Shown: positions 1 through 64,000, counted from the first letter of the stretch. The stretch is 64,000 bases of DNA from Planctomycetota bacterium (GCA_031409275.1 JANNXA010000033.1:138704-202703); one strand, 5' to 3'. Numbers and translations: made by a program. Notes: generated by a model from the sequence alone, not told the origin.

Positions 1-677
1 GGTACGACCGCGGATGGATGGCACTTCGCGCAGCTCACCTGCGCGTGAGCTCCAAGCAGGGGAAAGTGCTGCGCATGCTCGAACGCCGCGGCCGGCTTGA
101 AGCTCTCCTGCCCATGGCAAGCGCCGCAGTCATTGCTCATCGCGTCGCCGTGCGGGTCGTCGTGGCAGCTCGCGCACGCCTGCGTGAGCCCGAGGTAGGT
201 GCGTCGCGTCGAAGCGATCGCGAGGCGATCAGCGGTCCCGTCGGGCAGCATCGCGACGTGACAGCGCGCGCAGTCGAGCGGCTGGTGGGCGCCGGTCAGC
301 TTGAAGTCGAGGTGGCGGTGGGCATTCGCCGACGCGGATCCCTCGCCCCAGGAGTGCTCATGGACCAGCGGGAAGTCGGCACCCCAGTGCTCGCCGTGGC
401 ATCCGCCGCAATCGAGCGGCCGCTCGGCGGCGAGTGAGCCGTGCCAACCGGTGCCGCTCGACAACTGCGCGGCGATCTCGGCGTGGCAGGAGGTGCAGCC
501 ATCGACCGCGCCGACGTGCGCGTGGCATCGTTCGCAACCGTCGAGTCCATGCAACTCGGGCAAGGCAGCGTGAACCGCGGAGAGATCGCCGGGGCTAGGC
601 GCCACGCGGGCGAGGTTGATGGCCAGCGCAAGGACGGTGAGGCCAAGGAGCGTGAAGACGATGGCACGCGCGCTCAT
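1..677 (-). CDS. Multiheme c-type cytochrome, N-terminal part (runs off the window edge)
   Basis: Manual translation from ATG 677 (ATGA overlap with upstream stop): hydrophobic N-terminus MSARAIVFTLLGLTVLALAI, then CERCH, CTSCH, CGGCH, CARCH, CASCH, CGACH, CAKCH and repeated F(K/P)LxGAH motifs. No stop before base 1, so absent from the ORF track. Confidence 0.92.
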   Translation of the reverse strand, partial: MSARAIVFTLLGLTVLALAINLARVAPSPGDLSAVHAALPELHGLDGCERCHAHVGAVDGCTSCHAEIAAQLSSGTGWHGSLAAERPLDCGGCHGEHWGADFPLVHEHSWGEGSASANAHRHLDFKLTGAHQPLDCARCHVAMLPDGTADRLAIASTRRTYLGLTQACASCHDDPHGDAMSNDCGACHGQESFKPAAAFEHAQHFPLLGAHAQVSCAKCHPSAVV

Positions 678-1630
678 CGCCACCACCTCGAGAAGTCGAG
701 CGAGCCCCAGCGCACCGCGAGTGCGATGTGGCAGATCGCCGTCCCCACCATCACCAGAGCCAGCCAGCGGTGGAGGAAGCGCCACGAAGCCATCAGGGCC
801 GAGAGGTCACGCAGGCGCGCCAGTCGCTGCGCCTCGCGCAGGATCGTGGCCAGCAGCGGCTCGATGCGGCGCCGCACGGCCGGGTCGGGTGACCGTTCAC
901 GCAACAGCTCGCGGTAGCGCGCATGGGCGGCGCGCGCGTTCGCGTCGCCGAAGAGGACGCCGAAGAGCGCGCGCAGGCGCGACGGCGAGCCCTGCGTCTC
1001 CGCCGGAAGCAGCTCGAGCGGCGGCAGACCGAGACCCGTGAGCTGGGTACGAAGCTGCGTGAAGCGGGAATGGGCCTCGTCCAGCGAAAGCTCGCGCCCC
1101 TCGCGCGTGCGGGGCAGCTGGGCGAGGACGTAGCGGCCGATGATGCCGGTCGCGAGCACCACGCCGAGCGCCACGCTCGCGACCGTGGCGGAGGCGCTGC
1201 GCAGGTGACCGGCCGCGTGCACCAGCACGCAGCCTCCCGCGAGTAGCCCCGATACGACATGGAGGTCCATCCAGCCGCGCAGGCCGCCGAGCCGCGTGCT
1301 GGCGACGAGGCGTCGACGCACGAGGTAGGCGAGGTTGATCCCCATCAGTGCGACCGCGGCGACTCCAAGCGCGAGGCCGACGTCGCCGCTCGATCGCAGG
1401 CGCGGGTGGCGCGGATCGAGGGCTTGTGCGGTCAGGGGCGCCGTGTAGTAGCTGCATTCCGTGCACAGGAGTTGCACGAGGAAGCCGATGCCCGCCAGCA
1501 GTGCCAGCGGCGCCCACCAGGCGGTGCGCAGTCGATTCGCTGGATCGTTCTGCTGGATCACCGGGTCACGAACTCCGCCGCGCCGTCCAGGAAGTGGAAT
1601 GGGCGTCGGACGGACGGACGCCGCGTTCAC
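674..1630 (-). CDS. Integral membrane protein, cytochrome b/ferric-reductase-like, partner of the multiheme cytochrome
   Basis: Several TM helices with four His in or near helices (WMDLHVV, VLVHA, WRFLHRW, ICHIA); translationally coupled to the cytochrome. Start uncertain. Confidence 0.65.
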   Translation of the reverse strand: MNAASVRPTPIPLPGRRGGVRDPVIQQNDPANRLRTAWWAPLALLAGIGFLVQLLCTECSYYTAPLTAQALDPRHPRLRSSGDVGLALGVAAVALMGINLAYLVRRRLVASTRLGGLRGWMDLHVVSGLLAGGCVLVHAAGHLRSASATVASVALGVVLATGIIGRYVLAQLPRTREGRELSLDEAHSRFTQLRTQLTGLGLPPLELLPAETQGSPSRLRALFGVLFGDANARAAHARYRELLRERSPDPAVRRRIEPLLATILREAQRLARLRDLSALMASWRFLHRWLALVMVGTAICHIALAVRWGSLDFSRWWR

Positions 1631-1693
1631 CCCCGATCATCGATCGATGGCGAACGCGCGCCGATCAACGCAGTCGGCGTACCAACCGCTCGG

Positions 1694-4600
1694 TCAGCGG
1701 CCGGGGGTGAACTCGCGCAGGCGCAGCTGGCGCAGTTCGACGCGACTGCCATCGCCGAGCACGAATCCGAACGTCCCGTTGCGGCGACCGTCGTGGTCCT
1801 CCGTGTCGACCGTGACGGAACCATTCAGCTGGACGGTCAGGCGCGGGCCGACGGCGGTGACGAGGAAGTGGTTCCAGCCGGTGCGATCCGGCAACGGCCA
1901 CCAGATCTCTTCGCGCGGTTGCACGAGGACGCCGCGACCCTCGGGCTCGGTCAGGCGGCCCCAGGCCGAACCTCCGGCATAGGTGGCGTAGGAGAGCGGC
2001 GCGCGCGAGTCGACTCCGTCACGGAGCGGCTCGGCCTGGCGGAACAGGAATCCGAGCGATTGGGTCGGAGATCCAAGTCGCGCCTCGAACTCGAACGCGA
2101 AGTCGCCGACCGTCGGCGCTAGCCCCGTCCAGCCGTTGACGTCGTTGTCGGCGGCGACGAGCACTCCGTCGACCAGGCTCCATCCTTGCGGCACCTGTGG
2201 CGCGATTCCGTCGAGGAAGGGCCGCCAGCTCGGCTGTGCCGCCGCCGGCTCGATCGTCGGCGCCAGCAGCCACGCGGCGAGATCGCTGATCTGCTCCAAC
2301 GAAAGGGCATCCGCGAGCCCTTCGGGCATGATCGACTTGGTGGCCGGCTTGCGCTTCTCGATCTGCGCGGCGAGCACCTCGACCTGCTTGCCGGTCGCAT
2401 CGACCAGCACGACCCGTTTGTCGTCGGCGATCAACGGCAGGCCCGAGATCACGTCTCCGTTCTTGAGGAAGACGTTCTCGCCGCGGTACTGATCGGAGAT
2501 CGTGCGCGAGGGCGTGACCATCGACTCGAGCAGGTCGCGGGCGCCGAAACGCGAACCGATGGTGGTGAGATCGGGGCCCACCGCGACGCCGAAGTCGCCG
2601 CGCTTGTGGCACTTGGCGCAGAGCTGCTGGTAGAGCAGCGCGCCGTCAGGCGGCGAGCGGTGCGGGGCGTGCAACGTGCGCTCGACGAAAGTGAGGACGC
2701 GATCGAACTCGCGCGGCTCCGCGGCGGAGGCGGGCGCGGCCGGTGCCGACGCCGCCGCCTTGATCCGCTCGGCCGCCTCCTGATCGAGCGCCGTCCGCTC
2801 GCTGTCACTGAGTCCGACGTCCGCATCGTCGCGGATGTTGGTCAGGTAACCGACGTAGCTCATGCCGCCGGAGTTGGCGCGGATCGCCTCATCGAGCCAA
2901 CGGTGCAGTTCGACGCGCGCGCCTGCGGGCCACCCCTCCTTCACGCAGCGCAGCGCATCGGCGTAGAGGATCTTCTGCTCGCGCGACGGCTCGAGGACGA
3001 AGGTGCGCCACAGCAGTTCGGCCGCGCCTTTCGGGGCGGCATTCGCGATCAGCTGGGCCCAGTCGCGATTCGCGGCCGGATCGACGCATGGGAAGCCGGT
3101 GAGGAGTTGCTCGCCGGCGAACTTGGCGTCAGGCGCGGCGATCCGCCAGAGCTGCAGCGCGCGCAGCACGGCGTGACGGAGCTCGCGCGGCGATTCGCTG
3201 TCGAGCGAGCCCAGCAGCACGACGCCGAGCTGCAGCACGACGGCGGCATCGGTGTCGTCGACCGGCGCGCGTCCGACCAGCCGCATGCGCGCCAGCGCGA
3301 TCATGCTCTCGGCCTGCGCCATGGGCGACTTCGCCGCGGCGAGGGTCGCGGCCACTTCGCCGGCGGGTCGCCGCTCGAGTTCGCGCGCGGCGAGGAAGCG
3401 CCGGAAGCGGTCGGGCGAGGCGAGTTCGGTCGCAAGCGCGGCGACGGGTGCGCTGTGCAGTTTCTGAGCCAGGCTGGTGGCGGTGTCGCGGTCGGCAGCG
3501 GGAGCGACGGCCGGGGTCGCGGCAACGGGCAGCTCGCTCGCCGCAGGATCGACGCAACGCAGACGGTGGACGCCGCCGACCGTGCCACGACCGCCGACCG
3601 CGAAGAGGAGCGAACCATCCGCGTCCATCGCGAGGTCGGTGACATTCAGCGGGTGACCGCGCAGGAGGACATCCGTGCTGGCGGTGTAGCTCACGCCGCG
3701 CGGCGTCGCGCGGAAGGCGTAGATCACTCCCAGCGACCAGTCTCCGGCGAGAAGAGCGCCCTGGAAGCGTCGCGGAAACTGCGTGCCCGTGACCAGGCAC
3801 ATGCCCGTCGGCGAACCGCGACCCGCTTCGACCGCGGGCGGCAACGAATCGGCGGCCACGTTCGGCCACACGCTCGAACCGGTCCTCCAGCCGTATTCAC
3901 CGCCCGGCACGACGTGGACGATGCGGACCGGTCGGTACCACGGCAGCCCGACGTCCCACTCCATGTCGGAGTCGAAGGTGAAGAGCTCGCCACGCGCGTC
4001 GAACGCGAGGTCGTAGTGGTTGCGGAAGCCGGCGGCGAAGAGTTCGCAGCGGCCGCTCTCCGGTTCGACGCGAAGGATGATGCCGCCGGGTGCCTTGCAC
4101 TCGGTGGCGTGGCCACGCGGATCGAGATAGGTCGGCAGCAGATGCCCTTCGTAGGTGATCGAGTAGGGCGATCCCGCCGCGGGTGGCTGGCCGAGGCGCG
4201 CGTGGTTGCCGACGGCGATGTAGAGCGCGCCGTCGGGGCCGGGCACGATCGCATGCGGGCCGTGCTCGCCGAGGTCGCCATCGAGAGCGACGACCTTGAT
4301 CGGCGCGGTCGCACCTTCGGGGAGGCGATAGAGGCCGTGGCCGTTGGGCCCGGCTCCGGTGAACCAGGTCGTGCCGTCCTGCCAGTACATCCCCTGGCAG
4401 CCTTGGATCGCGGCCGTGAACGGCGTGATCTCCTCGGCGCGTCCATCGCCATCGGCATCGACGAGCGAGAAGATCGGCCCGCCCTCGACGTTCGCCAGCA
4501 GTCGCCGCGGACCCGCGGTGGTCAGCGCGACGACGGAGCCGAAGCCGTCGGCGACCGTCTCGATCACGAAGCCGGGCAGCGGATCGAAGCTCGGAGCCGG

Positions 4601-5173
4601 CGGGGCGTGGAGTTCACCCCACGGAGCGGCGCCGTAGGGGGCGACGACGCGCGCGCGCGCCGCGTCGGCCGCCATCGGCGCGCTGGCGGTGTCGGGGTCA
4701 TACGGACGGCAGAGCCACGCCTCGTCGGACACCACGACCGGGCGGGTGCCGTCGGCACAGCGGACCTCGACGGCCAGCAAGAAGCCGGCGGGACCGCCCT
4801 CGTTGGCGACGCGCGCGACGAACTCGTTGCGGCCGCGGCGCAGCAGCTCCGTGACGTCGAGCGTCGTCAAGCGCGACCAGTCGTCGCCACGTCCAGCGAC
4901 GGTCCCATTCACGCTCAGCCGAAAGCGGTTGTCGCTCGAGACGGCGACCAGCGCGCGCGTCGGCTCGGAGCCGAGCTCGAACGTGCGCGTGAGGAGCCAC
5001 TCGTCCTTGCCGTCCGCGGTGGCCTTTGCATCGCCCCAGATCCAGCGTGCTTGCGCGAGTGGTGCGTTCTGGCCGGTGAGTCGCGTTGCGACGCCGAGCA
5101 GCGCGAGTGCGGTCAGCACGTGGACGAAGGCGGCGTGGTGGCGTCGGGGCGAACGGTGGAGGTGCGTTTCCAT
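1694..5173 (-). CDS. PVC-type heme-binding membrane-bound dehydrogenase-like protein (jelly-roll + beta-propeller + HEAT + cytochrome c + DUF1080-like)
   Basis: Signal peptide; GEHGPHAI, GFRNHYD, DSDMEWDVGLPWYRP propeller motifs; CAKCH..VGPDLT..SIMPEGL heme domain; C-terminal W..VDGVL...WNHF..LNG DUF1080-like domain. Confidence 0.88.
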   Translation of the reverse strand: METHLHRSPRRHHAAFVHVLTALALLGVATRLTGQNAPLAQARWIWGDAKATADGKDEWLLTRTFELGSEPTRALVAVSSDNRFRLSVNGTVAGRGDDWSRLTTLDVTELLRRGRNEFVARVANEGGPAGFLLAVEVRCADGTRPVVVSDEAWLCRPYDPDTASAPMAADAARARVVAPYGAAPWGELHAPPAPSFDPLPGFVIETVADGFGSVVALTTAGPRRLLANVEGGPIFSLVDADGDGRAEEITPFTAAIQGCQGMYWQDGTTWFTGAGPNGHGLYRLPEGATAPIKVVALDGDLGEHGPHAIVPGPDGALYIAVGNHARLGQPPAAGSPYSITYEGHLLPTYLDPRGHATECKAPGGIILRVEPESGRCELFAAGFRNHYDLAFDARGELFTFDSDMEWDVGLPWYRPVRIVHVVPGGEYGWRTGSSVWPNVAADSLPPAVEAGRGSPTGMCLVTGTQFPRRFQGALLAGDWSLGVIYAFRATPRGVSYTASTDVLLRGHPLNVTDLAMDADGSLLFAVGGRGTVGGVHRLRCVDPAASELPVAATPAVAPAADRDTATSLAQKLHSAPVAALATELASPDRFRRFLAARELERRPAGEVAATLAAAKSPMAQAESMIALARMRLVGRAPVDDTDAAVVLQLGVVLLGSLDSESPRELRHAVLRALQLWRIAAPDAKFAGEQLLTGFPCVDPAANRDWAQLIANAAPKGAAELLWRTFVLEPSREQKILYADALRCVKEGWPAGARVELHRWLDEAIRANSGGMSYVGYLTNIRDDADVGLSDSERTALDQEAAERIKAAASAPAAPASAAEPREFDRVLTFVERTLHAPHRSPPDGALLYQQLCAKCHKRGDFGVAVGPDLTTIGSRFGARDLLESMVTPSRTISDQYRGENVFLKNGDVISGLPLIADDKRVVLVDATGKQVEVLAAQIEKRKPATKSIMPEGLADALSLEQISDLAAWLLAPTIEPAAAQPSWRPFLDGIAPQVPQGWSLVDGVLVAADNDVNGWTGLAPTVGDFAFEFEARLGSPTQSLGFLFRQAEPLRDGVDSRAPLSYATYAGGSAWGRLTEPEGRGVLVQPREEIWWPLPDRTGWNHFLVTAVGPRLTVQLNGSVTVDTEDHDGRRNGTFGFVLGDGSRVELRQLRLREFTPGR

Positions 5174-5192
5174 GGGGCGCTATCTTGCCGCG

Positions 5193-5747
5193 ATGCTCGA
5201 CGCCGTCACGATTTTTTGCGGCTCTCGCGTCGGAAGTGACCCGCGCTATGCCGCGGCGGCGCGGGAGCTCGGACGGGCACTCGCGCGACGCGGCACCACC
5301 CTCGTCTGGGGGGCGGGCCGGGTCGGGTTGATGGGCGAGGTGGCCGACGCCGCTCTCGCCGAAGGCGGGCGCGTCCACGGCGTGATCCCGACCTTCCTGC
5401 GAACCGAGGAACTCGTGCACCCGCGGCTTGGGCCGACCGAACTCACCGTCACGGAGACGTTGTTCGAGCGCAAGCGCCAGCTGATCGAGCGCGCCCAGGC
5501 ATTCGTGGTGCTTCCCGGGGGGCTGGGGACGCTCGACGAACTGTTCGAGGTGATGACGTTGCGACAGCTCGGCCGTGGCGCTGGACGCTGCGGAGTGCTG
5601 AACGTGGCCGGCTTCTTCGATCCGCTGCTCGCGCACCTGTCCCACACGGTCGCCGCCGGCTTCGTCGACGCGCGCCATCTCAGCGACCTCGTCGTCGAAC
5701 GCGAGGTGGAGCCGCTGCTCCGCGCGTTGGAATCCGCGACGAGCTGA
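5193..5747 (+). CDS. LOG family nucleotide phosphoribohydrolase (TIGR00730-like)
   Basis: IFCGSRVG, GAGRVGLMG, ERKR, PGGLGTLDELFE signature; start at ATG 5193, not the 4689 ORF start. Confidence 0.93.
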   Translation: MLDAVTIFCGSRVGSDPRYAAAARELGRALARRGTTLVWGAGRVGLMGEVADAALAEGGRVHGVIPTFLRTEELVHPRLGPTELTVTETLFERKRQLIERAQAFVVLPGGLGTLDELFEVMTLRQLGRGAGRCGVLNVAGFFDPLLAHLSHTVAAGFVDARHLSDLVVEREVEPLLRALESATS

Positions 5748-5752
5748 GGGCC

Positions 5753-5793
5753 AAAACGAACAGGCTGGCACGCTTGCGCGCACCAGCCCGTCC
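5753..5793 (-). terminator. Intrinsic terminator of the RRM gene (between convergent genes)
   Basis: Minus strand GGGCTGG-TGCGC-GCAA-GCGTG-CCAGCCT stem-loop followed by GTTCGTTTT. Confidence 0.7.
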
Positions 5794-5830
5794 GAGGATT
5801 ACGTCGAGTCAGCTTTCGCTGCAGTCGATC

Positions 5831-6277
5831 TCAGTAGCGATCGCCGCCACGGCCACCGCCGCCGCCGCCGCCGCCGAAGCCGCCACGGCTTCCGCCGCCG
5901 CCGCCGAAGCCGCCGCGACCGCCGCCGCCGCCGCCGCCGCCGTAACCACCACCGCCGCCGCCGCCGCCGAAGCCGCCGCCGCTGCCACCGCTACCGCCGG
6001 TGCGCGGACGGAAGCCACCCGGACGCTCTTCGCGCGGCTTGGCCTCGTTGACCGTCAAAGGACGGCCATTCATCTTCTGGCCGTTCAGCGCCGCGATCGC
6101 GGCCTTGGCCTCATCGTCCGTGCCCATTTCCACGAAACCAAAGCCCTTCGAGCGGCCGGTCTCGCGGTCCATGATCACGTCCGCGCTCTTCACACCGCCG
6201 TGAGCCGAGAACATGTCGTTCAGCTCCTGGCTGGTGGTGGAGTACGGCAGATTGCCGACATACAACTTCGTGCCCAT
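5831..6277 (-). CDS. RRM RNA-binding protein with Gly-rich tail
   Basis: KLYVGNL (RNP2), RSKGFGFVEM (RNP1), VNEAKPRE, long G/RGG tail; start ATG 6277. Confidence 0.96.
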   Translation of the reverse strand: MGTKLYVGNLPYSTTSQELNDMFSAHGGVKSADVIMDRETGRSKGFGFVEMGTDDEAKAAIAALNGQKMNGRPLTVNEAKPREERPGGFRPRTGGSGGSGGGFGGGGGGGGYGGGGGGGGRGGFGGGGGSRGGFGGGGGGGGRGGDRY

Positions 6278-6309
6278 TCTCAATCTCCGGTCAACGGACA
6301 GCAGCGCGG

Positions 6310-6426
6310 GCTGGGCAGCCAGCTCTGCAATTCCTGGCGGCCACTCTTGTGGCCATTCATTCAAGAAACCCAACGGGCAATCGGATGAGACCGCACGAGG
6401 GCAGATTGCTCTGCCATCGACTCATC
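6310..6426 (-). promoter_or_regulatory. Putative structured 5' leader of the RRM gene
   Basis: Hairpins GGCAGA-GCAA-TCTGCC (enclosed by GATGAG/CTCATC), GGCCAC-AAGA-GTGGCC and GCTGG-CTGC-CCAGC on the coding strand just upstream of the start. Confidence 0.4.
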
Positions 6427-6804
6427 GCGAGGCGTTCCGACGGAACGAAGCCGCGCGTTCACGGGGAAGGACGACATCTGGGGCGCGTGGTGACACTCGC
6501 GGCGACGAAGAACCCGTCGCGCGCACCCCACCCTGTCCAAGACGAAATCGGTCGACCGCAATCGCAAGACCTTGAAACCGTCAGGCACCAGCCCGACGCC
6601 GGGGGACGATAGCAGCGTGTTCTCTTGCAGGGGAAGGGGGAAAATCGCGCGCGCTTCGTGAATGGCGCCATTCGAACGGGCGTCCGCGGCCATTCGCGGG
6701 TCCTCCCGCTCGCAGTGCCGCGACCCGTGGAACGGAACGCGCCTCGGGTCGCGGAGGCGACCGATCGAAGGCGGCCTTGGTCCCCGATCGAGACTTCAGA
6801 ACAT

Positions 6805-6841
6805 GACATAAGTACTTATTCAAAATGTACTTATGTCGATT
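6805..6841. repeat. AT-rich perfect 11-bp inverted repeat (operator or recombinase/dif-like site)
   Basis: GACATAAGTAC-N11-GTACTTATGTC (6805-6815 / 6827-6837) with an internal palindrome ATAAGTACTTAT at 6808-6819. Confidence 0.75.
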
Positions 6842-6897
6842 CTTGAGGACCCGAAAGACGGCGGCGAGCGCTTCCTTTTCGCGCCGGTCGACGGCCG

Positions 6898-9060
6898 TCA
6901 GGTCGCCTCGCCGGCCGTTCGTTTCGCCGCCGTCAGGGTCTCTTTTCGCTTCGCGCGTGCCTCGAGCGCCAGCCAGAGTCCGGCCAAGACGACCAGCGAT
7001 TCGACACCGTAGGTCGTCCACAGCCAGAAGCTCACGCCGTCGGTTTCACCGTACGCATGCAACCCGACCCCGAGCTGATTCACGTGCCACCAAGAGAAGG
7101 TGACGATCGTCGTGCCGAAGACCGCCGCGGTGCAGATCCCCAGATCGCGTAGGTAGCCACCCATGCGTCCGTGCAGGATCGCGAGCTCCCAAAGGCAGAT
7201 CATGAGCGCGCCGTTCTCCTTCGGGTCCCAGCCCCAGAAACGGCCCCATGAGTCGTTGGCCCAGACGCCGCCGAGGATCGTGCCGACCACGCTGAACAGC
7301 AGTCCGAAGCAGATCACTCCGTAGGTCATGCGCGCGACCGAGCGATAGAAATCGGGGTCGCCACGGCGCAGCCCGAACAGCTTGCCGAGGATGTAGACGT
7401 GCGCGAGCAGGCCGGCCAGCAGCCCGGCTGCGTAGCCGATCGTGACGCTCGTGACGTGGGTCGACAGCCAGAAGTTGGTGTCGAGCACCGCGACGAGCTG
7501 CGGCATGGTGTCGATGCCGCGATCGAACGCTTCCTTCACCTCGTAGCGCTGCGTGAGGAAGAGTCCGGCCGCGCCGAGCAGGGCCGCGAAGACCACCGCG
7601 ACGCGGCGCCGATCGATCAGCTCGATGATCAGCGCCACCAGCACGACGGCAGCGGTGATGAACGGGATCGTCTCGTAGAGCGTGGAGACCGGCGGACGGG
7701 CGCGCAGGTAGCCGCGCCAGACGATGGCGGCGACGTGCAGCGCAAACGGCGCGAAGAGCAGCCACGGCAGCGCGCGATTCAGCTTGTGGTCGGCGCGCAG
7801 GAGCCAGCCCACCGCCACCAGCACGAAGCACAGCACGTAGAGCACGAGCGCGCGGAAGAAGAGGTCGGCCTTGTAGTAGCCGATCTCGCTGTCGATCTTC
7901 GCGTACTGCTCGCGGCCAGTCGCGGTCGCCACCAGCGAGCCACGTACTCGCTGCATCGCCGCCTTCATGCGCGGCGGGTCGTTGCGCGCGTCGAACGCGT
8001 CCTCCCAACCGACGATCACCGGCAGATGGAGCGCGAGGAGCGCGGCGTCGCCCTTCGCGACGCGCTGCTCGATCTCGCCCAGCGTGAGCCACGACTCCTC
8101 GTCGCTGCCGCCGGGTCGGATCTGTGCCGGGCCGGAGTTGTACATGGTCGTCTTGACCATCGGCGCCGGCTTGGCGTCGGGCGGGTAGAGAGTCAGGACG
8201 CTCGCGAAGTCGGCCATCTGCTGTGCGGTCTGGAGCAATCGATCGATGGCGATGCGCGTGGTGTCGTCACCGGCCGATGCCTGGCGTGACGCAAGTTCGC
8301 TCGAGTGCTGCAGCAGCAGCGAGAAGCGGGTGCTTGATTCGTTCCCGAGCAGATCGCCGAGCGAGGCCTCCTTCGGGAGCTCGAGGAACTCGCGCTGCGC
8401 GAAGACCAATGAGCCCAGCAGCCCCTCGTACTGGTTCACCTTCGTCGCGAGCTGGATCAACTGCTCTTCGAGGTAGCTGCGCCCCTTGGCCTCGCGCTTC
8501 ACCGGATCGTTCATGAGTGCGCCCGCGCGCGCGAAGAGCTGCGGGCGACCCGGCGACAACTCGAGGTAGCTGTAGCGATCGCGCTTCTTGCGGCCGCCGA
8601 TGCGCTCGACGCCGATGGCATCGAGGAGCTCCCACGTCTGCAGCTGGAAGCACGGGTAGTGGCGCGACGCTTCGGGGAAGAACATGCAGTCGAGCAGCCA
8701 CTCGCTCGGCGTCAGCTTGTTCTCGATGTCGTCGTTCTTGTCGTCGGGCGTGCCGCGGTCGTCGATCCAGGTCAACGTGCGCGAACCGTTCAGTTGCAGG
8801 AGCTTGAAGCCCGCGAACGTGGAGAGCGGCTTCACGCGTCCCTGCTCGAGGATCGGGATCTGGGCGAAGAGCTCGACGATCTGTGGATCCCATGGAGCGG
8901 CGCGGCGGACTTCGTGCGGCTCGGCCGCGTGGTCGTGGCCCGCGTGGTCGTCGGGCGCCACGGCCGGTGACTGCGCGATCGCGCCACCGGTCGTCGCCAC
9001 GCACGCCAGCGCCAGCGCGGCCAGGCGCGTCCACAGCTTCCGGACGATCGAGAGTGTCAT
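6898..9060 (-). CDS. ccsA: Cytochrome c biogenesis protein CcsA (system II) with large N-terminal periplasmic region
   Basis: RPPVSTLYE, LDTNFWLSTHV, WANDSWGRFWGWDPKE (WWD motif), GVGLHAY. Confidence 0.95.
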   Translation of the reverse strand: MTLSIVRKLWTRLAALALACVATTGGAIAQSPAVAPDDHAGHDHAAEPHEVRRAAPWDPQIVELFAQIPILEQGRVKPLSTFAGFKLLQLNGSRTLTWIDDRGTPDDKNDDIENKLTPSEWLLDCMFFPEASRHYPCFQLQTWELLDAIGVERIGGRKKRDRYSYLELSPGRPQLFARAGALMNDPVKREAKGRSYLEEQLIQLATKVNQYEGLLGSLVFAQREFLELPKEASLGDLLGNESSTRFSLLLQHSSELASRQASAGDDTTRIAIDRLLQTAQQMADFASVLTLYPPDAKPAPMVKTTMYNSGPAQIRPGGSDEESWLTLGEIEQRVAKGDAALLALHLPVIVGWEDAFDARNDPPRMKAAMQRVRGSLVATATGREQYAKIDSEIGYYKADLFFRALVLYVLCFVLVAVGWLLRADHKLNRALPWLLFAPFALHVAAIVWRGYLRARPPVSTLYETIPFITAAVVLVALIIELIDRRRVAVVFAALLGAAGLFLTQRYEVKEAFDRGIDTMPQLVAVLDTNFWLSTHVTSVTIGYAAGLLAGLLAHVYILGKLFGLRRGDPDFYRSVARMTYGVICFGLLFSVVGTILGGVWANDSWGRFWGWDPKENGALMICLWELAILHGRMGGYLRDLGICTAAVFGTTIVTFSWWHVNQLGVGLHAYGETDGVSFWLWTTYGVESLVVLAGLWLALEARAKRKETLTAAKRTAGEAT

Positions 9061-9073
9061 GACGAACTCCGGT

Positions 9074-10315
9074 TCACGATTGCGCGGCGGGCGTCGTCGC
9101 CGGCCGTCGGGTCGATCGGATGAAGCGCTTCAATCGCAGCGAGAAGTGCAGGAGCAGGCCGATGGCGATGACGTAGCACGACCACTTCGGCCACTGGTCG
9201 GAGGGGTTCTCGACCACGGTGAAGACCGAATAGAGCGGCTGGTTCACGTTGCCGTCCTGCGGGCCCCAGCTGGTCTGGAACAGCGTGTAGCCCTTCTCGC
9301 GCAGCGGCTCGTTCATGGTGATCTTGAGCGCCGTCTCCTGGCTGCCGTCGAACTTCGTGACGTTGCTCCAGTAGGTGCGCGCCATGCCCGTGCCCGGATG
9401 GAACTCGACGATGAACTTGTCGAGGCGCACGTCGAACGGCAGCTCGTAGCGCCGCTTGCCCAGATCGATGAGCCAGCGCTTGCCGCCGGCCTCGGCGGTC
9501 AGCGGCTGCCGCTGCGCGCCCCAGAGGATCGCGTCGACGTGCCGTCCCGAGGACTTCTCGACCACGGTGATGTAGGCGCCCGGCTGGTTGAACTCCGCCT
9601 CGACTTGCGGCTCGGCCGCCAGCACGACGTAGCCATCGATCACCGGCCCATCGCCCTTGAACATCGGCCCCTGCGGCACGACGCGGCAGTTGCGGAAGAC
9701 CTTCGTGACCAGGAGGTCGAAAGGCAGATCGTCCGCCGTGAAGCGGTGCGTCGAGCCCGCCTCGAGGTTGCGCCACTCTTCAGCGGCGATCACATGCTCG
9801 CGAACGCGGCCGGATGCACCGGCGTCGCGCAGCGTGATGTCCCAATCGTGGAAGCTGAAGTACTCGCGGCTCTTCTCCTGCGGGAAGACCATCAACGAGC
9901 CTTCGTGCGACCAGCGGAACTTGACGAATCCCGCCGCCAGCATCAGCAGGATGCCGACGTGCGTGATCATGATCCCGGCGCGGGAGCGATCCTTGCGCAG
10001 CCGGATCATCCCGCCGAGCACGAGGTTCACCGTCAGCAGCGCCATCAGCAGATAGACGCCGGGCAACGGCACCGGGATCTCGGGAATCGTCGCCAGCGGT
10101 GCCGAGGTGACTTCCGCCCACGGCAGCCGCAGCACGAACGGCCCGGCATGGTGGATGAGGAACAGCGACTCGAAGTACTTCTTCTGCGTCTCGAAGAGGC
10201 CGAACTCCACCTGCTCCAACGTGCCAAGCCACGTCAGCAGCAGCAGCAAGACCAGCAGCACCGCGGCCAGGCCGAACGAGGAAAACAGCGCGAAGAGCTT
10301 CTTCATCAGTCCCAT
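9074..10315 (-). CDS. resB: ResB/CcsB-like cytochrome c biogenesis protein
   Basis: N-terminal TMs, GIMITHVGIL, LPFDVRLDKF..FHPGT..ARTYWS.V, ITMNEPL..GYTLFQTS; directly upstream of ccsA. Confidence 0.85.
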   Translation of the reverse strand: MGLMKKLFALFSSFGLAAVLLVLLLLLTWLGTLEQVEFGLFETQKKYFESLFLIHHAGPFVLRLPWAEVTSAPLATIPEIPVPLPGVYLLMALLTVNLVLGGMIRLRKDRSRAGIMITHVGILLMLAAGFVKFRWSHEGSLMVFPQEKSREYFSFHDWDITLRDAGASGRVREHVIAAEEWRNLEAGSTHRFTADDLPFDLLVTKVFRNCRVVPQGPMFKGDGPVIDGYVVLAAEPQVEAEFNQPGAYITVVEKSSGRHVDAILWGAQRQPLTAEAGGKRWLIDLGKRRYELPFDVRLDKFIVEFHPGTGMARTYWSNVTKFDGSQETALKITMNEPLREKGYTLFQTSWGPQDGNVNQPLYSVFTVVENPSDQWPKWSCYVIAIGLLLHFSLRLKRFIRSTRRPATTPAAQS

Positions 10316-10325
10316 GCGTGGTCAT

Positions 10326-11531
10326 TCACTCCGACAGCGAAGCGCAGAGTTCGCGGAAGCCGGTCCGAACGCTCTCGTCGACCTCAGCCTCAGGCCCGGT
10401 CAGCTTGACGAAGAGCGCGCGCCCCTCGAGCAGCGCGATCGCGCCGAGCATGCGCGCCTGCGGGATCTTGCGCGCGTTCATCGAATCCTCGAAGGACCCG
10501 ACCACGTCGATCAGCACCGCGTCGCGCCCCGCGAGCGTCGTGTGCGGTAGCGCCGCGAACTCTGCCGCCGTCATCGGCCCAAGCCCGATCTGTCCGCGCC
10601 AGCGATCGGCGTTGCCGCTCAGCCCGCCGCCGTCGCCACCGAGGACCGAGACGGCGCATTCCGTTTCCTTGGTGCCCGCCGGCTTCAGCGTTACGACGCG
10701 CGTGGCGCGTTCGCGATCGGCGGTCCAGCCGATCGGGCCGGTGAAGCGAATGTTCTGATTGGTGCCGCTCACCCGACCATCGGGACCGGCGGCGGGTCCG
10801 GGAGTCGGCGCTGAGTCGCCCGCCGCTGGATCGCCGGTCGCCGCTCCGGCGCCACCGCTTGGCGTCGCGGCACCCGAGTCGCTGCGCGCGGAGGGGGCGC
10901 CCGCGGGCACCAGCTTCAGCGAAGCGACGAAGCGATCGAAGTTGGCCGCTTCGGCGGTGACGACGGCCTCGGGTCCGGTCATCTTCACGAAGATCGACTG
11001 GTCGCCGAACGCCGTCAGCAGGCCGATCAGCCGATAGTCGGGCTTGCCCGGCGCGTCGCCCATCCCTGCGAAGGCGCCGCTCAGGTCGACGCGCACCGCA
11101 TCGAGGCCGAGCAACGCCTGCTTGGGCAACTGCGCAACCGCCGCCGCATCGATCGGTGGCAGCGTCATCTGTTTGCGCCAGCGGTTGACGTTGTCGACCA
11201 TCCCGCCCGCGCCGCCGGGAAGCAGGCTCAGGTAGCACTCCGCGTCGGGGTTCCCGGCCGGCTTCAGGTTCGCCGTGCGCATCGCATTCGGCGGCAACTC
11301 AGTCCAGCCCGGCGGGTTGTCCCACACCAGTTCCGGGGCCGGCGCCTTCTGGCTGCCGGCGCCCGGCGCGCCGCTCATCGTTCCGAACCGTTCCGCACTC
11401 GTCGCCCCGACCCGTTCGCGATTCGGGACGACGTCGACTTCGCGCGTGCCAGTGATCGGTCGCGGGCCGCTCGCGTCGCCGCTGCACGCGGCCAGGAGCA
11501 GGAGGAGCGGGGCTAGCGGGGTAGCTCGCAT
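10326..11531 (-). CDS. Uncharacterised lipoprotein with two homologous N.(N/D)RWR.Q domains, first gene of the ccs operon
   Basis: Lipobox LLAAC; repeats ECYLSLLPGGAGGMVDNVNRWRKQ and ECAVSVLGGDGGGLSGNADRWRGQ, each followed by FVK(M/L)TGPEA; start ATG 11531. Confidence 0.8.
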   Translation of the reverse strand: MRATPLAPLLLLLAACSGDASGPRPITGTREVDVVPNRERVGATSAERFGTMSGAPGAGSQKAPAPELVWDNPPGWTELPPNAMRTANLKPAGNPDAECYLSLLPGGAGGMVDNVNRWRKQMTLPPIDAAAVAQLPKQALLGLDAVRVDLSGAFAGMGDAPGKPDYRLIGLLTAFGDQSIFVKMTGPEAVVTAEAANFDRFVASLKLVPAGAPSARSDSGAATPSGGAGAATGDPAAGDSAPTPGPAAGPDGRVSGTNQNIRFTGPIGWTADRERATRVVTLKPAGTKETECAVSVLGGDGGGLSGNADRWRGQIGLGPMTAAEFAALPHTTLAGRDAVLIDVVGSFEDSMNARKIPQARMLGAIALLEGRALFVKLTGPEAEVDESVRTGFRELCASLSE

Positions 11532-11734
11532 CGCTGCGAAATCTCGCGGAGAGGGGGGGACGAAACGCAGGTCACGAAGCGGCGCCGACGCAACGATTGC
11601 CGGGGTGCCGCCCATGCAACGGTGTCGGCCGCGGAGCGGTCGCAGAGTACGGCCGTTTCCAAGTGAACGCGAAGCGAATGACGGACCGCGCCCCGGGGAA
11701 GGTGCGGGTCGCACCCGCGGCCGGCGGCTCGCCG

Positions 11735-14700
11735 CTACTTGCGCAGCTGCAGCTCGACTTCGCCAAGCCCGATCGCGCTCTTTGCCGCCGGCAGGTCGCT
11801 TACGTCCAGCATCCGCACGTCGAGGCGCCGCACGACCGTCACCCTCGGCAGACGGATCACGCCCTTGCGTCCATCCGCCGGGAGCAGCACCTCGAACGTT
11901 CCGCTCTTGCCGCGATCGAGCGCCACTTCGACCCGCCGAACTCGCCATCCCTGGCGATCGGCCTCGAAGCCGCGCTGCTGGATCGGCGTGATCCAGACGG
12001 TGTCGGCGCGCGTCGGCTTCTTGAGCTCGATGGAGAGCGTCGGGCGGCGATCGCCGTCGGCCGACAACCAGCCGCGCGACGTGAGGTTGTCGACGGCGAA
12101 TGCCGGAGCGAAGTTGCCATCGAACTGGCTGGAGGCCGTCGCGGTGGCGTTGCCCGGGCCGAGCAGGTTGCGCCCCGGGTCGGCGGCGTAGCCGAGCAGT
12201 TCAGGGTCCTTCGCCATGCGAATCGGCACGCTCACCAATGGCGAACTGAACAGCATCTCGGCGGGCGACTGCGTCGGCGCGCCGCGCACCCGCACCAGCG
12301 CGCGGATCGGGTAGGTGCCATTGCGGTCGAAGTTCACTTGCGTGGCGAACCGCTCCGGACCGCTCGGTCGGGCGGGATCGCCAGCGACCGTCGCCAGGAC
12401 GCGTTGATCGAGCAGCGCGAGGTCGACGCCCGCGAAGGTCGCCCCGCGCCGCACGTGGAGCGCCACCACGTTCTTGCCGGGGTGAAGAAGGGTGGCGAGC
12501 GGCGCTTCGGCGGGGACGGGCGAGTAGGGTGCGATCGGCGAGTTCGCCGAGAAGACGCGCGTCCCGTTCAACAGCACTTCGAGCGTCGCCACGGCGTCGG
12601 CGCCCGGCGGGAGCGCGTCGACGAGCGGGCGCACGACATTCGCATGCGCCGCGGTCGAGCGCGGGATCGCGTCGAAATCGGCCGGCGATCGCGCCAGGTA
12701 GATCGCGTCGAAGCCGGCGAGACCGCCGGCCATCGGCACCAGCGCCAATCCGGTCAGCGTCGTTGCGCCGCCGAACGCCGCGACGAGGTCGATCGTTTCG
12801 GCGCGCCACTCGCGCGGCGCGTCGTCATCGAGGGCGGTGCTGGGCCAATCGAGGTCGTTGGTGCCGGCATGACGGCGGACCGTCTGCGCACCCCAGCTGC
12901 CGTTGACGGCGAGCTGGATCATCACCCCGCCACCGCCCTCCTTGCGCCAGCTGAAGCGCAGGTAGCGGAACTCGCCGGGCCGCGGCTCGCTGGCGATTGG
13001 GAAGTTCCAGCCCGGCAGCGCCGGGTGGTGGACCTGCTGCGGCTGCACGGCGAGCCAGAGGCGACCGTTGGCGGCGTTGCCGTCGCGGGTCGCCACGCTG
13101 CCGCCGGCGCTCGCTTCGGTGAGCTTCGCCGCGAAATCGGCCTCCTCGTCGAAGAGGCAGAGGAGCGGCGCCGTCGGCACGGCGGCCGGCAGCGCCGGCG
13201 CCGCAACGAAAAGCTGCGGATCGACGATCGGCGCTTCGTCGAGCGTGAACTCGCGCCGCAACCAGAACTCGGCGGCGGCGCTGCTCGTGCGCACGGCGAT
13301 GCCGGTGGCCTGCGGATCACCGACGGCGCCGGTGACGCTCTTCCATTTGCCGTCGTCGAAGCCCGGCGTCGCCCACGCCCCGGACGGCTCGCTCTCGCTG
13401 AGTCGCCACGGTGTGGGCGCTTCGCGGCTGTCGCCGAAGAGCGCGCGGCCGGGGACGGTGTAGGTGACGTGGTCGACGTGCAGCCCCTGACCCGCTTCGC
13501 CGGGCCACTCGAAGAGCTTCGCCGCGCCGCCAAACGACGACACCCACAGCGTCAGCGGCGCGTCGCCCGATCCCCGCAGGCTGACATCGAACTGCGCATC
13601 GTCACCACCCCACAGGTTCTCGGCGCGCACGGTGACGCCCGAAACCGCGGAGGTCGCGCGCGCAAGGAAGAGGAGCGCGAAGCAGGTCGTCGGTTGCGGA
13701 CCGCCATCGCCGTCCCAGGAGCCCTCGGGCTTCTGCGTCTCGACGCCGATCCGCGCCCCCTCGCGATACCACGACTTGCCGGCCAGCTCCGCCACATCAC
13801 ACAAACCGCCGACTCGCTCGACGCCGTAGAGCCAATACCACAACCAGCTGGCGCCGCTGCGCGGGTTGGAATCGGCCGCGAAGTTGCGATCGAGCCAGCT
13901 GACCCCCTTGCGCCAACCCGTCACGAACGCGGTCTTGCTGGCTCCCGTCTTCGCGAGCTGCTCGTCGACGATCTTGACGATGCAGGTGCCGCCCGCCGTC
14001 ATGGAGCCCGTCGGCGGGCCACCCGGGTAGTAGCCGAAGCCTGCGCCTTCGTAGGCGCCGCTCGCCTTTTCCTGGTGTGTCAGCGTCGCGTCGCCGAGCT
14101 TGATCCACGCCTCGGGCGGGATCTTCACGCCGCGCTTCGCCGCGGCCCGCAGTCCGAGCGCCGCATACTGCCCATTCGACAAGTCGGGCGGCGCCGCCGC
14201 GGGATAGCTGTAGCCGCCGCCGCCCTGCTGCCACGACAGCAGTCGGCGCGCGGTCTCCTCGATGCGACCTTGCAGCGCCTCGTCCTGGAGCTCGGCCAGG
14301 AAGAGCAGCTCGAATCCCGCCGCGTAGACGCTGCTGGCCGGCTCGCACTGGATCCGCGTCGCGGCACGCTGCACGGCCGGGTGGTCGCGCTCGACACCAC
14401 ACTTGAGCAACGTGTAGGCGGCGAGGCTGGTCATGCCGAACTTCACGTCCTCGGCGCGCGCCGCCCACAAACCGTCGAGCTCCTGCTGGTCGAGCAGCCA
14501 GCGCACACCGCGCGCGATTGCGGCCCCGACGCGTCCCTGCGCTTCGTTCACGGCGGTCAGGTCGCGGCGAGCGCGCAGCGGCCGCGGCGCCGTCGTGTAG
14601 GCGAGTCGCAACCGTCCGGGGATGTGCTGGCCACCGAGGTTGAAGTCGAGCCGCAGCTTGAGCTTCACGCCGGCGTCGAAGCCGAGGTCGTGCTGGGTTT

Positions 14701-15196
14701 CGAACACCGCCTCATGCGAAACCCCGGCTTGCGGCAAGATCGCCCAGCCGGTGGTCGGGGCGCCGTCGACGGCGGCGGCCACGTTGAACGCCGCCTGTTC
14801 GAAGTCGGCGCTTGGTCGTTCGAGCAGCACGGTCTTGAAGCCGTCGGAGTTCTTCGGCGCCTGCTCGACGACGAACTCGCTCAACACGAAGTTGCCGTTC
14901 GGCGCGAGCCCGGGTCCGCCGGAAGGGAATCCCGGATCGGCCAACGCCTCGATCCGCAGTCCGGTGATGCCGTTGGCGTCGACGAGGCACTCGAACGTGA
15001 GGCTCTCCGTCGCCGCTACCGCTCCGCCGACGCGGATCGCGCCGTCGCCCTCGAGCGTCAGCGTGGATCCATTCGCCGCGCTCATCCGCGCCGGTGTGAG
15101 GATCTGGAAGCGCGTCGTCTCCTGCGCCGCCGCGTGAGGCGCCAGCGCGATCGCGAGGAGAGCTGGAACGCACCGGACGACGTGGCGCCGACTCAT
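11735..15196 (-). CDS. Large secreted protein: discoidin-like domains + prenyltransferase/squalene-oxidase-repeat alpha-barrel + lectin-like jelly-rolls
   Basis: Signal peptide; GPGLAPNGNFVLSEF planctomycete domain; DLSNGQYAALGL, GSMTAGG, YWLYGVERVG, WYREGA barrel motifs; C-terminal ATASSQ..FAVD F5/8-like domain; ATGA-coupled to DUF1552. Confidence 0.75.
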   Translation of the reverse strand: MSRRHVVRCVPALLAIALAPHAAAQETTRFQILTPARMSAANGSTLTLEGDGAIRVGGAVAATESLTFECLVDANGITGLRIEALADPGFPSGGPGLAPNGNFVLSEFVVEQAPKNSDGFKTVLLERPSADFEQAAFNVAAAVDGAPTTGWAILPQAGVSHEAVFETQHDLGFDAGVKLKLRLDFNLGGQHIPGRLRLAYTTAPRPLRARRDLTAVNEAQGRVGAAIARGVRWLLDQQELDGLWAARAEDVKFGMTSLAAYTLLKCGVERDHPAVQRAATRIQCEPASSVYAAGFELLFLAELQDEALQGRIEETARRLLSWQQGGGGYSYPAAAPPDLSNGQYAALGLRAAAKRGVKIPPEAWIKLGDATLTHQEKASGAYEGAGFGYYPGGPPTGSMTAGGTCIVKIVDEQLAKTGASKTAFVTGWRKGVSWLDRNFAADSNPRSGASWLWYWLYGVERVGGLCDVAELAGKSWYREGARIGVETQKPEGSWDGDGGPQPTTCFALLFLARATSAVSGVTVRAENLWGGDDAQFDVSLRGSGDAPLTLWVSSFGGAAKLFEWPGEAGQGLHVDHVTYTVPGRALFGDSREAPTPWRLSESEPSGAWATPGFDDGKWKSVTGAVGDPQATGIAVRTSSAAAEFWLRREFTLDEAPIVDPQLFVAAPALPAAVPTAPLLCLFDEEADFAAKLTEASAGGSVATRDGNAANGRLWLAVQPQQVHHPALPGWNFPIASEPRPGEFRYLRFSWRKEGGGGVMIQLAVNGSWGAQTVRRHAGTNDLDWPSTALDDDAPREWRAETIDLVAAFGGATTLTGLALVPMAGGLAGFDAIYLARSPADFDAIPRSTAAHANVVRPLVDALPPGADAVATLEVLLNGTRVFSANSPIAPYSPVPAEAPLATLLHPGKNVVALHVRRGATFAGVDLALLDQRVLATVAGDPARPSGPERFATQVNFDRNGTYPIRALVRVRGAPTQSPAEMLFSSPLVSVPIRMAKDPELLGYAADPGRNLLGPGNATATASSQFDGNFAPAFAVDNLTSRGWLSADGDRRPTLSIELKKPTRADTVWITPIQQRGFEADRQGWRVRRVEVALDRGKSGTFEVLLPADGRKGVIRLPRVTVVRRLDVRMLDVSDLPAAKSAIGLGEVELQLRK

Positions 15197-16551
15197 GCGA
15201 GCGCCGAGAGGTGTCCGGTCGAGTCCCCGAAGCTCGACGCGCGTGCCCCGGTGCGATCGTGCAAGGCAAGGAAGAGGTTGCACAGCGGCGTGGCCGGCGC
15301 GACGCGGACGTGGCGACCGCTCTTCACCGTGCCGTTGCCGCCGCCGGCCAGCAGGATCGGCAGCTCATCGTGGTTGTGGGCGTTGCCATCGGAGATGCCC
15401 GCGCCGTAGAGCACGAGCGAGTGGTCGAGCAACGTGCCGTCGCCCTCGTTCATGGTGGCGAGCTTTCCGAGGAAGTAGGCGAGCTGCTCGACGTGGAAGC
15501 GGTCGATCTTCTCGACGCGCTCGATCCGGATCGGGTCGTCGCGGTGGTGCGACGTCTCGTGGTGGCCATCGGGCGCGCCGATCTGCGGATAGCTGCGGTT
15601 GTCGCCGTCGTTGGCGAACATGTGCGTCGCCACCCGGGTGAGGTCGGCCTGGAACGCCAACGCCAGCAGGTCACACAGCAGCCGAGCATGCTCGCCATGG
15701 TCGGCGGGCATTGCGGCGGGCAGGTCGATCACCGGTACCGGCCGGGTCGCCGCGTCGGCCTCCGCCTTGGCGAGGCGCTGCTCGATCTCGCGCACCGCCG
15801 TCAGGTACTCGTCGAGCTTCCGGCGATCGGTCGTGCCGAGCTGCACGGACAGGCGCGTCGCATCGTCGCGGGCGTAGTCGAGCAGGCTCTGCTTGCGGGC
15901 GAGGCGGCGCGCGCGCTGCTGCGGCGTCAGGCCGTCCGTCGCGCCGAAGAGGCGCTCGAAGAGGGCGCGCGGGTCGGTCTCCTTCAATTGCGGGGTCGTC
16001 GGCGAGCGCCACGAGATGTTGCACGAGTAGGCGCACGAATAGCCCGAGTCGCAATTGCCCGACGTCAGCGGCGGCGTGCAACCGACCTCGAGCGAGCGAA
16101 AGCGCGTCTCGTGGCCGATCCGTTCGGCCAGCACCTGGTCGATCGAGATGCCGTTGTGGATCTCGGCCCCCTCGGTCTTCTTCGGGTGGGCCCCCGTGAG
16201 GAAGCAGGCGGCGGAACGGGCATGGTCGCCTGGCCCGTCGCCGAGCGCCTCGGCGTTCTTCTGCGCCAGTCCGCTCAGCACCAGTAGCCGGTCGCGCACA
16301 CCCGCCAGTGGCTGGAGCGTCGGCGACAGCTCGAAGCTCGCCCCCTCGGTGGTGGGCGTCCACGAGTTCATCCACTTGCCGTTGGGCGCGAAGAGGAAGG
16401 CGAATCGCAGCGGTGCCGCGGAGGCGGCGACTCCGCGCGCCAAAGCGGCGCGAGGCAGCATCGCTTCGAGCCACGGCAGCGCCAACGCGACGCCGGCGCC
16501 GCGCAGGAAGGTCCGGCGGGAGAGCGGCGTTCGAGTCAGGAAGTGGGCCAT
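15193..16551 (-). CDS. DUF1552 domain protein (Tat-exported)
   Basis: SRRTFLRGAG..LALPWLEAM Tat leader; GDGPGDHARS, CDSGYSCAY, HHETSHH, DGNAHNH, GDSTG. Confidence 0.93.
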   Translation of the reverse strand: MAHFLTRTPLSRRTFLRGAGVALALPWLEAMLPRAALARGVAASAAPLRFAFLFAPNGKWMNSWTPTTEGASFELSPTLQPLAGVRDRLLVLSGLAQKNAEALGDGPGDHARSAACFLTGAHPKKTEGAEIHNGISIDQVLAERIGHETRFRSLEVGCTPPLTSGNCDSGYSCAYSCNISWRSPTTPQLKETDPRALFERLFGATDGLTPQQRARRLARKQSLLDYARDDATRLSVQLGTTDRRKLDEYLTAVREIEQRLAKAEADAATRPVPVIDLPAAMPADHGEHARLLCDLLALAFQADLTRVATHMFANDGDNRSYPQIGAPDGHHETSHHRDDPIRIERVEKIDRFHVEQLAYFLGKLATMNEGDGTLLDHSLVLYGAGISDGNAHNHDELPILLAGGGNGTVKSGRHVRVAPATPLCNLFLALHDRTGARASSFGDSTGHLSALA

Positions 16552-16558
16552 GGCGCGA

Positions 16559-18874
16559 TCATCGTCCTTCCGGCGCTGATGCGCGAGGGGCCTCGCCGCG
16601 CCGGCGCAGGAAGGCGTCGAGCGCGAGGAGGTCGACCACCAGCTTCTCCAGGCTCGGGCTCTTGCCGCGGTATCCGGTCACCAGAGCGTGAACGGCGCGC
16701 CGATCGTCGTCGAGGAGGCCGCGGCCAAGCGCGAAGGTCAGGAGCTGCTCGGCGAAGCAGCGCGTGAAGCTGTCGCCTTCCAACACCACCCGCTTCAGGT
16801 CGGACGCGCCATGCAGCACGGCGCCGTCGGGGAGCGTGCCGCCATCGTCGATGACGTGCGGACCGTCGCGATCGCGCCAGCCGCCCGTCGGACCGAAGTG
16901 CTCGAGCGTGAAGCCCAGCGCGTCCATCTTCACGTGGCAGCCGGCGCAGTCGGCCTTCGAGCGATGCTGCGCCAGCCGCTCGCGCAACGTCGCGGTCGCA
17001 GCGGCTTGCGCGGTGTCATCGAGCGCGCCCACGCCGGGCGGCGGCGGTGGCGGCGGCGTGCCGAGCAGCCGCTCCAGCACGAACTTGCCGCGCTTCACCG
17101 GCGACGTGCGCGTCGGGTTGCTGGTCAGCGTCAACAGGCTCGCGTGGCCCAGCAATCCACCGCGACTGCGATCGGTCACGCGGACGCGCTGCATCGCGCT
17201 GCCGACGATGCCGGCGATGCCGTAGTGCAGGGCGAGCCGTTCATTGACGAAGGTGAAGTCGGCGTCGACCAGTTCGCGCAGCGGGCGCCCCTCGCGGAAG
17301 ACCGCCTCGACGAAGAGTTCCGTCTCGAGGCGCATCGCGTCGCGCAACGCCTCGTCGAAGTCGGGGAACGCCTGCGGGTCGGGCGCGACGGCGGCGAGGC
17401 TTCGCAGCTGCAGCCACTGCGCCGCGAACTGGCTGATCAGGCTGTGGGCGCGCGGGTCGCGCAGCATGCGCCGCGCTTCGTCGGCCAGCACGTCGCGCTC
17501 GCGCAGGAGTCCCTGCTCGGCCAGCGTCGTCAGGCGTTCGTCGGGCAGGCTGCTCCACAGGAAGTAGGAGAGGCGCGAGGCGAGCTCGTGCGCGGAGAGC
17601 GGCCGCTGCGCGCTCGGATCGTCGGGCAGCGCGTCGATCTCGCTGCGGTAGAGGAAGTTCGGCGACACCAGGATCAGCGAGAGGCCGAGGCGCGTCGCCT
17701 CGACCAGCGTGTCGCCCGCCGCCAGCGCGGCGTCGACGGGAGCCAGCAGGCGCGCGAGCTCGAGCTCGCTGACCGGTCGCCGCCATGCGCGCGTCGCGAT
17801 CCGCTTCAGCGTCGCGGGAAGGCAGGCGCGCGTATGGGCGTGGTCGGCTCCACATGCGTAGAAACGCCGTTCCGATGCGGTGGGTGGCATCGGATCGAGC
17901 GGCCCCTCGACCTCGATCCAGTCGACCAGCAGGTTGCGATCGCGTTGGCCAGGGTCCGTCGCGTCGGCCTGGTAGTAGTCGTTCACGAAGGCGAGGTCGA
18001 GGCGTTGGCGACCCGCTTCGATGCGGCCGCGCCACTCGTGCGTTTCCGCCGTCGGCCGCTCGCAAGCCACCTCGCCGCGCAGCAGTTCCGGGGTGCCGCC
18101 ACGCTCGGACGCCACGGCCTTCATGGTGAGCACGAATCGGCACGGGTCGGGCCCCGCCTGGTCGCCAGACATGCGCGCCCGCACGAGGTACTCGCCGGCA
18201 CGGGGCACTTCGAACTCGGCCAGGATGCTGCCTTGCGCGAAGAGGACGCCGAAGTCGTCGCCGTAGTTCTCGTGCAGCGTGGTCGGCAGCGCCTCGCCCT
18301 CGAAGCGGCGCATCGCCGACGCGCGCAGTTCGGCGCCGGGCAGCGCCGCCGCGGCGATCTCCTCGGCCAGCGCGGCGTACTTCTCGAGCAGTAGCGGCGA
18401 CAGCGACAGCACGTCGCCGATGGTGTCGAAGCCGTAGCCGACCTCGTCGGGCGGCAGCTTCTCGGCGAGCGGCAGCGGCAGGTCGAGCAGATCGCGCACG
18501 CTGAAGGCGTATTCGAATCGCGACAGCCGCCGCAACGTCACGCGCCCCGGGTCGAGCGGCCAGCTCCCCGGCCCCGTACCCAGGCGCACCGCGAGCCAGC
18601 GTTGCGCCCTCTCCACCAGCCTGGCGTCGGCCGCCGGGGCGTCGGGCGGCGGCATCTCGCCGCACTCGAGCTTGTCGCGCACGCGCCGCCACGTGCCCGA
18701 CGACGCGCGCGCTTGCGCTTCGTCGGTGATGCCATCGAGCGCGAGCGACGCGGCCGGCTCCGCGCCCGCATGGCAGTCGAGGCAGCTGTCGCGCAGCAAC
18801 GGCAGCACGTCGCGCGCGAAGTCGGGCTCCTGCGCGAGCGCCGTGGCGAGCAGAGAAGGGAGCAACGATCGCAT
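16559..18874 (-). CDS. DUF1592/DUF1588/DUF1587/DUF1595/DUF1585 planctomycete cytochrome c protein
   Basis: CLDCH, EMPP, LRRLSRFEY, GFDTIGD, LASRLSYFLWSSLPD, TSPVKRG, CAGCHVKMD; start taken at ATG 18874. Confidence 0.93.
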   Translation of the reverse strand: MRSLLPSLLATALAQEPDFARDVLPLLRDSCLDCHAGAEPAASLALDGITDEAQARASSGTWRRVRDKLECGEMPPPDAPAADARLVERAQRWLAVRLGTGPGSWPLDPGRVTLRRLSRFEYAFSVRDLLDLPLPLAEKLPPDEVGYGFDTIGDVLSLSPLLLEKYAALAEEIAAAALPGAELRASAMRRFEGEALPTTLHENYGDDFGVLFAQGSILAEFEVPRAGEYLVRARMSGDQAGPDPCRFVLTMKAVASERGGTPELLRGEVACERPTAETHEWRGRIEAGRQRLDLAFVNDYYQADATDPGQRDRNLLVDWIEVEGPLDPMPPTASERRFYACGADHAHTRACLPATLKRIATRAWRRPVSELELARLLAPVDAALAAGDTLVEATRLGLSLILVSPNFLYRSEIDALPDDPSAQRPLSAHELASRLSYFLWSSLPDERLTTLAEQGLLRERDVLADEARRMLRDPRAHSLISQFAAQWLQLRSLAAVAPDPQAFPDFDEALRDAMRLETELFVEAVFREGRPLRELVDADFTFVNERLALHYGIAGIVGSAMQRVRVTDRSRGGLLGHASLLTLTSNPTRTSPVKRGKFVLERLLGTPPPPPPPGVGALDDTAQAAATATLRERLAQHRSKADCAGCHVKMDALGFTLEHFGPTGGWRDRDGPHVIDDGGTLPDGAVLHGASDLKRVVLEGDSFTRCFAEQLLTFALGRGLLDDDRRAVHALVTGYRGKSPSLEKLVVDLLALDAFLRRRGEAPRASAPEGR

Positions 18875-18970
18875 CACGTGCCGTCCTGCGCGCGCCGCCG
18901 CGAGCCCGTTTGATTCATGATCCCCGTCGACGCGCAAGGTTCCGCCGGCGGCGGATCGTAGCCGCCGCTC

Positions 18971-20247
<1,277 letters not shown>

Positions 20248-20251
<4 letters not shown>

Positions 20252-20625
20252 GGCTTCGCGCGGCGCCGCCGACCGCCCATCTCCTCGATCGCGCGCACGT
20301 CGATGCGCTGGCCGTGGGCGAGGTGCGGGTGGCCGGCGAGCAGTTCGAGGCAGTGGTCGTAGCCGTCGGCCTCGACGACGTAGAAGCCGCCGATCACTTC
20401 ATGCGACTCGGCGAACGGCCCGTCGGTGACCTTCACCTTGCCGCGCACCTTCTGCATGCGCTTGCCGCCTTCGTCCACGAGCTTGTGGCCCGCCTTGATG
20501 CGCTTGGTGGCATGCATCTGCATGCTCCACGCGACGTACTGCTTGATCACTTCCTGCATCTGCGCCGGCGTCATCTTCGCCCAGTAGGACGGGTCGTCGG
20601 TCAGCAGCACCATGAACTTTGCCAA
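20248..20625 (-). CDS. YciI/DGPF family protein
   Basis: TDGPFAESHEVIGGF motif; TTG start with GGGAGAG RBS; overlaps the sigma start. Confidence 0.93.
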
Positions 20626-20677
20626 GGTCGCTCTCCCAGGGATGGTGGGGCGCTGCGGTCGCGCCGTTGCCCCTCCT

Positions 20678-20704
20678 GACGATCGAAGCGTGCGAGGATC
20701 GACA
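20678..20704 (-). promoter_or_regulatory. ECF42-type promoter of the yciI-sigma operon
   Basis: TGTCGA-N17-CGTC about 50 bp upstream of yciI, matching the ECF42 consensus as I recall it. Confidence 0.75.
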
Positions 20705-20772
20705 CGATTCTCGATTTCGATGCCGGCCCGATCGAGCGGCAGTGGCGCGTGGTGTGGGTTCGCGCGGCGCCG

Positions 20773-21675
20773 TCAGTCCCAATCGAGCAGACTGATGCCG
20801 AAAGCGATCGACTGCTGGCGGTGGTCGTAGTCGATCAACGTCTCGCCGAAGCCGCTGAAGAGCCGGCAGAACACGGCGACCCGATCGTTGAAGATCGGGT
20901 AGGCGATCGAGAGCTGCACTGCGCCGTGGTTCTCGGAGGAGTCGAGGTTGTTGCGCAGCAGGAACGAGGCGAGGAGCCGCTCCTTGAAGCCCCATCGGAA
21001 TGTGTGGGCGAGCTCGAGGTCGCCCGACCCCATGAACTGCTCGAGATCGGAGTTGTCGTCATTGACGGAGCTTTCGGGGATGCGCCACCAGGGTCGCAAC
21101 ATCAGCGTCGTGTCTTCGCCGAGGGTGGCGCCGAGCTGGCCGATCACGCGATTCCAGCTGCGCGACTCCGGCCCGCTGCGCCCGTTCGATTGGTGGTTCA
21201 CGCCCACCCCGACCAGCTCGAGCTTCAGCGCCCCCCAATCGCACCATTGGCCCACGGGCTGGATGAGGAAGGACTCGGGCTCGTAGTTCGTCTCGCGGAA
21301 CGGCGCAGACGGCTGGAAGATCTGCCAGTGCGACTGCTGCGTGAACGCGAACCAGAGGTCGGGGTGGTCGTTCGAGTCGCTCTCGATCACCTTCATCTTC
21401 AGGCTGAACTGGAACTCGAGTTCGCCGTGCTTCACGTTCGAGTCGGTGCTGGTGTTCGATGCCTGGTTGGCGTCGTTGGCGCCATGCACTGCCACGTAGG
21501 TGTCGTGGTGCGGCATCAGCTGGAACCGCTCGTTCTTGTCGTTCTTGTCGAGGTCGAAATGGCGCGTCAGCTCGGAGGGATCTGGCGCACGCGGCAGCGC
21601 CGGATCGGGCGTCGGCGTCGCCTGGCAACCTGCAATGAAGAGCGCCGTGGCGGTTCCCGCGATGCGTTTCGACAT
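20773..21675 (-). CDS. pldA: Outer-membrane phospholipase A (OMPLA)
   Basis: FQFSLK, FRETNYEPE, HQSNG..SRSWNR catalytic motif, GETLIDYD; N-terminal lipobox-like IAGC. Confidence 0.93.
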   Translation of the reverse strand: MSKRIAGTATALFIAGCQATPTPDPALPRAPDPSELTRHFDLDKNDKNERFQLMPHHDTYVAVHGANDANQASNTSTDSNVKHGELEFQFSLKMKVIESDSNDHPDLWFAFTQQSHWQIFQPSAPFRETNYEPESFLIQPVGQWCDWGALKLELVGVGVNHQSNGRSGPESRSWNRVIGQLGATLGEDTTLMLRPWWRIPESSVNDDNSDLEQFMGSGDLELAHTFRWGFKERLLASFLLRNNLDSSENHGAVQLSIAYPIFNDRVAVFCRLFSGFGETLIDYDHRQQSIAFGISLLDWD

Positions 21676-21715
21676 GCCGATCCCCTTCTTATTACTGGCG
21701 TGTGAATCAACCGGG

Positions 21716-23683
21716 TCAGGTGCCGGCGTGCGCTGCGATCGCTTCGAGGAACGCCGGGCCGAGGTCGGCGGCTTTCTTGTCGCCGACGCCTTTGCAGGCG
21801 CGGAACTCCTCGGGAGTCGAAGGCTTGCGCGCGGCGAGCTCGGCCAGCGTGCGGTCGTTGAAGATCACGTAGGGCGGGACGCCGCGCGTGTGAGCCAGCT
21901 CTCGGCGCAGCTTGCGCAGCGTCTCGAAGAGGGCGTCGTCGACGGCGAGCGCCTCGTCATCGGCGGCCATCCGCGCCAAGGTCGGCCGTCCGCGCGAAGT
22001 CTTGGCCAGCTTGGGCAGGGCGAAGAGCTTCACTTCGCGCTGGCCGCGCAGGACCTCGCGGCCGCTGGGTGCGACGGCCAGCGTCGGGTAGTCGCCATCG
22101 GCGACCGCGAGGAGGCCTTGCGCCACCAGCTGATCGACGCAGTGGCGGATCTCGCGGCTCGATTGCGAGGAGAGCAGGCCGAAGGTGGTGAGCTGATCGT
22201 GGCCGTGCTGGCGCACCCGCTCCGAATCGGCGCCGCGCAGCACGTCGGCGATGTGGCCCGCGCCGAAGCGCTGCTCGCAGCGCACCACGCAGGAGAGGAT
22301 CTTCTGGGCGACGACGGTCGCCTCGGGCAGCGACGCGAGCTCGCCGAGGCAGACATCGCAGGCGCCGCAGCCGCCGGTGGTTTCGCTGGCACCGTCGACG
22401 GCGTCGCCGGTCGCACGGTCCGCCCACGTCTCGCCGAAATGCTCGACGAGGTAGCGGTGGCGGCAGCTGGCGCCGCCCGCAAACGCGAGCATCTGGCCGA
22501 TGCGCTTCACCGCCGCGTCGACATCCTCCGGAGACCCTTCGCCCTCGCGAGCGCTGCGTTCGAGCAGGTTCTTCCACGAGTGCCAGTCGGACGCGGCGTA
22601 GAGCAGGACGCACTCCGCCGGCAGGCCGTCGCGGCCGGCGCGACCGCTCTCCTGCATGTACTGCTCGATCCCCTTCGGCAGGTTGGCGTGGACGACGTAG
22701 CGGACGTCGGCGCGGTCGATCCCCATGCCGAACGCCACCGTCGCGACCACGACGTCGACCTCTTCGTTGAGGAACTGCTCCTGGTTTCGGTGGCGCGTCT
22801 CGGGCTCGAGGCCGGCGTGGTAGGGGAGCGCCTTCACTCCCGCCCGCTGCAACGCCAGGGCGTGTTCCTCGACATCGCGACGGCGCAGCGCATAGACGAT
22901 GCCGGCCTGGTCGGGGTGACGCTTGATGACCGAGAGCACCTGCGCGAGCAGCTCGCCGCGCGGCTGGAAGCGGTAGGTGAGGTTGGGTCGATCGCAGCTG
23001 CCGACCAGCAACGCCGGGTCGCGCAGCCCGAGCTGCCGCACGATGTCGTCGCGCACGCCGGGCGTCGCCGTGGCGGTGAAGGCCTGGATCGGAATCTCGG
23101 GATGGTCGCGACGCAGCTGACCGAGCTGGCGGTACTCCGGCCGGAAGTCGTGCCCCCAGTGGCTGATGCAATGCGCTTCGTCGACCACCAGCGCGGCGAG
23201 CCCGGAGCCGAGCAGTTCGGCGAGGAAGCCGTCGAGCACCAGCCGTTCGGGCGCCACGTAGAGGAGCTTCAGCTGGCCGTCGCGCAGTTGCTGGCGCACC
23301 TTGCGCCGCTCGTCAGGCGTCTGCGCGGAGGTCAGCATCCCGGCGGCGACACCACTCTCGCGCAGCCCGTCGATCTGGTCCTTCATCAATGAGATGAGCG
23401 GACTGACCACGGCGGTGACGCCGTTGCGAAGCAGCGCTGGCGCCTGGTAGCAGAGGCTCTTGCCGCCGCCGGTCGCCAGCACGACCACCGCATCGCGCCC
23501 CTGCAACGACGCGACCATCGCTTCGGCCTGCAGCGGCCGCAGCGTGGGGTAGCCCCACACGCGCTGGACGGTGGCCGCCAACTGTTCGCGCGCCGCTTCC
23601 GCCGCGGCGGGATCGGCCGCCGCCGGACTTGTTCGCGCCGCCCCTGCCGCTCCCGCCACTGTCGCGATCCCCGCTGCCCCCAC
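21716..23683 (-). CDS. recQ: ATP-dependent DNA helicase RecQ
   Basis: TGGGKSLCYQ, DEAHCISHWGHDFRPEY, ATVAFGMGID, QESGRAGRDG, Zn-binding Cys, RQC and HRDC domains. Confidence 0.96.
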   Translation of the reverse strand: MGAAGIATVAGAAGAARTSPAAADPAAAEAAREQLAATVQRVWGYPTLRPLQAEAMVASLQGRDAVVVLATGGGKSLCYQAPALLRNGVTAVVSPLISLMKDQIDGLRESGVAAGMLTSAQTPDERRKVRQQLRDGQLKLLYVAPERLVLDGFLAELLGSGLAALVVDEAHCISHWGHDFRPEYRQLGQLRRDHPEIPIQAFTATATPGVRDDIVRQLGLRDPALLVGSCDRPNLTYRFQPRGELLAQVLSVIKRHPDQAGIVYALRRRDVEEHALALQRAGVKALPYHAGLEPETRHRNQEQFLNEEVDVVVATVAFGMGIDRADVRYVVHANLPKGIEQYMQESGRAGRDGLPAECVLLYAASDWHSWKNLLERSAREGEGSPEDVDAAVKRIGQMLAFAGGASCRHRYLVEHFGETWADRATGDAVDGASETTGGCGACDVCLGELASLPEATVVAQKILSCVVRCEQRFGAGHIADVLRGADSERVRQHGHDQLTTFGLLSSQSSREIRHCVDQLVAQGLLAVADGDYPTLAVAPSGREVLRGQREVKLFALPKLAKTSRGRPTLARMAADDEALAVDDALFETLRKLRRELAHTRGVPPYVIFNDRTLAELAARKPSTPEEFRACKGVGDKKAADLGPAFLEAIAAHAGT

Positions 23684-23740
23684 GTCGAGCGCGAGACGTT
23701 AGCCGCGTCGCGCGGTGACTCGCAGGGGCGAAGCGGCGCC

Positions 23741-25339
23741 TCACCTTCGCGGTAGGGGTGGCGCCATCCTCACGACCACCGATCCGTCGGCGTCGACGGT
23801 GGTGGCCTGCACGATCCCCTCGATGCGCAGCGCGGCGTCGTCGTAGCTCGGCTCGCCGGGGCGGGAGGGGCGCGTCAATGCGGCGACCACGGCGTCGGTC
23901 GGCGTCGGCGTGCGCACCAGCAGCTCATGGCGCTCGTCGTCGGCGATCACCGCGACGTCGCCGCTCTTCGTCTGCAGGGAAACGGCGCCGAAGTCGAAGT
24001 GGGTCGGCGACATCGAGAAGAGCCGCTGCCCGGGCGCGACCCGCAACACGCCGAAGGGGGTGTAGCTCGAAGGCGACATCGCCGCCGTCGTCAACGCCGA
24101 GACGTCGATGCGCAGCAGCGTGCCGCTCCCCTCCAGCACGGAGGCGATCCGCCGCGCGCGCTCCTGTTCGGCGCGCGCTGCCTGGATCTCCTTCGCGGCG
24201 ACCAGGGCCTCCCAGTTCGAGTCCGCTTCGAGCGCTTCGCTGCGTTCGGCGAGCTCCTCGGCCGAAGGCTGGCCCAGTGCGTCGGCGAGCAGCGCGGTCA
24301 GCGTCTCGCCCTGCGCCACTCGCCGTTTCCATTCGGGCAGCAGCGTGTCGAGCAGGCGGCCGATGGCGGCGCCGAAGAGGTAGCCGCGCCGCCGCACCAC
24401 CGCCGTGCCGAACTCGCTGCCGTTCACGCTCATCGTGTGGCGGGCGAGGCTCTTCAGCTGGAGCGACTGCTGCTCGACGGCGGCCGGCAGCTCGCTGCTG
24501 GCCTTGAAAGCGGGGCAGGCGGCGGCCAGCTCCTTCGAGATTCCGTGGTCGCGCCACAGCTCGAGCGAGCGCCATTCGACGTAGTTGGCCAACCCCTCGT
24601 TGGTCTCGTTGCTGTCCTCGGCGCGCACGACGGCGGCGGACAGTCCCGCGCGCCGCCGCGTGCGCTCCGCCAGGAACAGCAGCGCCTGCTCTTCGCGCTC
24701 GTCGGGCGCTTGCGCGGCCAGCGCGGCCAGCAGCGCATCGCCTTCGAGCTGCAGCCGTGCCGACCGCTCCGGTTCGAGGTCGGGGTAGTCGGCCATGTCG
24801 AGCTCGCTGTAGGCGGGGATCTTCAGTCCTCGATCGGCCCAGGCGTGGAACCCCTCGTGCACCTGCACCGAGAGGTTGTAGGAGTCGTCGATGGAAACGC
24901 GCGCGCCGCGGTCGGTGACGACGAGCGTGCGCACGTTGTTGATCAGCGTCGTGGTGTCCATCCCGACGGTGTAGACCGTTTCGCCCCGCCGCACGAAGAG
25001 CGGCTCGTCACCGAGCGGGTTGGTGCCGTTGAACCGCACGAACGACGGCGGCGGTTGCGGGAAGCGCAGCAGCACTTCCGCCTTGCCGGGGTTCATCAGC
25101 AACGCCGGGATCGCGCTGAGCCGATAGCCCGGCCACAGTTCCGCCTCGTGCGCGTCGACCAACCGGCACGCCTCGCGCCACTGCAACAGCGTGATGGGAT
25201 CGATGCCGAGCTCTTCCGTCGGGCACGACGCGGCCCGACTGGCGCCCGAAGTGGCGAGGACGAGGAGCGCTCCTCGCCACGCGAGTCGCCGGACGAATCG
25301 TGGCGATCGCGGAAGGAGGTTCGGGCGCGAATCGGTCAC
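23741..25339 (-). CDS. Secreted hypothetical protein, putative gluzincin metallopeptidase
   Basis: Signal-like N-terminus; HEGFH (HExxH) and downstream NEGLANYVE; GTG start with AAGGAG RBS. Confidence 0.6.
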   Translation of the reverse strand: MTDSRPNLLPRSPRFVRRLAWRGALLVLATSGASRAASCPTEELGIDPITLLQWREACRLVDAHEAELWPGYRLSAIPALLMNPGKAEVLLRFPQPPPSFVRFNGTNPLGDEPLFVRRGETVYTVGMDTTTLINNVRTLVVTDRGARVSIDDSYNLSVQVHEGFHAWADRGLKIPAYSELDMADYPDLEPERSARLQLEGDALLAALAAQAPDEREEQALLFLAERTRRRAGLSAAVVRAEDSNETNEGLANYVEWRSLELWRDHGISKELAAACPAFKASSELPAAVEQQSLQLKSLARHTMSVNGSEFGTAVVRRRGYLFGAAIGRLLDTLLPEWKRRVAQGETLTALLADALGQPSAEELAERSEALEADSNWEALVAAKEIQAARAEQERARRIASVLEGSGTLLRIDVSALTTAAMSPSSYTPFGVLRVAPGQRLFSMSPTHFDFGAVSLQTKSGDVAVIADDERHELLVRTPTPTDAVVAALTRPSRPGEPSYDDAALRIEGIVQATTVDADGSVVVRMAPPLPRR

Positions 25340-25465
25340 AGGGGGTCTCCTTCAGGGCAAGGCAGCCGATACGGAGCAGTGGGCGCGGGTGATGGAAAAA
25401 GAGTGCGCACGGTCCGCGCCTCGCCGGCGTTGCGACTTCGACCCCCACGACCGATGATCGCCGCG

Positions 25466-26071
25466 ATGTCGCCTCGCCGCAAAGCGGACGCCCTGTCGGA
25501 GCGCGGGCTCGAGCTGCTGCGGGCGCAGCTCGGCCGCGACGCGAAGGATGCGGCGGCCGAGCTCGAACGGCTGCGGCTGACGCTCACCCGCTTCTTCGAG
25601 TGGCGCGGCGCCGCGTGGCCCGACGAGCAGGTCGACGAGGTGCTCGATCGCGTCGTGCGCAAGCTGGCCGAGGGCACGGCGCTGCTCGATCTCTTCGCCT
25701 TCGCGCTCGGCATCGCGCGGCTGGTGCTGCTCGAGTCCGCGCGGCGGCGGCCGCCACCGCTGGGGCTCGCGGCGGCAGAGCAGGTGGAGGCGCCTCGCGA
25801 GCCGGCCGGCGACGACGACCCGGCGGGGTCGCTCCGGCGCGCACTCGAGGCGTGTCTCGGCGAGCTGCCGCACCCCGCGCGGGAGCTGCTGCTGAGCTAC
25901 TACACGGCGCGCGGTCGCGAGAAGATCGAGCGGCGCCAGCGGCTCGCCGCGCAGCTCCAGCTGAGCGAGTCGGCATTGCGCAACCGGGTGCAGCGGCTGC
26001 GTGACCGGCTCGAAGCTTGTGTGCGCGAACGAGAGCGACAGGTTTCGGGTCGCGAGGACACTCTTCGGTGA
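25466..26071 (+). CDS. ECF-like sigma-70 family factor
   Basis: LTRFFEWRG..PDEQVDEVLDRV region 2-like; LEACLGELP..RELLLSYY..LAAQLQLSESALRNRVQRLR region 4 HTH; start 25466 or 25454. Confidence 0.82.
   Translation: MSPRRKADALSERGLELLRAQLGRDAKDAAAELERLRLTLTRFFEWRGAAWPDEQVDEVLDRVVRKLAEGTALLDLFAFALGIARLVLLESARRRPPPLGLAAAEQVEAPREPAGDDDPAGSLRRALEACLGELPHPARELLLSYYTARGREKIERRQRLAAQLQLSESALRNRVQRLRDRLEACVRERERQVSGREDTLR
26036..26061 (+). promoter_or_regulatory. Putative cognate ECF promoter (copy 1) upstream of anti-sigma/CHAT
   Basis: CGACAGGTTTCG-N11-CAC; near-identical copy at 30282-30307. Confidence 0.55.
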
Positions 26072-26075
26072 AGTG

Positions 26076-26804
26076 ATGACGAGCCCCCACCCTACTCCCG
26101 ACCTGCGGCACGCCTACCTCCTCGGAGAACTCTCCGAGGCGGACGGCGCCGCGCTCGAATCGGCCTACTTCGCGAGCGGCGAGTCGCTCGCGGCGATGGA
26201 GGCCGCGGAGGAGGAGCTGATCGAGGCTGCGCTCGAGCGGCGCCTCGACCCGGTGGAGCAGGCGAAAGTCGAGAGCCGCCTCCTCGCCAGCGCACCGCTG
26301 CGTCGGCGCTTCGAGCTCGCGCGGCGATTGCAGGCGCGTGCCGGCGAGCCGTCGGTGCGGCGACGGCCGTGGCCGCCGATGGTCCGGGTGGCGCTGCTGG
26401 CGGCCACGGTCACGCTCGCCGCGCTGCTCTTCTGGCGCGAGGAGTCGTCGCCGCGATCGTCGCAGTCGCTGCTGCTGCCCGCGGTCCACACGCGCGGCGG
26501 CGGGTCGCTGCCCACGTTGGCGCTCGCGAGTGACACCGCGCAGGTGGAGCTGCGGTTGGCGAGCATCGACGCGCTGCCGCCGCCGCCGTGGCGTGCGTCG
26601 GTGGTCGCGGTCGGGGGCGGTGAGGCGTGGGTCGGCAGCGCCGTCGCCACGCCGACCGAGTCGACGGACGGCGTTCGAGCCGTCGTCGAGATCCCGGCGG
26701 CGCAGCTTCCCGCCGCCGACTATTTCGTGGGGCTGGTCAGCGCCGCGGCGCCACCCGACGAGGTGCCGCTTGCGCGCTGGTCGTTCCGCATCGTGCGCCG
26801 CTGA
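26076..26804 (+). CDS. Putative membrane-anchored anti-sigma factor
   Basis: N-terminal YLLGELS..ALE anti-sigma-like helical domain without Zn Cys, one TM (VALLAATVTLAALLFW), extracytoplasmic beta-rich C-terminus; follows the sigma gene by 4 bp. Confidence 0.7.
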   Translation: MTSPHPTPDLRHAYLLGELSEADGAALESAYFASGESLAAMEAAEEELIEAALERRLDPVEQAKVESRLLASAPLRRRFELARRLQARAGEPSVRRRPWPPMVRVALLAATVTLAALLFWREESSPRSSQSLLLPAVHTRGGGSLPTLALASDTAQVELRLASIDALPPPPWRASVVAVGGGEAWVGSAVATPTESTDGVRAVVEIPAAQLPAADYFVGLVSAAAPPDEVPLARWSFRIVRR

Positions 26805-26815
26805 GCCGCGTCGCG

Positions 26816-29800
26816 ATGGGGCTCGCACTGCTCCTCTCGCTGGCAGTCGTCGCGACCGGCGTTGCGGCGCCGCCGATCGACGAGGCGCCGCTCGAGTTGC
26901 GCCAGCCGCTGACGCGCAGCGTCGAGCCCGGAGTCGTCGACGCGCTGCGGATCGACGTCGCGGCGGGCGAGTACGTCGAGATCGCGTCCGAACGGCCCTA
27001 CCGCAGCCTCGGGCTGGAGCTCCTCGATCCTCACGGACGGGTCGTGGCGGCGACCCTCGGTGAGCCGCCGAACGGTTCGTCGCTTCGATTGGCCGCGGTG
27101 ATCGCCGATCCCGGCACCCATCTCCTCACGATCGCGAACGACGACGTCGCGATGTTGGAGAGCGGCGCGCCGGCGCGGCGCGGCCGTTGCCGCATCGAAC
27201 TGCTCGAGCGTCGGCCCGCGGTGGATGGCGACGCCGATCGGGTCGACGCCTTCGCGGCGCTCGATCGCGTGCGACGGACGGGGGCCGCAATCTCCGGGGA
27301 TGCCGTCGCGTTGCGCGGTGCGCGCGACGAGCTCGCCGCGATCGCCGCACGCTTCGACGCGCTCGCCGCGTTCGAGGGCGCCGCGCTCTGCTTCCACACG
27401 CTGGCGCAGCTCGACGGCGTCGCGCATGACGACGCGGCGGCGGCACGCTCCGCCGAGGCCGCGGTGGCGGCGTGGCGCGCGGCGGGTCGACGGCGCGAGG
27501 AGGGGCGCGCGCGGAGCGAGGTCGGGCTGATCGCCTACGCCGCCTATCAGCGCGAGGCGGCGCGCGCCTCATACGACGAGGCGCTGGCGATTCACGAGGA
27601 GGTCGGCGACGTCGAGTGGATCGCCGAGACGCTCGATCGCCGCGGCTGGTTCGAGCGCTGGTGCGGCGATCGTCGCGCCGCCATCGCGACGTACGAGCGC
27701 TGTCTGCCGTTGCGCGTCGAGGCCGCCGACTGGCACGGCGAGATCGTGACGCTCACCGATCTCGGCGTCGCCCACCTCGAGCTCGGCGAGGTTGCCGCCG
27801 CCGCCGCGTGGCTGCAGCGCGCGCGCGACCTCGCGGCGCCGGCGCGCGACGGGACGAGCTTCACGAAGCTGCTGACGGTGTCGGGATGGCTCGAGCTGAG
27901 GGTGGGAGACTTCGCCGCGGCGGCGGTCACGCAGCAGCGATCGCTGGCGCAGGCGCGCGCGTCGCGCGACCGGCGCGGCGAAGCGCAGGCGCTCCACAAT
28001 CTCGGCAGGACCTGGGTGGAGCTCGGCGAGCTCGCGCAGGCGCGCGCGGCGAGCGAGCAGGCGCTGGTGATCGTGCGCGAGACGGGACAGCGCAGCGGCG
28101 AGACCGCGGAGCTGCTCTTCCTGGCTCAGCTGCGCCGCCACGAAGGGGATCTCGACCAAGCGATCGCCGATGCCGCGGCGGCGCTGGCGCTCGCCGAGGC
28201 GATCCACGACCGCGCCTTCGAGGCGGCCGCGCGCAGGGTCCTCGGCGAATGTTCGGCCGTGAACGGCGACCTGGAACGCGGGCGCGAGGAGCTCGAGGCG
28301 GCGCTGGCGCTCGAGCGCGAACTCGGCATGAAGCCGGCGGAGTCGAGCACGCTCGTCTGGCTGGCGAACGTGGTCGCCGCGCAAGGCGATTTAGAAGCCG
28401 CGATGCGCCTCTCCGAGCAGGCGCTCGCGATCGTCGAGGCGTTCGGCCTGCGCTCGAACGAGGCGGTGACGCGCAGCACGCTCGCGGCGCACGCCTTCGC
28501 CATCGGACAGCGGGAGACCGCGCGCGTCCAGCTGGAGCAGGCGCTGGCGCTGGGAGAGTCGCTCCGGCGACGCATGCCGCAGGACGATTGGCGCAGCAGC
28601 TACTTCACGACGCAGCTCGACCGCTACGCGCTCCTGCTCGACGTCCTGCTCGAAGGGCACGACGGAGCGCCCGAGCCCGCCGCGGTGGCGCGCGCCTTCG
28701 AGGTCAGCGAAGCGGCGCGCGCTCGCAGCCTGCTCGACCTGCTCTCCGAGGCGAAGGTCGACGTGCGTGCGGGCGCCGATGCGACGCTGCTCGCGCAGGA
28801 GCGCGGCCTGACCCAGGAGCTCCACTTCGCCGCCGCCGCGTTGGATCAGCTGGTGCAAGGCGCGGCGACGGCGGCGCAAGCCGCGGCCGCGTCGGCGAAG
28901 GTCGAGGCGATCTCGAACCAGCTGCGCGAGATCGAGACGCGGCTGCGCGCCAGCTCGCCGCGATTCGCCGCGTTGAGTCCGGCGCGACCGTCGACGGCGG
29001 CGGCGATCCAGCACGAGCTGCTCGACGACGAGACGGTGCTCCTCGAATTCGCGTTCGGTCGTGAGGCGACCTGGCTCTTCGCGGTCACGCGGCAGTCGCT
29101 GGAGGCGCATCGGCTCGCGCCGCGCGCTGCGCTGGAGGCGTCGGCCTCCGCGGCGATCGCGGCGATGACCGCCCGCAGCGGGCGCATCGAGGAGGAGGGC
29201 GCTTCGCGTCAGGCGCGCATCGCCGCCGCCGATGCGCAGACGCCGGCGCGGCTCGCCGAGCTCCGGCGGCTCCTGCTCGGCCCGGTCGAAGGCGCGTTGC
29301 AGGGAGAGTGGCGCCACCGCCGCCTCGTCGTCGTGGCGCCGGGACGCCTCGCTGCGCTGCCCTTCGCCGCGCTCGTGGCCCAGGAGGTGGTCCTCCTGCC
29401 GTCGGCCTCGGTCCTCGCGATCGTGCGCTCCTCGGCCGCCCCGCGGCCGTCCGGCGTGCGCCCGATCGCCGTGCTGGCCGATCCCGTCTTCGAGCGCGAC
29501 GACCCGCGGTTGACGAGCGCGTCGAAGGGCGTGCCGTCGTCGTCCGCGACGGCGGAGCGCATGGGCTACGCGCGACTGCCGTTCTCGGGCGAAGAGGCGG
29601 CGCGGATCGCCGCTCTGGTCGAGCCGGGCCGCGTGCGGCGCTTCGAGGGATTCGATGCGACGCGTGATGCGGTGGTCGCCGGCACGTTCGCCGACTGCGG
29701 CATCGTCCACTTCGCGACGCACGGCCTCGTCGACGTCGAGAAACCGGAGCACAGCGGCATGGTCCTTTCGCTCCTCACGCGCGACGGCGCGGAGCAGGAC

Positions 29801-30145
29801 GGGCTTCTGTGTCTTGCGGACTTGTTTCGATTGCGGATGCCCGCCGACCTCGTCGTGTTGAGCGCGTGCAAGACGGCGCTGGGTCGCGACATCCCCGGCG
29901 AGGGGCTCGTCGGTTTGACGCGCGCCTTCTTCCATGCCGGCGCCTCCCGCGTGGTGGCGAGCTTGTGGGAGGTGGATGACCTCGCGACCGCCGAACTGAT
30001 GCGCCGCTTCTATCGAGGCGTGCTGCAGGAGGGGCGTTCGCCGGCGGCGGCGTTGCGGCTGGCGCAGGACGAGATGGCGGCGCAGGAGCGGTTCGCCGTT
30101 CCCTACTGGTGGGCAGGTTTCGTGCTTCAGGGCGAGTGGCGCTGA
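26816..30145 (+). CDS. Exported TPR-CHAT (caspase-like) protease
   Basis: Signal peptide MGLALLLSLAVVATGVAA, beta-sandwich, multiple TPRs, CHAT with HFATHG and VLSACKT catalytic dyad, ASLWEVDD, PYWWAGFVLQG. Confidence 0.93.
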   Translation: MGLALLLSLAVVATGVAAPPIDEAPLELRQPLTRSVEPGVVDALRIDVAAGEYVEIASERPYRSLGLELLDPHGRVVAATLGEPPNGSSLRLAAVIADPGTHLLTIANDDVAMLESGAPARRGRCRIELLERRPAVDGDADRVDAFAALDRVRRTGAAISGDAVALRGARDELAAIAARFDALAAFEGAALCFHTLAQLDGVAHDDAAAARSAEAAVAAWRAAGRRREEGRARSEVGLIAYAAYQREAARASYDEALAIHEEVGDVEWIAETLDRRGWFERWCGDRRAAIATYERCLPLRVEAADWHGEIVTLTDLGVAHLELGEVAAAAAWLQRARDLAAPARDGTSFTKLLTVSGWLELRVGDFAAAAVTQQRSLAQARASRDRRGEAQALHNLGRTWVELGELAQARAASEQALVIVRETGQRSGETAELLFLAQLRRHEGDLDQAIADAAAALALAEAIHDRAFEAAARRVLGECSAVNGDLERGREELEAALALERELGMKPAESSTLVWLANVVAAQGDLEAAMRLSEQALAIVEAFGLRSNEAVTRSTLAAHAFAIGQRETARVQLEQALALGESLRRRMPQDDWRSSYFTTQLDRYALLLDVLLEGHDGAPEPAAVARAFEVSEAARARSLLDLLSEAKVDVRAGADATLLAQERGLTQELHFAAAALDQLVQGAATAAQAAAASAKVEAISNQLREIETRLRASSPRFAALSPARPSTAAAIQHELLDDETVLLEFAFGREATWLFAVTRQSLEAHRLAPRAALEASASAAIAAMTARSGRIEEEGASRQARIAAADAQTPARLAELRRLLLGPVEGALQGEWRHRRLVVVAPGRLAALPFAALVAQEVVLLPSASVLAIVRSSAAPRPSGVRPIAVLADPVFERDDPRLTSASKGVPSSSATAERMGYARLPFSGEEAARIAALVEPGRVRRFEGFDATRDAVVAGTFADCGIVHFATHGLVDVEKPEHSGMVLSLLTRDGAEQDGLLCLADLFRLRMPADLVVLSACKTALGRDIPGEGLVGLTRAFFHAGASRVVASLWEVDDLATAELMRRFYRGVLQEGRSPAAALRLAQDEMAAQERFAVPYWWAGFVLQGEWR

Positions 30146-30281
30146 GCAGCGCCGCTCGCGCGCAAGGACGACTTGCGCCGCACGATCGGGTCCAGGGCGT
30201 GGACGGCGGGCACTTCGCGCTGGGAGGCCTTGCGCGACGGCTCCGGTAGCGGTTGCGATGGTCCGAGCATTGCACGGCCTT

Positions 30282-30307
30282 CGACACGTTTCGTTGGCGG
30301 TTGCCAC
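30282..30307 (+). promoter_or_regulatory. Putative cognate ECF promoter (copy 2) upstream of the di-heme protein gene
   Basis: CGACACGTTTCG-N11-CAC, 40 bp upstream of ATG 30348. Confidence 0.55.
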
Positions 30308-30347
30308 CTGCCTGGCAACGAGCGGTGGGTCACGCAGGAGCTACGAC

Positions 30348-31928
30348 ATGGCAAGCGGGAAGACGTTCCTCACAGTTGGATGCATCGCGCTGGCGGGCGC
30401 TCGCGCTCACGCGCAGATGACCGATCTCACGCAGGCGCCCAATCGCGAGGGCGCCGGCATCCACAAGTCGCTCGCAGAGCAGGTCGGCGCCGGGCGCGGC
30501 GATGCGTTCACGCCCGACTCGTCGCGCTTCCTGATCGGACGCGATCCGTTCCGCTCGATCCGGCGTGGTCGTCAGCTGTTCCAACGCAAGTTCACGCTGG
30601 CGCAGGGCCTCGGTCCACGCACGCTCGACGGCGAAGGGGACCTCGAGCGCGATGGCTCCATCGGCGCCGGCCTCACCGACAGCTGCGCGTCGTGCCACAG
30701 CCGGCCCTTCGGCTCGGCGGGCGTCGGCGGCAACGTCTTCACGCGTCCCGACAGCCGTGACGCGCCGCACCTCTTCGGTCTCGGGCTGCAGGAGATGCTC
30801 GCCGACGAGATCACGCGCGCGCTCCGTTCGTTGCGCGCCGACGCGATCGCGCAGGCGCGCTCGTCGAATCGATCCGCCACCGTCGCGCTGACGGCGAAGG
30901 GGATCGCCTACGGTTCGCTGACGGCATTCCCGGATGGCTCGCTCGACACGACGCAGGTGGTCGGCGTCGATCCCGACCTGCGCGTGCGCCCCTTCTTCGC
31001 GCAAGGCGGCACCGTCTCGATTCGCGAGTTCGTGGTGGGAGCGCTCAATGCCGAGATGGGGCTCGAATGCCCCGATCCCGACACGTGGGCGGCCTCCCAA
31101 GGCAGTGACGTCGTGACGCCCTCCGGCATGTTGCTCTCGGGCTCGATCGATCGCATCGAAGCGCCGCCGGCGAGCCTCGTGACCGACGATCCCGACGGCG
31201 ACGGTGTCACCAACGAGATCGATGTCGCGCTCGTCGATCACCTCGAGTTCTACCTGCTGAACTACTTCAAGCCGGGACGCGGCGAGATCACCAGCGCGGT
31301 GAAGTCGGGGCGCAAGAGCTTCGAGGCGATCGGCTGCGCGAGCTGCCACGTGCGCGGCCTCTGGATCGACGAGGATCGTCGCGTGGCCGACGTCGAGACG
31401 GCGCACGACCCGCAACAGGGCAACGGAGTGTTCAACTCCCTCTACGCCGACGCGCAGCTGCGCCACGCGACGGTCGACGATGGCAGCGGCTACGCGCCGC
31501 TGCAGTCCGCCGCGCGCCAACCCTTCTTCGTCGAAGGGATCTTCACGGACTTCAAGCGCCACGACCTCGGCCCGGGTTTCCACGAGCGCAACTTCGACGG
31601 CTCGATCACGACGCACTTCATGACCGAGCCGCTGTGGGGCGTCGCCGATACGGCCCCGTACGGCCACGACGGCCGCAGCCCGCAGCTGCACGACGTCATC
31701 CTGCGCCACGGTGGCGAGGCGCAGTCGGCGCGCGACGCCTACGCCGCCGCCAGCGACACCACCCGGGCCAACATCCAGGCCTACCTGCGCAGCTTCGTCC
31801 TCTTCTCGCCGGAGGACACCGCTTCGGTGCTGAATCCGGTGAATCGCGCAGCGCCGAACTATCCGATGCATGGCCACGGCAGCATCAGCCTGACCCCGCT
31901 CTTCAACGACCCGAGCGACCTCGAATAG
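30348..31928 (+). CDS. Di-heme oxidoreductase family (DUF1111-like) secreted cytochrome c
   Basis: Signal peptide; SCASCH, PHLFGLGL, IGCASCH, FTDFKRHDLG, TEPLWGV..PYGHDGRS..ILRHGGEA; AGGAG RBS. Confidence 0.88.
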   Translation: MASGKTFLTVGCIALAGARAHAQMTDLTQAPNREGAGIHKSLAEQVGAGRGDAFTPDSSRFLIGRDPFRSIRRGRQLFQRKFTLAQGLGPRTLDGEGDLERDGSIGAGLTDSCASCHSRPFGSAGVGGNVFTRPDSRDAPHLFGLGLQEMLADEITRALRSLRADAIAQARSSNRSATVALTAKGIAYGSLTAFPDGSLDTTQVVGVDPDLRVRPFFAQGGTVSIREFVVGALNAEMGLECPDPDTWAASQGSDVVTPSGMLLSGSIDRIEAPPASLVTDDPDGDGVTNEIDVALVDHLEFYLLNYFKPGRGEITSAVKSGRKSFEAIGCASCHVRGLWIDEDRRVADVETAHDPQQGNGVFNSLYADAQLRHATVDDGSGYAPLQSAARQPFFVEGIFTDFKRHDLGPGFHERNFDGSITTHFMTEPLWGVADTAPYGHDGRSPQLHDVILRHGGEAQSARDAYAAASDTTRANIQAYLRSFVLFSPEDTASVLNPVNRAAPNYPMHGHGSISLTPLFNDPSDLE

Positions 31929-32430
31929 GTCGCTGCTTGGCCGCCGCCGCGTCGGTCCCTGGCGGGCCGGCGCGTGCGGCGCGGATCAGCTTCTTGGCGA
32001 TGGCGAAGGTCTGCGGCGTGAATCCCTGCGCATCGGGCTGATTCGGGGCGGCTCCATGGCCCAGCAGCCAGAGCGCTGGCGCGAACTTGCCCCAGCGAAC
32101 GAGGTCGTTCAGCAGCGGTCGATCGGCGCTGCGCGCCGCCGCGAGGTCGGCGCCTTGCGCCAGGCAGAACTCGCCGAAGCGCGCGAACTCCTCCTTCGTG
32201 TTCCACATCGCCGTGACCAACGCGCGCGTTGCGTCGGCCCAGCGCTCGAGCAGCAGCCTCGTCTCGTCGAAGCGACGAGCGCCGCTGCGGATCGGCGCCG
32301 GCGTCGAGCAACGCGACGATCGAGGCGCAGCGCGCCGCCTCGTCGATCGGCGGCTCGTCACCATGGGGATCGTCCTGGATCAGCGCCGCGAGCGGCGTCC
32401 ATCCGCGCGGGGAGCGATTGGTGTGTATGT
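31903..32430 (-). pseudogene. Frameshifted ankyrin-repeat gene remnant
   Basis: One frame gives RGWTPLAALI..SIVALLDAGADP; a second frame continues RLLLERWADA..LAQGADL..WLLGHGAAPNQPDAQGFTP; shift near 32280; in-frame stop and no start upstream. Confidence 0.6.
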
Positions 32431-32520
32431 CGCCACGCCCGCGCGAGGCCGATGGAGCGTCGAGTTCGACCGCGCGCCGAGCATGGCGTGGCGATCATCG
32501 GATCCGAAGATCGCGGACGA

Positions 32521-33000
32521 TCAGCCGTTGGCGGCCGCCGCCTTCGCCTTCGCGTCCGCATCGCGCCGTTTGGTGACGGCCGCCAGCGCTTCCACGACGC
32601 GGCGCGGCGCGGCCTGATCGCGGCTGTCGGCCGCGGCGTGCGCGAGATCGGACAGCGCGACGACGCCGAGCGGGCGGTCGTCGGCATCGACGATCGGGAG
32701 ACGGCGCAACTGGTGGGTCGCCATGAGTCGCGCCGCATCCTCGTCGCTGTCGCTGGCGCGGCAACGCACGACGCTGTCGCTCATCGCGACACGTACCCCG
32801 ATCGCGGCGAGCGGCAGCCCTTGAATGTAGGCGGCCATGCAGATGTCGCGATCGGTCAGCATGCCGACCAGCTTTCCCTCGCGATCGACGACGACCAGCG
32901 CGCCGCAATCGTGTTCCCACAACAGCTGGGCGGCGCGATTGAGGTCATCGTCGGCCTGGATCTTGATGACCGGTTGACTCATGCGCTGATCGAGCTTCAT
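32521..33000 (-). CDS. CBS domain pair protein
   Basis: DCGALVVVD..LVGMLTDRDI, QLRRLPIVD..GVVALSDL; ATG 33000 with AGGAG RBS. Confidence 0.93.
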   Translation of the reverse strand: MKLDQRMSQPVIKIQADDDLNRAAQLLWEHDCGALVVVDREGKLVGMLTDRDICMAAYIQGLPLAAIGVRVAMSDSVVRCRASDSDEDAARLMATHQLRRLPIVDADDRPLGVVALSDLAHAAADSRDQAAPRRVVEALAAVTKRRDADAKAKAAAANG

Positions 33001-33117
33001 CGACGGAACTCCTGTTTTCATTCCTATGCGAGACACGCCGCCGATGCATCGACCAGTTCACTCGTTTCGCAACGCGGGGGGCGCGCCGTCGTCTTCCATG
33101 TGATCGGGAAGTGGGGA

Positions 33118-33133
33118 CGCATACCCCGTGCCG
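33118..33133 (-). promoter_or_regulatory. Possible sigma-54 -24/-12 promoter for the CBS gene
   Basis: CGGCACG-GGGT-ATGCG (GG-N10-GC) about 120 bp upstream of the start. Confidence 0.35.
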
Positions 33134-33635
33134 CCGTGGTGGCTCGCCCCGCTCCGGAGGAGCACCGTTGATGCGAAGGGGCGGGCGAGTGGGCGCTCAG
33201 GCTCGCCCAGGGAGGGGCCACGTTTCCCGGACGGATTCGGTCGAACGCGGGCCGAGGAGGGGGCTTGCGGATGGTGCGCGCACGCGATCGTCGAGCGAGG
33301 GGTCGCGACGATCGATCGCAGCCCAGATCGCCGATCGAACCGCTGCGCGTCTCCCGTGCCGACGTCCATGCGAAGGCGTGCGATGGCATCGCGCCGCGTG
33401 GTCAGGCGCTTGCCCGCCGGGGGCTTCAACATGTCGTTGCGCTGTGCGGCCATTACGGCGGTTCAGGCGCGGCTGTCACCGACGCGCGATGATGACGTCT
33501 CTGGCGTCGTGCGAGCGGTGACGCGTCGAACTCCGGCGTGTCCCCTGCTTGCGGTGCAGGAGAGACATCGTTCGGCGCGACGCTGCCCGGAGCGAGTTCC
33601 CCGCTCGAGGTGCGGCGATCGGGAGACTCGCGCCC

Positions 33636-34574
33636 ATGTTCGATCGCCTGCAGGTCGAGAACTTCCGCGGCTTCGAGTCGCTCGGACTGCGGGAGTTGGC
33701 GCGTTGCAACCTGATCGTCGGCAGCAACGATCGCACGGTGGGATCGCTGTTCCATCGTCGCGACTTGACGAAGGTGATCGTCGTGCGCGGGAGTATCGAC
33801 AAAGGCGATCACGCGGGGAGGTCACGCGAAGTTCGCTACGAGCTGCGGGACGATCCGCCGGGGATTCGGCATCGCATGGCAGTACAGCGCAGCAACTCGA
33901 GTTGGGTCGTCCAGTTGAGTTTCGACGATGCCGCGCACAACGCACGAGGCGCCTGTGCGTTCACCTTCGGCGCCGGACGCGTGCAGGGCCGCACCGGGAA
34001 CGTAGTCCCCGACTTTCCCCTCGCGGTCATCACCACCAACCAGCCGCCCCGCCATCTCGCGCACTACGCTCGCTGGTTCTCCAAGCTCGAGGAGGCGGGG
34101 GGGCAGGACAAAGTCGTCGCGCTGCTGCGCGATGTCGAACCACGTCTGCAGGCGATTTCGGTGGCCGCTTCGGATCACGGCCCATATCTCCACGCCGATC
34201 TCGGCCTCGGCCGACGGATGCCGTGCTCCTTCCTCAGTGACGGCTTCACGCGCTTCCCGCTATTGGCCATGCGAATGTTCAAAGCGCGCAGCGGGATGAT
34301 GCTGATCGACGAGATCGAGTCGAGCTTCCACCGTAGCGTGCTCGACCGAGTTTTCGCCTTCGTGCGCGATGCAGCACGCGAGCTCGACGTGCAGCTCTTC
34401 GCGACGACCCACAGCTGGGAGATCCTCGAGGCGGCGCGCTCCGCCTTCGCTGCGTCGAAGCCCTACGAACTTGCCGTTCACCGCCTCGCGCACGACGGCG
34501 AGCGCGCCGTTGCCCATCACCTCGGTGAGGGCGCGATCGAGGCAGCTCTTGCGACGGGGCTCGACATCCGATGA
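33636..34574 (+). pseudogene. AAA_21/AbiEii-like ABC ATPase, open frame but Walker A region missing
   Basis: LQVENFRGF..NLIVGSN start, LSDG signature, LIDEIE Walker B and ATTHS H-loop are present, but the GK(T/S) expected right after GxN is absent. Confidence 0.72.
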
Positions 34575-35168
34575 AACCGCTGGCGACGCGTCCACCGCCG
34601 GCGCCGCTCTACGTTCTCGGTGAAGGGGAGGACGAGCGCCACTTTTTCGAGCAACTCTGCCGCGTGCACGGGATCGAGGGGGTTCACTGCCTCCAGTACG
34701 ACGGTCGCGACGCGCTTCGCGGCGACCTTGCGTCGTTGCGCTCGATCCTGGAACCCGCAGTCAGAACGTTGTTGATCGTCCAAGACGCCGATGACGCGGC
34801 GGCCGTGGCCTTCACGCGGGTGCGCGATGCTCTTGCCGCGAACGGCTTTCCCGCGCCCGACGCCTCGAACGTGCTCGCGGTTGGCGCGCCGGCGACCTGC
34901 GTCCTCATCTTGCCCGGCGATGGTCAGGCCGGAACGGGAGTGCGTCGAGCAGTTCCTCGAGTGCATCACGAAGCGCAGTCGTCAGTCGATAGCCGCTGCC
35001 CACAAGGCACCGATCCGCGCGTGGCTCACGACCCGTTTGCGCGCTGAAACACGCGTCGGGCTGGCCGCAAGGCTCGGCTCGCTGCCGCTCGACCGGCTGC
35101 CGTTCGCGGCTCTCGCGGATCGGTTGCGCGAGCTCGCGTCGCTCAGAAACGCCCATCGAGCGCCGTGA
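34571..35168 (+). pseudogene. DUF3226-like (TOPRIM-like) partner of the ATPase, frameshifted
   Basis: VLGEGEDE and IVQDAD motifs; frame 1 ends at LPGDGQAGT, and the protein-like continuation ECVEQFLECI..KAPIRAWL is in the +1 frame from about 34938; ATGA overlap with the ATPase. Confidence 0.7.
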
Positions 35169-35218
35169 TGAAGTTGCGGCAGGGGGCGTCGATGCCGGAG
35201 ATGGCCGCGACGACGCCG

Positions 35219-37444
35219 CTACTTCGCGCCGAGATGGAACGGTCGCAGCGCGATCGGCGCGAGAGCGACCTCGCCTTCCGTCACCCGCCAGGCGCGGTCG
35301 AACGGCACGTCGGTGAAGCGCTGCATCGTTCCCGAGCCAGGCCAGCGGATCTCGATCGAGCGGATCGCGGTGGCGTCTCCGAGCCCGATCTCCTGCCGCA
35401 ACGAGGAGCCGCCGAAGCTGCCGCCGGTGCCGGCCAGACGATGGAGCGTGCGCGGCCCGGCCGGCGTCTCGAGCTCGACCTTCAGTCGCGCACCGATCGC
35501 GCAGTGGTTCGCTCGAACGCCACGCAGGTGCAGCGTGATCCAATGGGCGCCCTGCGTCGGATTCTCGAACAGCGCGCTCGGGAAGTCGTCGCCCGGAAAG
35601 ATGCCGCCGAAGTCGGCGCATACGTCCTGGTCGCCATCGTCGTCGAAGTCGGCGAACGCGATGCCGTGCCCTTTCTGCAGGTGGCCGAAGCCGCCGGCCG
35701 TCGTGACGTCCTGGAAGCGGCGCGCGCCATCGTTTCGGAACATCCGGTTGGGCAGCAACGCGCGGAAGCTCGGGTTGCCGGTACCGAGGTAGATGTCTTC
35801 CCAACCGTCGTTGTCGAGGTCGCCGTAGTTGGCGCCCATCACCAGGATCGCGCGGTCGAGCCCGAGCTCGGGCGCGACGTCGCGGAATCGACCATGGCCT
35901 TCGTTGCGGTAGAGCGCGGGCCGATCGCTGCTGGTGGGCTGTCCGAACATGAAGCGGCCGATGTCGTCCGGCGTGTTGCCGAAGCCGGAGTTGGGCGCGG
36001 CGAAGAGATCGAGCCGGCCATCCTGGTCGTAGTCGAAGAACCAGCAGGCGAAGCTCTTCTCGGGCCGCGCGACGCCCGCTTCTGCCGTCACGTCGACGAA
36101 GCGAAAGCCTGGCGCGTCGTCGCACTTCACGTTGCGGAAGAGGAAGTTGTGCGGCTCGCGGCAGGAGACGTAGAGGTCGGGTCGCCCGTCGTCGTCGTAG
36201 TCGGCGGAACAGCTGCCCTTGGCGAAGACCGCGAGGTCGACGCCCACGGTCTCGGCGACGTCCTGGAAGCCGCCTTCGCGATCGTTCCACCACAGCTCGC
36301 AGCGCTGCGGATCGCCGGCCGAGGTCGTTTCGTTGCCGACGAAGAGGTCGAGCCACCCGTCGCCGTCGAAGTCGGACCAGACCGCGTTCTGCGTCGGATG
36401 GAAGGAGAGCATGCCGGCCTGCTCGGTCACGTCGTCGAAGGTGCCGTCGCCCCGGTTGCGCAGCAGCGAGTTGGGGAGCTTGCCGTCGTCCTTCAACCAC
36501 GCGCCGCGCAGCACCAGGACGTCGACGTCGCCGTCGTTGTCGTAGTCGGCGTGCAGCAGGTTGAGCCCGCCGATCAGCCCGTCGAGGCCCGCCTCATGCG
36601 AGCGCTCGGTGAAGCGGCCGTTGCCCTCGTTGCGATAGAGCCGCAGCGGATCGCGAAAGCCCTGCGACGAGAGCAGGAGATCGAGCCGTCCGTCGCCGTC
36701 GAGGTCCTCGGCGATGGCGCCGCCGGCGAGGTCGGACGTCGTCACGCCGCACGCCGCCGCGACGTTCTCGAAACGGGGCAACGAGTACTCCGACTCGAAG
36801 CTCGCGGAGGCCAATCGCCACGCTGGCGGCACGCCGTCGGGCCAGGTTCCGAGCGTCATCGCCACGAGGTTCACCAGCCAGACCGAGTCGGCGTCGGTCG
36901 GTTCGTCGGCGAGATGGTGCAGCAGCTCTTGATAGGCCCGCTCGGAACCGCGGCGTTTGGTGTGGACGCCCGCTGCGGCGATCGGCGCGAGGCACGACGA
37001 GCCGTTGCAGCATTCGACGCAGTTTTCGACCTCGCCCAGCCGCAGCCATGCCGTGACGCGCGCCAGGTCGAGCTCGCGCACGAAGGCGTGGTCGGTCAAT
37101 CCATCGCGCGAAGCGGCCTGCGTCGCTCGATCGAGTTCCGCCGCCGCCTGCTCCGGTCGGCCGACCTTGATCAGGTCGAGACCAAGCCGCAGGCGCTGGC
37201 GCGCCTCGTCGGCGAGTGGTGTGCTTCCGGCGAATCGGCTCACGCGTTCGTCGATGGAGGCGCGAAAGGCGTCCGCGCAGCCGGTGACGGACGCCGAGCG
37301 GGCCAGCGCATCGAGCCGATCGACCATGCGTGCCGTTCCGCGGCCGGACGTCGCGACCCACCAGCGGGTCACCGCGTCCCGTTCGATGACGACGATCAGC
37401 GCGGCGAGCGCGCCGGCGAAGACGATCAGCCGACGACTTTTCAT
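35219..37444 (-). CDS. CRTAC1 family protein (FG-GAP repeats + ASPIC/UnbV)
   Basis: Multiple D.D.DG.LD repeats, GHLQKGHG, AIGARL..GGSFGGS..EIGLG..IEIRWP. Confidence 0.93.
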   Translation of the reverse strand: MKSRRLIVFAGALAALIVVIERDAVTRWWVATSGRGTARMVDRLDALARSASVTGCADAFRASIDERVSRFAGSTPLADEARQRLRLGLDLIKVGRPEQAAAELDRATQAASRDGLTDHAFVRELDLARVTAWLRLGEVENCVECCNGSSCLAPIAAAGVHTKRRGSERAYQELLHHLADEPTDADSVWLVNLVAMTLGTWPDGVPPAWRLASASFESEYSLPRFENVAAACGVTTSDLAGGAIAEDLDGDGRLDLLLSSQGFRDPLRLYRNEGNGRFTERSHEAGLDGLIGGLNLLHADYDNDGDVDVLVLRGAWLKDDGKLPNSLLRNRGDGTFDDVTEQAGMLSFHPTQNAVWSDFDGDGWLDLFVGNETTSAGDPQRCELWWNDREGGFQDVAETVGVDLAVFAKGSCSADYDDDGRPDLYVSCREPHNFLFRNVKCDDAPGFRFVDVTAEAGVARPEKSFACWFFDYDQDGRLDLFAAPNSGFGNTPDDIGRFMFGQPTSSDRPALYRNEGHGRFRDVAPELGLDRAILVMGANYGDLDNDGWEDIYLGTGNPSFRALLPNRMFRNDGARRFQDVTTAGGFGHLQKGHGIAFADFDDDGDQDVCADFGGIFPGDDFPSALFENPTQGAHWITLHLRGVRANHCAIGARLKVELETPAGPRTLHRLAGTGGSFGGSSLRQEIGLGDATAIRSIEIRWPGSGTMQRFTDVPFDRAWRVTEGEVALAPIALRPFHLGAK

Positions 37445-37555
37445 GGCAGCGGGACCACGATCCAGGCGGAGATGAGCGAGACGATCGGTCTCAACGACGC
37501 GACGCCAGACCGCCCGCGCCGTGTTACTCGCGCAATTTCCGATCCGGGCTGCGAC

Positions 37556-39700
37556 TCAGAAGCGCCACTCGACGGCGGTGATGAGATTTCGTCCGGGCGC
37601 ATCGATGCCGGAACCGTGGATGCGGTAGCGGTAGTTGAAGAGGTTCTCGAGCGCGAGTGTCAGCGCGGCGGCGCGAGTGAGCTCGACGCCGGTGCGCAGG
37701 TTGAACGTCCACCAGGCAGGAGTGCCGGAGTCGGGGAAGCGCGGATCGCTCTTGTCGATGGCGGCGAGGCGACGTTGCGCGAGGGCGCCGCGCGCGAACG
37801 CTTCGGCCCACCACGGGTGGCCGGCGCTCTCGTCGTCGACGCGCCACGCGAGCAGGCCATCGGGCGGCGGCACCTTGCTGACCGGTTCGTTCGCGCTCGT
37901 GTTGCGGCCGAAGTTGGCGGCGGCCTGCAACTCGAGCGTGTGGCGCAAGCCCACCGGATCGACGTCGATCACCACTTGCGCGAGGCCGAGCTCGGCGGAG
38001 TAGATCACCGCGCGATCGGCGTTGTCGACCACGAAGAAGTCGGTTCCGCCGGAGTTGAAGGCGAACTCGTTGGTGAGCAGGTCTTCGTACCAGGCGGCCG
38101 CGAGCGCTGCCTGCGCGGTGGTGCGAGCGCTCGATTGCTTGGCACCGACTTCGAGGTTCCAGACCTTCTCAGGATTGACGTCGAAGCTCGGCACGCGATT
38201 GCCCGCCGCGAAGTCACCGACGACGGCAAGGTCGTCGAGGTTGGGCGCCCGGAAGCCGCGCGAGAACGAGGCGTAGAGCGACCGCTCGTCGTCGAGCGTC
38301 TTGCTCAATCCGGTCGCGAACGTGACGTCGTCGTGCTGCTCGTCGAACTTGCCGAACGGACCGGCGGTGCCGACCGTGAGCCCTTCGAAGTCGAGGTCGA
38401 CGGCGATGCGTGACGCACGCACGCCATTCACCCACTCGAAGCCGTCGCCGAAGCGCCACTCGTCCTGCACGTAGACCCCGAGCGTGTCGTAGCGCGCGCC
38501 ATCGGGGAAGCGGCCGTTCGCGCTGGGAGTGACCGTTCCCACCGTCGAGTCGATCGTGTAGGCGTCGGAGTTCACCCGCTCGAAGTAGCCCTCGCCGCCG
38601 ACCGTCAGCAGATGGGCCGGATCGACGCGCAGCCCCGCCTGCAGCGAGAGGCCGGGCGCGATGAGCTCGTCGCGCTCGACGCTGGTGAGGGTGGGGGTCG
38701 AGGTGCGCACCCGGCGGCGCCCCTCGACCGGCGCGTTGAGGCTCGCGATCGCCTGCATCGACTCGAGCAGCGCCCCCTCGTCGTCGTGGCGCCAGCGCAG
38801 TTGATGCCAGCGCAGCCGCTGCGGATCGAAGTCGCGCCCGAGGTCCGAGGGATTGGGATTCTCGTCGTTGGCGATGATCCGTTCGCTGGCGGGCACGTTC
38901 CATTGGCGGCTGTAGAGCAGCAGGTAGTCGAGCGTGTCGTGGTCGCCGAGTTCGCGGGTGACGCTCAAGTTCAGGTCGCGTTCGCGGTAGCCGGTCGGCT
39001 CCTGCTCGCCGCCGCGGTCGACCGCGCCGATCGGATCGCCGCCGACCCGGCCGGCGGAGAGGTCGCCGAGATGGCGCGACGTCGTGCCGGCGAAGAAGCC
39101 CCAGCCGTCGAACTCGGCGTTCGCATCGACGTGGCCGACGAGCCCCTCGTTCGCGGTCTGGTGCTGGAACCAGGCGCGACCGCCCCAGTCGTTCACTCCT
39201 TCGATCGAGCGCTGCCGTGTCAGCAAGTTGACGGCGCCGCCCATCGCGTCGGAGCCGTAGAGGACCGAGGCGGGACCGTGGACGACCTCGATCGACTCGA
39301 GCGCGAAGAGGTCGATGGTGTTGAGGTACTGGTGGTTGCGCCGGAACGTGGTGTTGCTGAAGCGCTGGCCGTCGATCAACAGCAGCACGTCCTTGCCCGA
39401 ACGACCGCGCAAGATCGGCGAGCCCGCCCCCTGGTTGCTCTTCTGCATCGTGAGGCCGGGCACCCCGCGCAGCGCGTCGGGGGTGTTCTGCGGCACCATG
39501 CGCCGGATGCGTTCGCGATCGCGGACGGTCACGCTGGCCGGGACCTCGAGGGCCGACTCTTCGCCGCGAGTGGGCGTGACGACCACCGGGGCCACGGGGA
39601 CGGTCGGGCGCGCCGGGTCGACCTGCGGAGCGGGGGCGGGGTCCTGCAACGCCGCGAGCAGCGCCAGGTAGGGAAGGCCCATGGACGGCGTCATCCGCAA
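37556..39700 (-). CDS. TonB-dependent receptor
   Basis: VVVTPTR, GSPILRG, IEVVHGPASVLYGSDAMGGAVN plug; GFRAPNLDDL; ENLFN..Y..PGRN..EWRF terminal Phe. Confidence 0.94.
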   Translation of the reverse strand: MRMTPSMGLPYLALLAALQDPAPAPQVDPARPTVPVAPVVVTPTRGEESALEVPASVTVRDRERIRRMVPQNTPDALRGVPGLTMQKSNQGAGSPILRGRSGKDVLLLIDGQRFSNTTFRRNHQYLNTIDLFALESIEVVHGPASVLYGSDAMGGAVNLLTRQRSIEGVNDWGGRAWFQHQTANEGLVGHVDANAEFDGWGFFAGTTSRHLGDLSAGRVGGDPIGAVDRGGEQEPTGYRERDLNLSVTRELGDHDTLDYLLLYSRQWNVPASERIIANDENPNPSDLGRDFDPQRLRWHQLRWRHDDEGALLESMQAIASLNAPVEGRRRVRTSTPTLTSVERDELIAPGLSLQAGLRVDPAHLLTVGGEGYFERVNSDAYTIDSTVGTVTPSANGRFPDGARYDTLGVYVQDEWRFGDGFEWVNGVRASRIAVDLDFEGLTVGTAGPFGKFDEQHDDVTFATGLSKTLDDERSLYASFSRGFRAPNLDDLAVVGDFAAGNRVPSFDVNPEKVWNLEVGAKQSSARTTAQAALAAAWYEDLLTNEFAFNSGGTDFFVVDNADRAVIYSAELGLAQVVIDVDPVGLRHTLELQAAANFGRNTSANEPVSKVPPPDGLLAWRVDDESAGHPWWAEAFARGALAQRRLAAIDKSDPRFPDSGTPAWWTFNLRTGVELTRAAALTLALENLFNYRYRIHGSGIDAPGRNLITAVEWRF

Positions 39701-39841
39701 GATCCTTGCACTCGGAGAGGGGCGGCTCGTGCGGTGGCAGCATGCCGCAGCCAGTCGATCGCGCGAAGCAGCGGGGTCGCTAACCTGTCCGCCCCTTTCG
39801 ACCCGAAGCCGACCTTCGCCGATCGCCTGCAGGAGCCCCGC

Positions 39842-41266
39842 GTGGCCAAGAAGAGCATGACGACCGCGACCCGAAACTCTGGCGCGAAGAAGCCGAGCTC
39901 CAAGCCCGCGGCGAAGAAGACGATCGCCAAGAAGGTGGCCGCGAAGCGCTCGCCCGCCAAGAAGTCACGCGCCAAGCGGAACGCGGCGCCGCCGGTGAAG
40001 GCGCCGGTCGGCCGGCTCGCGACGATGGCGGCAGGCCTCAAAGGCTCCGAGATCCTGAAGATCGCGGCGGACATTCGCGCGCAGATGGCGGCGGGCGTCA
40101 CGATCTGCAACCTCACCGTCGGCGACTTCGACAGCAAGCAGTTCCCGATCCCCGACTTCCTGCGCGACGCCATCACCGCCGCGATCAAGAACGGCGAGAC
40201 GAACTACCCGCCCTCCGATGGCGTGATGCCGCTGCGCCAGTCGCTGCAGCGCTTCTACAAGTCGCAGCTCGACCTCGACTACCCGATCGAAGGGATCCTG
40301 GTCACCGGCGGCGCGCGACCCGCCATCTACGGCACCTATCGTTCGTTGGTCGATCCCGGCGACGTGGTCGTCTATCCGGTGCCGAGCTGGAACAACAACC
40401 ACTACTGCCATCAGCTCGGCGCGGTCGGCCGCGCGGTGGTCTGCTCGCCGGAGGACTCGTTCCTGCCGACGCGAGCGAAGCTGCAGGACGCGATCCGCGG
40501 CGCGCGACTCCTGTCGCTCAACTCGCCGCTCAATCCGACCGGCACGGCCTTCAGCGCCGACGTGCTCTCCGCGATCTGCGACATGGTCCTCGAAGAGAAC
40601 GCGCGCCGCGGCACCAGCCAGCGGCCGCTCTACGTGATGTACGACCAGGTCTATTGGATGCTGACGTTTGGCGGCGTGAAGCACGTGACGCCGGTCGGGC
40701 TGCGGCCGGAGATGCGCCCCTACACCATCTTCGTCGACGGCCTCAGCAAGCCCTTCTCCGCCACCGGGCTGCGCGTCGGCTGGTGCGTCGGTCCAAGCGA
40801 CGTCATCGCCTCGATGAGCAACATCCTCGGCCACGTCGGTGCGTGGGCGCCGCGCGCCGAGCAGATCGCCTCCGCGCAGCTGCTCGATCGCCCCGACGTG
40901 ATCCGCGACTTCCACGCCGTCAGCAAGAAGGCCGAGCAGGCGCGCCTCGATGCGCTGTTCAAGGGACTGACCGCGCTGAAGAGCGCCGGACTGCCGGTCG
41001 ACGCGCTGGCTCCCGCCGGCGCCATCTACCTCACCGCGCGCTTCGACCTCGCCGGCAAGCGGACGCAGGAGAACTTCGTCCTGCACACGAACGAGGAGAT
41101 CCGCCGCTACCTGCTGAACGCGGCCGGCTGCGCGATCGTGCCGTTCCAGGCGTTCGGTTCGAAGCAGGACGACGGCTGGTTCCGCATGAGCATCGGCGCC
41201 GTGTCGCTGGCCGACATCGAGGCGATGTTCCCGCGGGTCGACGCGGCGCTGCGCGCACTGCGCTGA
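39842..41266 (+). CDS. PLP-dependent class I/II (aspartate-type) aminotransferase with Lys-rich N-terminal extension
   Basis: NLTVGD, NSPLNPTG, YDQVY, DGLSKPFSATGLRVGW, WFRMS; GTG start with AGGAG RBS. Confidence 0.92.
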   Translation: MAKKSMTTATRNSGAKKPSSKPAAKKTIAKKVAAKRSPAKKSRAKRNAAPPVKAPVGRLATMAAGLKGSEILKIAADIRAQMAAGVTICNLTVGDFDSKQFPIPDFLRDAITAAIKNGETNYPPSDGVMPLRQSLQRFYKSQLDLDYPIEGILVTGGARPAIYGTYRSLVDPGDVVVYPVPSWNNNHYCHQLGAVGRAVVCSPEDSFLPTRAKLQDAIRGARLLSLNSPLNPTGTAFSADVLSAICDMVLEENARRGTSQRPLYVMYDQVYWMLTFGGVKHVTPVGLRPEMRPYTIFVDGLSKPFSATGLRVGWCVGPSDVIASMSNILGHVGAWAPRAEQIASAQLLDRPDVIRDFHAVSKKAEQARLDALFKGLTALKSAGLPVDALAPAGAIYLTARFDLAGKRTQENFVLHTNEEIRRYLLNAAGCAIVPFQAFGSKQDDGWFRMSIGAVSLADIEAMFPRVDAALRALR

Positions 41267-41271
41267 GCCGG

Positions 41272-42000
41272 CTAGAAGAGGCTCCACTGCCGCGGGCAGA
41301 TGGCGAGCAGCGCGACGATCTCGCCGCGCGGGCGCTGCGAGGCGTCGGCGACGTCGGCGCGCCAGGCGGCGACCGCATCGGCGAGCGGCGTCTGGAAGAG
41401 CGTCTGCGCCGTCGCTTCGAGCGAGGCCGTCACCGCGGTCGCGTCGCCGTCGAGCGGCAGCGGCTCGTAGTGGTGAGCCTCCAAGCGCTCGTCGCGGGTG
41501 CCGGTCAGCATCGTCAGCGCGACGGTCGCGAAGAGCTGCTGATGGGGTGCGCCGTCGAGCCACTCGCCAAGGAATGCCGGCAGAGAGTCGTGGCGCTCGC
41601 TCCAGCTCAAGGCGAAGTGGAGCGCACCGAAGGCGGGATCGAGCTGCCCTTGCTCCACCGCTTCGGCGACGTCGGTCGCGTCATCCCCTGACGCGCTCTC
41701 GATCAGCAACTGTTCCGCGCCGCGCCGCACGTCCTCGCCCGATGCCAGCGGCCACAGCCACGCCGCCTTCGCGACCGCCGCGCGCAATACGAGGCGGCGG
41801 CTGCCCAAGTGCCAGTCGAGCCACGGTTCGTACTTGGGCGCGCCGTAGCAGCCGATGAAGCCGTAACCCGCCTGCTTCGACGTGCCGTCATGGCGGACCG
41901 CGAGCTGCAGCGCAAGCCAGGCGCCGATCGTGACGAACAGCGCGCCGAAGTTGAGCGCGAGGAAGAGACGGGAAGTGCGCGTCGGCCTGGCGTCGCTCAC
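41272..42000 (-). CDS. Hypothetical membrane-anchored protein
   Basis: GTG start overlapping the arsM stop (GTGA); one N-terminal TM helix; the rest of the 1112-aa ORF is shadow of upstream genes. Confidence 0.6.
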   Translation of the reverse strand: MSDARPTRTSRLFLALNFGALFVTIGAWLALQLAVRHDGTSKQAGYGFIGCYGAPKYEPWLDWHLGSRRLVLRAAVAKAAWLWPLASGEDVRRGAEQLLIESASGDDATDVAEAVEQGQLDPAFGALHFALSWSERHDSLPAFLGEWLDGAPHQQLFATVALTMLTGTRDERLEAHHYEPLPLDGDATAVTASLEATAQTLFQTPLADAVAAWRADVADASQRPRGEIVALLAICPRQWSLF

Positions 42001-42947
42001 TGCGCCGCCGCCGGCTTCTTCGCGGCGACCAGCAGGCTCGTCACGTAGTCCTTCGCGGTGCGGCCGGCCGGCAGCTGTCGCGTGATCTCGGCGTAGAGCG
42101 GGTCGCCCATCGATTCGAGCGTCGCGAGGTAGTCGCCTTTGCGAGTGAGCTGCACGTCGGCGAGGCCCGCCGCCTTCGCCCACGCGCGCGACTCCTCGAC
42201 CAGCGCTGCGCCGGAGACGCAGCCGACCAACGCATCGACCATCGCGAGGACGGCGGGCGGCAGCGGTTGCTCGAGCGCGAGGTCGGAGACGGCGACGCGG
42301 CCGCCGGGCTTGAGCACGCGCGCGATCTCTCGCCACACCTGCGGCTTGTCGGGCGAGAGGTTCAACACGCAGTTGCTGATGACCACGTCGACGCTGCCAT
42401 CGGCCACCGGCAGATGTTCGATCTCGCCGAGGCGGAACTCGACGTTCGAGAGTCCCGTCTTCTGCTGCCAACCGGCCAGGTTGCCACGCGCTCGCTTCAC
42501 CATCTCCGGCGTCATGTCGACGCCGATGGCGCGACCGCTCGGGCCGACCTTCTTGCTCACCAGGAAAAGATCGAAGCCGGCGCCGGCGCCAAGGTCGAGG
42601 ACGACGTCGCCCTCCTTCAGCGCCGCGATCGCCTGCGGATTGCCGCACGAGAGGCCGAGGTTGGTCCCTTCTGGCAGCGCGGCGAGCTCTTCCGTCGAGT
42701 AGCCGAGCGCCTGCGCCAGCGCGCCCGCGTCGGCGGGGACCGAGCAGCAGCCGCCCTGGCCGCTGCCGGCACTGGTCGGGCCGCAGCAGCCGCTGGCGGT
42801 GTCGGCGGCGGGCGCGGCACCCATGCTCGGCAGCGTGCCCTGGAAGAGCGGCAGCGCGCTGGTGCCACGCGCAATCTTGGCGTAGCCCTCGCGCACGGTG
42901 TCGCGCACGGCGTCCGGCGTCGGGTTCGGTGGCGGGGTGGAAGACAT
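41997..42947 (-). CDS. arsM: Arsenite S-adenosylmethionine methyltransferase
   Basis: VREGYAKIA, two CC pairs, NLGLSCGNP, VLDLGAGAGFD, ISNCVLNLSPDK, VGCVSGA. Confidence 0.92.
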   Translation of the reverse strand: MSSTPPPNPTPDAVRDTVREGYAKIARGTSALPLFQGTLPSMGAAPAADTASGCCGPTSAGSGQGGCCSVPADAGALAQALGYSTEELAALPEGTNLGLSCGNPQAIAALKEGDVVLDLGAGAGFDLFLVSKKVGPSGRAIGVDMTPEMVKRARGNLAGWQQKTGLSNVEFRLGEIEHLPVADGSVDVVISNCVLNLSPDKPQVWREIARVLKPGGRVAVSDLALEQPLPPAVLAMVDALVGCVSGAALVEESRAWAKAAGLADVQLTRKGDYLATLESMGDPLYAEITRQLPAGRTAKDYVTSLLVAAKKPAAAQ

Positions 42948-43028
42948 CGGAGACTCCAGGGAGCGGGGTGGCGCGAGGGGCTCGCGGCTCGAGTGCAAGT
43001 TGCGAGCCGACCGGCTGCGGCGAGTCGG

Positions 43029-44672
43029 CTACTGCTGCACGAAGCGGCCGCCGTTCTCGCTCGCGATCTGCTGGAGGAACGTCGTGTTGAGCGCCTTGCC
43101 GATGCCGATCGTGTGGATCACCACGTGTTTCGTCGGGTTCCAGCGTCGCACCGATTCGAGGATGCGCTCGGTCGAGTCGGGCGTGTTGTCGGGCTTGGTC
43201 GGCGAGCCGTCGGTCAGCAGGAAGATCGTGTCGACGACGCTCTTGTAGTACTTGTCCTGCGCGCCGCGGCCCGCCAACGCGAACGCCTGCTCGAGCGCGT
43301 CGTGGATGTTGGTGGTCTGCAGCGGCTGGAGCGCGCGCACCCAATCCTGCGCCTTGCGGATCTCGGCCGGCGTCGCGACCAGCATCCCCTTCGAGTAGGG
43401 GACGACCACGTCGTTGAAGCAGACGATCGAGAACTTGTCGCCCTTGGTCAGCTTCCCGAGCACCTCGATCAGCGCCTCCTTGGTCGCCTCCATGCGACTG
43501 TCGGCGCCGGCGTCGACGGGAGGGCCGGTGTCCTTCGGCGGGTTCTTGATCGAGACCTGCATCGAGCCGGAGCAGTCGATGACGTAGACGATCGACTTGC
43601 CTTCCTGCGGAATGCCGTAGTAGTAGACGCCCTTCTTCGGATCGGCCGGTGCCGTCAGCGCGTCCGCGAGCTTCGAGCGCCCCTTCGACAGCGGCTGCTT
43701 GCCGGCGACGAACTCCGCGCCCTCCTTCGCCAACCAGTTGCGCCACGCGTTCGAGGAATCGCCGAGCTGCTGGCCGGTGAGGATCTCGAGCGCGATGCCC
43801 ATTCGCCGTTGCGTGCGCCCCTCCTCGACCGCGAGCCGTTCGATCAACGGCTCGATCGCTTCGGGCGCGGCGAGGTGGGCCAGCGCCCATGCCGCCTGCT
43901 CGCGCACCGCCGCATCCTCGTGCTGCAGCGCCTTCAACACCGTGGGCGCGCATGGCTGCGCGGCCCGCTCGCATCCGGCCAACCCCTCGAGCACCACCGC
44001 CAGCTCTTCGGCCTGCGTCGCCCTCGCCAGGGCCTTCATCAACGCGGCGGCGAACGGCTCGCCGCGCTGGCCGGCGGCGCGCGCGACGAAGAGCTTGAGC
44101 GACAGCGGCAGCTTCTTCTGGCCGATGACGTGGTCGACCAGCCAGCCGATCGCGGAGTCGCTTTCGAGCCGCTCCGCGCGCGCGAGCAGCTTGCTTTGCA
44201 GGGCGTACAGCGCGTCGATGGTGTTGCCGAGCGCCTTGGTCTCGGCGCACAAGGCGTCGTGCGCAGACTTCATCTTCGGGTCGAAGGTCCGCTTGCCGAA
44301 CTCCTGGCCCTGCAGCAACGTCGCGATCTGCAGGTCGACCTCGCCTTTGCGAAGCTGCGCGGCGAGCAATTCGTCGGCGAGGTCGGAGTAGCGCTCCACC
44401 AGCGCTTCTGCGACTTGAGGTCCGTCGCCATCGCCGAGCAGCGCGATCGCCTCGGCGCGCGTTTCGGCGTCCTTCTGCCGCTTGGCGGTGCTCTTGAACG
44501 CCTTCGTGAAGGCGGCCAGCTGCTCGCTGGTGGCGTCCTCGCCGGGCTGGGAGGCGGGCCGCGCCGCTGCTCCGAGCACGAACGGCAGGATCGCGAGCCA
44601 GAGCAGCCACGCTCGCAGCGCGAGTCGAGGTCGCGCGAACGGGCAGCGAACGGACGGGCGGGTGCGGTGCAA
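43029..44672 (-). CDS. Secreted HEAT-repeat + von Willebrand A domain protein
   Basis: Signal peptide, HEAT repeats, YYGIP..IVYVIDCSGSM MIDAS, TNIHDAL, FLLTDG, IASENGGRF; TTG start with GGAG RBS chosen, start uncertain. Confidence 0.85.
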   Translation of the reverse strand: MHRTRPSVRCPFARPRLALRAWLLWLAILPFVLGAAARPASQPGEDATSEQLAAFTKAFKSTAKRQKDAETRAEAIALLGDGDGPQVAEALVERYSDLADELLAAQLRKGEVDLQIATLLQGQEFGKRTFDPKMKSAHDALCAETKALGNTIDALYALQSKLLARAERLESDSAIGWLVDHVIGQKKLPLSLKLFVARAAGQRGEPFAAALMKALARATQAEELAVVLEGLAGCERAAQPCAPTVLKALQHEDAAVREQAAWALAHLAAPEAIEPLIERLAVEEGRTQRRMGIALEILTGQQLGDSSNAWRNWLAKEGAEFVAGKQPLSKGRSKLADALTAPADPKKGVYYYGIPQEGKSIVYVIDCSGSMQVSIKNPPKDTGPPVDAGADSRMEATKEALIEVLGKLTKGDKFSIVCFNDVVVPYSKGMLVATPAEIRKAQDWVRALQPLQTTNIHDALEQAFALAGRGAQDKYYKSVVDTIFLLTDGSPTKPDNTPDSTERILESVRRWNPTKHVVIHTIGIGKALNTTFLQQIASENGGRFVQQ

Positions 44673-44826
44673 GAGCGGCTCCAGGGTCGGCGAAGGGAAT
44701 AAAGCGCCGGTGGCACGTGGAGTCACGTTGGAGTAATGGGTCGCGCCCTTCCAGGAGCGGTGATAGGCTCCCCGGCCGCGCGAAACGCCCTCCGACCGCT
44801 TCCTACGTTTCGAACGGAGCTCGCGA

Positions 44827-46548
44827 ATGTTGCTTCGCCATGCCTTGCTGGTCGCGTGCGTCGTGACGGGTGCGTGGTCTTCGAGCAGCGGCGGATCGAC
44901 CGCGCTCGGCCAGGGTGTGCCACCGGCGCCGCCGGGCGGCGGTCCCGGCACCGGCAGCTTGCAGTTCCTGCTCGCAGCCCCGACGACTCGCATCTGCGAC
45001 CCCAAGCTCGAGAACGGCGGCGCGCAGGTGCAGTACTCGCTGTTGCCGAGCGCCAATCTCTACACCGTTCGCGTCACCGTGAAGGATGGCAACGGCCTGA
45101 CCGTGGCCACCCTCTTCTCCGGCAAGCGACCCGGCAGCGCGACGCAGGTTCATCGCCACTTCTGGGATGGCACAACGACGGCGGGCAGCTTCGCCAATCC
45201 CGGTGGCTACACCGTGCAGGTCGAGGCCACCGACTACCGCGGCCAGCGTCGCGTGCTCGACTACGACCTCGACCTGGTGCGCCTTGGTTTCACGACCATC
45301 ACGGCCGAGGCGACGGTTCCCAACAACGAATGGCAGACCGTCTACTTCCGCAAGAACGGCAGCTACACCTTCTATGCGACCCCGGCGACGGGCGAGTGGC
45401 TCAGCCGCGCCGAGACCGGCGATCTCTCCAACCTCGATCGCAATGACGGCACGCCGCGCCCGGCTCCGGCGATCCACACGACGACGGACGAACCGGCGCT
45501 CGAGTTCGCTTCGGGCGGCGGTGCGATCTACGAGAACGACTGGCACAACTATCCGCTGTGCTATCGCGCCGGTGCGGTGCCGCAATTCACCGTGAAGTTC
45601 GGCTCCAACTGCGTGCGCAACGACGGGACCGTGGGAGCCTGCAAGTTCCCGGTCGCCGGCTACGACCTGCGCATCGTCGGCGTCGACGGCCAGGGCGCCT
45701 GGACCACGACGGCGACGACCATCGCTCCCAACGGCACCGCGACGCTGATCGGCGGCGCCGTTTCGTCGAACGCGACGCGCGTCGATCGCACGATCGCCTG
45801 GAGCTATGAGTACCGCCCGACCGGTGCAACGACGTGGACCGAGGTGCCGGGCCGATTCGTGACCCAGCACCGCATCTACACGATCCTCGACCAGCCCTAC
45901 TGGGCCACCGGCGGCACCGGCACCCAGTACAGCGGTCCGTGGGTCGAGGTGCTCGACTACCTGCACACGTGGCAGCGCGAGTTCAACCTCACGATGGACA
46001 GCAACGACAAGGTGACGGAGGCGCTGATCAAGGGTTACTTCGGGCAGCAGGGCAGCCTGCTCACGGCGATCGAGGATGTGCACTACGACTGCCCGAGTGA
46101 GGGCGGGGATGGCGGTGCGACGCATTACGGCGGCACCGGCACGGTCCACCTCTCGAAGCTGCTGAACAGCCACGATCTCGGTCAGTTCGTCAATTGCACT
46201 GACTGCGCCACGACGACGTCGGTGATGTTGTCGATGCTCGGCGTGCCGAACATGAAGCTGTTCCACCTCGGCTCGATGACGCTGCGCGCGATCTGGGGCA
46301 TCGGCTGCGATGACTACACGCTCGATGTGTGGGGAGGCAGCCACGGCTTCAGCTACCACCACATCATCACGGACGACGCCGGCCTGACCGTCTCCGACGC
46401 CTGCTTGTGCGTCGACGAAGATGGCACGCCGGACAAGCTGCCGGGAACCCCCGGTTACAACGTGCTGCGCGACTGGTCGAACTACGAGGCGCTGTTGGCG
46501 AAGGGGACCATCTCGACGTACACCGAGAAGCTCCCCAAGGTCGACTGA
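44827..46548 (+). CDS. Secreted protein: FlgD-like Ig domain + putative transglutaminase/papain-like Cys-His-Asp domain
   Basis: Signal peptide; VTVKDGNGLTVATL..FWDG..PGGYTV FlgD-like; VNCTDCA, FSYHHI, VSDACL. Confidence 0.65.
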   Translation: MLLRHALLVACVVTGAWSSSSGGSTALGQGVPPAPPGGGPGTGSLQFLLAAPTTRICDPKLENGGAQVQYSLLPSANLYTVRVTVKDGNGLTVATLFSGKRPGSATQVHRHFWDGTTTAGSFANPGGYTVQVEATDYRGQRRVLDYDLDLVRLGFTTITAEATVPNNEWQTVYFRKNGSYTFYATPATGEWLSRAETGDLSNLDRNDGTPRPAPAIHTTTDEPALEFASGGGAIYENDWHNYPLCYRAGAVPQFTVKFGSNCVRNDGTVGACKFPVAGYDLRIVGVDGQGAWTTTATTIAPNGTATLIGGAVSSNATRVDRTIAWSYEYRPTGATTWTEVPGRFVTQHRIYTILDQPYWATGGTGTQYSGPWVEVLDYLHTWQREFNLTMDSNDKVTEALIKGYFGQQGSLLTAIEDVHYDCPSEGGDGGATHYGGTGTVHLSKLLNSHDLGQFVNCTDCATTTSVMLSMLGVPNMKLFHLGSMTLRAIWGIGCDDYTLDVWGGSHGFSYHHIITDDAGLTVSDACLCVDEDGTPDKLPGTPGYNVLRDWSNYEALLAKGTISTYTEKLPKVD

Positions 46549-46570
46549 GCGAACGAAAGAGGAGACCCCG

Positions 46571-47464
46571 ATGGATCGCAGCAAGCTCTTCGGTTCGCTC
46601 GGACGCGTGTTCGCCCTCGCCGCGCTCTTCGCCGGCTTGGGCGCCAGCGTGCTCCACGCGCAGTCCGCGCCGACGCCGTCCGACCCGACGATCGAGGCGG
46701 CGCGCGTGCGCTACCTCGCCGCCGAGTGGCCGAGCGGCGAACGGCGCCCCGGCTTCGCGCTCGAAGACCTCACGTTCGCCGGACTCGTCGGCGCCAAGGT
46801 CGAGTACGACGCCAGTGGCGTGTCGCGCAAGTTCAGCGACTCGGCGGGCGTCGCGCGCGTGCTGGTCGAGTTGGCGGTCGCCGATGAAGTCGCGACCGCC
46901 CACGCGACCCTGCTGCGACACCTCGGTTTCGTGCAGTCCACCAAGCTGCTGCCGACCGCGGCGTCGCGAGGCATCCGCGCCGGCGACCTCGGCTACATCG
47001 GCTACGGCGGCCGCGACGGCAGCAAGATCAGCTGGCTCGCCTTCGTGGTTGGCAACCTCGAGTTCCGCGTGGTCGATCTCGATCCCGACGCGGTCGGCGC
47101 GGTCGATGTGCGGCCGATCGTCGAGTCCATCGCGGCGCGCGCGCTGGCGCTGCCAGCGCTTCCCGCCGGCGCGCCGCTGCCCCGTCCGACCATCGAGCGC
47201 TTCAGCGCCGAGCTGCAGAACGTCACGGCCGGCGAGTCGCTCGCGCTCGAGGTCGATGCCCGCGAGCCGAGCGGAGCAGCGGCCGCGGTCGACTTCGTCG
47301 TGGGCGGCTGGCAGCAAGGCCAGGGCTACGTCGAGCGCGATGAGGCGGGCCGTTGGCGCTTCCACGCGACGGGCGCCGGCAAGGTCGAGATCACGCTGAA
47401 GGCGCTCGGGCGCAACGGCACCACCTCGACTCGCACCCTCACGCTCGAGATCGCCAAGAGCTGA
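46571..47464 (+). CDS. Secreted hypothetical protein with C-terminal Ig-like domain
   Basis: GAGGAG RBS, signal peptide ending VLHAQ, 22 bp after the previous gene. Confidence 0.75.
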   Translation: MDRSKLFGSLGRVFALAALFAGLGASVLHAQSAPTPSDPTIEAARVRYLAAEWPSGERRPGFALEDLTFAGLVGAKVEYDASGVSRKFSDSAGVARVLVELAVADEVATAHATLLRHLGFVQSTKLLPTAASRGIRAGDLGYIGYGGRDGSKISWLAFVVGNLEFRVVDLDPDAVGAVDVRPIVESIAARALALPALPAGAPLPRPTIERFSAELQNVTAGESLALEVDAREPSGAAAAVDFVVGGWQQGQGYVERDEAGRWRFHATGAGKVEITLKALGRNGTTSTRTLTLEIAKS

Positions 47465-47478
47465 GGTCGCCGCTTCGC

Positions 47479-47494
47479 TTGACGACTCCTTGAC
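47479..47494 (+). promoter_or_regulatory. Tandem TTGAC boxes (11-bp period) upstream of the kinase
   Basis: TTGAC at 47479 and 47490. Confidence 0.45.
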
Positions 47495-47527
47495 CATCGC
47501 GCATGCGCCGCCGCTACGGTGCGGCGC

Positions 47528-49420
47528 ATGACCGGTACCAGCCGCCGCCTCGCGCGCCTCGTCGTCCTACTGCTTGCCGCGACCGCCGGGCTGCTGGCGG
47601 CCGGCGGCTATGGCTTGTGGCGCAGCGCGCGCGACAGCGAGGCGCTCGCTCGCGGTGCCGCTGAGCGGGCGGTCTTCAGCGCCGCGCGCGCGCTGCAGCT
47701 CCACTTCGCCGATCCCGAGGCGCTGCCGACCGACCCGCTCGATCCCGCACGATTCGAGCTCGTCGATGGCGTGCTGCGGTGGCCGGAGTCGACGCAGCCG
47801 TGGCCGCTCGACTCGCTCGATCCCGACCTCGACCTCGCCGCTCTCCTGCTGGCGCCGCTCGATGAAGCGGATGCGGCGGTGGCGCAGGGCGACGCTGCCG
47901 CGGCGACGGCGGCGTTGGATCGCGCGATCGAGCTCGCGCGACAGCAGCCGGCACGGCAGCTCGCCTACGTGCTCAATTCCGCCGCTTGGACGGCGGCGCG
48001 CGCGGGCGACGGCACGCGCCGCGACGCGCTCCTGAACGAACTGCTGGCGCTGCTGCCACCTCACCCGATCGAGGGGCCGCCGCCCTACGCCTCCGTCTTC
48101 GCCGGCGCGCTGCTCCTCGCGCTTGCGCACGCTCCCGACGCGCCGCTCCTCGCGGCGCCCGACGCGGCGCTCGCCTCGCTGCAACCGTCGGTGCGGGTCG
48201 CCCTGCTGGCGCGCGCGGTCGAGACGACGTCGCCGCATGCGCCGTTCGCGGTCGCTGCGGCGCGTGTCGAGCAACGCGAACAACTCTCCACGCGGATCAC
48301 CTCGCAGCTCGCGCGCCTATCCGAGCGGCGCGCCCCGCTCGTCGAGCCGTGCGCGGAGGGTTGGCTGCTCTACCAGCCCGATCCAGCTCGCGCCGGCCGC
48401 GGCCGCGGCGCATGGCGCTCGCTCGCGGAACTGCTGCCGTCCGCTCGCGCGAATGCGAACGGCTTCGATCTCGACGACGCGACGCTGGCGCCCGGCGGCG
48501 CGGTGCGGCTGGTCGTCGGCGAGCCGCTGCCGGCTGCCGCGATGCCGATCGCCTCGGGACTCGGCCTCTTGCCGCGGCCGTTGCCGGCGCCCGGCTTCTT
48601 CGCATCGACCGGCGCGCTCGCAACGACGCTCGTCGTGCTCGGCGGGGCGCTCGTCGCGGCGTTGTGGCTGGTGCTTCGCACCGTGCAGCGCGAGTCGGCG
48701 ACGATCACGGCGCGCGGCCGTTTCCTCACTTCGGTGACGCACGAACTCAAGACGCCGCTGGCCTCGATCCGCCTGCTCTCCGAGCTGCTGGTCGAGGGGC
48801 GAGCGACGATCGAGAAGCAGGACGAGTACCACCGCTTGCTCGCCGGCGAAGCGGAGCGCCTCTCCGCCCTGATCGAGAACGTGCTCGACGTCGCGTCGCT
48901 GGAGCGCAGCGAGCGGGCGTTGGCGATCGCGCCGCAACGGGTCGACCTGCTGCTGCGCGACGTCGTGCAGCGGGTGTCGCCGTTGCTCGAACGCGACGGG
49001 CTCACCGTCACGCTCGAACTGCCCGAAGAACCGCTCGAACTGGCGGTCGACCGCGGCGCGCTGTCGCAGATCGTCATCAACCTGCTCGACAACGCGCGCA
49101 AGTACGCGACGGCGGGCGGCTCGGTCGTCGTCACGCTCGCTCCGCCGCCGCCGGCGTCGCTCCACGGCCGCGTGGCCGTGAGGGTGCGCGACCGCGGGCC
49201 GGGAATCGCGCCGGCCGATCGGGAGTCCCTCTTCGAGCCGTTCGTGCGCGGCGCGGCGCAAGGCGATGGCGCGACCCCGGGATTGGGGCTCGGGCTCCAC
49301 CTTGCGCGCACGCTGGCACGTCGCCACGGTGGCGAGCTCGCGTGCATGGCGCCGCCCGACGGCGGGCCGGGCGCCTGCTTCGAGTTGACGTTGCCGGTCG
49401 ACCGCGGAGGAGGCGCGTGA
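47528..49420 (+). CDS. Membrane sensor histidine kinase
   Basis: Two TMs around a large periplasmic domain; VTHELKTPLASI H-box, NLLDNARKY, DRGPGI, GLGLGL. Confidence 0.95.
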   Translation: MTGTSRRLARLVVLLLAATAGLLAAGGYGLWRSARDSEALARGAAERAVFSAARALQLHFADPEALPTDPLDPARFELVDGVLRWPESTQPWPLDSLDPDLDLAALLLAPLDEADAAVAQGDAAAATAALDRAIELARQQPARQLAYVLNSAAWTAARAGDGTRRDALLNELLALLPPHPIEGPPPYASVFAGALLLALAHAPDAPLLAAPDAALASLQPSVRVALLARAVETTSPHAPFAVAAARVEQREQLSTRITSQLARLSERRAPLVEPCAEGWLLYQPDPARAGRGRGAWRSLAELLPSARANANGFDLDDATLAPGGAVRLVVGEPLPAAAMPIASGLGLLPRPLPAPGFFASTGALATTLVVLGGALVAALWLVLRTVQRESATITARGRFLTSVTHELKTPLASIRLLSELLVEGRATIEKQDEYHRLLAGEAERLSALIENVLDVASLERSERALAIAPQRVDLLLRDVVQRVSPLLERDGLTVTLELPEEPLELAVDRGALSQIVINLLDNARKYATAGGSVVVTLAPPPPASLHGRVAVRVRDRGPGIAPADRESLFEPFVRGAAQGDGATPGLGLGLHLARTLARRHGGELACMAPPDGGPGACFELTLPVDRGGGA

Positions 49421-50148
49421 TGAAACGGCTGCTGCTGGTGGAGGACGATCGCGCGCTGTCGATCGGCCTGAACGACGCCTTCACGCAGGAGGGCTTCGCG
49501 GTCACCGTCGCTCGCGATGGCGACAAGGGGCGCGAGCAGCTGCGCGGCGCGACCGCTTCGATGGCGGCGCCGCGCTTCGACGTCCTCGTGCTCGATCTGA
49601 TGTTGCCGGGCCGCAGCGGGCTCGACCTCTTGCGCGAGCTGCGTGGCAGCGGATCGACCCTGCCGGTGCTGCTGCTCACCGCTCGCGGCAGCGAAGCGGA
49701 CAAGGTGCTCGGGCTCGAGCTTGGCGCCGACGACTACGTGACCAAGCCGTTCAGCTTGCGCGAACTGATCGCGCGCGTGCGCGCCCTGCTGCGGCGCGAG
49801 GAGCGCCACGAGGGCGGTGAAGCGCAAGCGGGCGGCGTGGCGCCGACTCGTTTCACGGTGGGCGAGTGCGAAGTCGACCTTGCCGCGTTCGAGCTGCGCC
49901 GCGCCGGCGAGGTCCATCCGTTGTCGCGCAAGGAGGCGGCGCTGCTGGCGCTGTTGTGGGAGCGGCGCGGAACCGTGGTCACGCGCCAGCAGTTCCTCAA
50001 GCTGGCGTGGGATGGCGGCGAGCACGTCGGCGCGCGCACGATCGACACCCACATGCTGAACCTGCGCCAGAAGCTCGAGCTCGATTCCGCGGCGCCGCGC
50101 CACCTGCTGACGGTGCACGGCGTCGGCTACCGGTTGGTGGCGGAGTGA
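49420..50148 (+). CDS. OmpR/PhoB family response regulator
   Basis: LLVEDD, LDLMLP, LTAR, GADDYVTKPF, RTIDTH..LRQK, TVHGVGY. Confidence 0.96.
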   Translation: MKRLLLVEDDRALSIGLNDAFTQEGFAVTVARDGDKGREQLRGATASMAAPRFDVLVLDLMLPGRSGLDLLRELRGSGSTLPVLLLTARGSEADKVLGLELGADDYVTKPFSLRELIARVRALLRREERHEGGEAQAGGVAPTRFTVGECEVDLAAFELRRAGEVHPLSRKEAALLALLWERRGTVVTRQQFLKLAWDGGEHVGARTIDTHMLNLRQKLELDSAAPRHLLTVHGVGYRLVAE

Positions 50149-50159
50149 AGGCGCGCCGC

Positions 50160-50186
50160 TTGACCAGGAGTTGACACGGGATTGAC
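50160..50186 (+). promoter_or_regulatory. Triple TTGAC direct repeat (11-bp period), probable response-regulator binding site
   Basis: TTGAC at 50160, 50171 and 50182, upstream of the TPR/HEAT gene. Confidence 0.6.
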
Positions 50187-50261
50187 GGCAGGCGGGCAAT
50201 CGGCGGGTGACGCACGCGTCAGATGGGGTGGTCGAGGAAGTCACCCCTGGAGGATCAGGCG

Positions 50262-53132
50262 ATGAGGATGCACGGGAACTTTGCGCGCGGGCTGCTGGCA
50301 TTGGCGCTGACCGCCACTGCCGCCGCCACCGCGGTGGCGGCGCAGGCGACCGCACCGAAGGCGACAGACCACCCGAAGGCGCTCTTCGAGCAGGCGCGCC
50401 TGGCGGAGGAGAGCGAGCACGATTTCGTGCGCGCGGCGCAGCTCTTCGAACGATTGGGCGGCGACGAGACGCTCGACTCGGAGCTGCGGGCGAAGTCGTG
50501 GCTGCAAGCCAGCCGCAATCTGGAGCGGCTCGGCAAGCATGACAAGGCGCGCACGGCGCTGCAGCTCGCGGCCGCGCTGGGCGGCGAAACCGGCGCGCAG
50601 GCGCAGCGGCTGCTCGACCACGGCAACCTCGACGAGCGCGTGATGCAGCGCGTCGACGCGGCGATCTCGAACCTTCGCCTCGCGATGACGAACGGCGTGC
50701 CACCGGAGTTCTCGCTCGAGAAGCCGCCGTTCCTCGACGTCTACTGGCTCGGGAAGGCGACGCTGCCGGGACTCGAAACGCTGGTCGCGACCTTCGCCGA
50801 TCAGACGCCGTTGATGGCGGCCGTGATGCGGCTGATCGTGGCGATCGGCGGCGAAGAGGCGGCGGCGCAGGTGCGGCAGATCGCGGCGAGCCCGGATGTC
50901 GTGTTGCGTCGCACGCTGCTCGAATCGGCGCAAGAGAAGAGCGACGAGGAGCCGGTGCGCAGCGCGCTGCTGCTGCTCTGCGCCGATGCCGACCCGCGGA
51001 TGCGCGAGCTCGCGCTGCGCAAGCTGATGGGGCTGATGAGCGAAGGCGAGCTGCTGGCACATGCACACGACCCGGACGAGCAGACGCGCGCCCGCGTCAT
51101 CGAGTTGGCGTGGAGGCTTGCCGAGCGCGATCCGGCGACCAAGCAGCGCGGCGTTTCACCGACGCTCCTCGCGGCCGTGCGCGCGTCGTTCGAGGATCCG
51201 TCGCTCGCCGTCCGCAAGGCGGTCTGCAGCGTGCTGAAGGAGACGCTCCTGTTCCGTTCAGCGGAGGGGCGAGAACTCTGGCTCGAAGCGTTGCAGAGCC
51301 AATCGCTGAACGACCCGGAACTGCGGGAAGCGTCCTGGCGGTCGCGGGGAGTCCGTGAGAAGGATTGGAACTGGGATCGCGTGCCGGCGGCGGCGACGCT
51401 GCTGGCGGCAGCGCGCGCCGTTTTCGCGGGCGACGCGCCGGACGGTGTCACGGCGAAGCAGGGCTTCCGGGAGTTCTTCGCGGCGTGCCTCGAAACGACC
51501 GGGACGGGTGATCCTTGGCCGGAGGATCACGCGAGCCTCGTCACCATCGCGCAGCTCGGCGGCTTCGAAACGTTTGCGGGCTGGGTCAGAGCCCACGCAC
51601 GGATCGACGATCTGCCAGGGCTGCTCGAAGCGGCAATTCAAGGCGTTGCCGGTTCGCTCGCGGTGCTCGAGCCCCTGATCACGAGCGCCCCGGAGCTGCC
51701 GGCCGACGCGCAGCGGCGGTGCGTCGACGCACTGGTGCGCCGCTTTGAAGCGCTCCTCGCGACGGGAGAAGTGAATCCAGCCCGCGTCTACTGTCTTTGG
51801 GCGCTTCTGAAGCTCGGCCTGCCGGCCGGCGACCGTGCGCTGGTTGGACTGCTCGGCCGCTCGCCGCGTGACTACGCCGTCGGTGTTCGGGAACTTCTTC
51901 GCCGCAAGTCGCCGGCCGCGTCGGACGCGGTGCTGCTCGACTTGCTGACGTTGCCGGCGCTGATCGAAGCGCCGCGTCCGGGCGAGCAGCCAGCGGAAGA
52001 TCCCGCAGGGACGCGATCGCTGGTCGTGATCGAGCTGGCGGAGCGCCGGGCGGCGGAACTGCCGCAGAGGATGGCGGCGGCCTATCGAGCGGGGTTGGCC
52101 AAAGCCACGGGCGCCGATGGGTTCAATCTCGGCAACCTTGGGCCGCTCGTCTGCAACAGCACCGCCAGCGGGTACCCCCCGCAGTGGGCGCCGCGCTACG
52201 ACGTCGCCACGCTCGAGCAGGTGCTGACGGAGTGCGCCGCGGTCGGGGCGCCCGAGTTCTGGCACGACCTCCAGTACCTGCCGAGCTTCTTCGATCGCAA
52301 CGCGCCGGCAACCGACGATCGGGCGCGCCTCAGTCGCGCCTTCGGCAAGGTTCTGGTCGGGATCGCGACGACGCAGAACTGGGATCTGATCGAGCGCCGC
52401 GTGAGTCTCTACGTCGGCGGGGAATGCCCTGGTTGGGAGGAGTTCGTCGTTGCCGGGATCGAACTCGAGCCGCTCGCCGATTCGATCGTCGAGAACCTGC
52501 CCGCGATGCCCGCCGCGCTGCTGCCGAAGGTGCTGGCGCGTGCGAGCCGACTGAGCCAGCAGGCGCAGTCTAGGCTGCCGTATGCGCTGCTCGCTTCCGA
52601 GGACCCGGCGGTGCGAATGCAGGTTGTCGCGCTGCTGCACCACGAGGCTGCCACGCTGCGGGGAAGGGCGGTGTATTTCATGGTCGCGAGCTATCCAACG
52701 CAGCTGCTCGATGCGGCGCCGGCGTTGGTGCGGGACCCGGATTCGGAAGTCCGGCTGAACCTGGCCATGGCGCTCGGCCGAATCTTCGATCGCGCCGCGA
52801 TTCCGCTGCTGGTCGAGCTGCTGCGCGACGGCGACGCGAAGACGCGCGAGGCGGCGCGGGCGTCACTCGATGCGCTGCAGTACTACTTCGAGAGCGCGCA
52901 GAAGTGGGAGCGGTTGAAGGCCGGCACGAGCCTCGACGCGACGAGCGCCGCCGAGGCGCTGGTGAAGCAGGCGCGCAGCGGCGCGACGATCGAGCTGCGC
53001 AAGGCCGCCATCGAGTCGCTCGGCACGCTCAAGGTCCCCGAGACGCTCCCCTTCCTGCTCGAGTTGATGGCCGACCCCGACCCGACGCTGGCCGCGGCCG
53101 CGAAGGCGGCCATCACGAAGATCAACGGCTGA
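50262..53132 (+). CDS. Secreted TPR/HEAT-repeat protein
   Basis: GGAGG RBS, signal peptide, N-terminal TPR, many D(P/S)D..VR..A HEAT repeats. Confidence 0.85.
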   Translation: MRMHGNFARGLLALALTATAAATAVAAQATAPKATDHPKALFEQARLAEESEHDFVRAAQLFERLGGDETLDSELRAKSWLQASRNLERLGKHDKARTALQLAAALGGETGAQAQRLLDHGNLDERVMQRVDAAISNLRLAMTNGVPPEFSLEKPPFLDVYWLGKATLPGLETLVATFADQTPLMAAVMRLIVAIGGEEAAAQVRQIAASPDVVLRRTLLESAQEKSDEEPVRSALLLLCADADPRMRELALRKLMGLMSEGELLAHAHDPDEQTRARVIELAWRLAERDPATKQRGVSPTLLAAVRASFEDPSLAVRKAVCSVLKETLLFRSAEGRELWLEALQSQSLNDPELREASWRSRGVREKDWNWDRVPAAATLLAAARAVFAGDAPDGVTAKQGFREFFAACLETTGTGDPWPEDHASLVTIAQLGGFETFAGWVRAHARIDDLPGLLEAAIQGVAGSLAVLEPLITSAPELPADAQRRCVDALVRRFEALLATGEVNPARVYCLWALLKLGLPAGDRALVGLLGRSPRDYAVGVRELLRRKSPAASDAVLLDLLTLPALIEAPRPGEQPAEDPAGTRSLVVIELAERRAAELPQRMAAAYRAGLAKATGADGFNLGNLGPLVCNSTASGYPPQWAPRYDVATLEQVLTECAAVGAPEFWHDLQYLPSFFDRNAPATDDRARLSRAFGKVLVGIATTQNWDLIERRVSLYVGGECPGWEEFVVAGIELEPLADSIVENLPAMPAALLPKVLARASRLSQQAQSRLPYALLASEDPAVRMQVVALLHHEAATLRGRAVYFMVASYPTQLLDAAPALVRDPDSEVRLNLAMALGRIFDRAAIPLLVELLRDGDAKTREAARASLDALQYYFESAQKWERLKAGTSLDATSAAEALVKQARSGATIELRKAAIESLGTLKVPETLPFLLELMADPDPTLAAAAKAAITKING

Positions 53133-53209
53133 CCGGCTGGTTAACCTGCGCCGCCCGCGCGGAGCAAGAACGCTCCACGTGGGCGGCTGGCGCAGGAGCT
53201 CGCTTCGTG

Positions 53210-54559
53210 ATGGACGAACCGGTCGACAAGACCACGGCGCATGCTCCTTCGGTGCCGCCGCCACGCCGCAGCCGTTCTCGCCGCTTCGTCTATGCGATCG
53301 CCTTGGTCGCGCTGCTCGGCGTCGTGTCCGAGATCGGCGCTCTTGCGGCGTTGCGGGCGCTGGATGGCGAGTGGTTCGCCTACGAGCGATGGGCGGCAGA
53401 CCGCAACGCGGCCATCGAATCGACGCCGTTGCCCGACTCGTTTCGCGGCGGCGCGGCGCAACGCTCCGGACCCTACCGCGAGGTGATCCACCCCTACCTC
53501 GGCTACGCGCTCGAGCTGCGCTCGGCGGAGCGCCGCCAGCCATTCGAGGTGCCCACGCTTCGGATCGAAGAGTGCGCGATGGGCAGTCCGCGCCGTTCGC
53601 AAGGCACCTTGCTGGTGGGGCTCTTCGGCGGCTCCGTGGCCTACATTTTCTCCGAAGAGGGGACCGCTCGATTGGCGGCGGCGATCCGCTCGCTCGACCT
53701 CGCCAAGGGGCGCGAGGTGCGCTTCGTGGTCGCGGCAGCCGGTGGCTGGAAGCAGCCGCAGCAGGCGATGGCGCTGTCGTGGATGCTCTCCATCGGCTGC
53801 GAGCTCGACCTGCTGATCCAACTCGACGGCTTCAACGAGGTCGCGTTGCATGCGCACGAGAACGCGAAGCTGAATACGTTCCCGGCCTATCCGCGCCGCT
53901 GGGCGGCGCGCATCGAGAAGCTCCCCGACGCAGCGACGCGATTGGCCCTCGGCCGGCTGAGCGTGATCGGCGAGGATCGAATCGGGTGGGCGAAGGCCTT
54001 CACGCAAGGGGCGGCGCGTTTCTCCGCGGTCGCGAACCTGCTGTGGCGAGCGCGCGACGCCTCGTTGCGCCGCGAAGTGGACGCATGCGTGACGCAGTTG
54101 CGCGAGAAACCGACGACCACTGCCTCCTACCTGACGCAGGGACCCGACTATTCCGCGGCGAGCAGTGACGCAACGATGGATGACCTCGTCGCGACGTGGG
54201 AGCGCAGCTCGCGACTCATGTCGGAGCTGTGCCGCGCGCACGGCATCCGCTACTTCCACTTCCTGCAGCCGAACCAGTACGTCGATGGCTCGAAGGTGTT
54301 GTCCGACGAGGAGCGCGAGAAGTGTTGGAAGGAAGATCAGCCCTATCGCGCCGGCGTTCTCTCGGGCTACCCGCGGTTGCGCGCGACGGGGGCGCGGCTC
54401 GTCGCCGAAGCGGAGTCGTTCCACGACCTCACGATGGTGTTTGCGGACGTCGCCGAGACGCTCTACATCGACGCCTGCTGCCACTTCAACCGGCGTGGCA
54501 ACGAACTCGTGGCCGATGCGATTGCCGCCGTGCTGCGGCAGGAGCTCGACGCGAAGTGA
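53210..54559 (+). CDS. Membrane-anchored SGNH/GDSL-like hydrolase
   Basis: N-terminal TM, HPYLGY, FGGSVA (block I), LDGFNE, FLQP, YIDACCHFN..GN (block V). Confidence 0.75.
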   Translation: MDEPVDKTTAHAPSVPPPRRSRSRRFVYAIALVALLGVVSEIGALAALRALDGEWFAYERWAADRNAAIESTPLPDSFRGGAAQRSGPYREVIHPYLGYALELRSAERRQPFEVPTLRIEECAMGSPRRSQGTLLVGLFGGSVAYIFSEEGTARLAAAIRSLDLAKGREVRFVVAAAGGWKQPQQAMALSWMLSIGCELDLLIQLDGFNEVALHAHENAKLNTFPAYPRRWAARIEKLPDAATRLALGRLSVIGEDRIGWAKAFTQGAARFSAVANLLWRARDASLRREVDACVTQLREKPTTTASYLTQGPDYSAASSDATMDDLVATWERSSRLMSELCRAHGIRYFHFLQPNQYVDGSKVLSDEEREKCWKEDQPYRAGVLSGYPRLRATGARLVAEAESFHDLTMVFADVAETLYIDACCHFNRRGNELVADAIAAVLRQELDAK

Positions 54560-54571
54560 CGGTGCCTCGCA

Positions 54572-55681
54572 TTACCGCGGTGCGAGCAGTTGGCCGATCA
54601 GCGTGGTGAGGCGCGCGCGGTAGCCCTCGGGGTCGTGGCCCCAGACGTGGCCGTGCTTCGCCCCGGGGTCGATCCACAGCGTTTTGCGATCGGCCTGGGT
54701 CGGCAACGCGTCGAAAATGGCGCGCACGGTGTCGGGTGGCATGCGCGTGTCTTCGCCGGCACCGATCAGCAGCACGCGCACGTCGGGACATAGCGCCGCG
54801 AGCGCAGCGCCCGGCTTCACGGCGTCGAACGGGATCGTGCCGAGCGCCGCCGCCGCGTTCAGCAAGATCGCGCGGAACGGCTGCGGGATCGCGCCGCCGC
54901 GCCCTTCGCCACCCGAGAGCATGCGCTCCGCGGTCGCGCGCAGGTCGTCCATCGGCGCGTCGAGCACGAGGGCCGCAAGGCCGTCGATCTGCGCGGCTGC
55001 CATCGCCGCGGGAGCGGTGCCGATGCTGACCGCGAAGAGGACGAACGGGCGATCGCTGCTGCCGGGCCGCGCGCGCAGGAAGTCGACGCCGCCCAGCACA
55101 TCCTGAGTCTCGTCGCGGCCATAGGTGAAGGGGCGTCGCTCGCTGCCACCGTGGCGGCGCAGTTCGAGCAGCAGCACCTCGCCGCCGAGCTCGCGCAACA
55201 TCGAGCCGACCGTCTCGAGTTCGAGCGCGCCGCGGAAGAGGCCGTGGACCAGCAGTGCCGTGAAGCGCGGCGCCCCGCTCGCTGGAGGGACCAGGAAGCC
55301 GCGCAGGGCCGCGCCATCGCGAGCGCGCACGTCGACGGCGAAGGGCGAGCGCGCCGCCACCGTCGGCGCGGCCTCGCGCGCGGGTCGTTCTGCCGCGAGG
55401 CTCTCGCGGCTCTGCAACTGCCACGTTCCATCGGAGGCGAAACGTGGACCGGCGTAGGCGCGCTCGTCGCCGCGCGTATCCGTGAAGCGCGGCGCGATCA
55501 CGGCGAGGCCGACCGGCAGCGTGACGAACGCATGCACGACCAAAAGTGCGAGGTGCCAGCGCAGCAGTCGCCCCCACGCGCCAGGCTTGCGCCGCTTGAG
55601 CAGCGATGCGAGTCCCAACCAGAGCAGGCCGAGCAGCAGCGTGGCGACGGTCAGCGCCGCCGCCGGCACCAGGATCAGCAT
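54572..55681 (-). CDS. Membrane-anchored alpha/beta hydrolase
   Basis: Two TMs, LLVHG, LRRHGGS, nucleophile elbow AVSIG, GEDTRMP, GAKHG; coupled to the upstream stop. Confidence 0.82.
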   Translation of the reverse strand: MLILVPAAALTVATLLLGLLWLGLASLLKRRKPGAWGRLLRWHLALLVVHAFVTLPVGLAVIAPRFTDTRGDERAYAGPRFASDGTWQLQSRESLAAERPAREAAPTVAARSPFAVDVRARDGAALRGFLVPPASGAPRFTALLVHGLFRGALELETVGSMLRELGGEVLLLELRRHGGSERRPFTYGRDETQDVLGGVDFLRARPGSSDRPFVLFAVSIGTAPAAMAAAQIDGLAALVLDAPMDDLRATAERMLSGGEGRGGAIPQPFRAILLNAAAALGTIPFDAVKPGAALAALCPDVRVLLIGAGEDTRMPPDTVRAIFDALPTQADRKTLWIDPGAKHGHVWGHDPEGYRARLTTLIGQLLAPR

Positions 55682-56907
55682 CACTCGAGGAACCTCGCGC
55701 GCAGAGCTGGAGGAAGGATCGGGCAAGCCGCGCCGGGTGTGGCGAAGAGGCTCTTGCGCAGCTTCGCGACGAGGTCGTAGCCGAGGTCGCGCAGCGGTCG
55801 CGGGATCCAGCGCATCAGCATTGCCGCGACACGCCACGTTCCGCCAAGGCGATCGAGGATGGCGATCGCGGCGCTCGACTTCGTTTGCAGCGTTCCATCG
55901 GCGAGTCGCACCACCACGCTGTCGGGCAGCGTGCGGCGAGTCGGCTCGTCGACCAGTTCCGCGATCGCGCGCCCCTGCAATGGCGAGAACCAGAACGCCG
56001 TCGGCCGATCTTCCGCCAGAACGAAGCGGACGAAGCGATGGCAGAGGCCGCAACCGCCGTCATAGAAGAGGTGCAAGCGCGGCGTCGGCGGTGGAGCGGG
56101 CAGCCAGCCGGGATCGAAGGCGAACAGCGCGATCAGCAGGAGCGATTCGTCGCGCGCGCCGCCAGCGCCGAGCAGCACCACCAGCAGTCGCAGCGCGGTC
56201 GCGCTCGACCAGGTGAAGCGCTGCGACCGGGGCTTCCAGACCAGCAGCACCAGCGCGGCGTCGGCCACCACCGACAGCCAGACCACCACCTGCATCGCGT
56301 GGCCGTCGGCGCGAGCGCCGCCGTGGCTCGCGCCCCCGCGACCTCGGAGCTGCTCGATGACCGAGACCGCCGCTCCGACGACCAGCAGCAACCAGAAGAG
56401 CCGGAAGGTCTGCTGCGGCAACTGCCAGCCGCCATCGGGGTTCACGCGCCCGCGCGCGTCGAAGCTCAGGAACGGTTCCTTCGGCACCGTCGCGAAGGCG
56501 AGCAGAAGGAGGGCGAGCCACGTCGGCGCCGGCAGCGACAACAGCGGATTGTGGCTCGCCAGGCAGGGGACGAGGTAGGTCAGCACCAGCGCCGCCGTCC
56601 GAGCCCGCCAGCCGCTCGCGAGGAGCAGGCCGGCCACGACTCCGAGTGCGACCAGCGCCGCGCCGCCCGCCGGCGCATCGATCCACGCGAAGAGGTTTGG
56701 CACGACGCCAAGCAGCGCCTCGCCGTCGCCCCATGCGAGCACGCGACCTGTGCCGAAGTGGTGGCGCCAGTCGGGCAGCAGCATGGCCAGCCGCAGCGCG
56801 AGCCATCCGCCCAGCACGAAGCGCGCGACGCTCCATTGGCCACCGCTCCAGCTCGCGCCGGGCGCGCGCGGGTCGTAGCGATCGGCGGTCGGGTCGAAGA
56901 CGAACAT
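55681..56907 (-). CDS. HTTM-like membrane domain fused to DCC1-like thiol-disulfide oxidoreductase
   Basis: Multi-TM N-terminus; LFYDGGCGLCHRFV, FSPLQG, IPRPLRDLGYDLVA..R, ACPILPP..RARF. Confidence 0.82.
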   Translation of the reverse strand: MFVFDPTADRYDPRAPGASWSGGQWSVARFVLGGWLALRLAMLLPDWRHHFGTGRVLAWGDGEALLGVVPNLFAWIDAPAGGAALVALGVVAGLLLASGWRARTAALVLTYLVPCLASHNPLLSLPAPTWLALLLLAFATVPKEPFLSFDARGRVNPDGGWQLPQQTFRLFWLLLVVGAAVSVIEQLRGRGGASHGGARADGHAMQVVVWLSVVADAALVLLVWKPRSQRFTWSSATALRLLVVLLGAGGARDESLLLIALFAFDPGWLPAPPPTPRLHLFYDGGCGLCHRFVRFVLAEDRPTAFWFSPLQGRAIAELVDEPTRRTLPDSVVVRLADGTLQTKSSAAIAILDRLGGTWRVAAMLMRWIPRPLRDLGYDLVAKLRKSLFATPGAACPILPPALRARFLE

Positions 56908-57164
56908 GGCGCGGAGTTTACGTCGATTCGCGGCGCGGCCGGCTCGCGCGCGGGTGGCGCGGCCGTCGCGGGAACTCGAAGCGGCAGCGGCACGTGCCAT
57001 GATCGGGAAAGTGACCCGCGCTACGCGCCAGTGACGATTGGTCTCGCCGTCTGCACCAGTGGCACGGCGTGCGGATCGAGGCGCGACCTTTGCTAAATGA
57101 CGCTGCACTCGCTCGCCGCGGTTCTCCAACGGACCGGGCCGAGCGCCCACCAGGAGCCTGGTCG

Positions 57165-58445
57165 ATGGCCGGTCACTTCGACGTCTGGTTCATTCCGAGC
57201 ATGCTGGCCGTGGCCGCCGCCGCCGCCGCGCAGGACGCGGCGCCGACTCTCGAAGCGCGCGTGCAGGCGCTCGAGCAGAAGAGCGCCGACCCCAATGCGC
57301 TCAGCGCGCAGTGGAAGGATGGCCTGCGGCTCGAGAGCGCCGACAAGGCGTTCGAGCTCAAGATCGGCGGTCGCATGCAGTTCGACGCGTTCTTCGGCGA
57401 CGCCGATGACGACGCGGTGTCGACGCTGGGTGGGCCGCTCGAGGACGGCACGCAGATGCGTCGTGCCCGCCTCGCGCTGGCCGGCAAGCTGGAGCATCAC
57501 TTCGAGTTCAAGTGGGAGTACGACTTCTCGGACAAGGACGGCAAGGCGAAGTTGGCCGACCTCTACGCCGGGATCGTCGACGTCGACGGCTTCCCGAACC
57601 TGCGCGCCGGCCACTTCAAGGAGCCCTTCGGCCTCGAAGCGCTGGCCAGCGCCAACGACCTCGTTTTCATGGAACGAGCGCTGCCGGCCGCGCTCGTGCC
57701 GTTCCGCAACGCCGGCTTCCAGCTCGCCGACACCCTCGCCGCCGACAAGATGACCTGGGCCGTGGGCCTCTTCCGCGAGACCAACGACAGCGCCTTCGGG
57801 CAGTCGGACGGGGCGTGGTCCGGCACCGCTCGCGTCACCGCGCTGCCGTGGGCGACCGAGAAGCTCGACCACCTCGTCCACCTCGGCGTCGCCGTCAGCC
57901 GTCGCGCGCCGCCCGCCGACGAGCTGCAGATCAAGAGCAAGCCCGAGGCGAACCTCGCGCTCGACTTCCTCGACACGACGAAGCTCAACGACGTCGATTC
58001 GGTGACGCTGCTCGGCGCCGAGTTCGGTGTGCTGCTCGACCGTATGTCGCTGCAGGGTGAGTGGGTGCGCAGCGAAGTGGCGCGCGGCGCCGGCAACGAC
58101 GACGCGACCTTCCAGGGGTGGTACGCGATGGCCGCGTGGACGCTGACCGGCGAGCCGCGCCGCTACAAGGCGACCGATGGCGTCTTCCAGAACCCGAAGC
58201 CGGCGAAGAGCCTCTTCCAGGATGGCGGCGGCGGCGCGTGGGAGGTGGCGGCGCGCCTCTCGTCGCTCGACCTCGACGACGGCGCCGTCACCGGCGGCGA
58301 GCTCCGCGACCTCACGCTCGGCCTCAACTGGTACCCGAGCAGCTTCACCAAGGTGATGCTCAACGTGATCCGCGCCGACCTCGACAAGGCGCCCGATGAC
58401 GGGCAGGCCGACCTCCTCGAGATGCGTCTCCAGTTCGCGTTCTGA
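57165..58445 (+). CDS. OprO/OprP family anion-selective porin
   Basis: GGRMQFD, RRARL, GHFKEPFGLE, FMER, LTGE.R.Y, GAWEVAAR, TLGLNWY, terminal QFAF. Confidence 0.92.
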   Translation: MAGHFDVWFIPSMLAVAAAAAAQDAAPTLEARVQALEQKSADPNALSAQWKDGLRLESADKAFELKIGGRMQFDAFFGDADDDAVSTLGGPLEDGTQMRRARLALAGKLEHHFEFKWEYDFSDKDGKAKLADLYAGIVDVDGFPNLRAGHFKEPFGLEALASANDLVFMERALPAALVPFRNAGFQLADTLAADKMTWAVGLFRETNDSAFGQSDGAWSGTARVTALPWATEKLDHLVHLGVAVSRRAPPADELQIKSKPEANLALDFLDTTKLNDVDSVTLLGAEFGVLLDRMSLQGEWVRSEVARGAGNDDATFQGWYAMAAWTLTGEPRRYKATDGVFQNPKPAKSLFQDGGGGAWEVAARLSSLDLDDGAVTGGELRDLTLGLNWYPSSFTKVMLNVIRADLDKAPDDGQADLLEMRLQFAF

Positions 58446-58571
58446 CCGTCGCGGCGTCGGCGCGCCACACCTCCGCGGTACGGGCGTCGTGCACCTGTCG
58501 TGAGCGGCGCGCGGTCGCCATGCTTCCGGCACGTCGGCATCGACGCACGGTGCCGTCCTGGAGGGCGATCG

Positions 58572-59630
58572 ATGCCGTGCCGCCGTTCTCCCCGGATCCT
58601 TCCCGCCATCGCGGCGGGTTCGATCGCCCTGCTGGTCGCGGCGGCTTCCCTGCGCGTCGCAGCGGCTTCGCCGTCGAACTCGATCGTGGGGGCGACGCTT
58701 CTGGAGCCGTCGATCGACGCGAGGCGCTACGTCGGCTCCATCACCTTTGACGCGCTTGTCGGCTGCTCCGACGTGATCGTGCTGGCCAAGGTCGAGCGGA
58801 TCGACAAGTCCAAGCCGTCGAGTCTCTCGGTGCCGTTCGACGAGCTGCGGATCGCCGAAGCGAGTGTCCTCGAGACGTGGAAGGGGCGGCCGGGGGCGAC
58901 CGTCTGCTACCGCGCGTCGCCGACCTTCATCTGCGACGGGAGCGATGCGGTCGTGGGCGAGACGGCGGTGCTGTTCCTTTGCCCTCCCGACGAGCACGGG
59001 ATGCGCGAGATCATGAACGTCGGGTCGGGTCGGATGCAGGTGGAGTCGGAAGGCGCCGCGCGCTACGCGACGATCCACTCGCAGTTCATCGAGCTGCCGC
59101 CGCCTGGGCCGCCGAACGTCGAGGCTCCCGAGACGCTGCTGGCGCGGCTCGACCTCGATGCGCTGCGGCAGAGGACGCGCGAGCACCTGAAGCGCCACGA
59201 GACGCTCGAGACGCTCGTCGCGGCGGCCGACCTGATCGTCCTGGCGATGGTCGAGGAGGTCGTCGATGAGCGGTGGGTGGTGGTCCGCGTGGATGAGCGC
59301 TGGAAGGGGACGACCGGAGGGGCGGAGAAGCTGACGGTGCGCGGCACCTATTCATGGCCGCTCGACGAGATTGGATTCGCCCGGTCGCAGCGGCAGGTGC
59401 TCTTCCTCGGCGCGCCGCTCTCTGACGGGAGCCGGCCGATCGTCGGCGCCGATCGCGGCCGCATGACGATCGTGAAGGTCGCGGGCGTGCCGCTCGGTGT
59501 CGCGTGGGTCGTCGACGTCGATTGGCCGCGCGATCTGCGCGTCGACGAGGAGCCCGATCGGCCCGGTCTCCTCTACGGCCGCATCGACCTCGAGCGACTG
59601 GAACGGCGCATCGAAACGCTCGACGACTGA
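58572..59630 (+). CDS. Secreted hypothetical protein with two tandem OB/TIMP-like domains
   Basis: TFDALVGCSDVIVLAKVE..ETWKG..VLFL..GRM and TLETLVAAADLIVLAMVE..ERWKG..VLFL..GRM. Confidence 0.7.
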   Translation: MPCRRSPRILPAIAAGSIALLVAAASLRVAAASPSNSIVGATLLEPSIDARRYVGSITFDALVGCSDVIVLAKVERIDKSKPSSLSVPFDELRIAEASVLETWKGRPGATVCYRASPTFICDGSDAVVGETAVLFLCPPDEHGMREIMNVGSGRMQVESEGAARYATIHSQFIELPPPGPPNVEAPETLLARLDLDALRQRTREHLKRHETLETLVAAADLIVLAMVEEVVDERWVVVRVDERWKGTTGGAEKLTVRGTYSWPLDEIGFARSQRQVLFLGAPLSDGSRPIVGADRGRMTIVKVAGVPLGVAWVVDVDWPRDLRVDEEPDRPGLLYGRIDLERLERRIETLDD

Positions 59631-59639
59631 CTTGCCCGC

Positions 59640-60296
59640 TCACCGCCGCTCGATCACCTCGTCGAGCGGGAAGCGGACTTTCGGTAGCGCCGCGTACTTG
59701 TCGTCGGCGGCGCGGTAGCCGGCGACGCAGACGACGGTCGCGGCGAGCCCCTTCGCGGAGAGGCCGAGCAGCGAGTCGTACTTCGCCGGCTCGAACCCTT
59801 CCATCGGGCAGGTGTCGACGCCGACCATCGCCGCGGCGGTCATGAAGTTGCCAAGCGCGATGTAGGCCTGGTTCGCGGCCCATTGGTTGGCGATGAGGCT
59901 GCGCGGCCCGTCGACGACATCGCGCACCATCATCGCGCCGAACTTCGCCAGCGATTCGGGCGCGACGCCGCGCACCTCCGCCGTGCGGCGCACGAAGCGA
60001 TCGATGTCGGCCGCCGAGAGGTTCTTCCGGATGCAGAGCACGACGAGGTGCGAGGCCTCGGCGACCTGCCGCTGGTTCCACGACATCGCCACGAGCTGCT
60101 CGCGCAACGCCGCATCCTCGACGACGACGAACTTCCAAGGCTGCAGGCCGTAGGACGACGGCGTGAGCACCAACGCCTCTTCGAGCGCCCGCCACGTCGC
60201 CGGCTCGATCTTCCGGTTCGCGTCGAACTTCTTCACGGCGTAGCGCCAGCGCAACTGGGCGAGCAGCTTCTCGGCGGAGACGGTCGCGTGGTCCAT
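59640..60296 (-). CDS. NAD(P)H-dependent nitroreductase (NfsB-like)
   Basis: WRYAVKKFD, TPSSYGLQPWKF, QAYIALG, DTCPMEGF, PKVRFP. Confidence 0.95.
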   Translation of the reverse strand: MDHATVSAEKLLAQLRWRYAVKKFDANRKIEPATWRALEEALVLTPSSYGLQPWKFVVVEDAALREQLVAMSWNQRQVAEASHLVVLCIRKNLSAADIDRFVRRTAEVRGVAPESLAKFGAMMVRDVVDGPRSLIANQWAANQAYIALGNFMTAAAMVGVDTCPMEGFEPAKYDSLLGLSAKGLAATVVCVAGYRAADDKYAALPKVRFPLDEVIERR

Positions 60297-60438
60297 CGGT
60301 TCGTTCCTGTTCGAAGGAGGTGCGCGGTGCGGCGCAGGCTGCGCAGGGGCGGGAAGCGTAGCGAGGCGTCGTCGTCCGCCACGCGCCCGCCGCTACCATC
60401 CTCGCCGTCGACCGAGGTGGGGGAGGCGACACGGCGGG

Positions 60439-61674
60439 ATGAGGGCGCGACGGATGGCAGCCAGAGCGATCGGCGGCTTCGTGCTCGCCCTGGTCAACGC
60501 CGCCTGCAAGGTGCCCGAACTTGCGGCACCCGCCGATCTCCCGGCGCCGCTGCCTGATCTCGTTGCGCCGCGCGCGGCCGATGCGCCGCCGCTGCCGTAC
60601 GACGCCTACACCGGCGATGCGGAAGTGGCGGGCGACTACTACGTGCGCGTCGAGGAGTGGCGCGATCCGGTCAGCGGGCAGGTGGTCGAGCTGCTGCCGA
60701 TGATCCACCTGGCCGATGCGGACTTCTTCGCCGCGGTGAGCGAGCGGCTGCGTGCCGCCGATGTGGTGCTGACCGAAGGCGTGGGCGGCGCGCCGTCGCT
60801 GTCGCCGACGTCGCTGCTGCTCACCTACGTCTTCGGCAACTATTCGCGCGCGTGCTGGCTCGGCGGTCTGGTGCCGCAGGACGAGGGGCTCGATGCCGGG
60901 CCGCATGCCGAGCGCGGCGACTTCGATCAGGCGGAGTACACGGCGGGCGATTCGTGCGGGACGGCGCTGCTGCATGCCGTCGGGTTGCCGGCGCTGATGG
61001 CGCTGATCGAACCCATTCATCTGGGGCGCTGGCTGCTGGCCGATGCGCGCGCGATCGCGACCTGGGGCGACGCCGATGAGGCGGCGATGTGCCATTTCCT
61101 GGTCTGCGACACCAATGAACGCAACGCGGCCGGCCCTGACCACGCCGACGACACCACGCTGCTCGAAGGGGTGATCGGTCGGCGCAACGACCATCTGCTG
61201 GAGCGGCTCGACGAAGTGCGCGCGCGACCGGGCGTTCGGCGCATCGCGCTGCCGTGGGGGGCGAAGCACCAACCGGGGCTCGCCGCCGGCCTCGCGCAGC
61301 GCGGCTTCGAGCGCGGCAGCTCGGAGTGGCTGCGCGCCATCGCCGTGCGCGCGCTGCTGCAGGATCCGCAGCTCGACAAAAACGGCGACCGGACGCACGT
61401 CTACGTGCCCTACCTCTTCGATGTGCAGAGCTTCCGCTCGACCTGGTCGTGCGGCGTGGCGTGCGATGCGGTGGCGGTGGGTGGCGGCCGCGACTCGTTC
61501 GAGAGCTCGCTCTTGTGGGGCTTCCTCGCCGCCTGCGAGAGCGGGCCGCCGCACGGCGAATCGCGCTTCTCGCTGCTGCCCAACGTCTTCGAGCGGCCGC
61601 TCCTCTTCGAGTGGCGCCGCCGCGGCGAGTCGCACCGTTGGCGCTTCCTCTGGTTCTTCGAGATCGGCGAGTGA
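60439..61674 (+). CDS. Putative lipoprotein, TraB/GumN-like fold
   Basis: Lipobox NAAC; PMIHLAD, VLTEGV, GRRN, WGAKHQPGL; aromatic-rich C-terminus. Confidence 0.55.
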   Translation: MRARRMAARAIGGFVLALVNAACKVPELAAPADLPAPLPDLVAPRAADAPPLPYDAYTGDAEVAGDYYVRVEEWRDPVSGQVVELLPMIHLADADFFAAVSERLRAADVVLTEGVGGAPSLSPTSLLLTYVFGNYSRACWLGGLVPQDEGLDAGPHAERGDFDQAEYTAGDSCGTALLHAVGLPALMALIEPIHLGRWLLADARAIATWGDADEAAMCHFLVCDTNERNAAGPDHADDTTLLEGVIGRRNDHLLERLDEVRARPGVRRIALPWGAKHQPGLAAGLAQRGFERGSSEWLRAIAVRALLQDPQLDKNGDRTHVYVPYLFDVQSFRSTWSCGVACDAVAVGGGRDSFESSLLWGFLAACESGPPHGESRFSLLPNVFERPLLFEWRRRGESHRWRFLWFFEIGE

Positions 61675-63725
61675 ACGGCGTGCGCACCCACGATCGCGTC
61701 ACTCGAGCGTGCGGCCTGCTGCAGTTGGTCGCCTGCGCTGCGCTGGTTGGCGCGCTCGGCGGCCTGCTCGGGGTGGTCTTCCGCGTCACCGCTGATGTGC
61801 TGCAGGGTTGGGCGATGGGCAACACCGGCACGATCCTCGAGGCGGCGCGCGCGCTGCCTTGGTGGCGGCGGCTGTTGACGCCGGCGGCCGGCGCCCTGAT
61901 CGCCGGTCTCGTCATTCACTTCGGTGCTCGTCGCGATACCGCGTTTGGGATCTCCGACCTGATGGAGGTCGTTCGCTTCCGCCGCCGACCGATCCGCGTC
62001 GGCCCGACCATCGCGCGCATCGGCGCAGCGCTCGCCACCATCTCGTCGGGCGGTGCCGTCGGCCGCGAAGGACCGATCATCCAGCTCGGCGCGACGGTCG
62101 CGAACTTGTTCGGTCGTTGGCAGCGCGCCGATCCGCGCCAGCTCTCGATCCTGCTGGCCGCCGGCGCCGCCTCCGGGATGGCCGCGTCGTACAACGCACC
62201 GCTCGCCAGCGCCGTCTTCGTGATGGAGGCGATGCTGGCCAACTTCGCGCTCGAGGTCTTCGCGCCGGTGGTCGTCGCGTCGCTCGCCGGCACGCTGGTG
62301 ATGCGCGAGTTCCTCGGCAGCGCGCCGATCTACGACGTGACGGGCGGGCTTTCTGAAGAGGGCATCAGCCTGGTCCTCATCGCCATCGTGCTTGGCGTCG
62401 CGTGCGGCGCCGCGTCGGTGGCGATGCAGCGATTGCTGCAGTTCGCCACCGCCTGTTTCCGTGCGTGGCGCGTCCCCGCTTGGCTCAAGCCGGCGGTGGG
62501 CGGGCTGCTGGTCGGCGCCATCGGCATCGCCTGGCCCGAAGTCTGGGGCAACGGCTTCCACGCCATCAGCGAGATGCTGCGCTGGAAGATCCCGCTCTTC
62601 GATCCCGGCGCGTTGCTGGCGACATCGGTGGTGGTGCTGCTGGTGATGAAGCCGTTGGCGACGGTGGCCTCGGTGGGTTCGGGTGGCCAGGGCGGTGTCT
62701 TCACGCCGGCGATGTTCCTCGGCGCGGCGATCGGTGCGCTGCTGGCGTCGTTGCTGGCGCGCGTGCCGGGCATCGACGCGCCGCGCCAGACGCTCGCGCT
62801 GGTGGGGATGGCGGGGATGGTCGCGGGCATCGCGCATGCGCCGATCGCCGCGGTGGTGCTGCTGGTCGAGATGACTCATCACGCGGGATTGCTGCTGCCG
62901 TTGTCGGCGTGCGCCGCGGCCAGCGCCGCGACGGCGCGTCTGCTCGCCCGCGACTCGCTCTACACGGAGAGCTTGCGCGCGCGCGGCGTACCGCTCGACG
63001 CCGGTGCCGAGGAGCTGGCGTTGCGCCAGATGCAGGTCGGCGAGCTGCAGGATGACGCCGTCGCCACCGTGGTCGCGACCACGCCGTTGCAACAGATCGT
63101 CGATCGCTTCGCGCGCGATCACGTCGATCAGTTGTGGGTCGTCGACGCCGCGCACGTGCTGCAAGGCGTCGTCACGCTGCACGACGTGAAGGCCTATCTC
63201 GGACGCGACACGGGGGCGGCCGGCCGCGCCGTCATCGCCGGCGACCTCGCGCGCCGCGTGCGCGGGTTGGCGCCGTCGCAATCGCTCGCCGAAGTGCTCG
63301 AGTCGTTCGACGATCCGACGCTCGAGGAACTGCCGGTGGTGGCCGTCGATGGGCGGCTGCTCGGCCGCGTCACGCGCCGCGACGTCCTGGCGACGCTGCG
63401 CCTCGAAGTGCTCGACAACCCGCAGTCGCGCGCCAAGTTCGTGCTCGAAGAGGACAGCTCGGCGCGCTACCTCGAACTGCCCGCCGGCTACGAGATCGCG
63501 CGCCTGCCCGTCACCGAGTCGCTAGCGGGTCGTCGCCTCGGCGACACCAAGCTGCGTCGCAACCACGGCCTCGTCGTGCTGGCCATCGTGAAGAGCGACC
63601 CCGAGATCGGCGAGCAGCGCACCGCCTTTGACCCCGACTCGCTGCTGATCGAGGGTGAGCAGCTCGTCGTGATGGGGCGGCGCGACAGCCTCGCCGCGGC
63701 GCGACAGGAGATCGGGGGGTACTGA
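61671..63725 (+). CDS. ClC family chloride channel/transporter with CBS pair and TrkA_C domain
   Basis: GREGP, YNAPL, GGVFTP, EMT, SLYTESL; CBS pair; LAGRRLGDTKLRRNHGLVVLAI RCK-C; GTG start overlapping the upstream stop. Confidence 0.93.
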   Translation: MNGVRTHDRVTRACGLLQLVACAALVGALGGLLGVVFRVTADVLQGWAMGNTGTILEAARALPWWRRLLTPAAGALIAGLVIHFGARRDTAFGISDLMEVVRFRRRPIRVGPTIARIGAALATISSGGAVGREGPIIQLGATVANLFGRWQRADPRQLSILLAAGAASGMAASYNAPLASAVFVMEAMLANFALEVFAPVVVASLAGTLVMREFLGSAPIYDVTGGLSEEGISLVLIAIVLGVACGAASVAMQRLLQFATACFRAWRVPAWLKPAVGGLLVGAIGIAWPEVWGNGFHAISEMLRWKIPLFDPGALLATSVVVLLVMKPLATVASVGSGGQGGVFTPAMFLGAAIGALLASLLARVPGIDAPRQTLALVGMAGMVAGIAHAPIAAVVLLVEMTHHAGLLLPLSACAAASAATARLLARDSLYTESLRARGVPLDAGAEELALRQMQVGELQDDAVATVVATTPLQQIVDRFARDHVDQLWVVDAAHVLQGVVTLHDVKAYLGRDTGAAGRAVIAGDLARRVRGLAPSQSLAEVLESFDDPTLEELPVVAVDGRLLGRVTRRDVLATLRLEVLDNPQSRAKFVLEEDSSARYLELPAGYEIARLPVTESLAGRRLGDTKLRRNHGLVVLAIVKSDPEIGEQRTAFDPDSLLIEGEQLVVMGRRDSLAAARQEIGGY

Positions 63726-64000
63726 CCACCGTCCACAAGTCCCCCCGCTGGACACGGCGCCCGGCGATCGGTAGATCCTGAGGGATGGAGATCGCTGGAG
63801 CAGCGTTGTGGCCGGCCGACGTGGCGTGGATCGAGGCCGCCGGGGCTTCTCCGGGGATCACGCGCTCGGAGCTGGCGCGCCGACTCTGCGAGCGTCTGTC
63901 GTTGCGTGACGAGCGCGGTCGGTTGCGTGAGGTCGCGGTGCGGATCGACCTTGGGCGCCAGGCGGGAGCGGGTCGGCTGCGGCTGCCCGCGGTGGCGGCC
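63722..64000 (+). mobile_element. Left end of an IS4-family (IS50/Tn5-like) insertion sequence
   Basis: CTGACCACCGTCCACAAGT at 63722-63740 matches the Tn5 outside end CTGACTCTTATACACAAGT at 13/19 positions, with both termini conserved; an ORF starts 45 bp later. Confidence 0.72.
63785..64000 (+). CDS. N-terminus of probable DUF4338-fused IS4-family transposase (truncated by window)
   Basis: MEIAG..WIE..PGITRSELARRLCERLSLRDERGRLRE..LRLP resembles DUF4338-type N-termini; GAGGG RBS. Confidence 0.65.
   Translation, partial: MEIAGAALWPADVAWIEAAGASPGITRSELARRLCERLSLRDERGRLREVAVRIDLGRQAGAGRLRLPAVAA

Follow-up and report, generated by a model that had tools for sequence, protein, structure and literature searches.

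Genomic context of the cassette

Within the window, which is the entire 64,000-nt stretch of DNA analyzed here, three tightly spaced genes lie on the plus strand, as do all features described below unless stated otherwise. The first (ORF1, 25466-26071) encodes a divergent ECF-type sigma factor of 201 amino acids, or of 205 if an in-frame ATG at 25454 serves as an alternative start. The second (ORF2, 26076-26804) encodes a single-pass anti-sigma-like protein of 242 amino acids, and the third (ORF3, 26816-30145) encodes a caspase-like protease of 1109 amino acids, predicted to be exported, with PPC-like, TPR, and CHAT regions. The coordinates, the strand, and the gaps of 4 bp (sigma/anti-sigma) and 11 bp (anti-sigma/CHAT, with a stop codon in between) all agree with the original prediction. 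The three-gene cassette is real, and its arrangement reflects more than chance because it recurs in homologous loci. A public run, possibly the source of this very DNA, also has the whole window on a single assembled contig without a break. A fourth gene (30348-31928) encodes a DHOR/PF06537-like di-haem cytochrome c of 526 amino acids that is likely exported; this gene and two promoter-like motif copies had been overlooked. An upstream minus-strand gene encoding 532 amino acids (23744-25339) has no homolog in 127 related loci and is not counted as part of the cassette.

The cassette had been proposed to be stand-alone and free of CRISPR, and the locus is indeed not linked to CRISPR. Craspase loci contain Cas7-11, Csx30, Csx31, and a CRISPR array, but here no array was seen among the 20 largest repeat families listed for the window, no type III RAMP (Cas7-11) match was found across the 93%-complete genome, and the sigma factor scores far below the NF041236 cutoff (15.5 versus 100 bits). 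The cas1/cas3 genes of this genome are on a different contig from the cassette.

Conservation of the triad

A locus search with a single sequence returned no matches, and an alignment-based search recovered related loci. Similarly, a single anti-sigma sequence retrieved 3 proteins while a profile retrieved thousands, representing 4,777 clusters at 50% identity (E ≤ 1e-30). The hosts are all uncultured and mostly Acidobacteriota (33 of 43 labelled tree rows), and Atlas matches are solely to unnamed Acidobacteriota clusters.

The anti-sigma gene lies directly 3' of the sigma gene in 46/46 genome loci and 70/71 metagenome loci, or 116 of the 117 loci that could be evaluated by having at least 300 nt downstream. 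Among the 29 genome loci with flanks of at least 5 kb, 26 carry a TPR-CHAT gene within 10 kb of the sigma/anti-sigma pair, placed upstream, downstream, or divergently, and three (L015, L025, and L041) have none within that distance. The neighborhood survey suggested at the outset thus finds the triad conserved. In homologous loci, too, CHAT and anti-sigma are separate open reading frames, frequently in another order or transcribed divergently. The CHAT gene is fragmented in several other loci.

A divergent ECF-type sigma factor and a likely membrane anti-sigma

The window copy of the sigma factor matches Pfam Sigma70_r4_2 at an E value of 0.098, and 66 of 100 family members carry this domain; the sigma2 Pfam domain has no match in the family. 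Against NCBIfam models, the protein scores 51 bits for TIGR02989 (E = 1.5e-13; below the cutoff of 124.55) and 19.5 bits for TIGR02937 (cutoff, 42.9), and a sequence search of solved structures found no relative. Although the sequence is divergent, the fold model agrees with the ECF-like sigma originally called. It comprises two helical domains with a low-confidence linker between them, its best matches are ECF sigma factors (M. tuberculosis sigma L, E. coli sigma E, and AlgU), and 6dv9_F is matched at E = 7.5e-4 with a probability of 1.00. The size and two-domain build are those of ECF (group 4 sigma-70) factors, which have only the sigma2 and sigma4 domains.

Hydropathy and modeling divide the anti-sigma into a cytoplasmic helical domain, a transmembrane helix, and a periplasmic Ig-like beta-sandwich. 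The N-terminal domain (residues 8 to 90; 26097-26345) consists of two tandem copies of a zf-HC2-like unit, neither of them with zinc ligands: zf-HC2 is matched in 39/78 members at E ≤ 0.01, the two halves align with each other at an HHalign probability of 95.7, and the first 90 residues contain no Cys in 63 of 78 members, one in 14, and two in 1. The family accordingly lacks the HxxxCxxC pattern of zinc-associated anti-sigma (ZAS) domains. The transmembrane helix (residues 102 to 120; 26379-26435; Kyte-Doolittle, 2.03) is preceded by RRR, and a comparable stretch occurs in 209 of 218 family members, so that the single transmembrane segment first noted here is common to the family. Encoded at position +1 of the sigma factor, with an N-terminal helical domain and one transmembrane helix, the protein has the layout of a class I ASD and likely holds the sigma factor inactive by binding it.

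The periplasmic domain carries Arg140-Gly141 (26493-26498), a candidate P1/P1' cleavage site that the model places in a loop (residues 135 to 146) after the first sandwich strand (129 to 134). Arg140 is invariant in all 78 anti-sigmas and in 141/141 further homologs, of which 138 have Gly, Ser, or Ala next to it; these 141 are the top matches of a profile that rewards Arg140, which makes the count partly circular. Asp215 (26718-26720) is nearly invariant (76/78 and 141/141). Fold matches of the anti-sigma were limited to generic Ig-like sandwiches, with Z below 8 throughout (highest, 7.7). Csx30 and DdvA are absent among the fold matches listed, which leaves room for kinship, and no relative was found in solved structures searched by sequence. 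Two resemblances were dropped as generic: one to a cysteine protease inhibitor (EhICP2; Z, 5.5), the other, at E = 0.56, to a type IX secretion C-terminal domain.

A likely exported TPR-CHAT protease

ORF3 combines TPRs (TPR_12, E = 4.5e-21) with a CHAT domain (residues 813 to 1107; E = 1.2e-60, above the cutoff), and its presumptive catalytic residues, His969 in HFATHG (29720-29722) and Cys1018 in VLSAC (29867-29869), are invariant in 47/47 CHATs. The dyad first read as intact in the window is therefore kept across the family, and these features make the protein a member of the TPR-CHAT proteases (clan CD), with its proteolytic activity predicted. Arg920 is likewise invariant (47/47). In a sequence search of solved structures, the CHAT query retrieved only TPR proteins and a weak stretch of separase.

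The signal peptide and export proposed for this protein find support in hydropathy. Hydrophobicity along the protein peaks in its first 19 residues (Kyte-Doolittle, 2.11), a stretch that closes with a cleavage-like, Ala-rich site, giving a signal-peptide-like N terminus of about residues 1 to 18 (26816-26869). Such a start is present in 38 of 41 CHATs, compared with 0/82 other frames and 0/123 TPR windows. CHAT is thus likely exported to the compartment that holds the periplasmic domain of the anti-sigma. Behind the signal-like segment is a beta domain (residues 25 to 135; 26888-27220) found in 41 of 43 full-length homologs. It is weakly PPC-like, in that 3 of 8 tested copies match Pfam PPC, all below the cutoff, and the window's copy has no match. 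Either this domain or the TPR array may sense a ligand.

Predicted complex of CHAT and the anti-sigma

The original prediction called for modeling CHAT with the C-terminal domain of the anti-sigma, and the resulting complex seats the periplasmic loop at the active site. The complex scores 0.69, against 0.00 for the best of 3 controls, and passes a mark reached by 116/157 solved complexes and 2/215 mismatched pairs. Repeated runs share at least 92% of contacts, with a partner pLDDT of at least 77. The interface brings anti-sigma residues 136 to 145 against CHAT residues 968 to 971 and 1016 to 1019, and CHAT Arg920 pairs with anti-sigma Asp215 at an expected error of 1.7 Å. Searching solved structures by sequence turned up no chain of Csx29/Csx30 or DdvA, so that a pass owed to memorized structures is less probable but still conceivable. 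CHAT is therefore predicted to bind the anti-sigma and to hold the Arg loop next to its dyad.

The prediction reports touching residues and does not give the geometry of Arg140 in an S1 pocket. Its best-supported contacts are mostly at anti-sigma strands 213 to 217 and 232 to 240 and not at Arg140, as would be expected if CHAT were a binding co-regulator, similar to RseB or a TonB-dependent transducer, that shields the Ig-like domain until a signal displaces it, with the Arg loop docking uncut as a pseudosubstrate. The position of the separase S1 residue (Asp2151 in C. thermophilum) points in the same direction, being Ala, Ser, or Thr in 47/47 CHATs, as judged from a weak ungapped alignment (E = 0.77) carried on for 3 residues beyond the point where it stops. 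Moreover, DdvA of Myxococcus has its dyad in a resting state and dyad mutants like the wild type, and autoproteolysis was not seen in the work described (PMC11506125). However, a mere docking role would not account for the invariant CHAT dyad, and pseudosubstrates such as securin, as described, avoid a P1 Arg (PMC10317155), whereas Arg followed by a small residue is the rule here. We thus regard a noncatalytic CHAT as unlikely. If CHAT cleaves and that weak alignment holds, Arg specificity would need a residue other than the separase-type Asp; the invariant Asp1055 and Asp896 are candidates. Asp1055 was considered as the separase S1 Asp and was not confirmed by the alignment comparison.

The position of Arg140 bears on a second alternative. 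A cut there falls after the first beta-sandwich strand, and the pieces could stay together. CHAT might then cut constitutively as a maturation step, leaving the pieces joined via strand 129 to 134 until a later signal pulls the Ig-like domain off, much as in self-cleaved anti-sigmas whose pieces are described as associated until a signal arrives (PMC11506125). This seems quite improbable to us, as the solved TPR-CHAT proteases described rest inactive until an allosteric trigger (PMC10028731, PMC11506125) and constitutive cleavage would leave the large TPR array without a role.

Promoter-like motif and likely output genes

A promoter-like motif, CGACACGTTT-N13-CAC, occurs twice at the locus. 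Copy 1 (CGACAG GTTT-N13-CAC; 26036-26061) lies within the 3'-terminal part of the sigma coding sequence and thus ahead of the anti-sigma/CHAT pair, and copy 2 (CGACAC GTTT-N13-CAC; 30282-30307) lies 66 nt before the start of the haem-protein gene; a matrix whose training set came from loci other than this one scores them at 20.0 and 16.2, respectively. The motif is present in 18/19 upstream regions of haem genes, which formed the training set. As an independent test, regions upstream of anti-sigma genes were scanned: 27 of 75 carry it with the 17-nt spacer and 48 are without it, whereas each of six other spacers gives 3 to 8, and random windows give 23 of 1290. It is gene oriented with a fixed spacer, is found before anti-sigma, sigma, CHAT, and neighboring genes, and recurs ahead of exported-protein genes in relatives. 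The locus thus has a motif of the bipartite -35/-10 kind expected of the target promoters of ECF sigma factors, which often lie in the locus of the sigma factor itself, and this sigma may recognize it. A genome-wide regulon was not found among the 24 matrix hits scoring at least 13, in which the cassette sites rank 2 and 7; six others inspected by eye look intragenic.

The fourth-gene protein matches DHOR (E = 2e-11) and has two CxxCH motifs (CASCH at residues 113 and 330). A homolog is present in 19 of 127 related loci, and solved structures searched by sequence contain no relative. Recurrent neighbors and motif-bearing genes at the related loci encode exported haem proteins, lectins, FG-GAP proteins, and proteases, and these output genes vary between loci while the triad stays constant. 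The di-haem cytochrome c is likely the output gene of the cassette.

The motif also lies upstream of 5/42 full-length CHAT starts and, in the window, of the anti-sigma/CHAT pair, and CHAT may accordingly be viewed as an output of the sigma factor and not its trigger, processing itself or other exported proteins (the haem protein, lectins, or pro-proteases) while a general site-1 protease cuts the anti-sigma. Many CHATs do carry, in the loop that leads into their own RLPFS strand, an Arg followed by a small residue. However, this loop is not conserved, no conserved self-cleavage site was found in it among homologs, and the window copy has no Arg-Gly there. Variable outputs beside a constant triad also argue against this reading, as do the invariant Arg140, Asp215, and predicted complex, which it leaves unexplained, and we consider it very unlikely.

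A model for trans-envelope regulated proteolysis

In the RseA/DegS/RseP pathway, a site-1 cut of a single-pass anti-sigma is followed by RseP cleavage and sigma release. DegS is a general PDZ serine protease, while site 1 here would be served by a dedicated, co-encoded cysteine protease of clan CD. We propose that the cassette is probably a switch of this kind. The membrane anti-sigma would keep the ECF-type sigma inactive, with the likely exported TPR-CHAT docked on its periplasmic Ig-like domain. A signal would trigger CHAT to cut after the invariant Arg140, and the short stub on the transmembrane helix would be cleaved by an RseP-type site-2 protease; the genome contains such a gene (M50 plus PDZ, after dxr). 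Degradation of the cytoplasmic domain would free the sigma to transcribe from the motif copies; the one ahead of the anti-sigma/CHAT pair would reset the switch, and the one ahead of the adjacent exported-protein gene, here that of the di-haem cytochrome c, would give the output. The initial reading as a sigma/anti-sigma/exported CHAT switch is thus largely supported, and of the outcomes named with it as refuting, none that sequence analysis and modeling could address was observed. Binding of the sigma by the anti-sigma, its release through cleavage and RseP, recognition of the motif, and sensing of a ligand are the steps we infer. There are precedents for the proposed cut: HetF is described to cut PatU3 between R117 and S118 (PMC9457339), and separase to need a P1 Arg, the uncleavable inhibitor securin being without one (PMC10317155). 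A P1 Arg is no CHAT rule, since Craspases are described to cleave after Met or Leu (PMC11506125).

Relationship to known systems

Craspase had been invoked as the model for the cassette, but the closest system is instead DdvA/DdvS of Myxococcus xanthus, of which the cassette is a split variant. As described, both have an ECF sigma, a single-pass anti-sigma, and a periplasmic TPR-CHAT with a His/Cys dyad, and CHAT is likewise proposed as the site-1 protease and RseP as the site-2 protease (PMC11506125). In DdvA, however, TPR-CHAT is fused to the anti-sigma with proposed self-cleavage in trans, the active site is without three helices, the anti-sigma domain binds zinc (CHCC), and a CBASS/CRISPR island is controlled (PMC11506125). 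Here, the protease is a separate signal-peptide-like protein, the anti-sigma has a duplicated zinc-free N-terminal domain, its own Ig-like domain, and the invariant Arg, and the targets encode exported proteins, with no such island at the locus or scanned neighbors.

The type III-E Craspase (Csx29/Csx30/CASP-sigma) similarly has a separate TPR-CHAT that uses its active CHAT domain to bind the anti-sigma C-terminal domain and frees an ECF-type sigma by cutting a loop there, as is predicted here, but it is described as a cytoplasmic system, switched on by Cas7-11 with target RNA, without a transmembrane anti-sigma, and cutting after Met or Leu (PMC10028731, 10.1101/2022.08.17.504292). A CRISPR-independent pairing of sigma and TPR-CHAT is already in print as ECF54, which has a conserved TPR-CHAT neighbor (0.71 per ECF) and proposed proteolytic regulation (PMC7826278, PMC8999054). 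ECF54 differs in being 100% actinobacterial, with no recognized anti-sigma in the description available, with subtilase and carboxypeptidase-regulatory-like neighbors, and with a predicted GTATCAG/CTCC promoter (PMC7826278, PMC8999054); the present family has CGACAC/CAC(T), a transmembrane anti-sigma at +1, and mostly Acidobacteriota hosts, and is set apart by description and not by sequence membership. HetF/PatU3/HetZ of Anabaena PCC 7120 is also CRISPR independent and involves Cys-dependent cleavage of a transcriptional-regulator inhibitor after Arg (R117-S118), which is predicted here. It is, however, divisome associated and developmental, and the text available neither terms HetZ a sigma factor nor describes an exported protease or periplasmic substrate (PMC9457339).

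In a literature search that covered mainly open-access main texts, no split cassette of sigma, transmembrane anti-sigma, and exported TPR-CHAT was found. New here are the invariant Arg140, the predicted loop-at-dyad complex, and the motif with its exported haem-protein gene. The chances seem about even that the cassette represents a large undescribed family of self-contained envelope switches. In these, TPRs would let a dedicated, exported, receptor-like relative of caspases perceive an extracellular cue, a fixed Arg would be its cutting site in the cognate anti-sigma, and the output gene behind a fixed promoter would be interchangeable. If so, the cassette would offer a portable sensor-to-transcription module and the first clan CD site-1 protease that works outside the cytoplasm on a separate substrate open to assay. 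The DdvA study states that a periplasmic CHAT can be validated as a site-1 protease only once its signal is found (PMC11506125). Since enzyme and substrate are separate here and Arg140, Arg920/Asp215, the promoter, and the target gene are specified, the model is testable without knowing the signal. Through it, a large family of Acidobacteriota regulators that lack annotation would also gain a function, and CHAT proteases would be tied to the regulation of exported enzymes and haem proteins, not phage defense alone.

The best-studied relatives are nevertheless defense linked, and an AAA ATPase/DUF3226 pair located 1.7 kb past the haem gene matches the PADLOC PDC-M38A/AbiLi models, as would suit an antiphage or conflict module, with CHAT triggered by a phage product and defense genes turned on by the sigma. 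Such a role appears quite unlikely, given that the recurrent neighbors and motif-bearing genes are those for exported proteins noted above and that no cas or CBASS gene is present among 25 neighbor representatives and 30 further neighbors scanned; the ATPase pair itself has no motif copy and falls outside the recurrent neighbor clusters (the PADLOC scan covered this locus). A defense trigger would fit the same chemistry as the proposed switch and thus concerns its purpose only.

Conservation and host range of the cassette

The sigma (25466-26071), anti-sigma (26076-26804), and TPR-CHAT (26816-30145) genes lie on the forward strand with gaps of 4 and 11 bp between them. As originally predicted, the anti-sigma has a transmembrane (TM) helix, and the CHAT protein carries TPRs, a His969/Cys1018 dyad, and, by hydropathy, a hydrophobic N terminus. 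Cassette GC content (0.72 to 0.74) is inside the window's own range. A public-run contig covers 23500-33200 and is identical to the window there; since that contig is possibly where this DNA came from, the agreement argues only weakly against an assembly artifact.

Conservation was assessed in 47 loci that a sigma alignment retrieved from genomes and in the 80 best of 219 from metagenomes. Where at least 300 nt of sequence follow sigma, an anti-sigma homolog lies directly 3' of it in 46/46 genome and 70/71 metagenome loci. Among genome loci flanked by at least 5 kb on the upstream side and 5.5 kb on the downstream side, 26 of 29 contain TPR-CHAT (L015, L025, and L041 do not). The triad is conserved by these counts. 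TPR-CHAT lies upstream, downstream, or divergent relative to sigma, indicating that the linkage outlasts rearrangement. The CHAT gene is fragmented in L005, L009, L012, L020, L038, L042, and L046, which may reflect sequencing frameshifts or decay. The predicted independence from CRISPR also stands: cas1 and cas3 are on contig C23 of the host genome, no RAMP domain was found in that genome, and none of the 20 largest repeat families listed for the window is a CRISPR array. In the Nevskia loci L037 (11526-16640) and L039 (11838-16754), a large pro-kumamolisin/Ig-repeat protein comes after the triad in place of a heme protein.

By record title, Acidobacteriota account for 33/43 labeled host rows and Pseudomonadota for six, with a few others. 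The sigma was not found in 41 searched genomes of the host's own genus, family, or order (58 to 95% complete), and 19 further genomes of the host phylum gave a single weak match. This distribution fits, without proving, horizontal acquisition. An anti-sigma profile search returned 4,777 clusters at E<=1e-30.

The sigma factor, with 319 homologs out of 5785 candidates, is divergent by sequence. The window copy has no Pfam match at E<=0.01 and matches NCBIfam ECF models, all below their cutoffs; among 100 family members, sigma4 is matched in 66 and sigma2 in none. Searching solved structures by sequence gave no relative. Its AlphaFold model (pLDDT 88) comprises two helical domains, and the best fold matches are the ECF sigma factors sigma L, sigma E, and AlgU.

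An invariant arginine at the predicted CHAT interface

In the anti-sigma model (pLDDT 89), five N-terminal helices are followed by a TM helix at 101-120 and by an eight-stranded sandwich at 129-241 for which a fold search matches generic Ig-like folds only. The N-domain is a tandem repeat of a zf-HC2-like unit (HHalign, 95.7%) without zinc ligands. Beyond it, Arg140 is the sole invariant residue in 78/78 full-length anti-sigmas, a set of 91 extracted ORFs minus 13 duplicates, near-duplicates, or broken sequences that includes the window copy and one database protein. Both Arg140 and Asp215 are retained in 141/141 of a further set of representatives (150 listed, less 9 that overlapped the earlier one), a partly circular count, yet the profile behind it rewards other columns too, and most of those vary; position 141 holds G, S, or A in 138/141. 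Arg140 is modeled in a loop (135-146) after the first strand. In the anti-sigmas of L006 (10674-11636) and L024 (10701-11633), a long coiled-coil-like stalk separates the Arg loop from the TM helix, and the Arg site can therefore be distant from the membrane.

The dyad is invariant in 47/47 CHAT C-terminal halves. An N-terminal beta domain, weakly PPC-like in 3/8 CHATs tested, is found in 41/43 full-length ORFs and is immediately preceded by a hydrophobic stretch in 38/41, compared with 0/82 in other frames and 0/123 in TPR windows; this export test is based on hydropathy (12-residue mean of at least 2.0) rather than on SignalP. Complex prediction of CHAT residues 590-1109 with anti-sigma residues 121-242 scored 0.69, and the best of three controls scored 0.00. 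The score mark is reached by 116/157 solved complexes and 2/215 mismatched pairs and is rough here because the alignments are custom. The runs share at least 92% of contacts, with partner pLDDT of at least 77. The predicted interface involves anti-sigma residues 136-145, 213-217, and 232-240 and CHAT residues 895-897, 917-925, 968-971, 1016-1019, and 1049-1060; the prediction leaves the Arg side-chain position unspecified. Asp215-Arg920, each independently invariant, is among the best-supported predicted contact pairs. The model supports CHAT binding to the periplasmic domain of the anti-sigma. Csx29-Csx30 is a solved analogue of this complex, and sequence searches of solved structures found neither chain. 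That CHAT binds as a co-regulator and does not cut is, in our judgment, unlikely.

Related proteases offer precedents for cleavage after arginine. HetF cleaves PatU3 at the R117-S118 bond, and mutating R117 confers resistance (PMC9457339); separase requires Arg at P1, which Asp2151 binds in the C. thermophilum enzyme, and securin lacks this Arg and so escapes cleavage (PMC10317155). The Asp2151 position, counted along a weak alignment, is Ala, Ser, or Thr in 47/47 CHATs, and craspases are described as cleaving after Met or Leu (PMC11506125), which together argue against a simple transfer of Arg specificity.

A shared promoter-like motif and a fourth gene

The three genes originally proposed are as given, but a fourth gene (30348-31928, forward strand) and a promoter-like motif were overlooked; the cassette is real and conserved, and it has more components than the original description gave it. 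The product of the fourth gene has a signal peptide, two CxxCH motifs, and a DHOR match; we would guess at a peroxidase-type or iron-related role, going by the Pfam name and a search listing. Homologs occur in 19/127 related loci (7/29 well-flanked), and a second di-heme family occurs in 7/127 (4/29 well-flanked). Two tandem distant di-heme paralogs (~30% identity) lie elsewhere in the host genome (contig C42, 9374-11884).

The motif CGACACGTTT-N13-CAC(T) precedes the heme genes in 18/19 regions (23 candidates minus 4 with miscalled starts or sigma overlap). Tested independently, the core occurred with a 17-nt spacer in 27/75 anti-sigma upstream regions, compared with 3 to 8 of 75 for other spacers (14-16 and 18-20) and 23/1290 random windows. 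ECF promoters consist of -35 and -10 elements with fixed spacing and orientation, and we infer from these same two properties that the motif fits such a promoter. The window contains exactly two copies, starting at 26036 and 30282 on the forward strand (matrix scores of 20.0 and 16.2, trained on other loci), although the pattern was picked after both had been seen. The first ends 14 nt 5' of the anti-sigma start codon (ATG), which would leave the transcript a very short leader. Of the 89 strong matrix sites across the 127 loci, 68 are followed on the same strand by a gene start no more than 250 nt away. The products of other motif-bearing genes include ricin-type lectin, FG-GAP, thermolysin-like, and unknown proteins, with signal-like starts in many, as well as one PLP decarboxylase. 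Back-to-back copies with abutting -35 elements separate sigma from a divergent heme gene in L009 (9806-9807), L016, L017, L029, L030, L032, L054, and L112. The core also precedes 18/107 sigma starts and 5/42 CHAT starts.

A proposed switch and its precedents

We favor, as the probable arrangement, a switch in which sigma would be held by the anti-sigma while the exported protease rests until a ligand is bound by its TPR or beta domain. Once triggered, the protease would cut the anti-sigma after Arg140, and RseP with cytoplasmic proteases would free sigma to transcribe the heme gene and to re-make the anti-sigma and protease. The host genome encodes an RseP-type protein (M50 with PDZ domains, after dxr). 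A constitutive maturation cut of the anti-sigma by CHAT has, in our estimate, a low probability. We consider it very improbable that the protease is an output of sigma.

The architecture has precedents. The cassette would work like DdvA/DdvS (PMC11506125) but is without the fusion, zinc site, and defense island and is hence not a member. A defense purpose, which would bear on the trigger only, seems improbable. The enzyme-substrate logic is shared with Craspase, but the cassette is without Cas7-11 (PMC10028731, 10.1101/2022.08.17.504292). ECF54 is a CRISPR-free sigma and TPR-CHAT neighborhood with proposed proteolytic control and, unlike the cassette, without an anti-sigma (PMC7826278, PMC8999054). 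The literature search, with incomplete coverage of papers and supplements, found no description of a split, exported form. With a site, an interface, a promoter, and a target specified, the proposed mechanism becomes directly testable.

Other genes in the window and host genome

Two more sigma/TM anti-sigma-like/CHAT triads, of an unrelated family with no match to the profiles of the window cassette family, occur in the host genome on contigs C50 (L132, 3627-7935) and C10 (L133, 3027-6831). Their CHATs terminate in a hydrophobic anchor and then basic residues; in the anti-sigma linkers, FLG or QLG takes the place of Arg-Gly; and an FG-GAP protein comes next after each triad. A fourth TPR-CHAT protein of 1338 aa is on contig C7 (L131, 3975-7988), with no sigma gene called nearby.

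Within the window, a 532-aa protein with a signal-like start (23741-25339, reverse) is divergent from sigma and has no Pfam or NCBIfam match and no homolog among the 127 related loci. An AAA ATPase and a DUF3226 protein (33636-35047, forward) match the PADLOC PDC-M38A/AbiLi models and are a possible defense pair. A YCII protein and an ECF sigma with a DUF6596/TPR extension (18971-20625, reverse) form an ordinary ECF42-type pair. A DUF1592/PSCyt and DUF1552 pair and a large protein of the F5/8 type C kind (11738-18874, reverse) represent families typical of planctomycete-like genomes.
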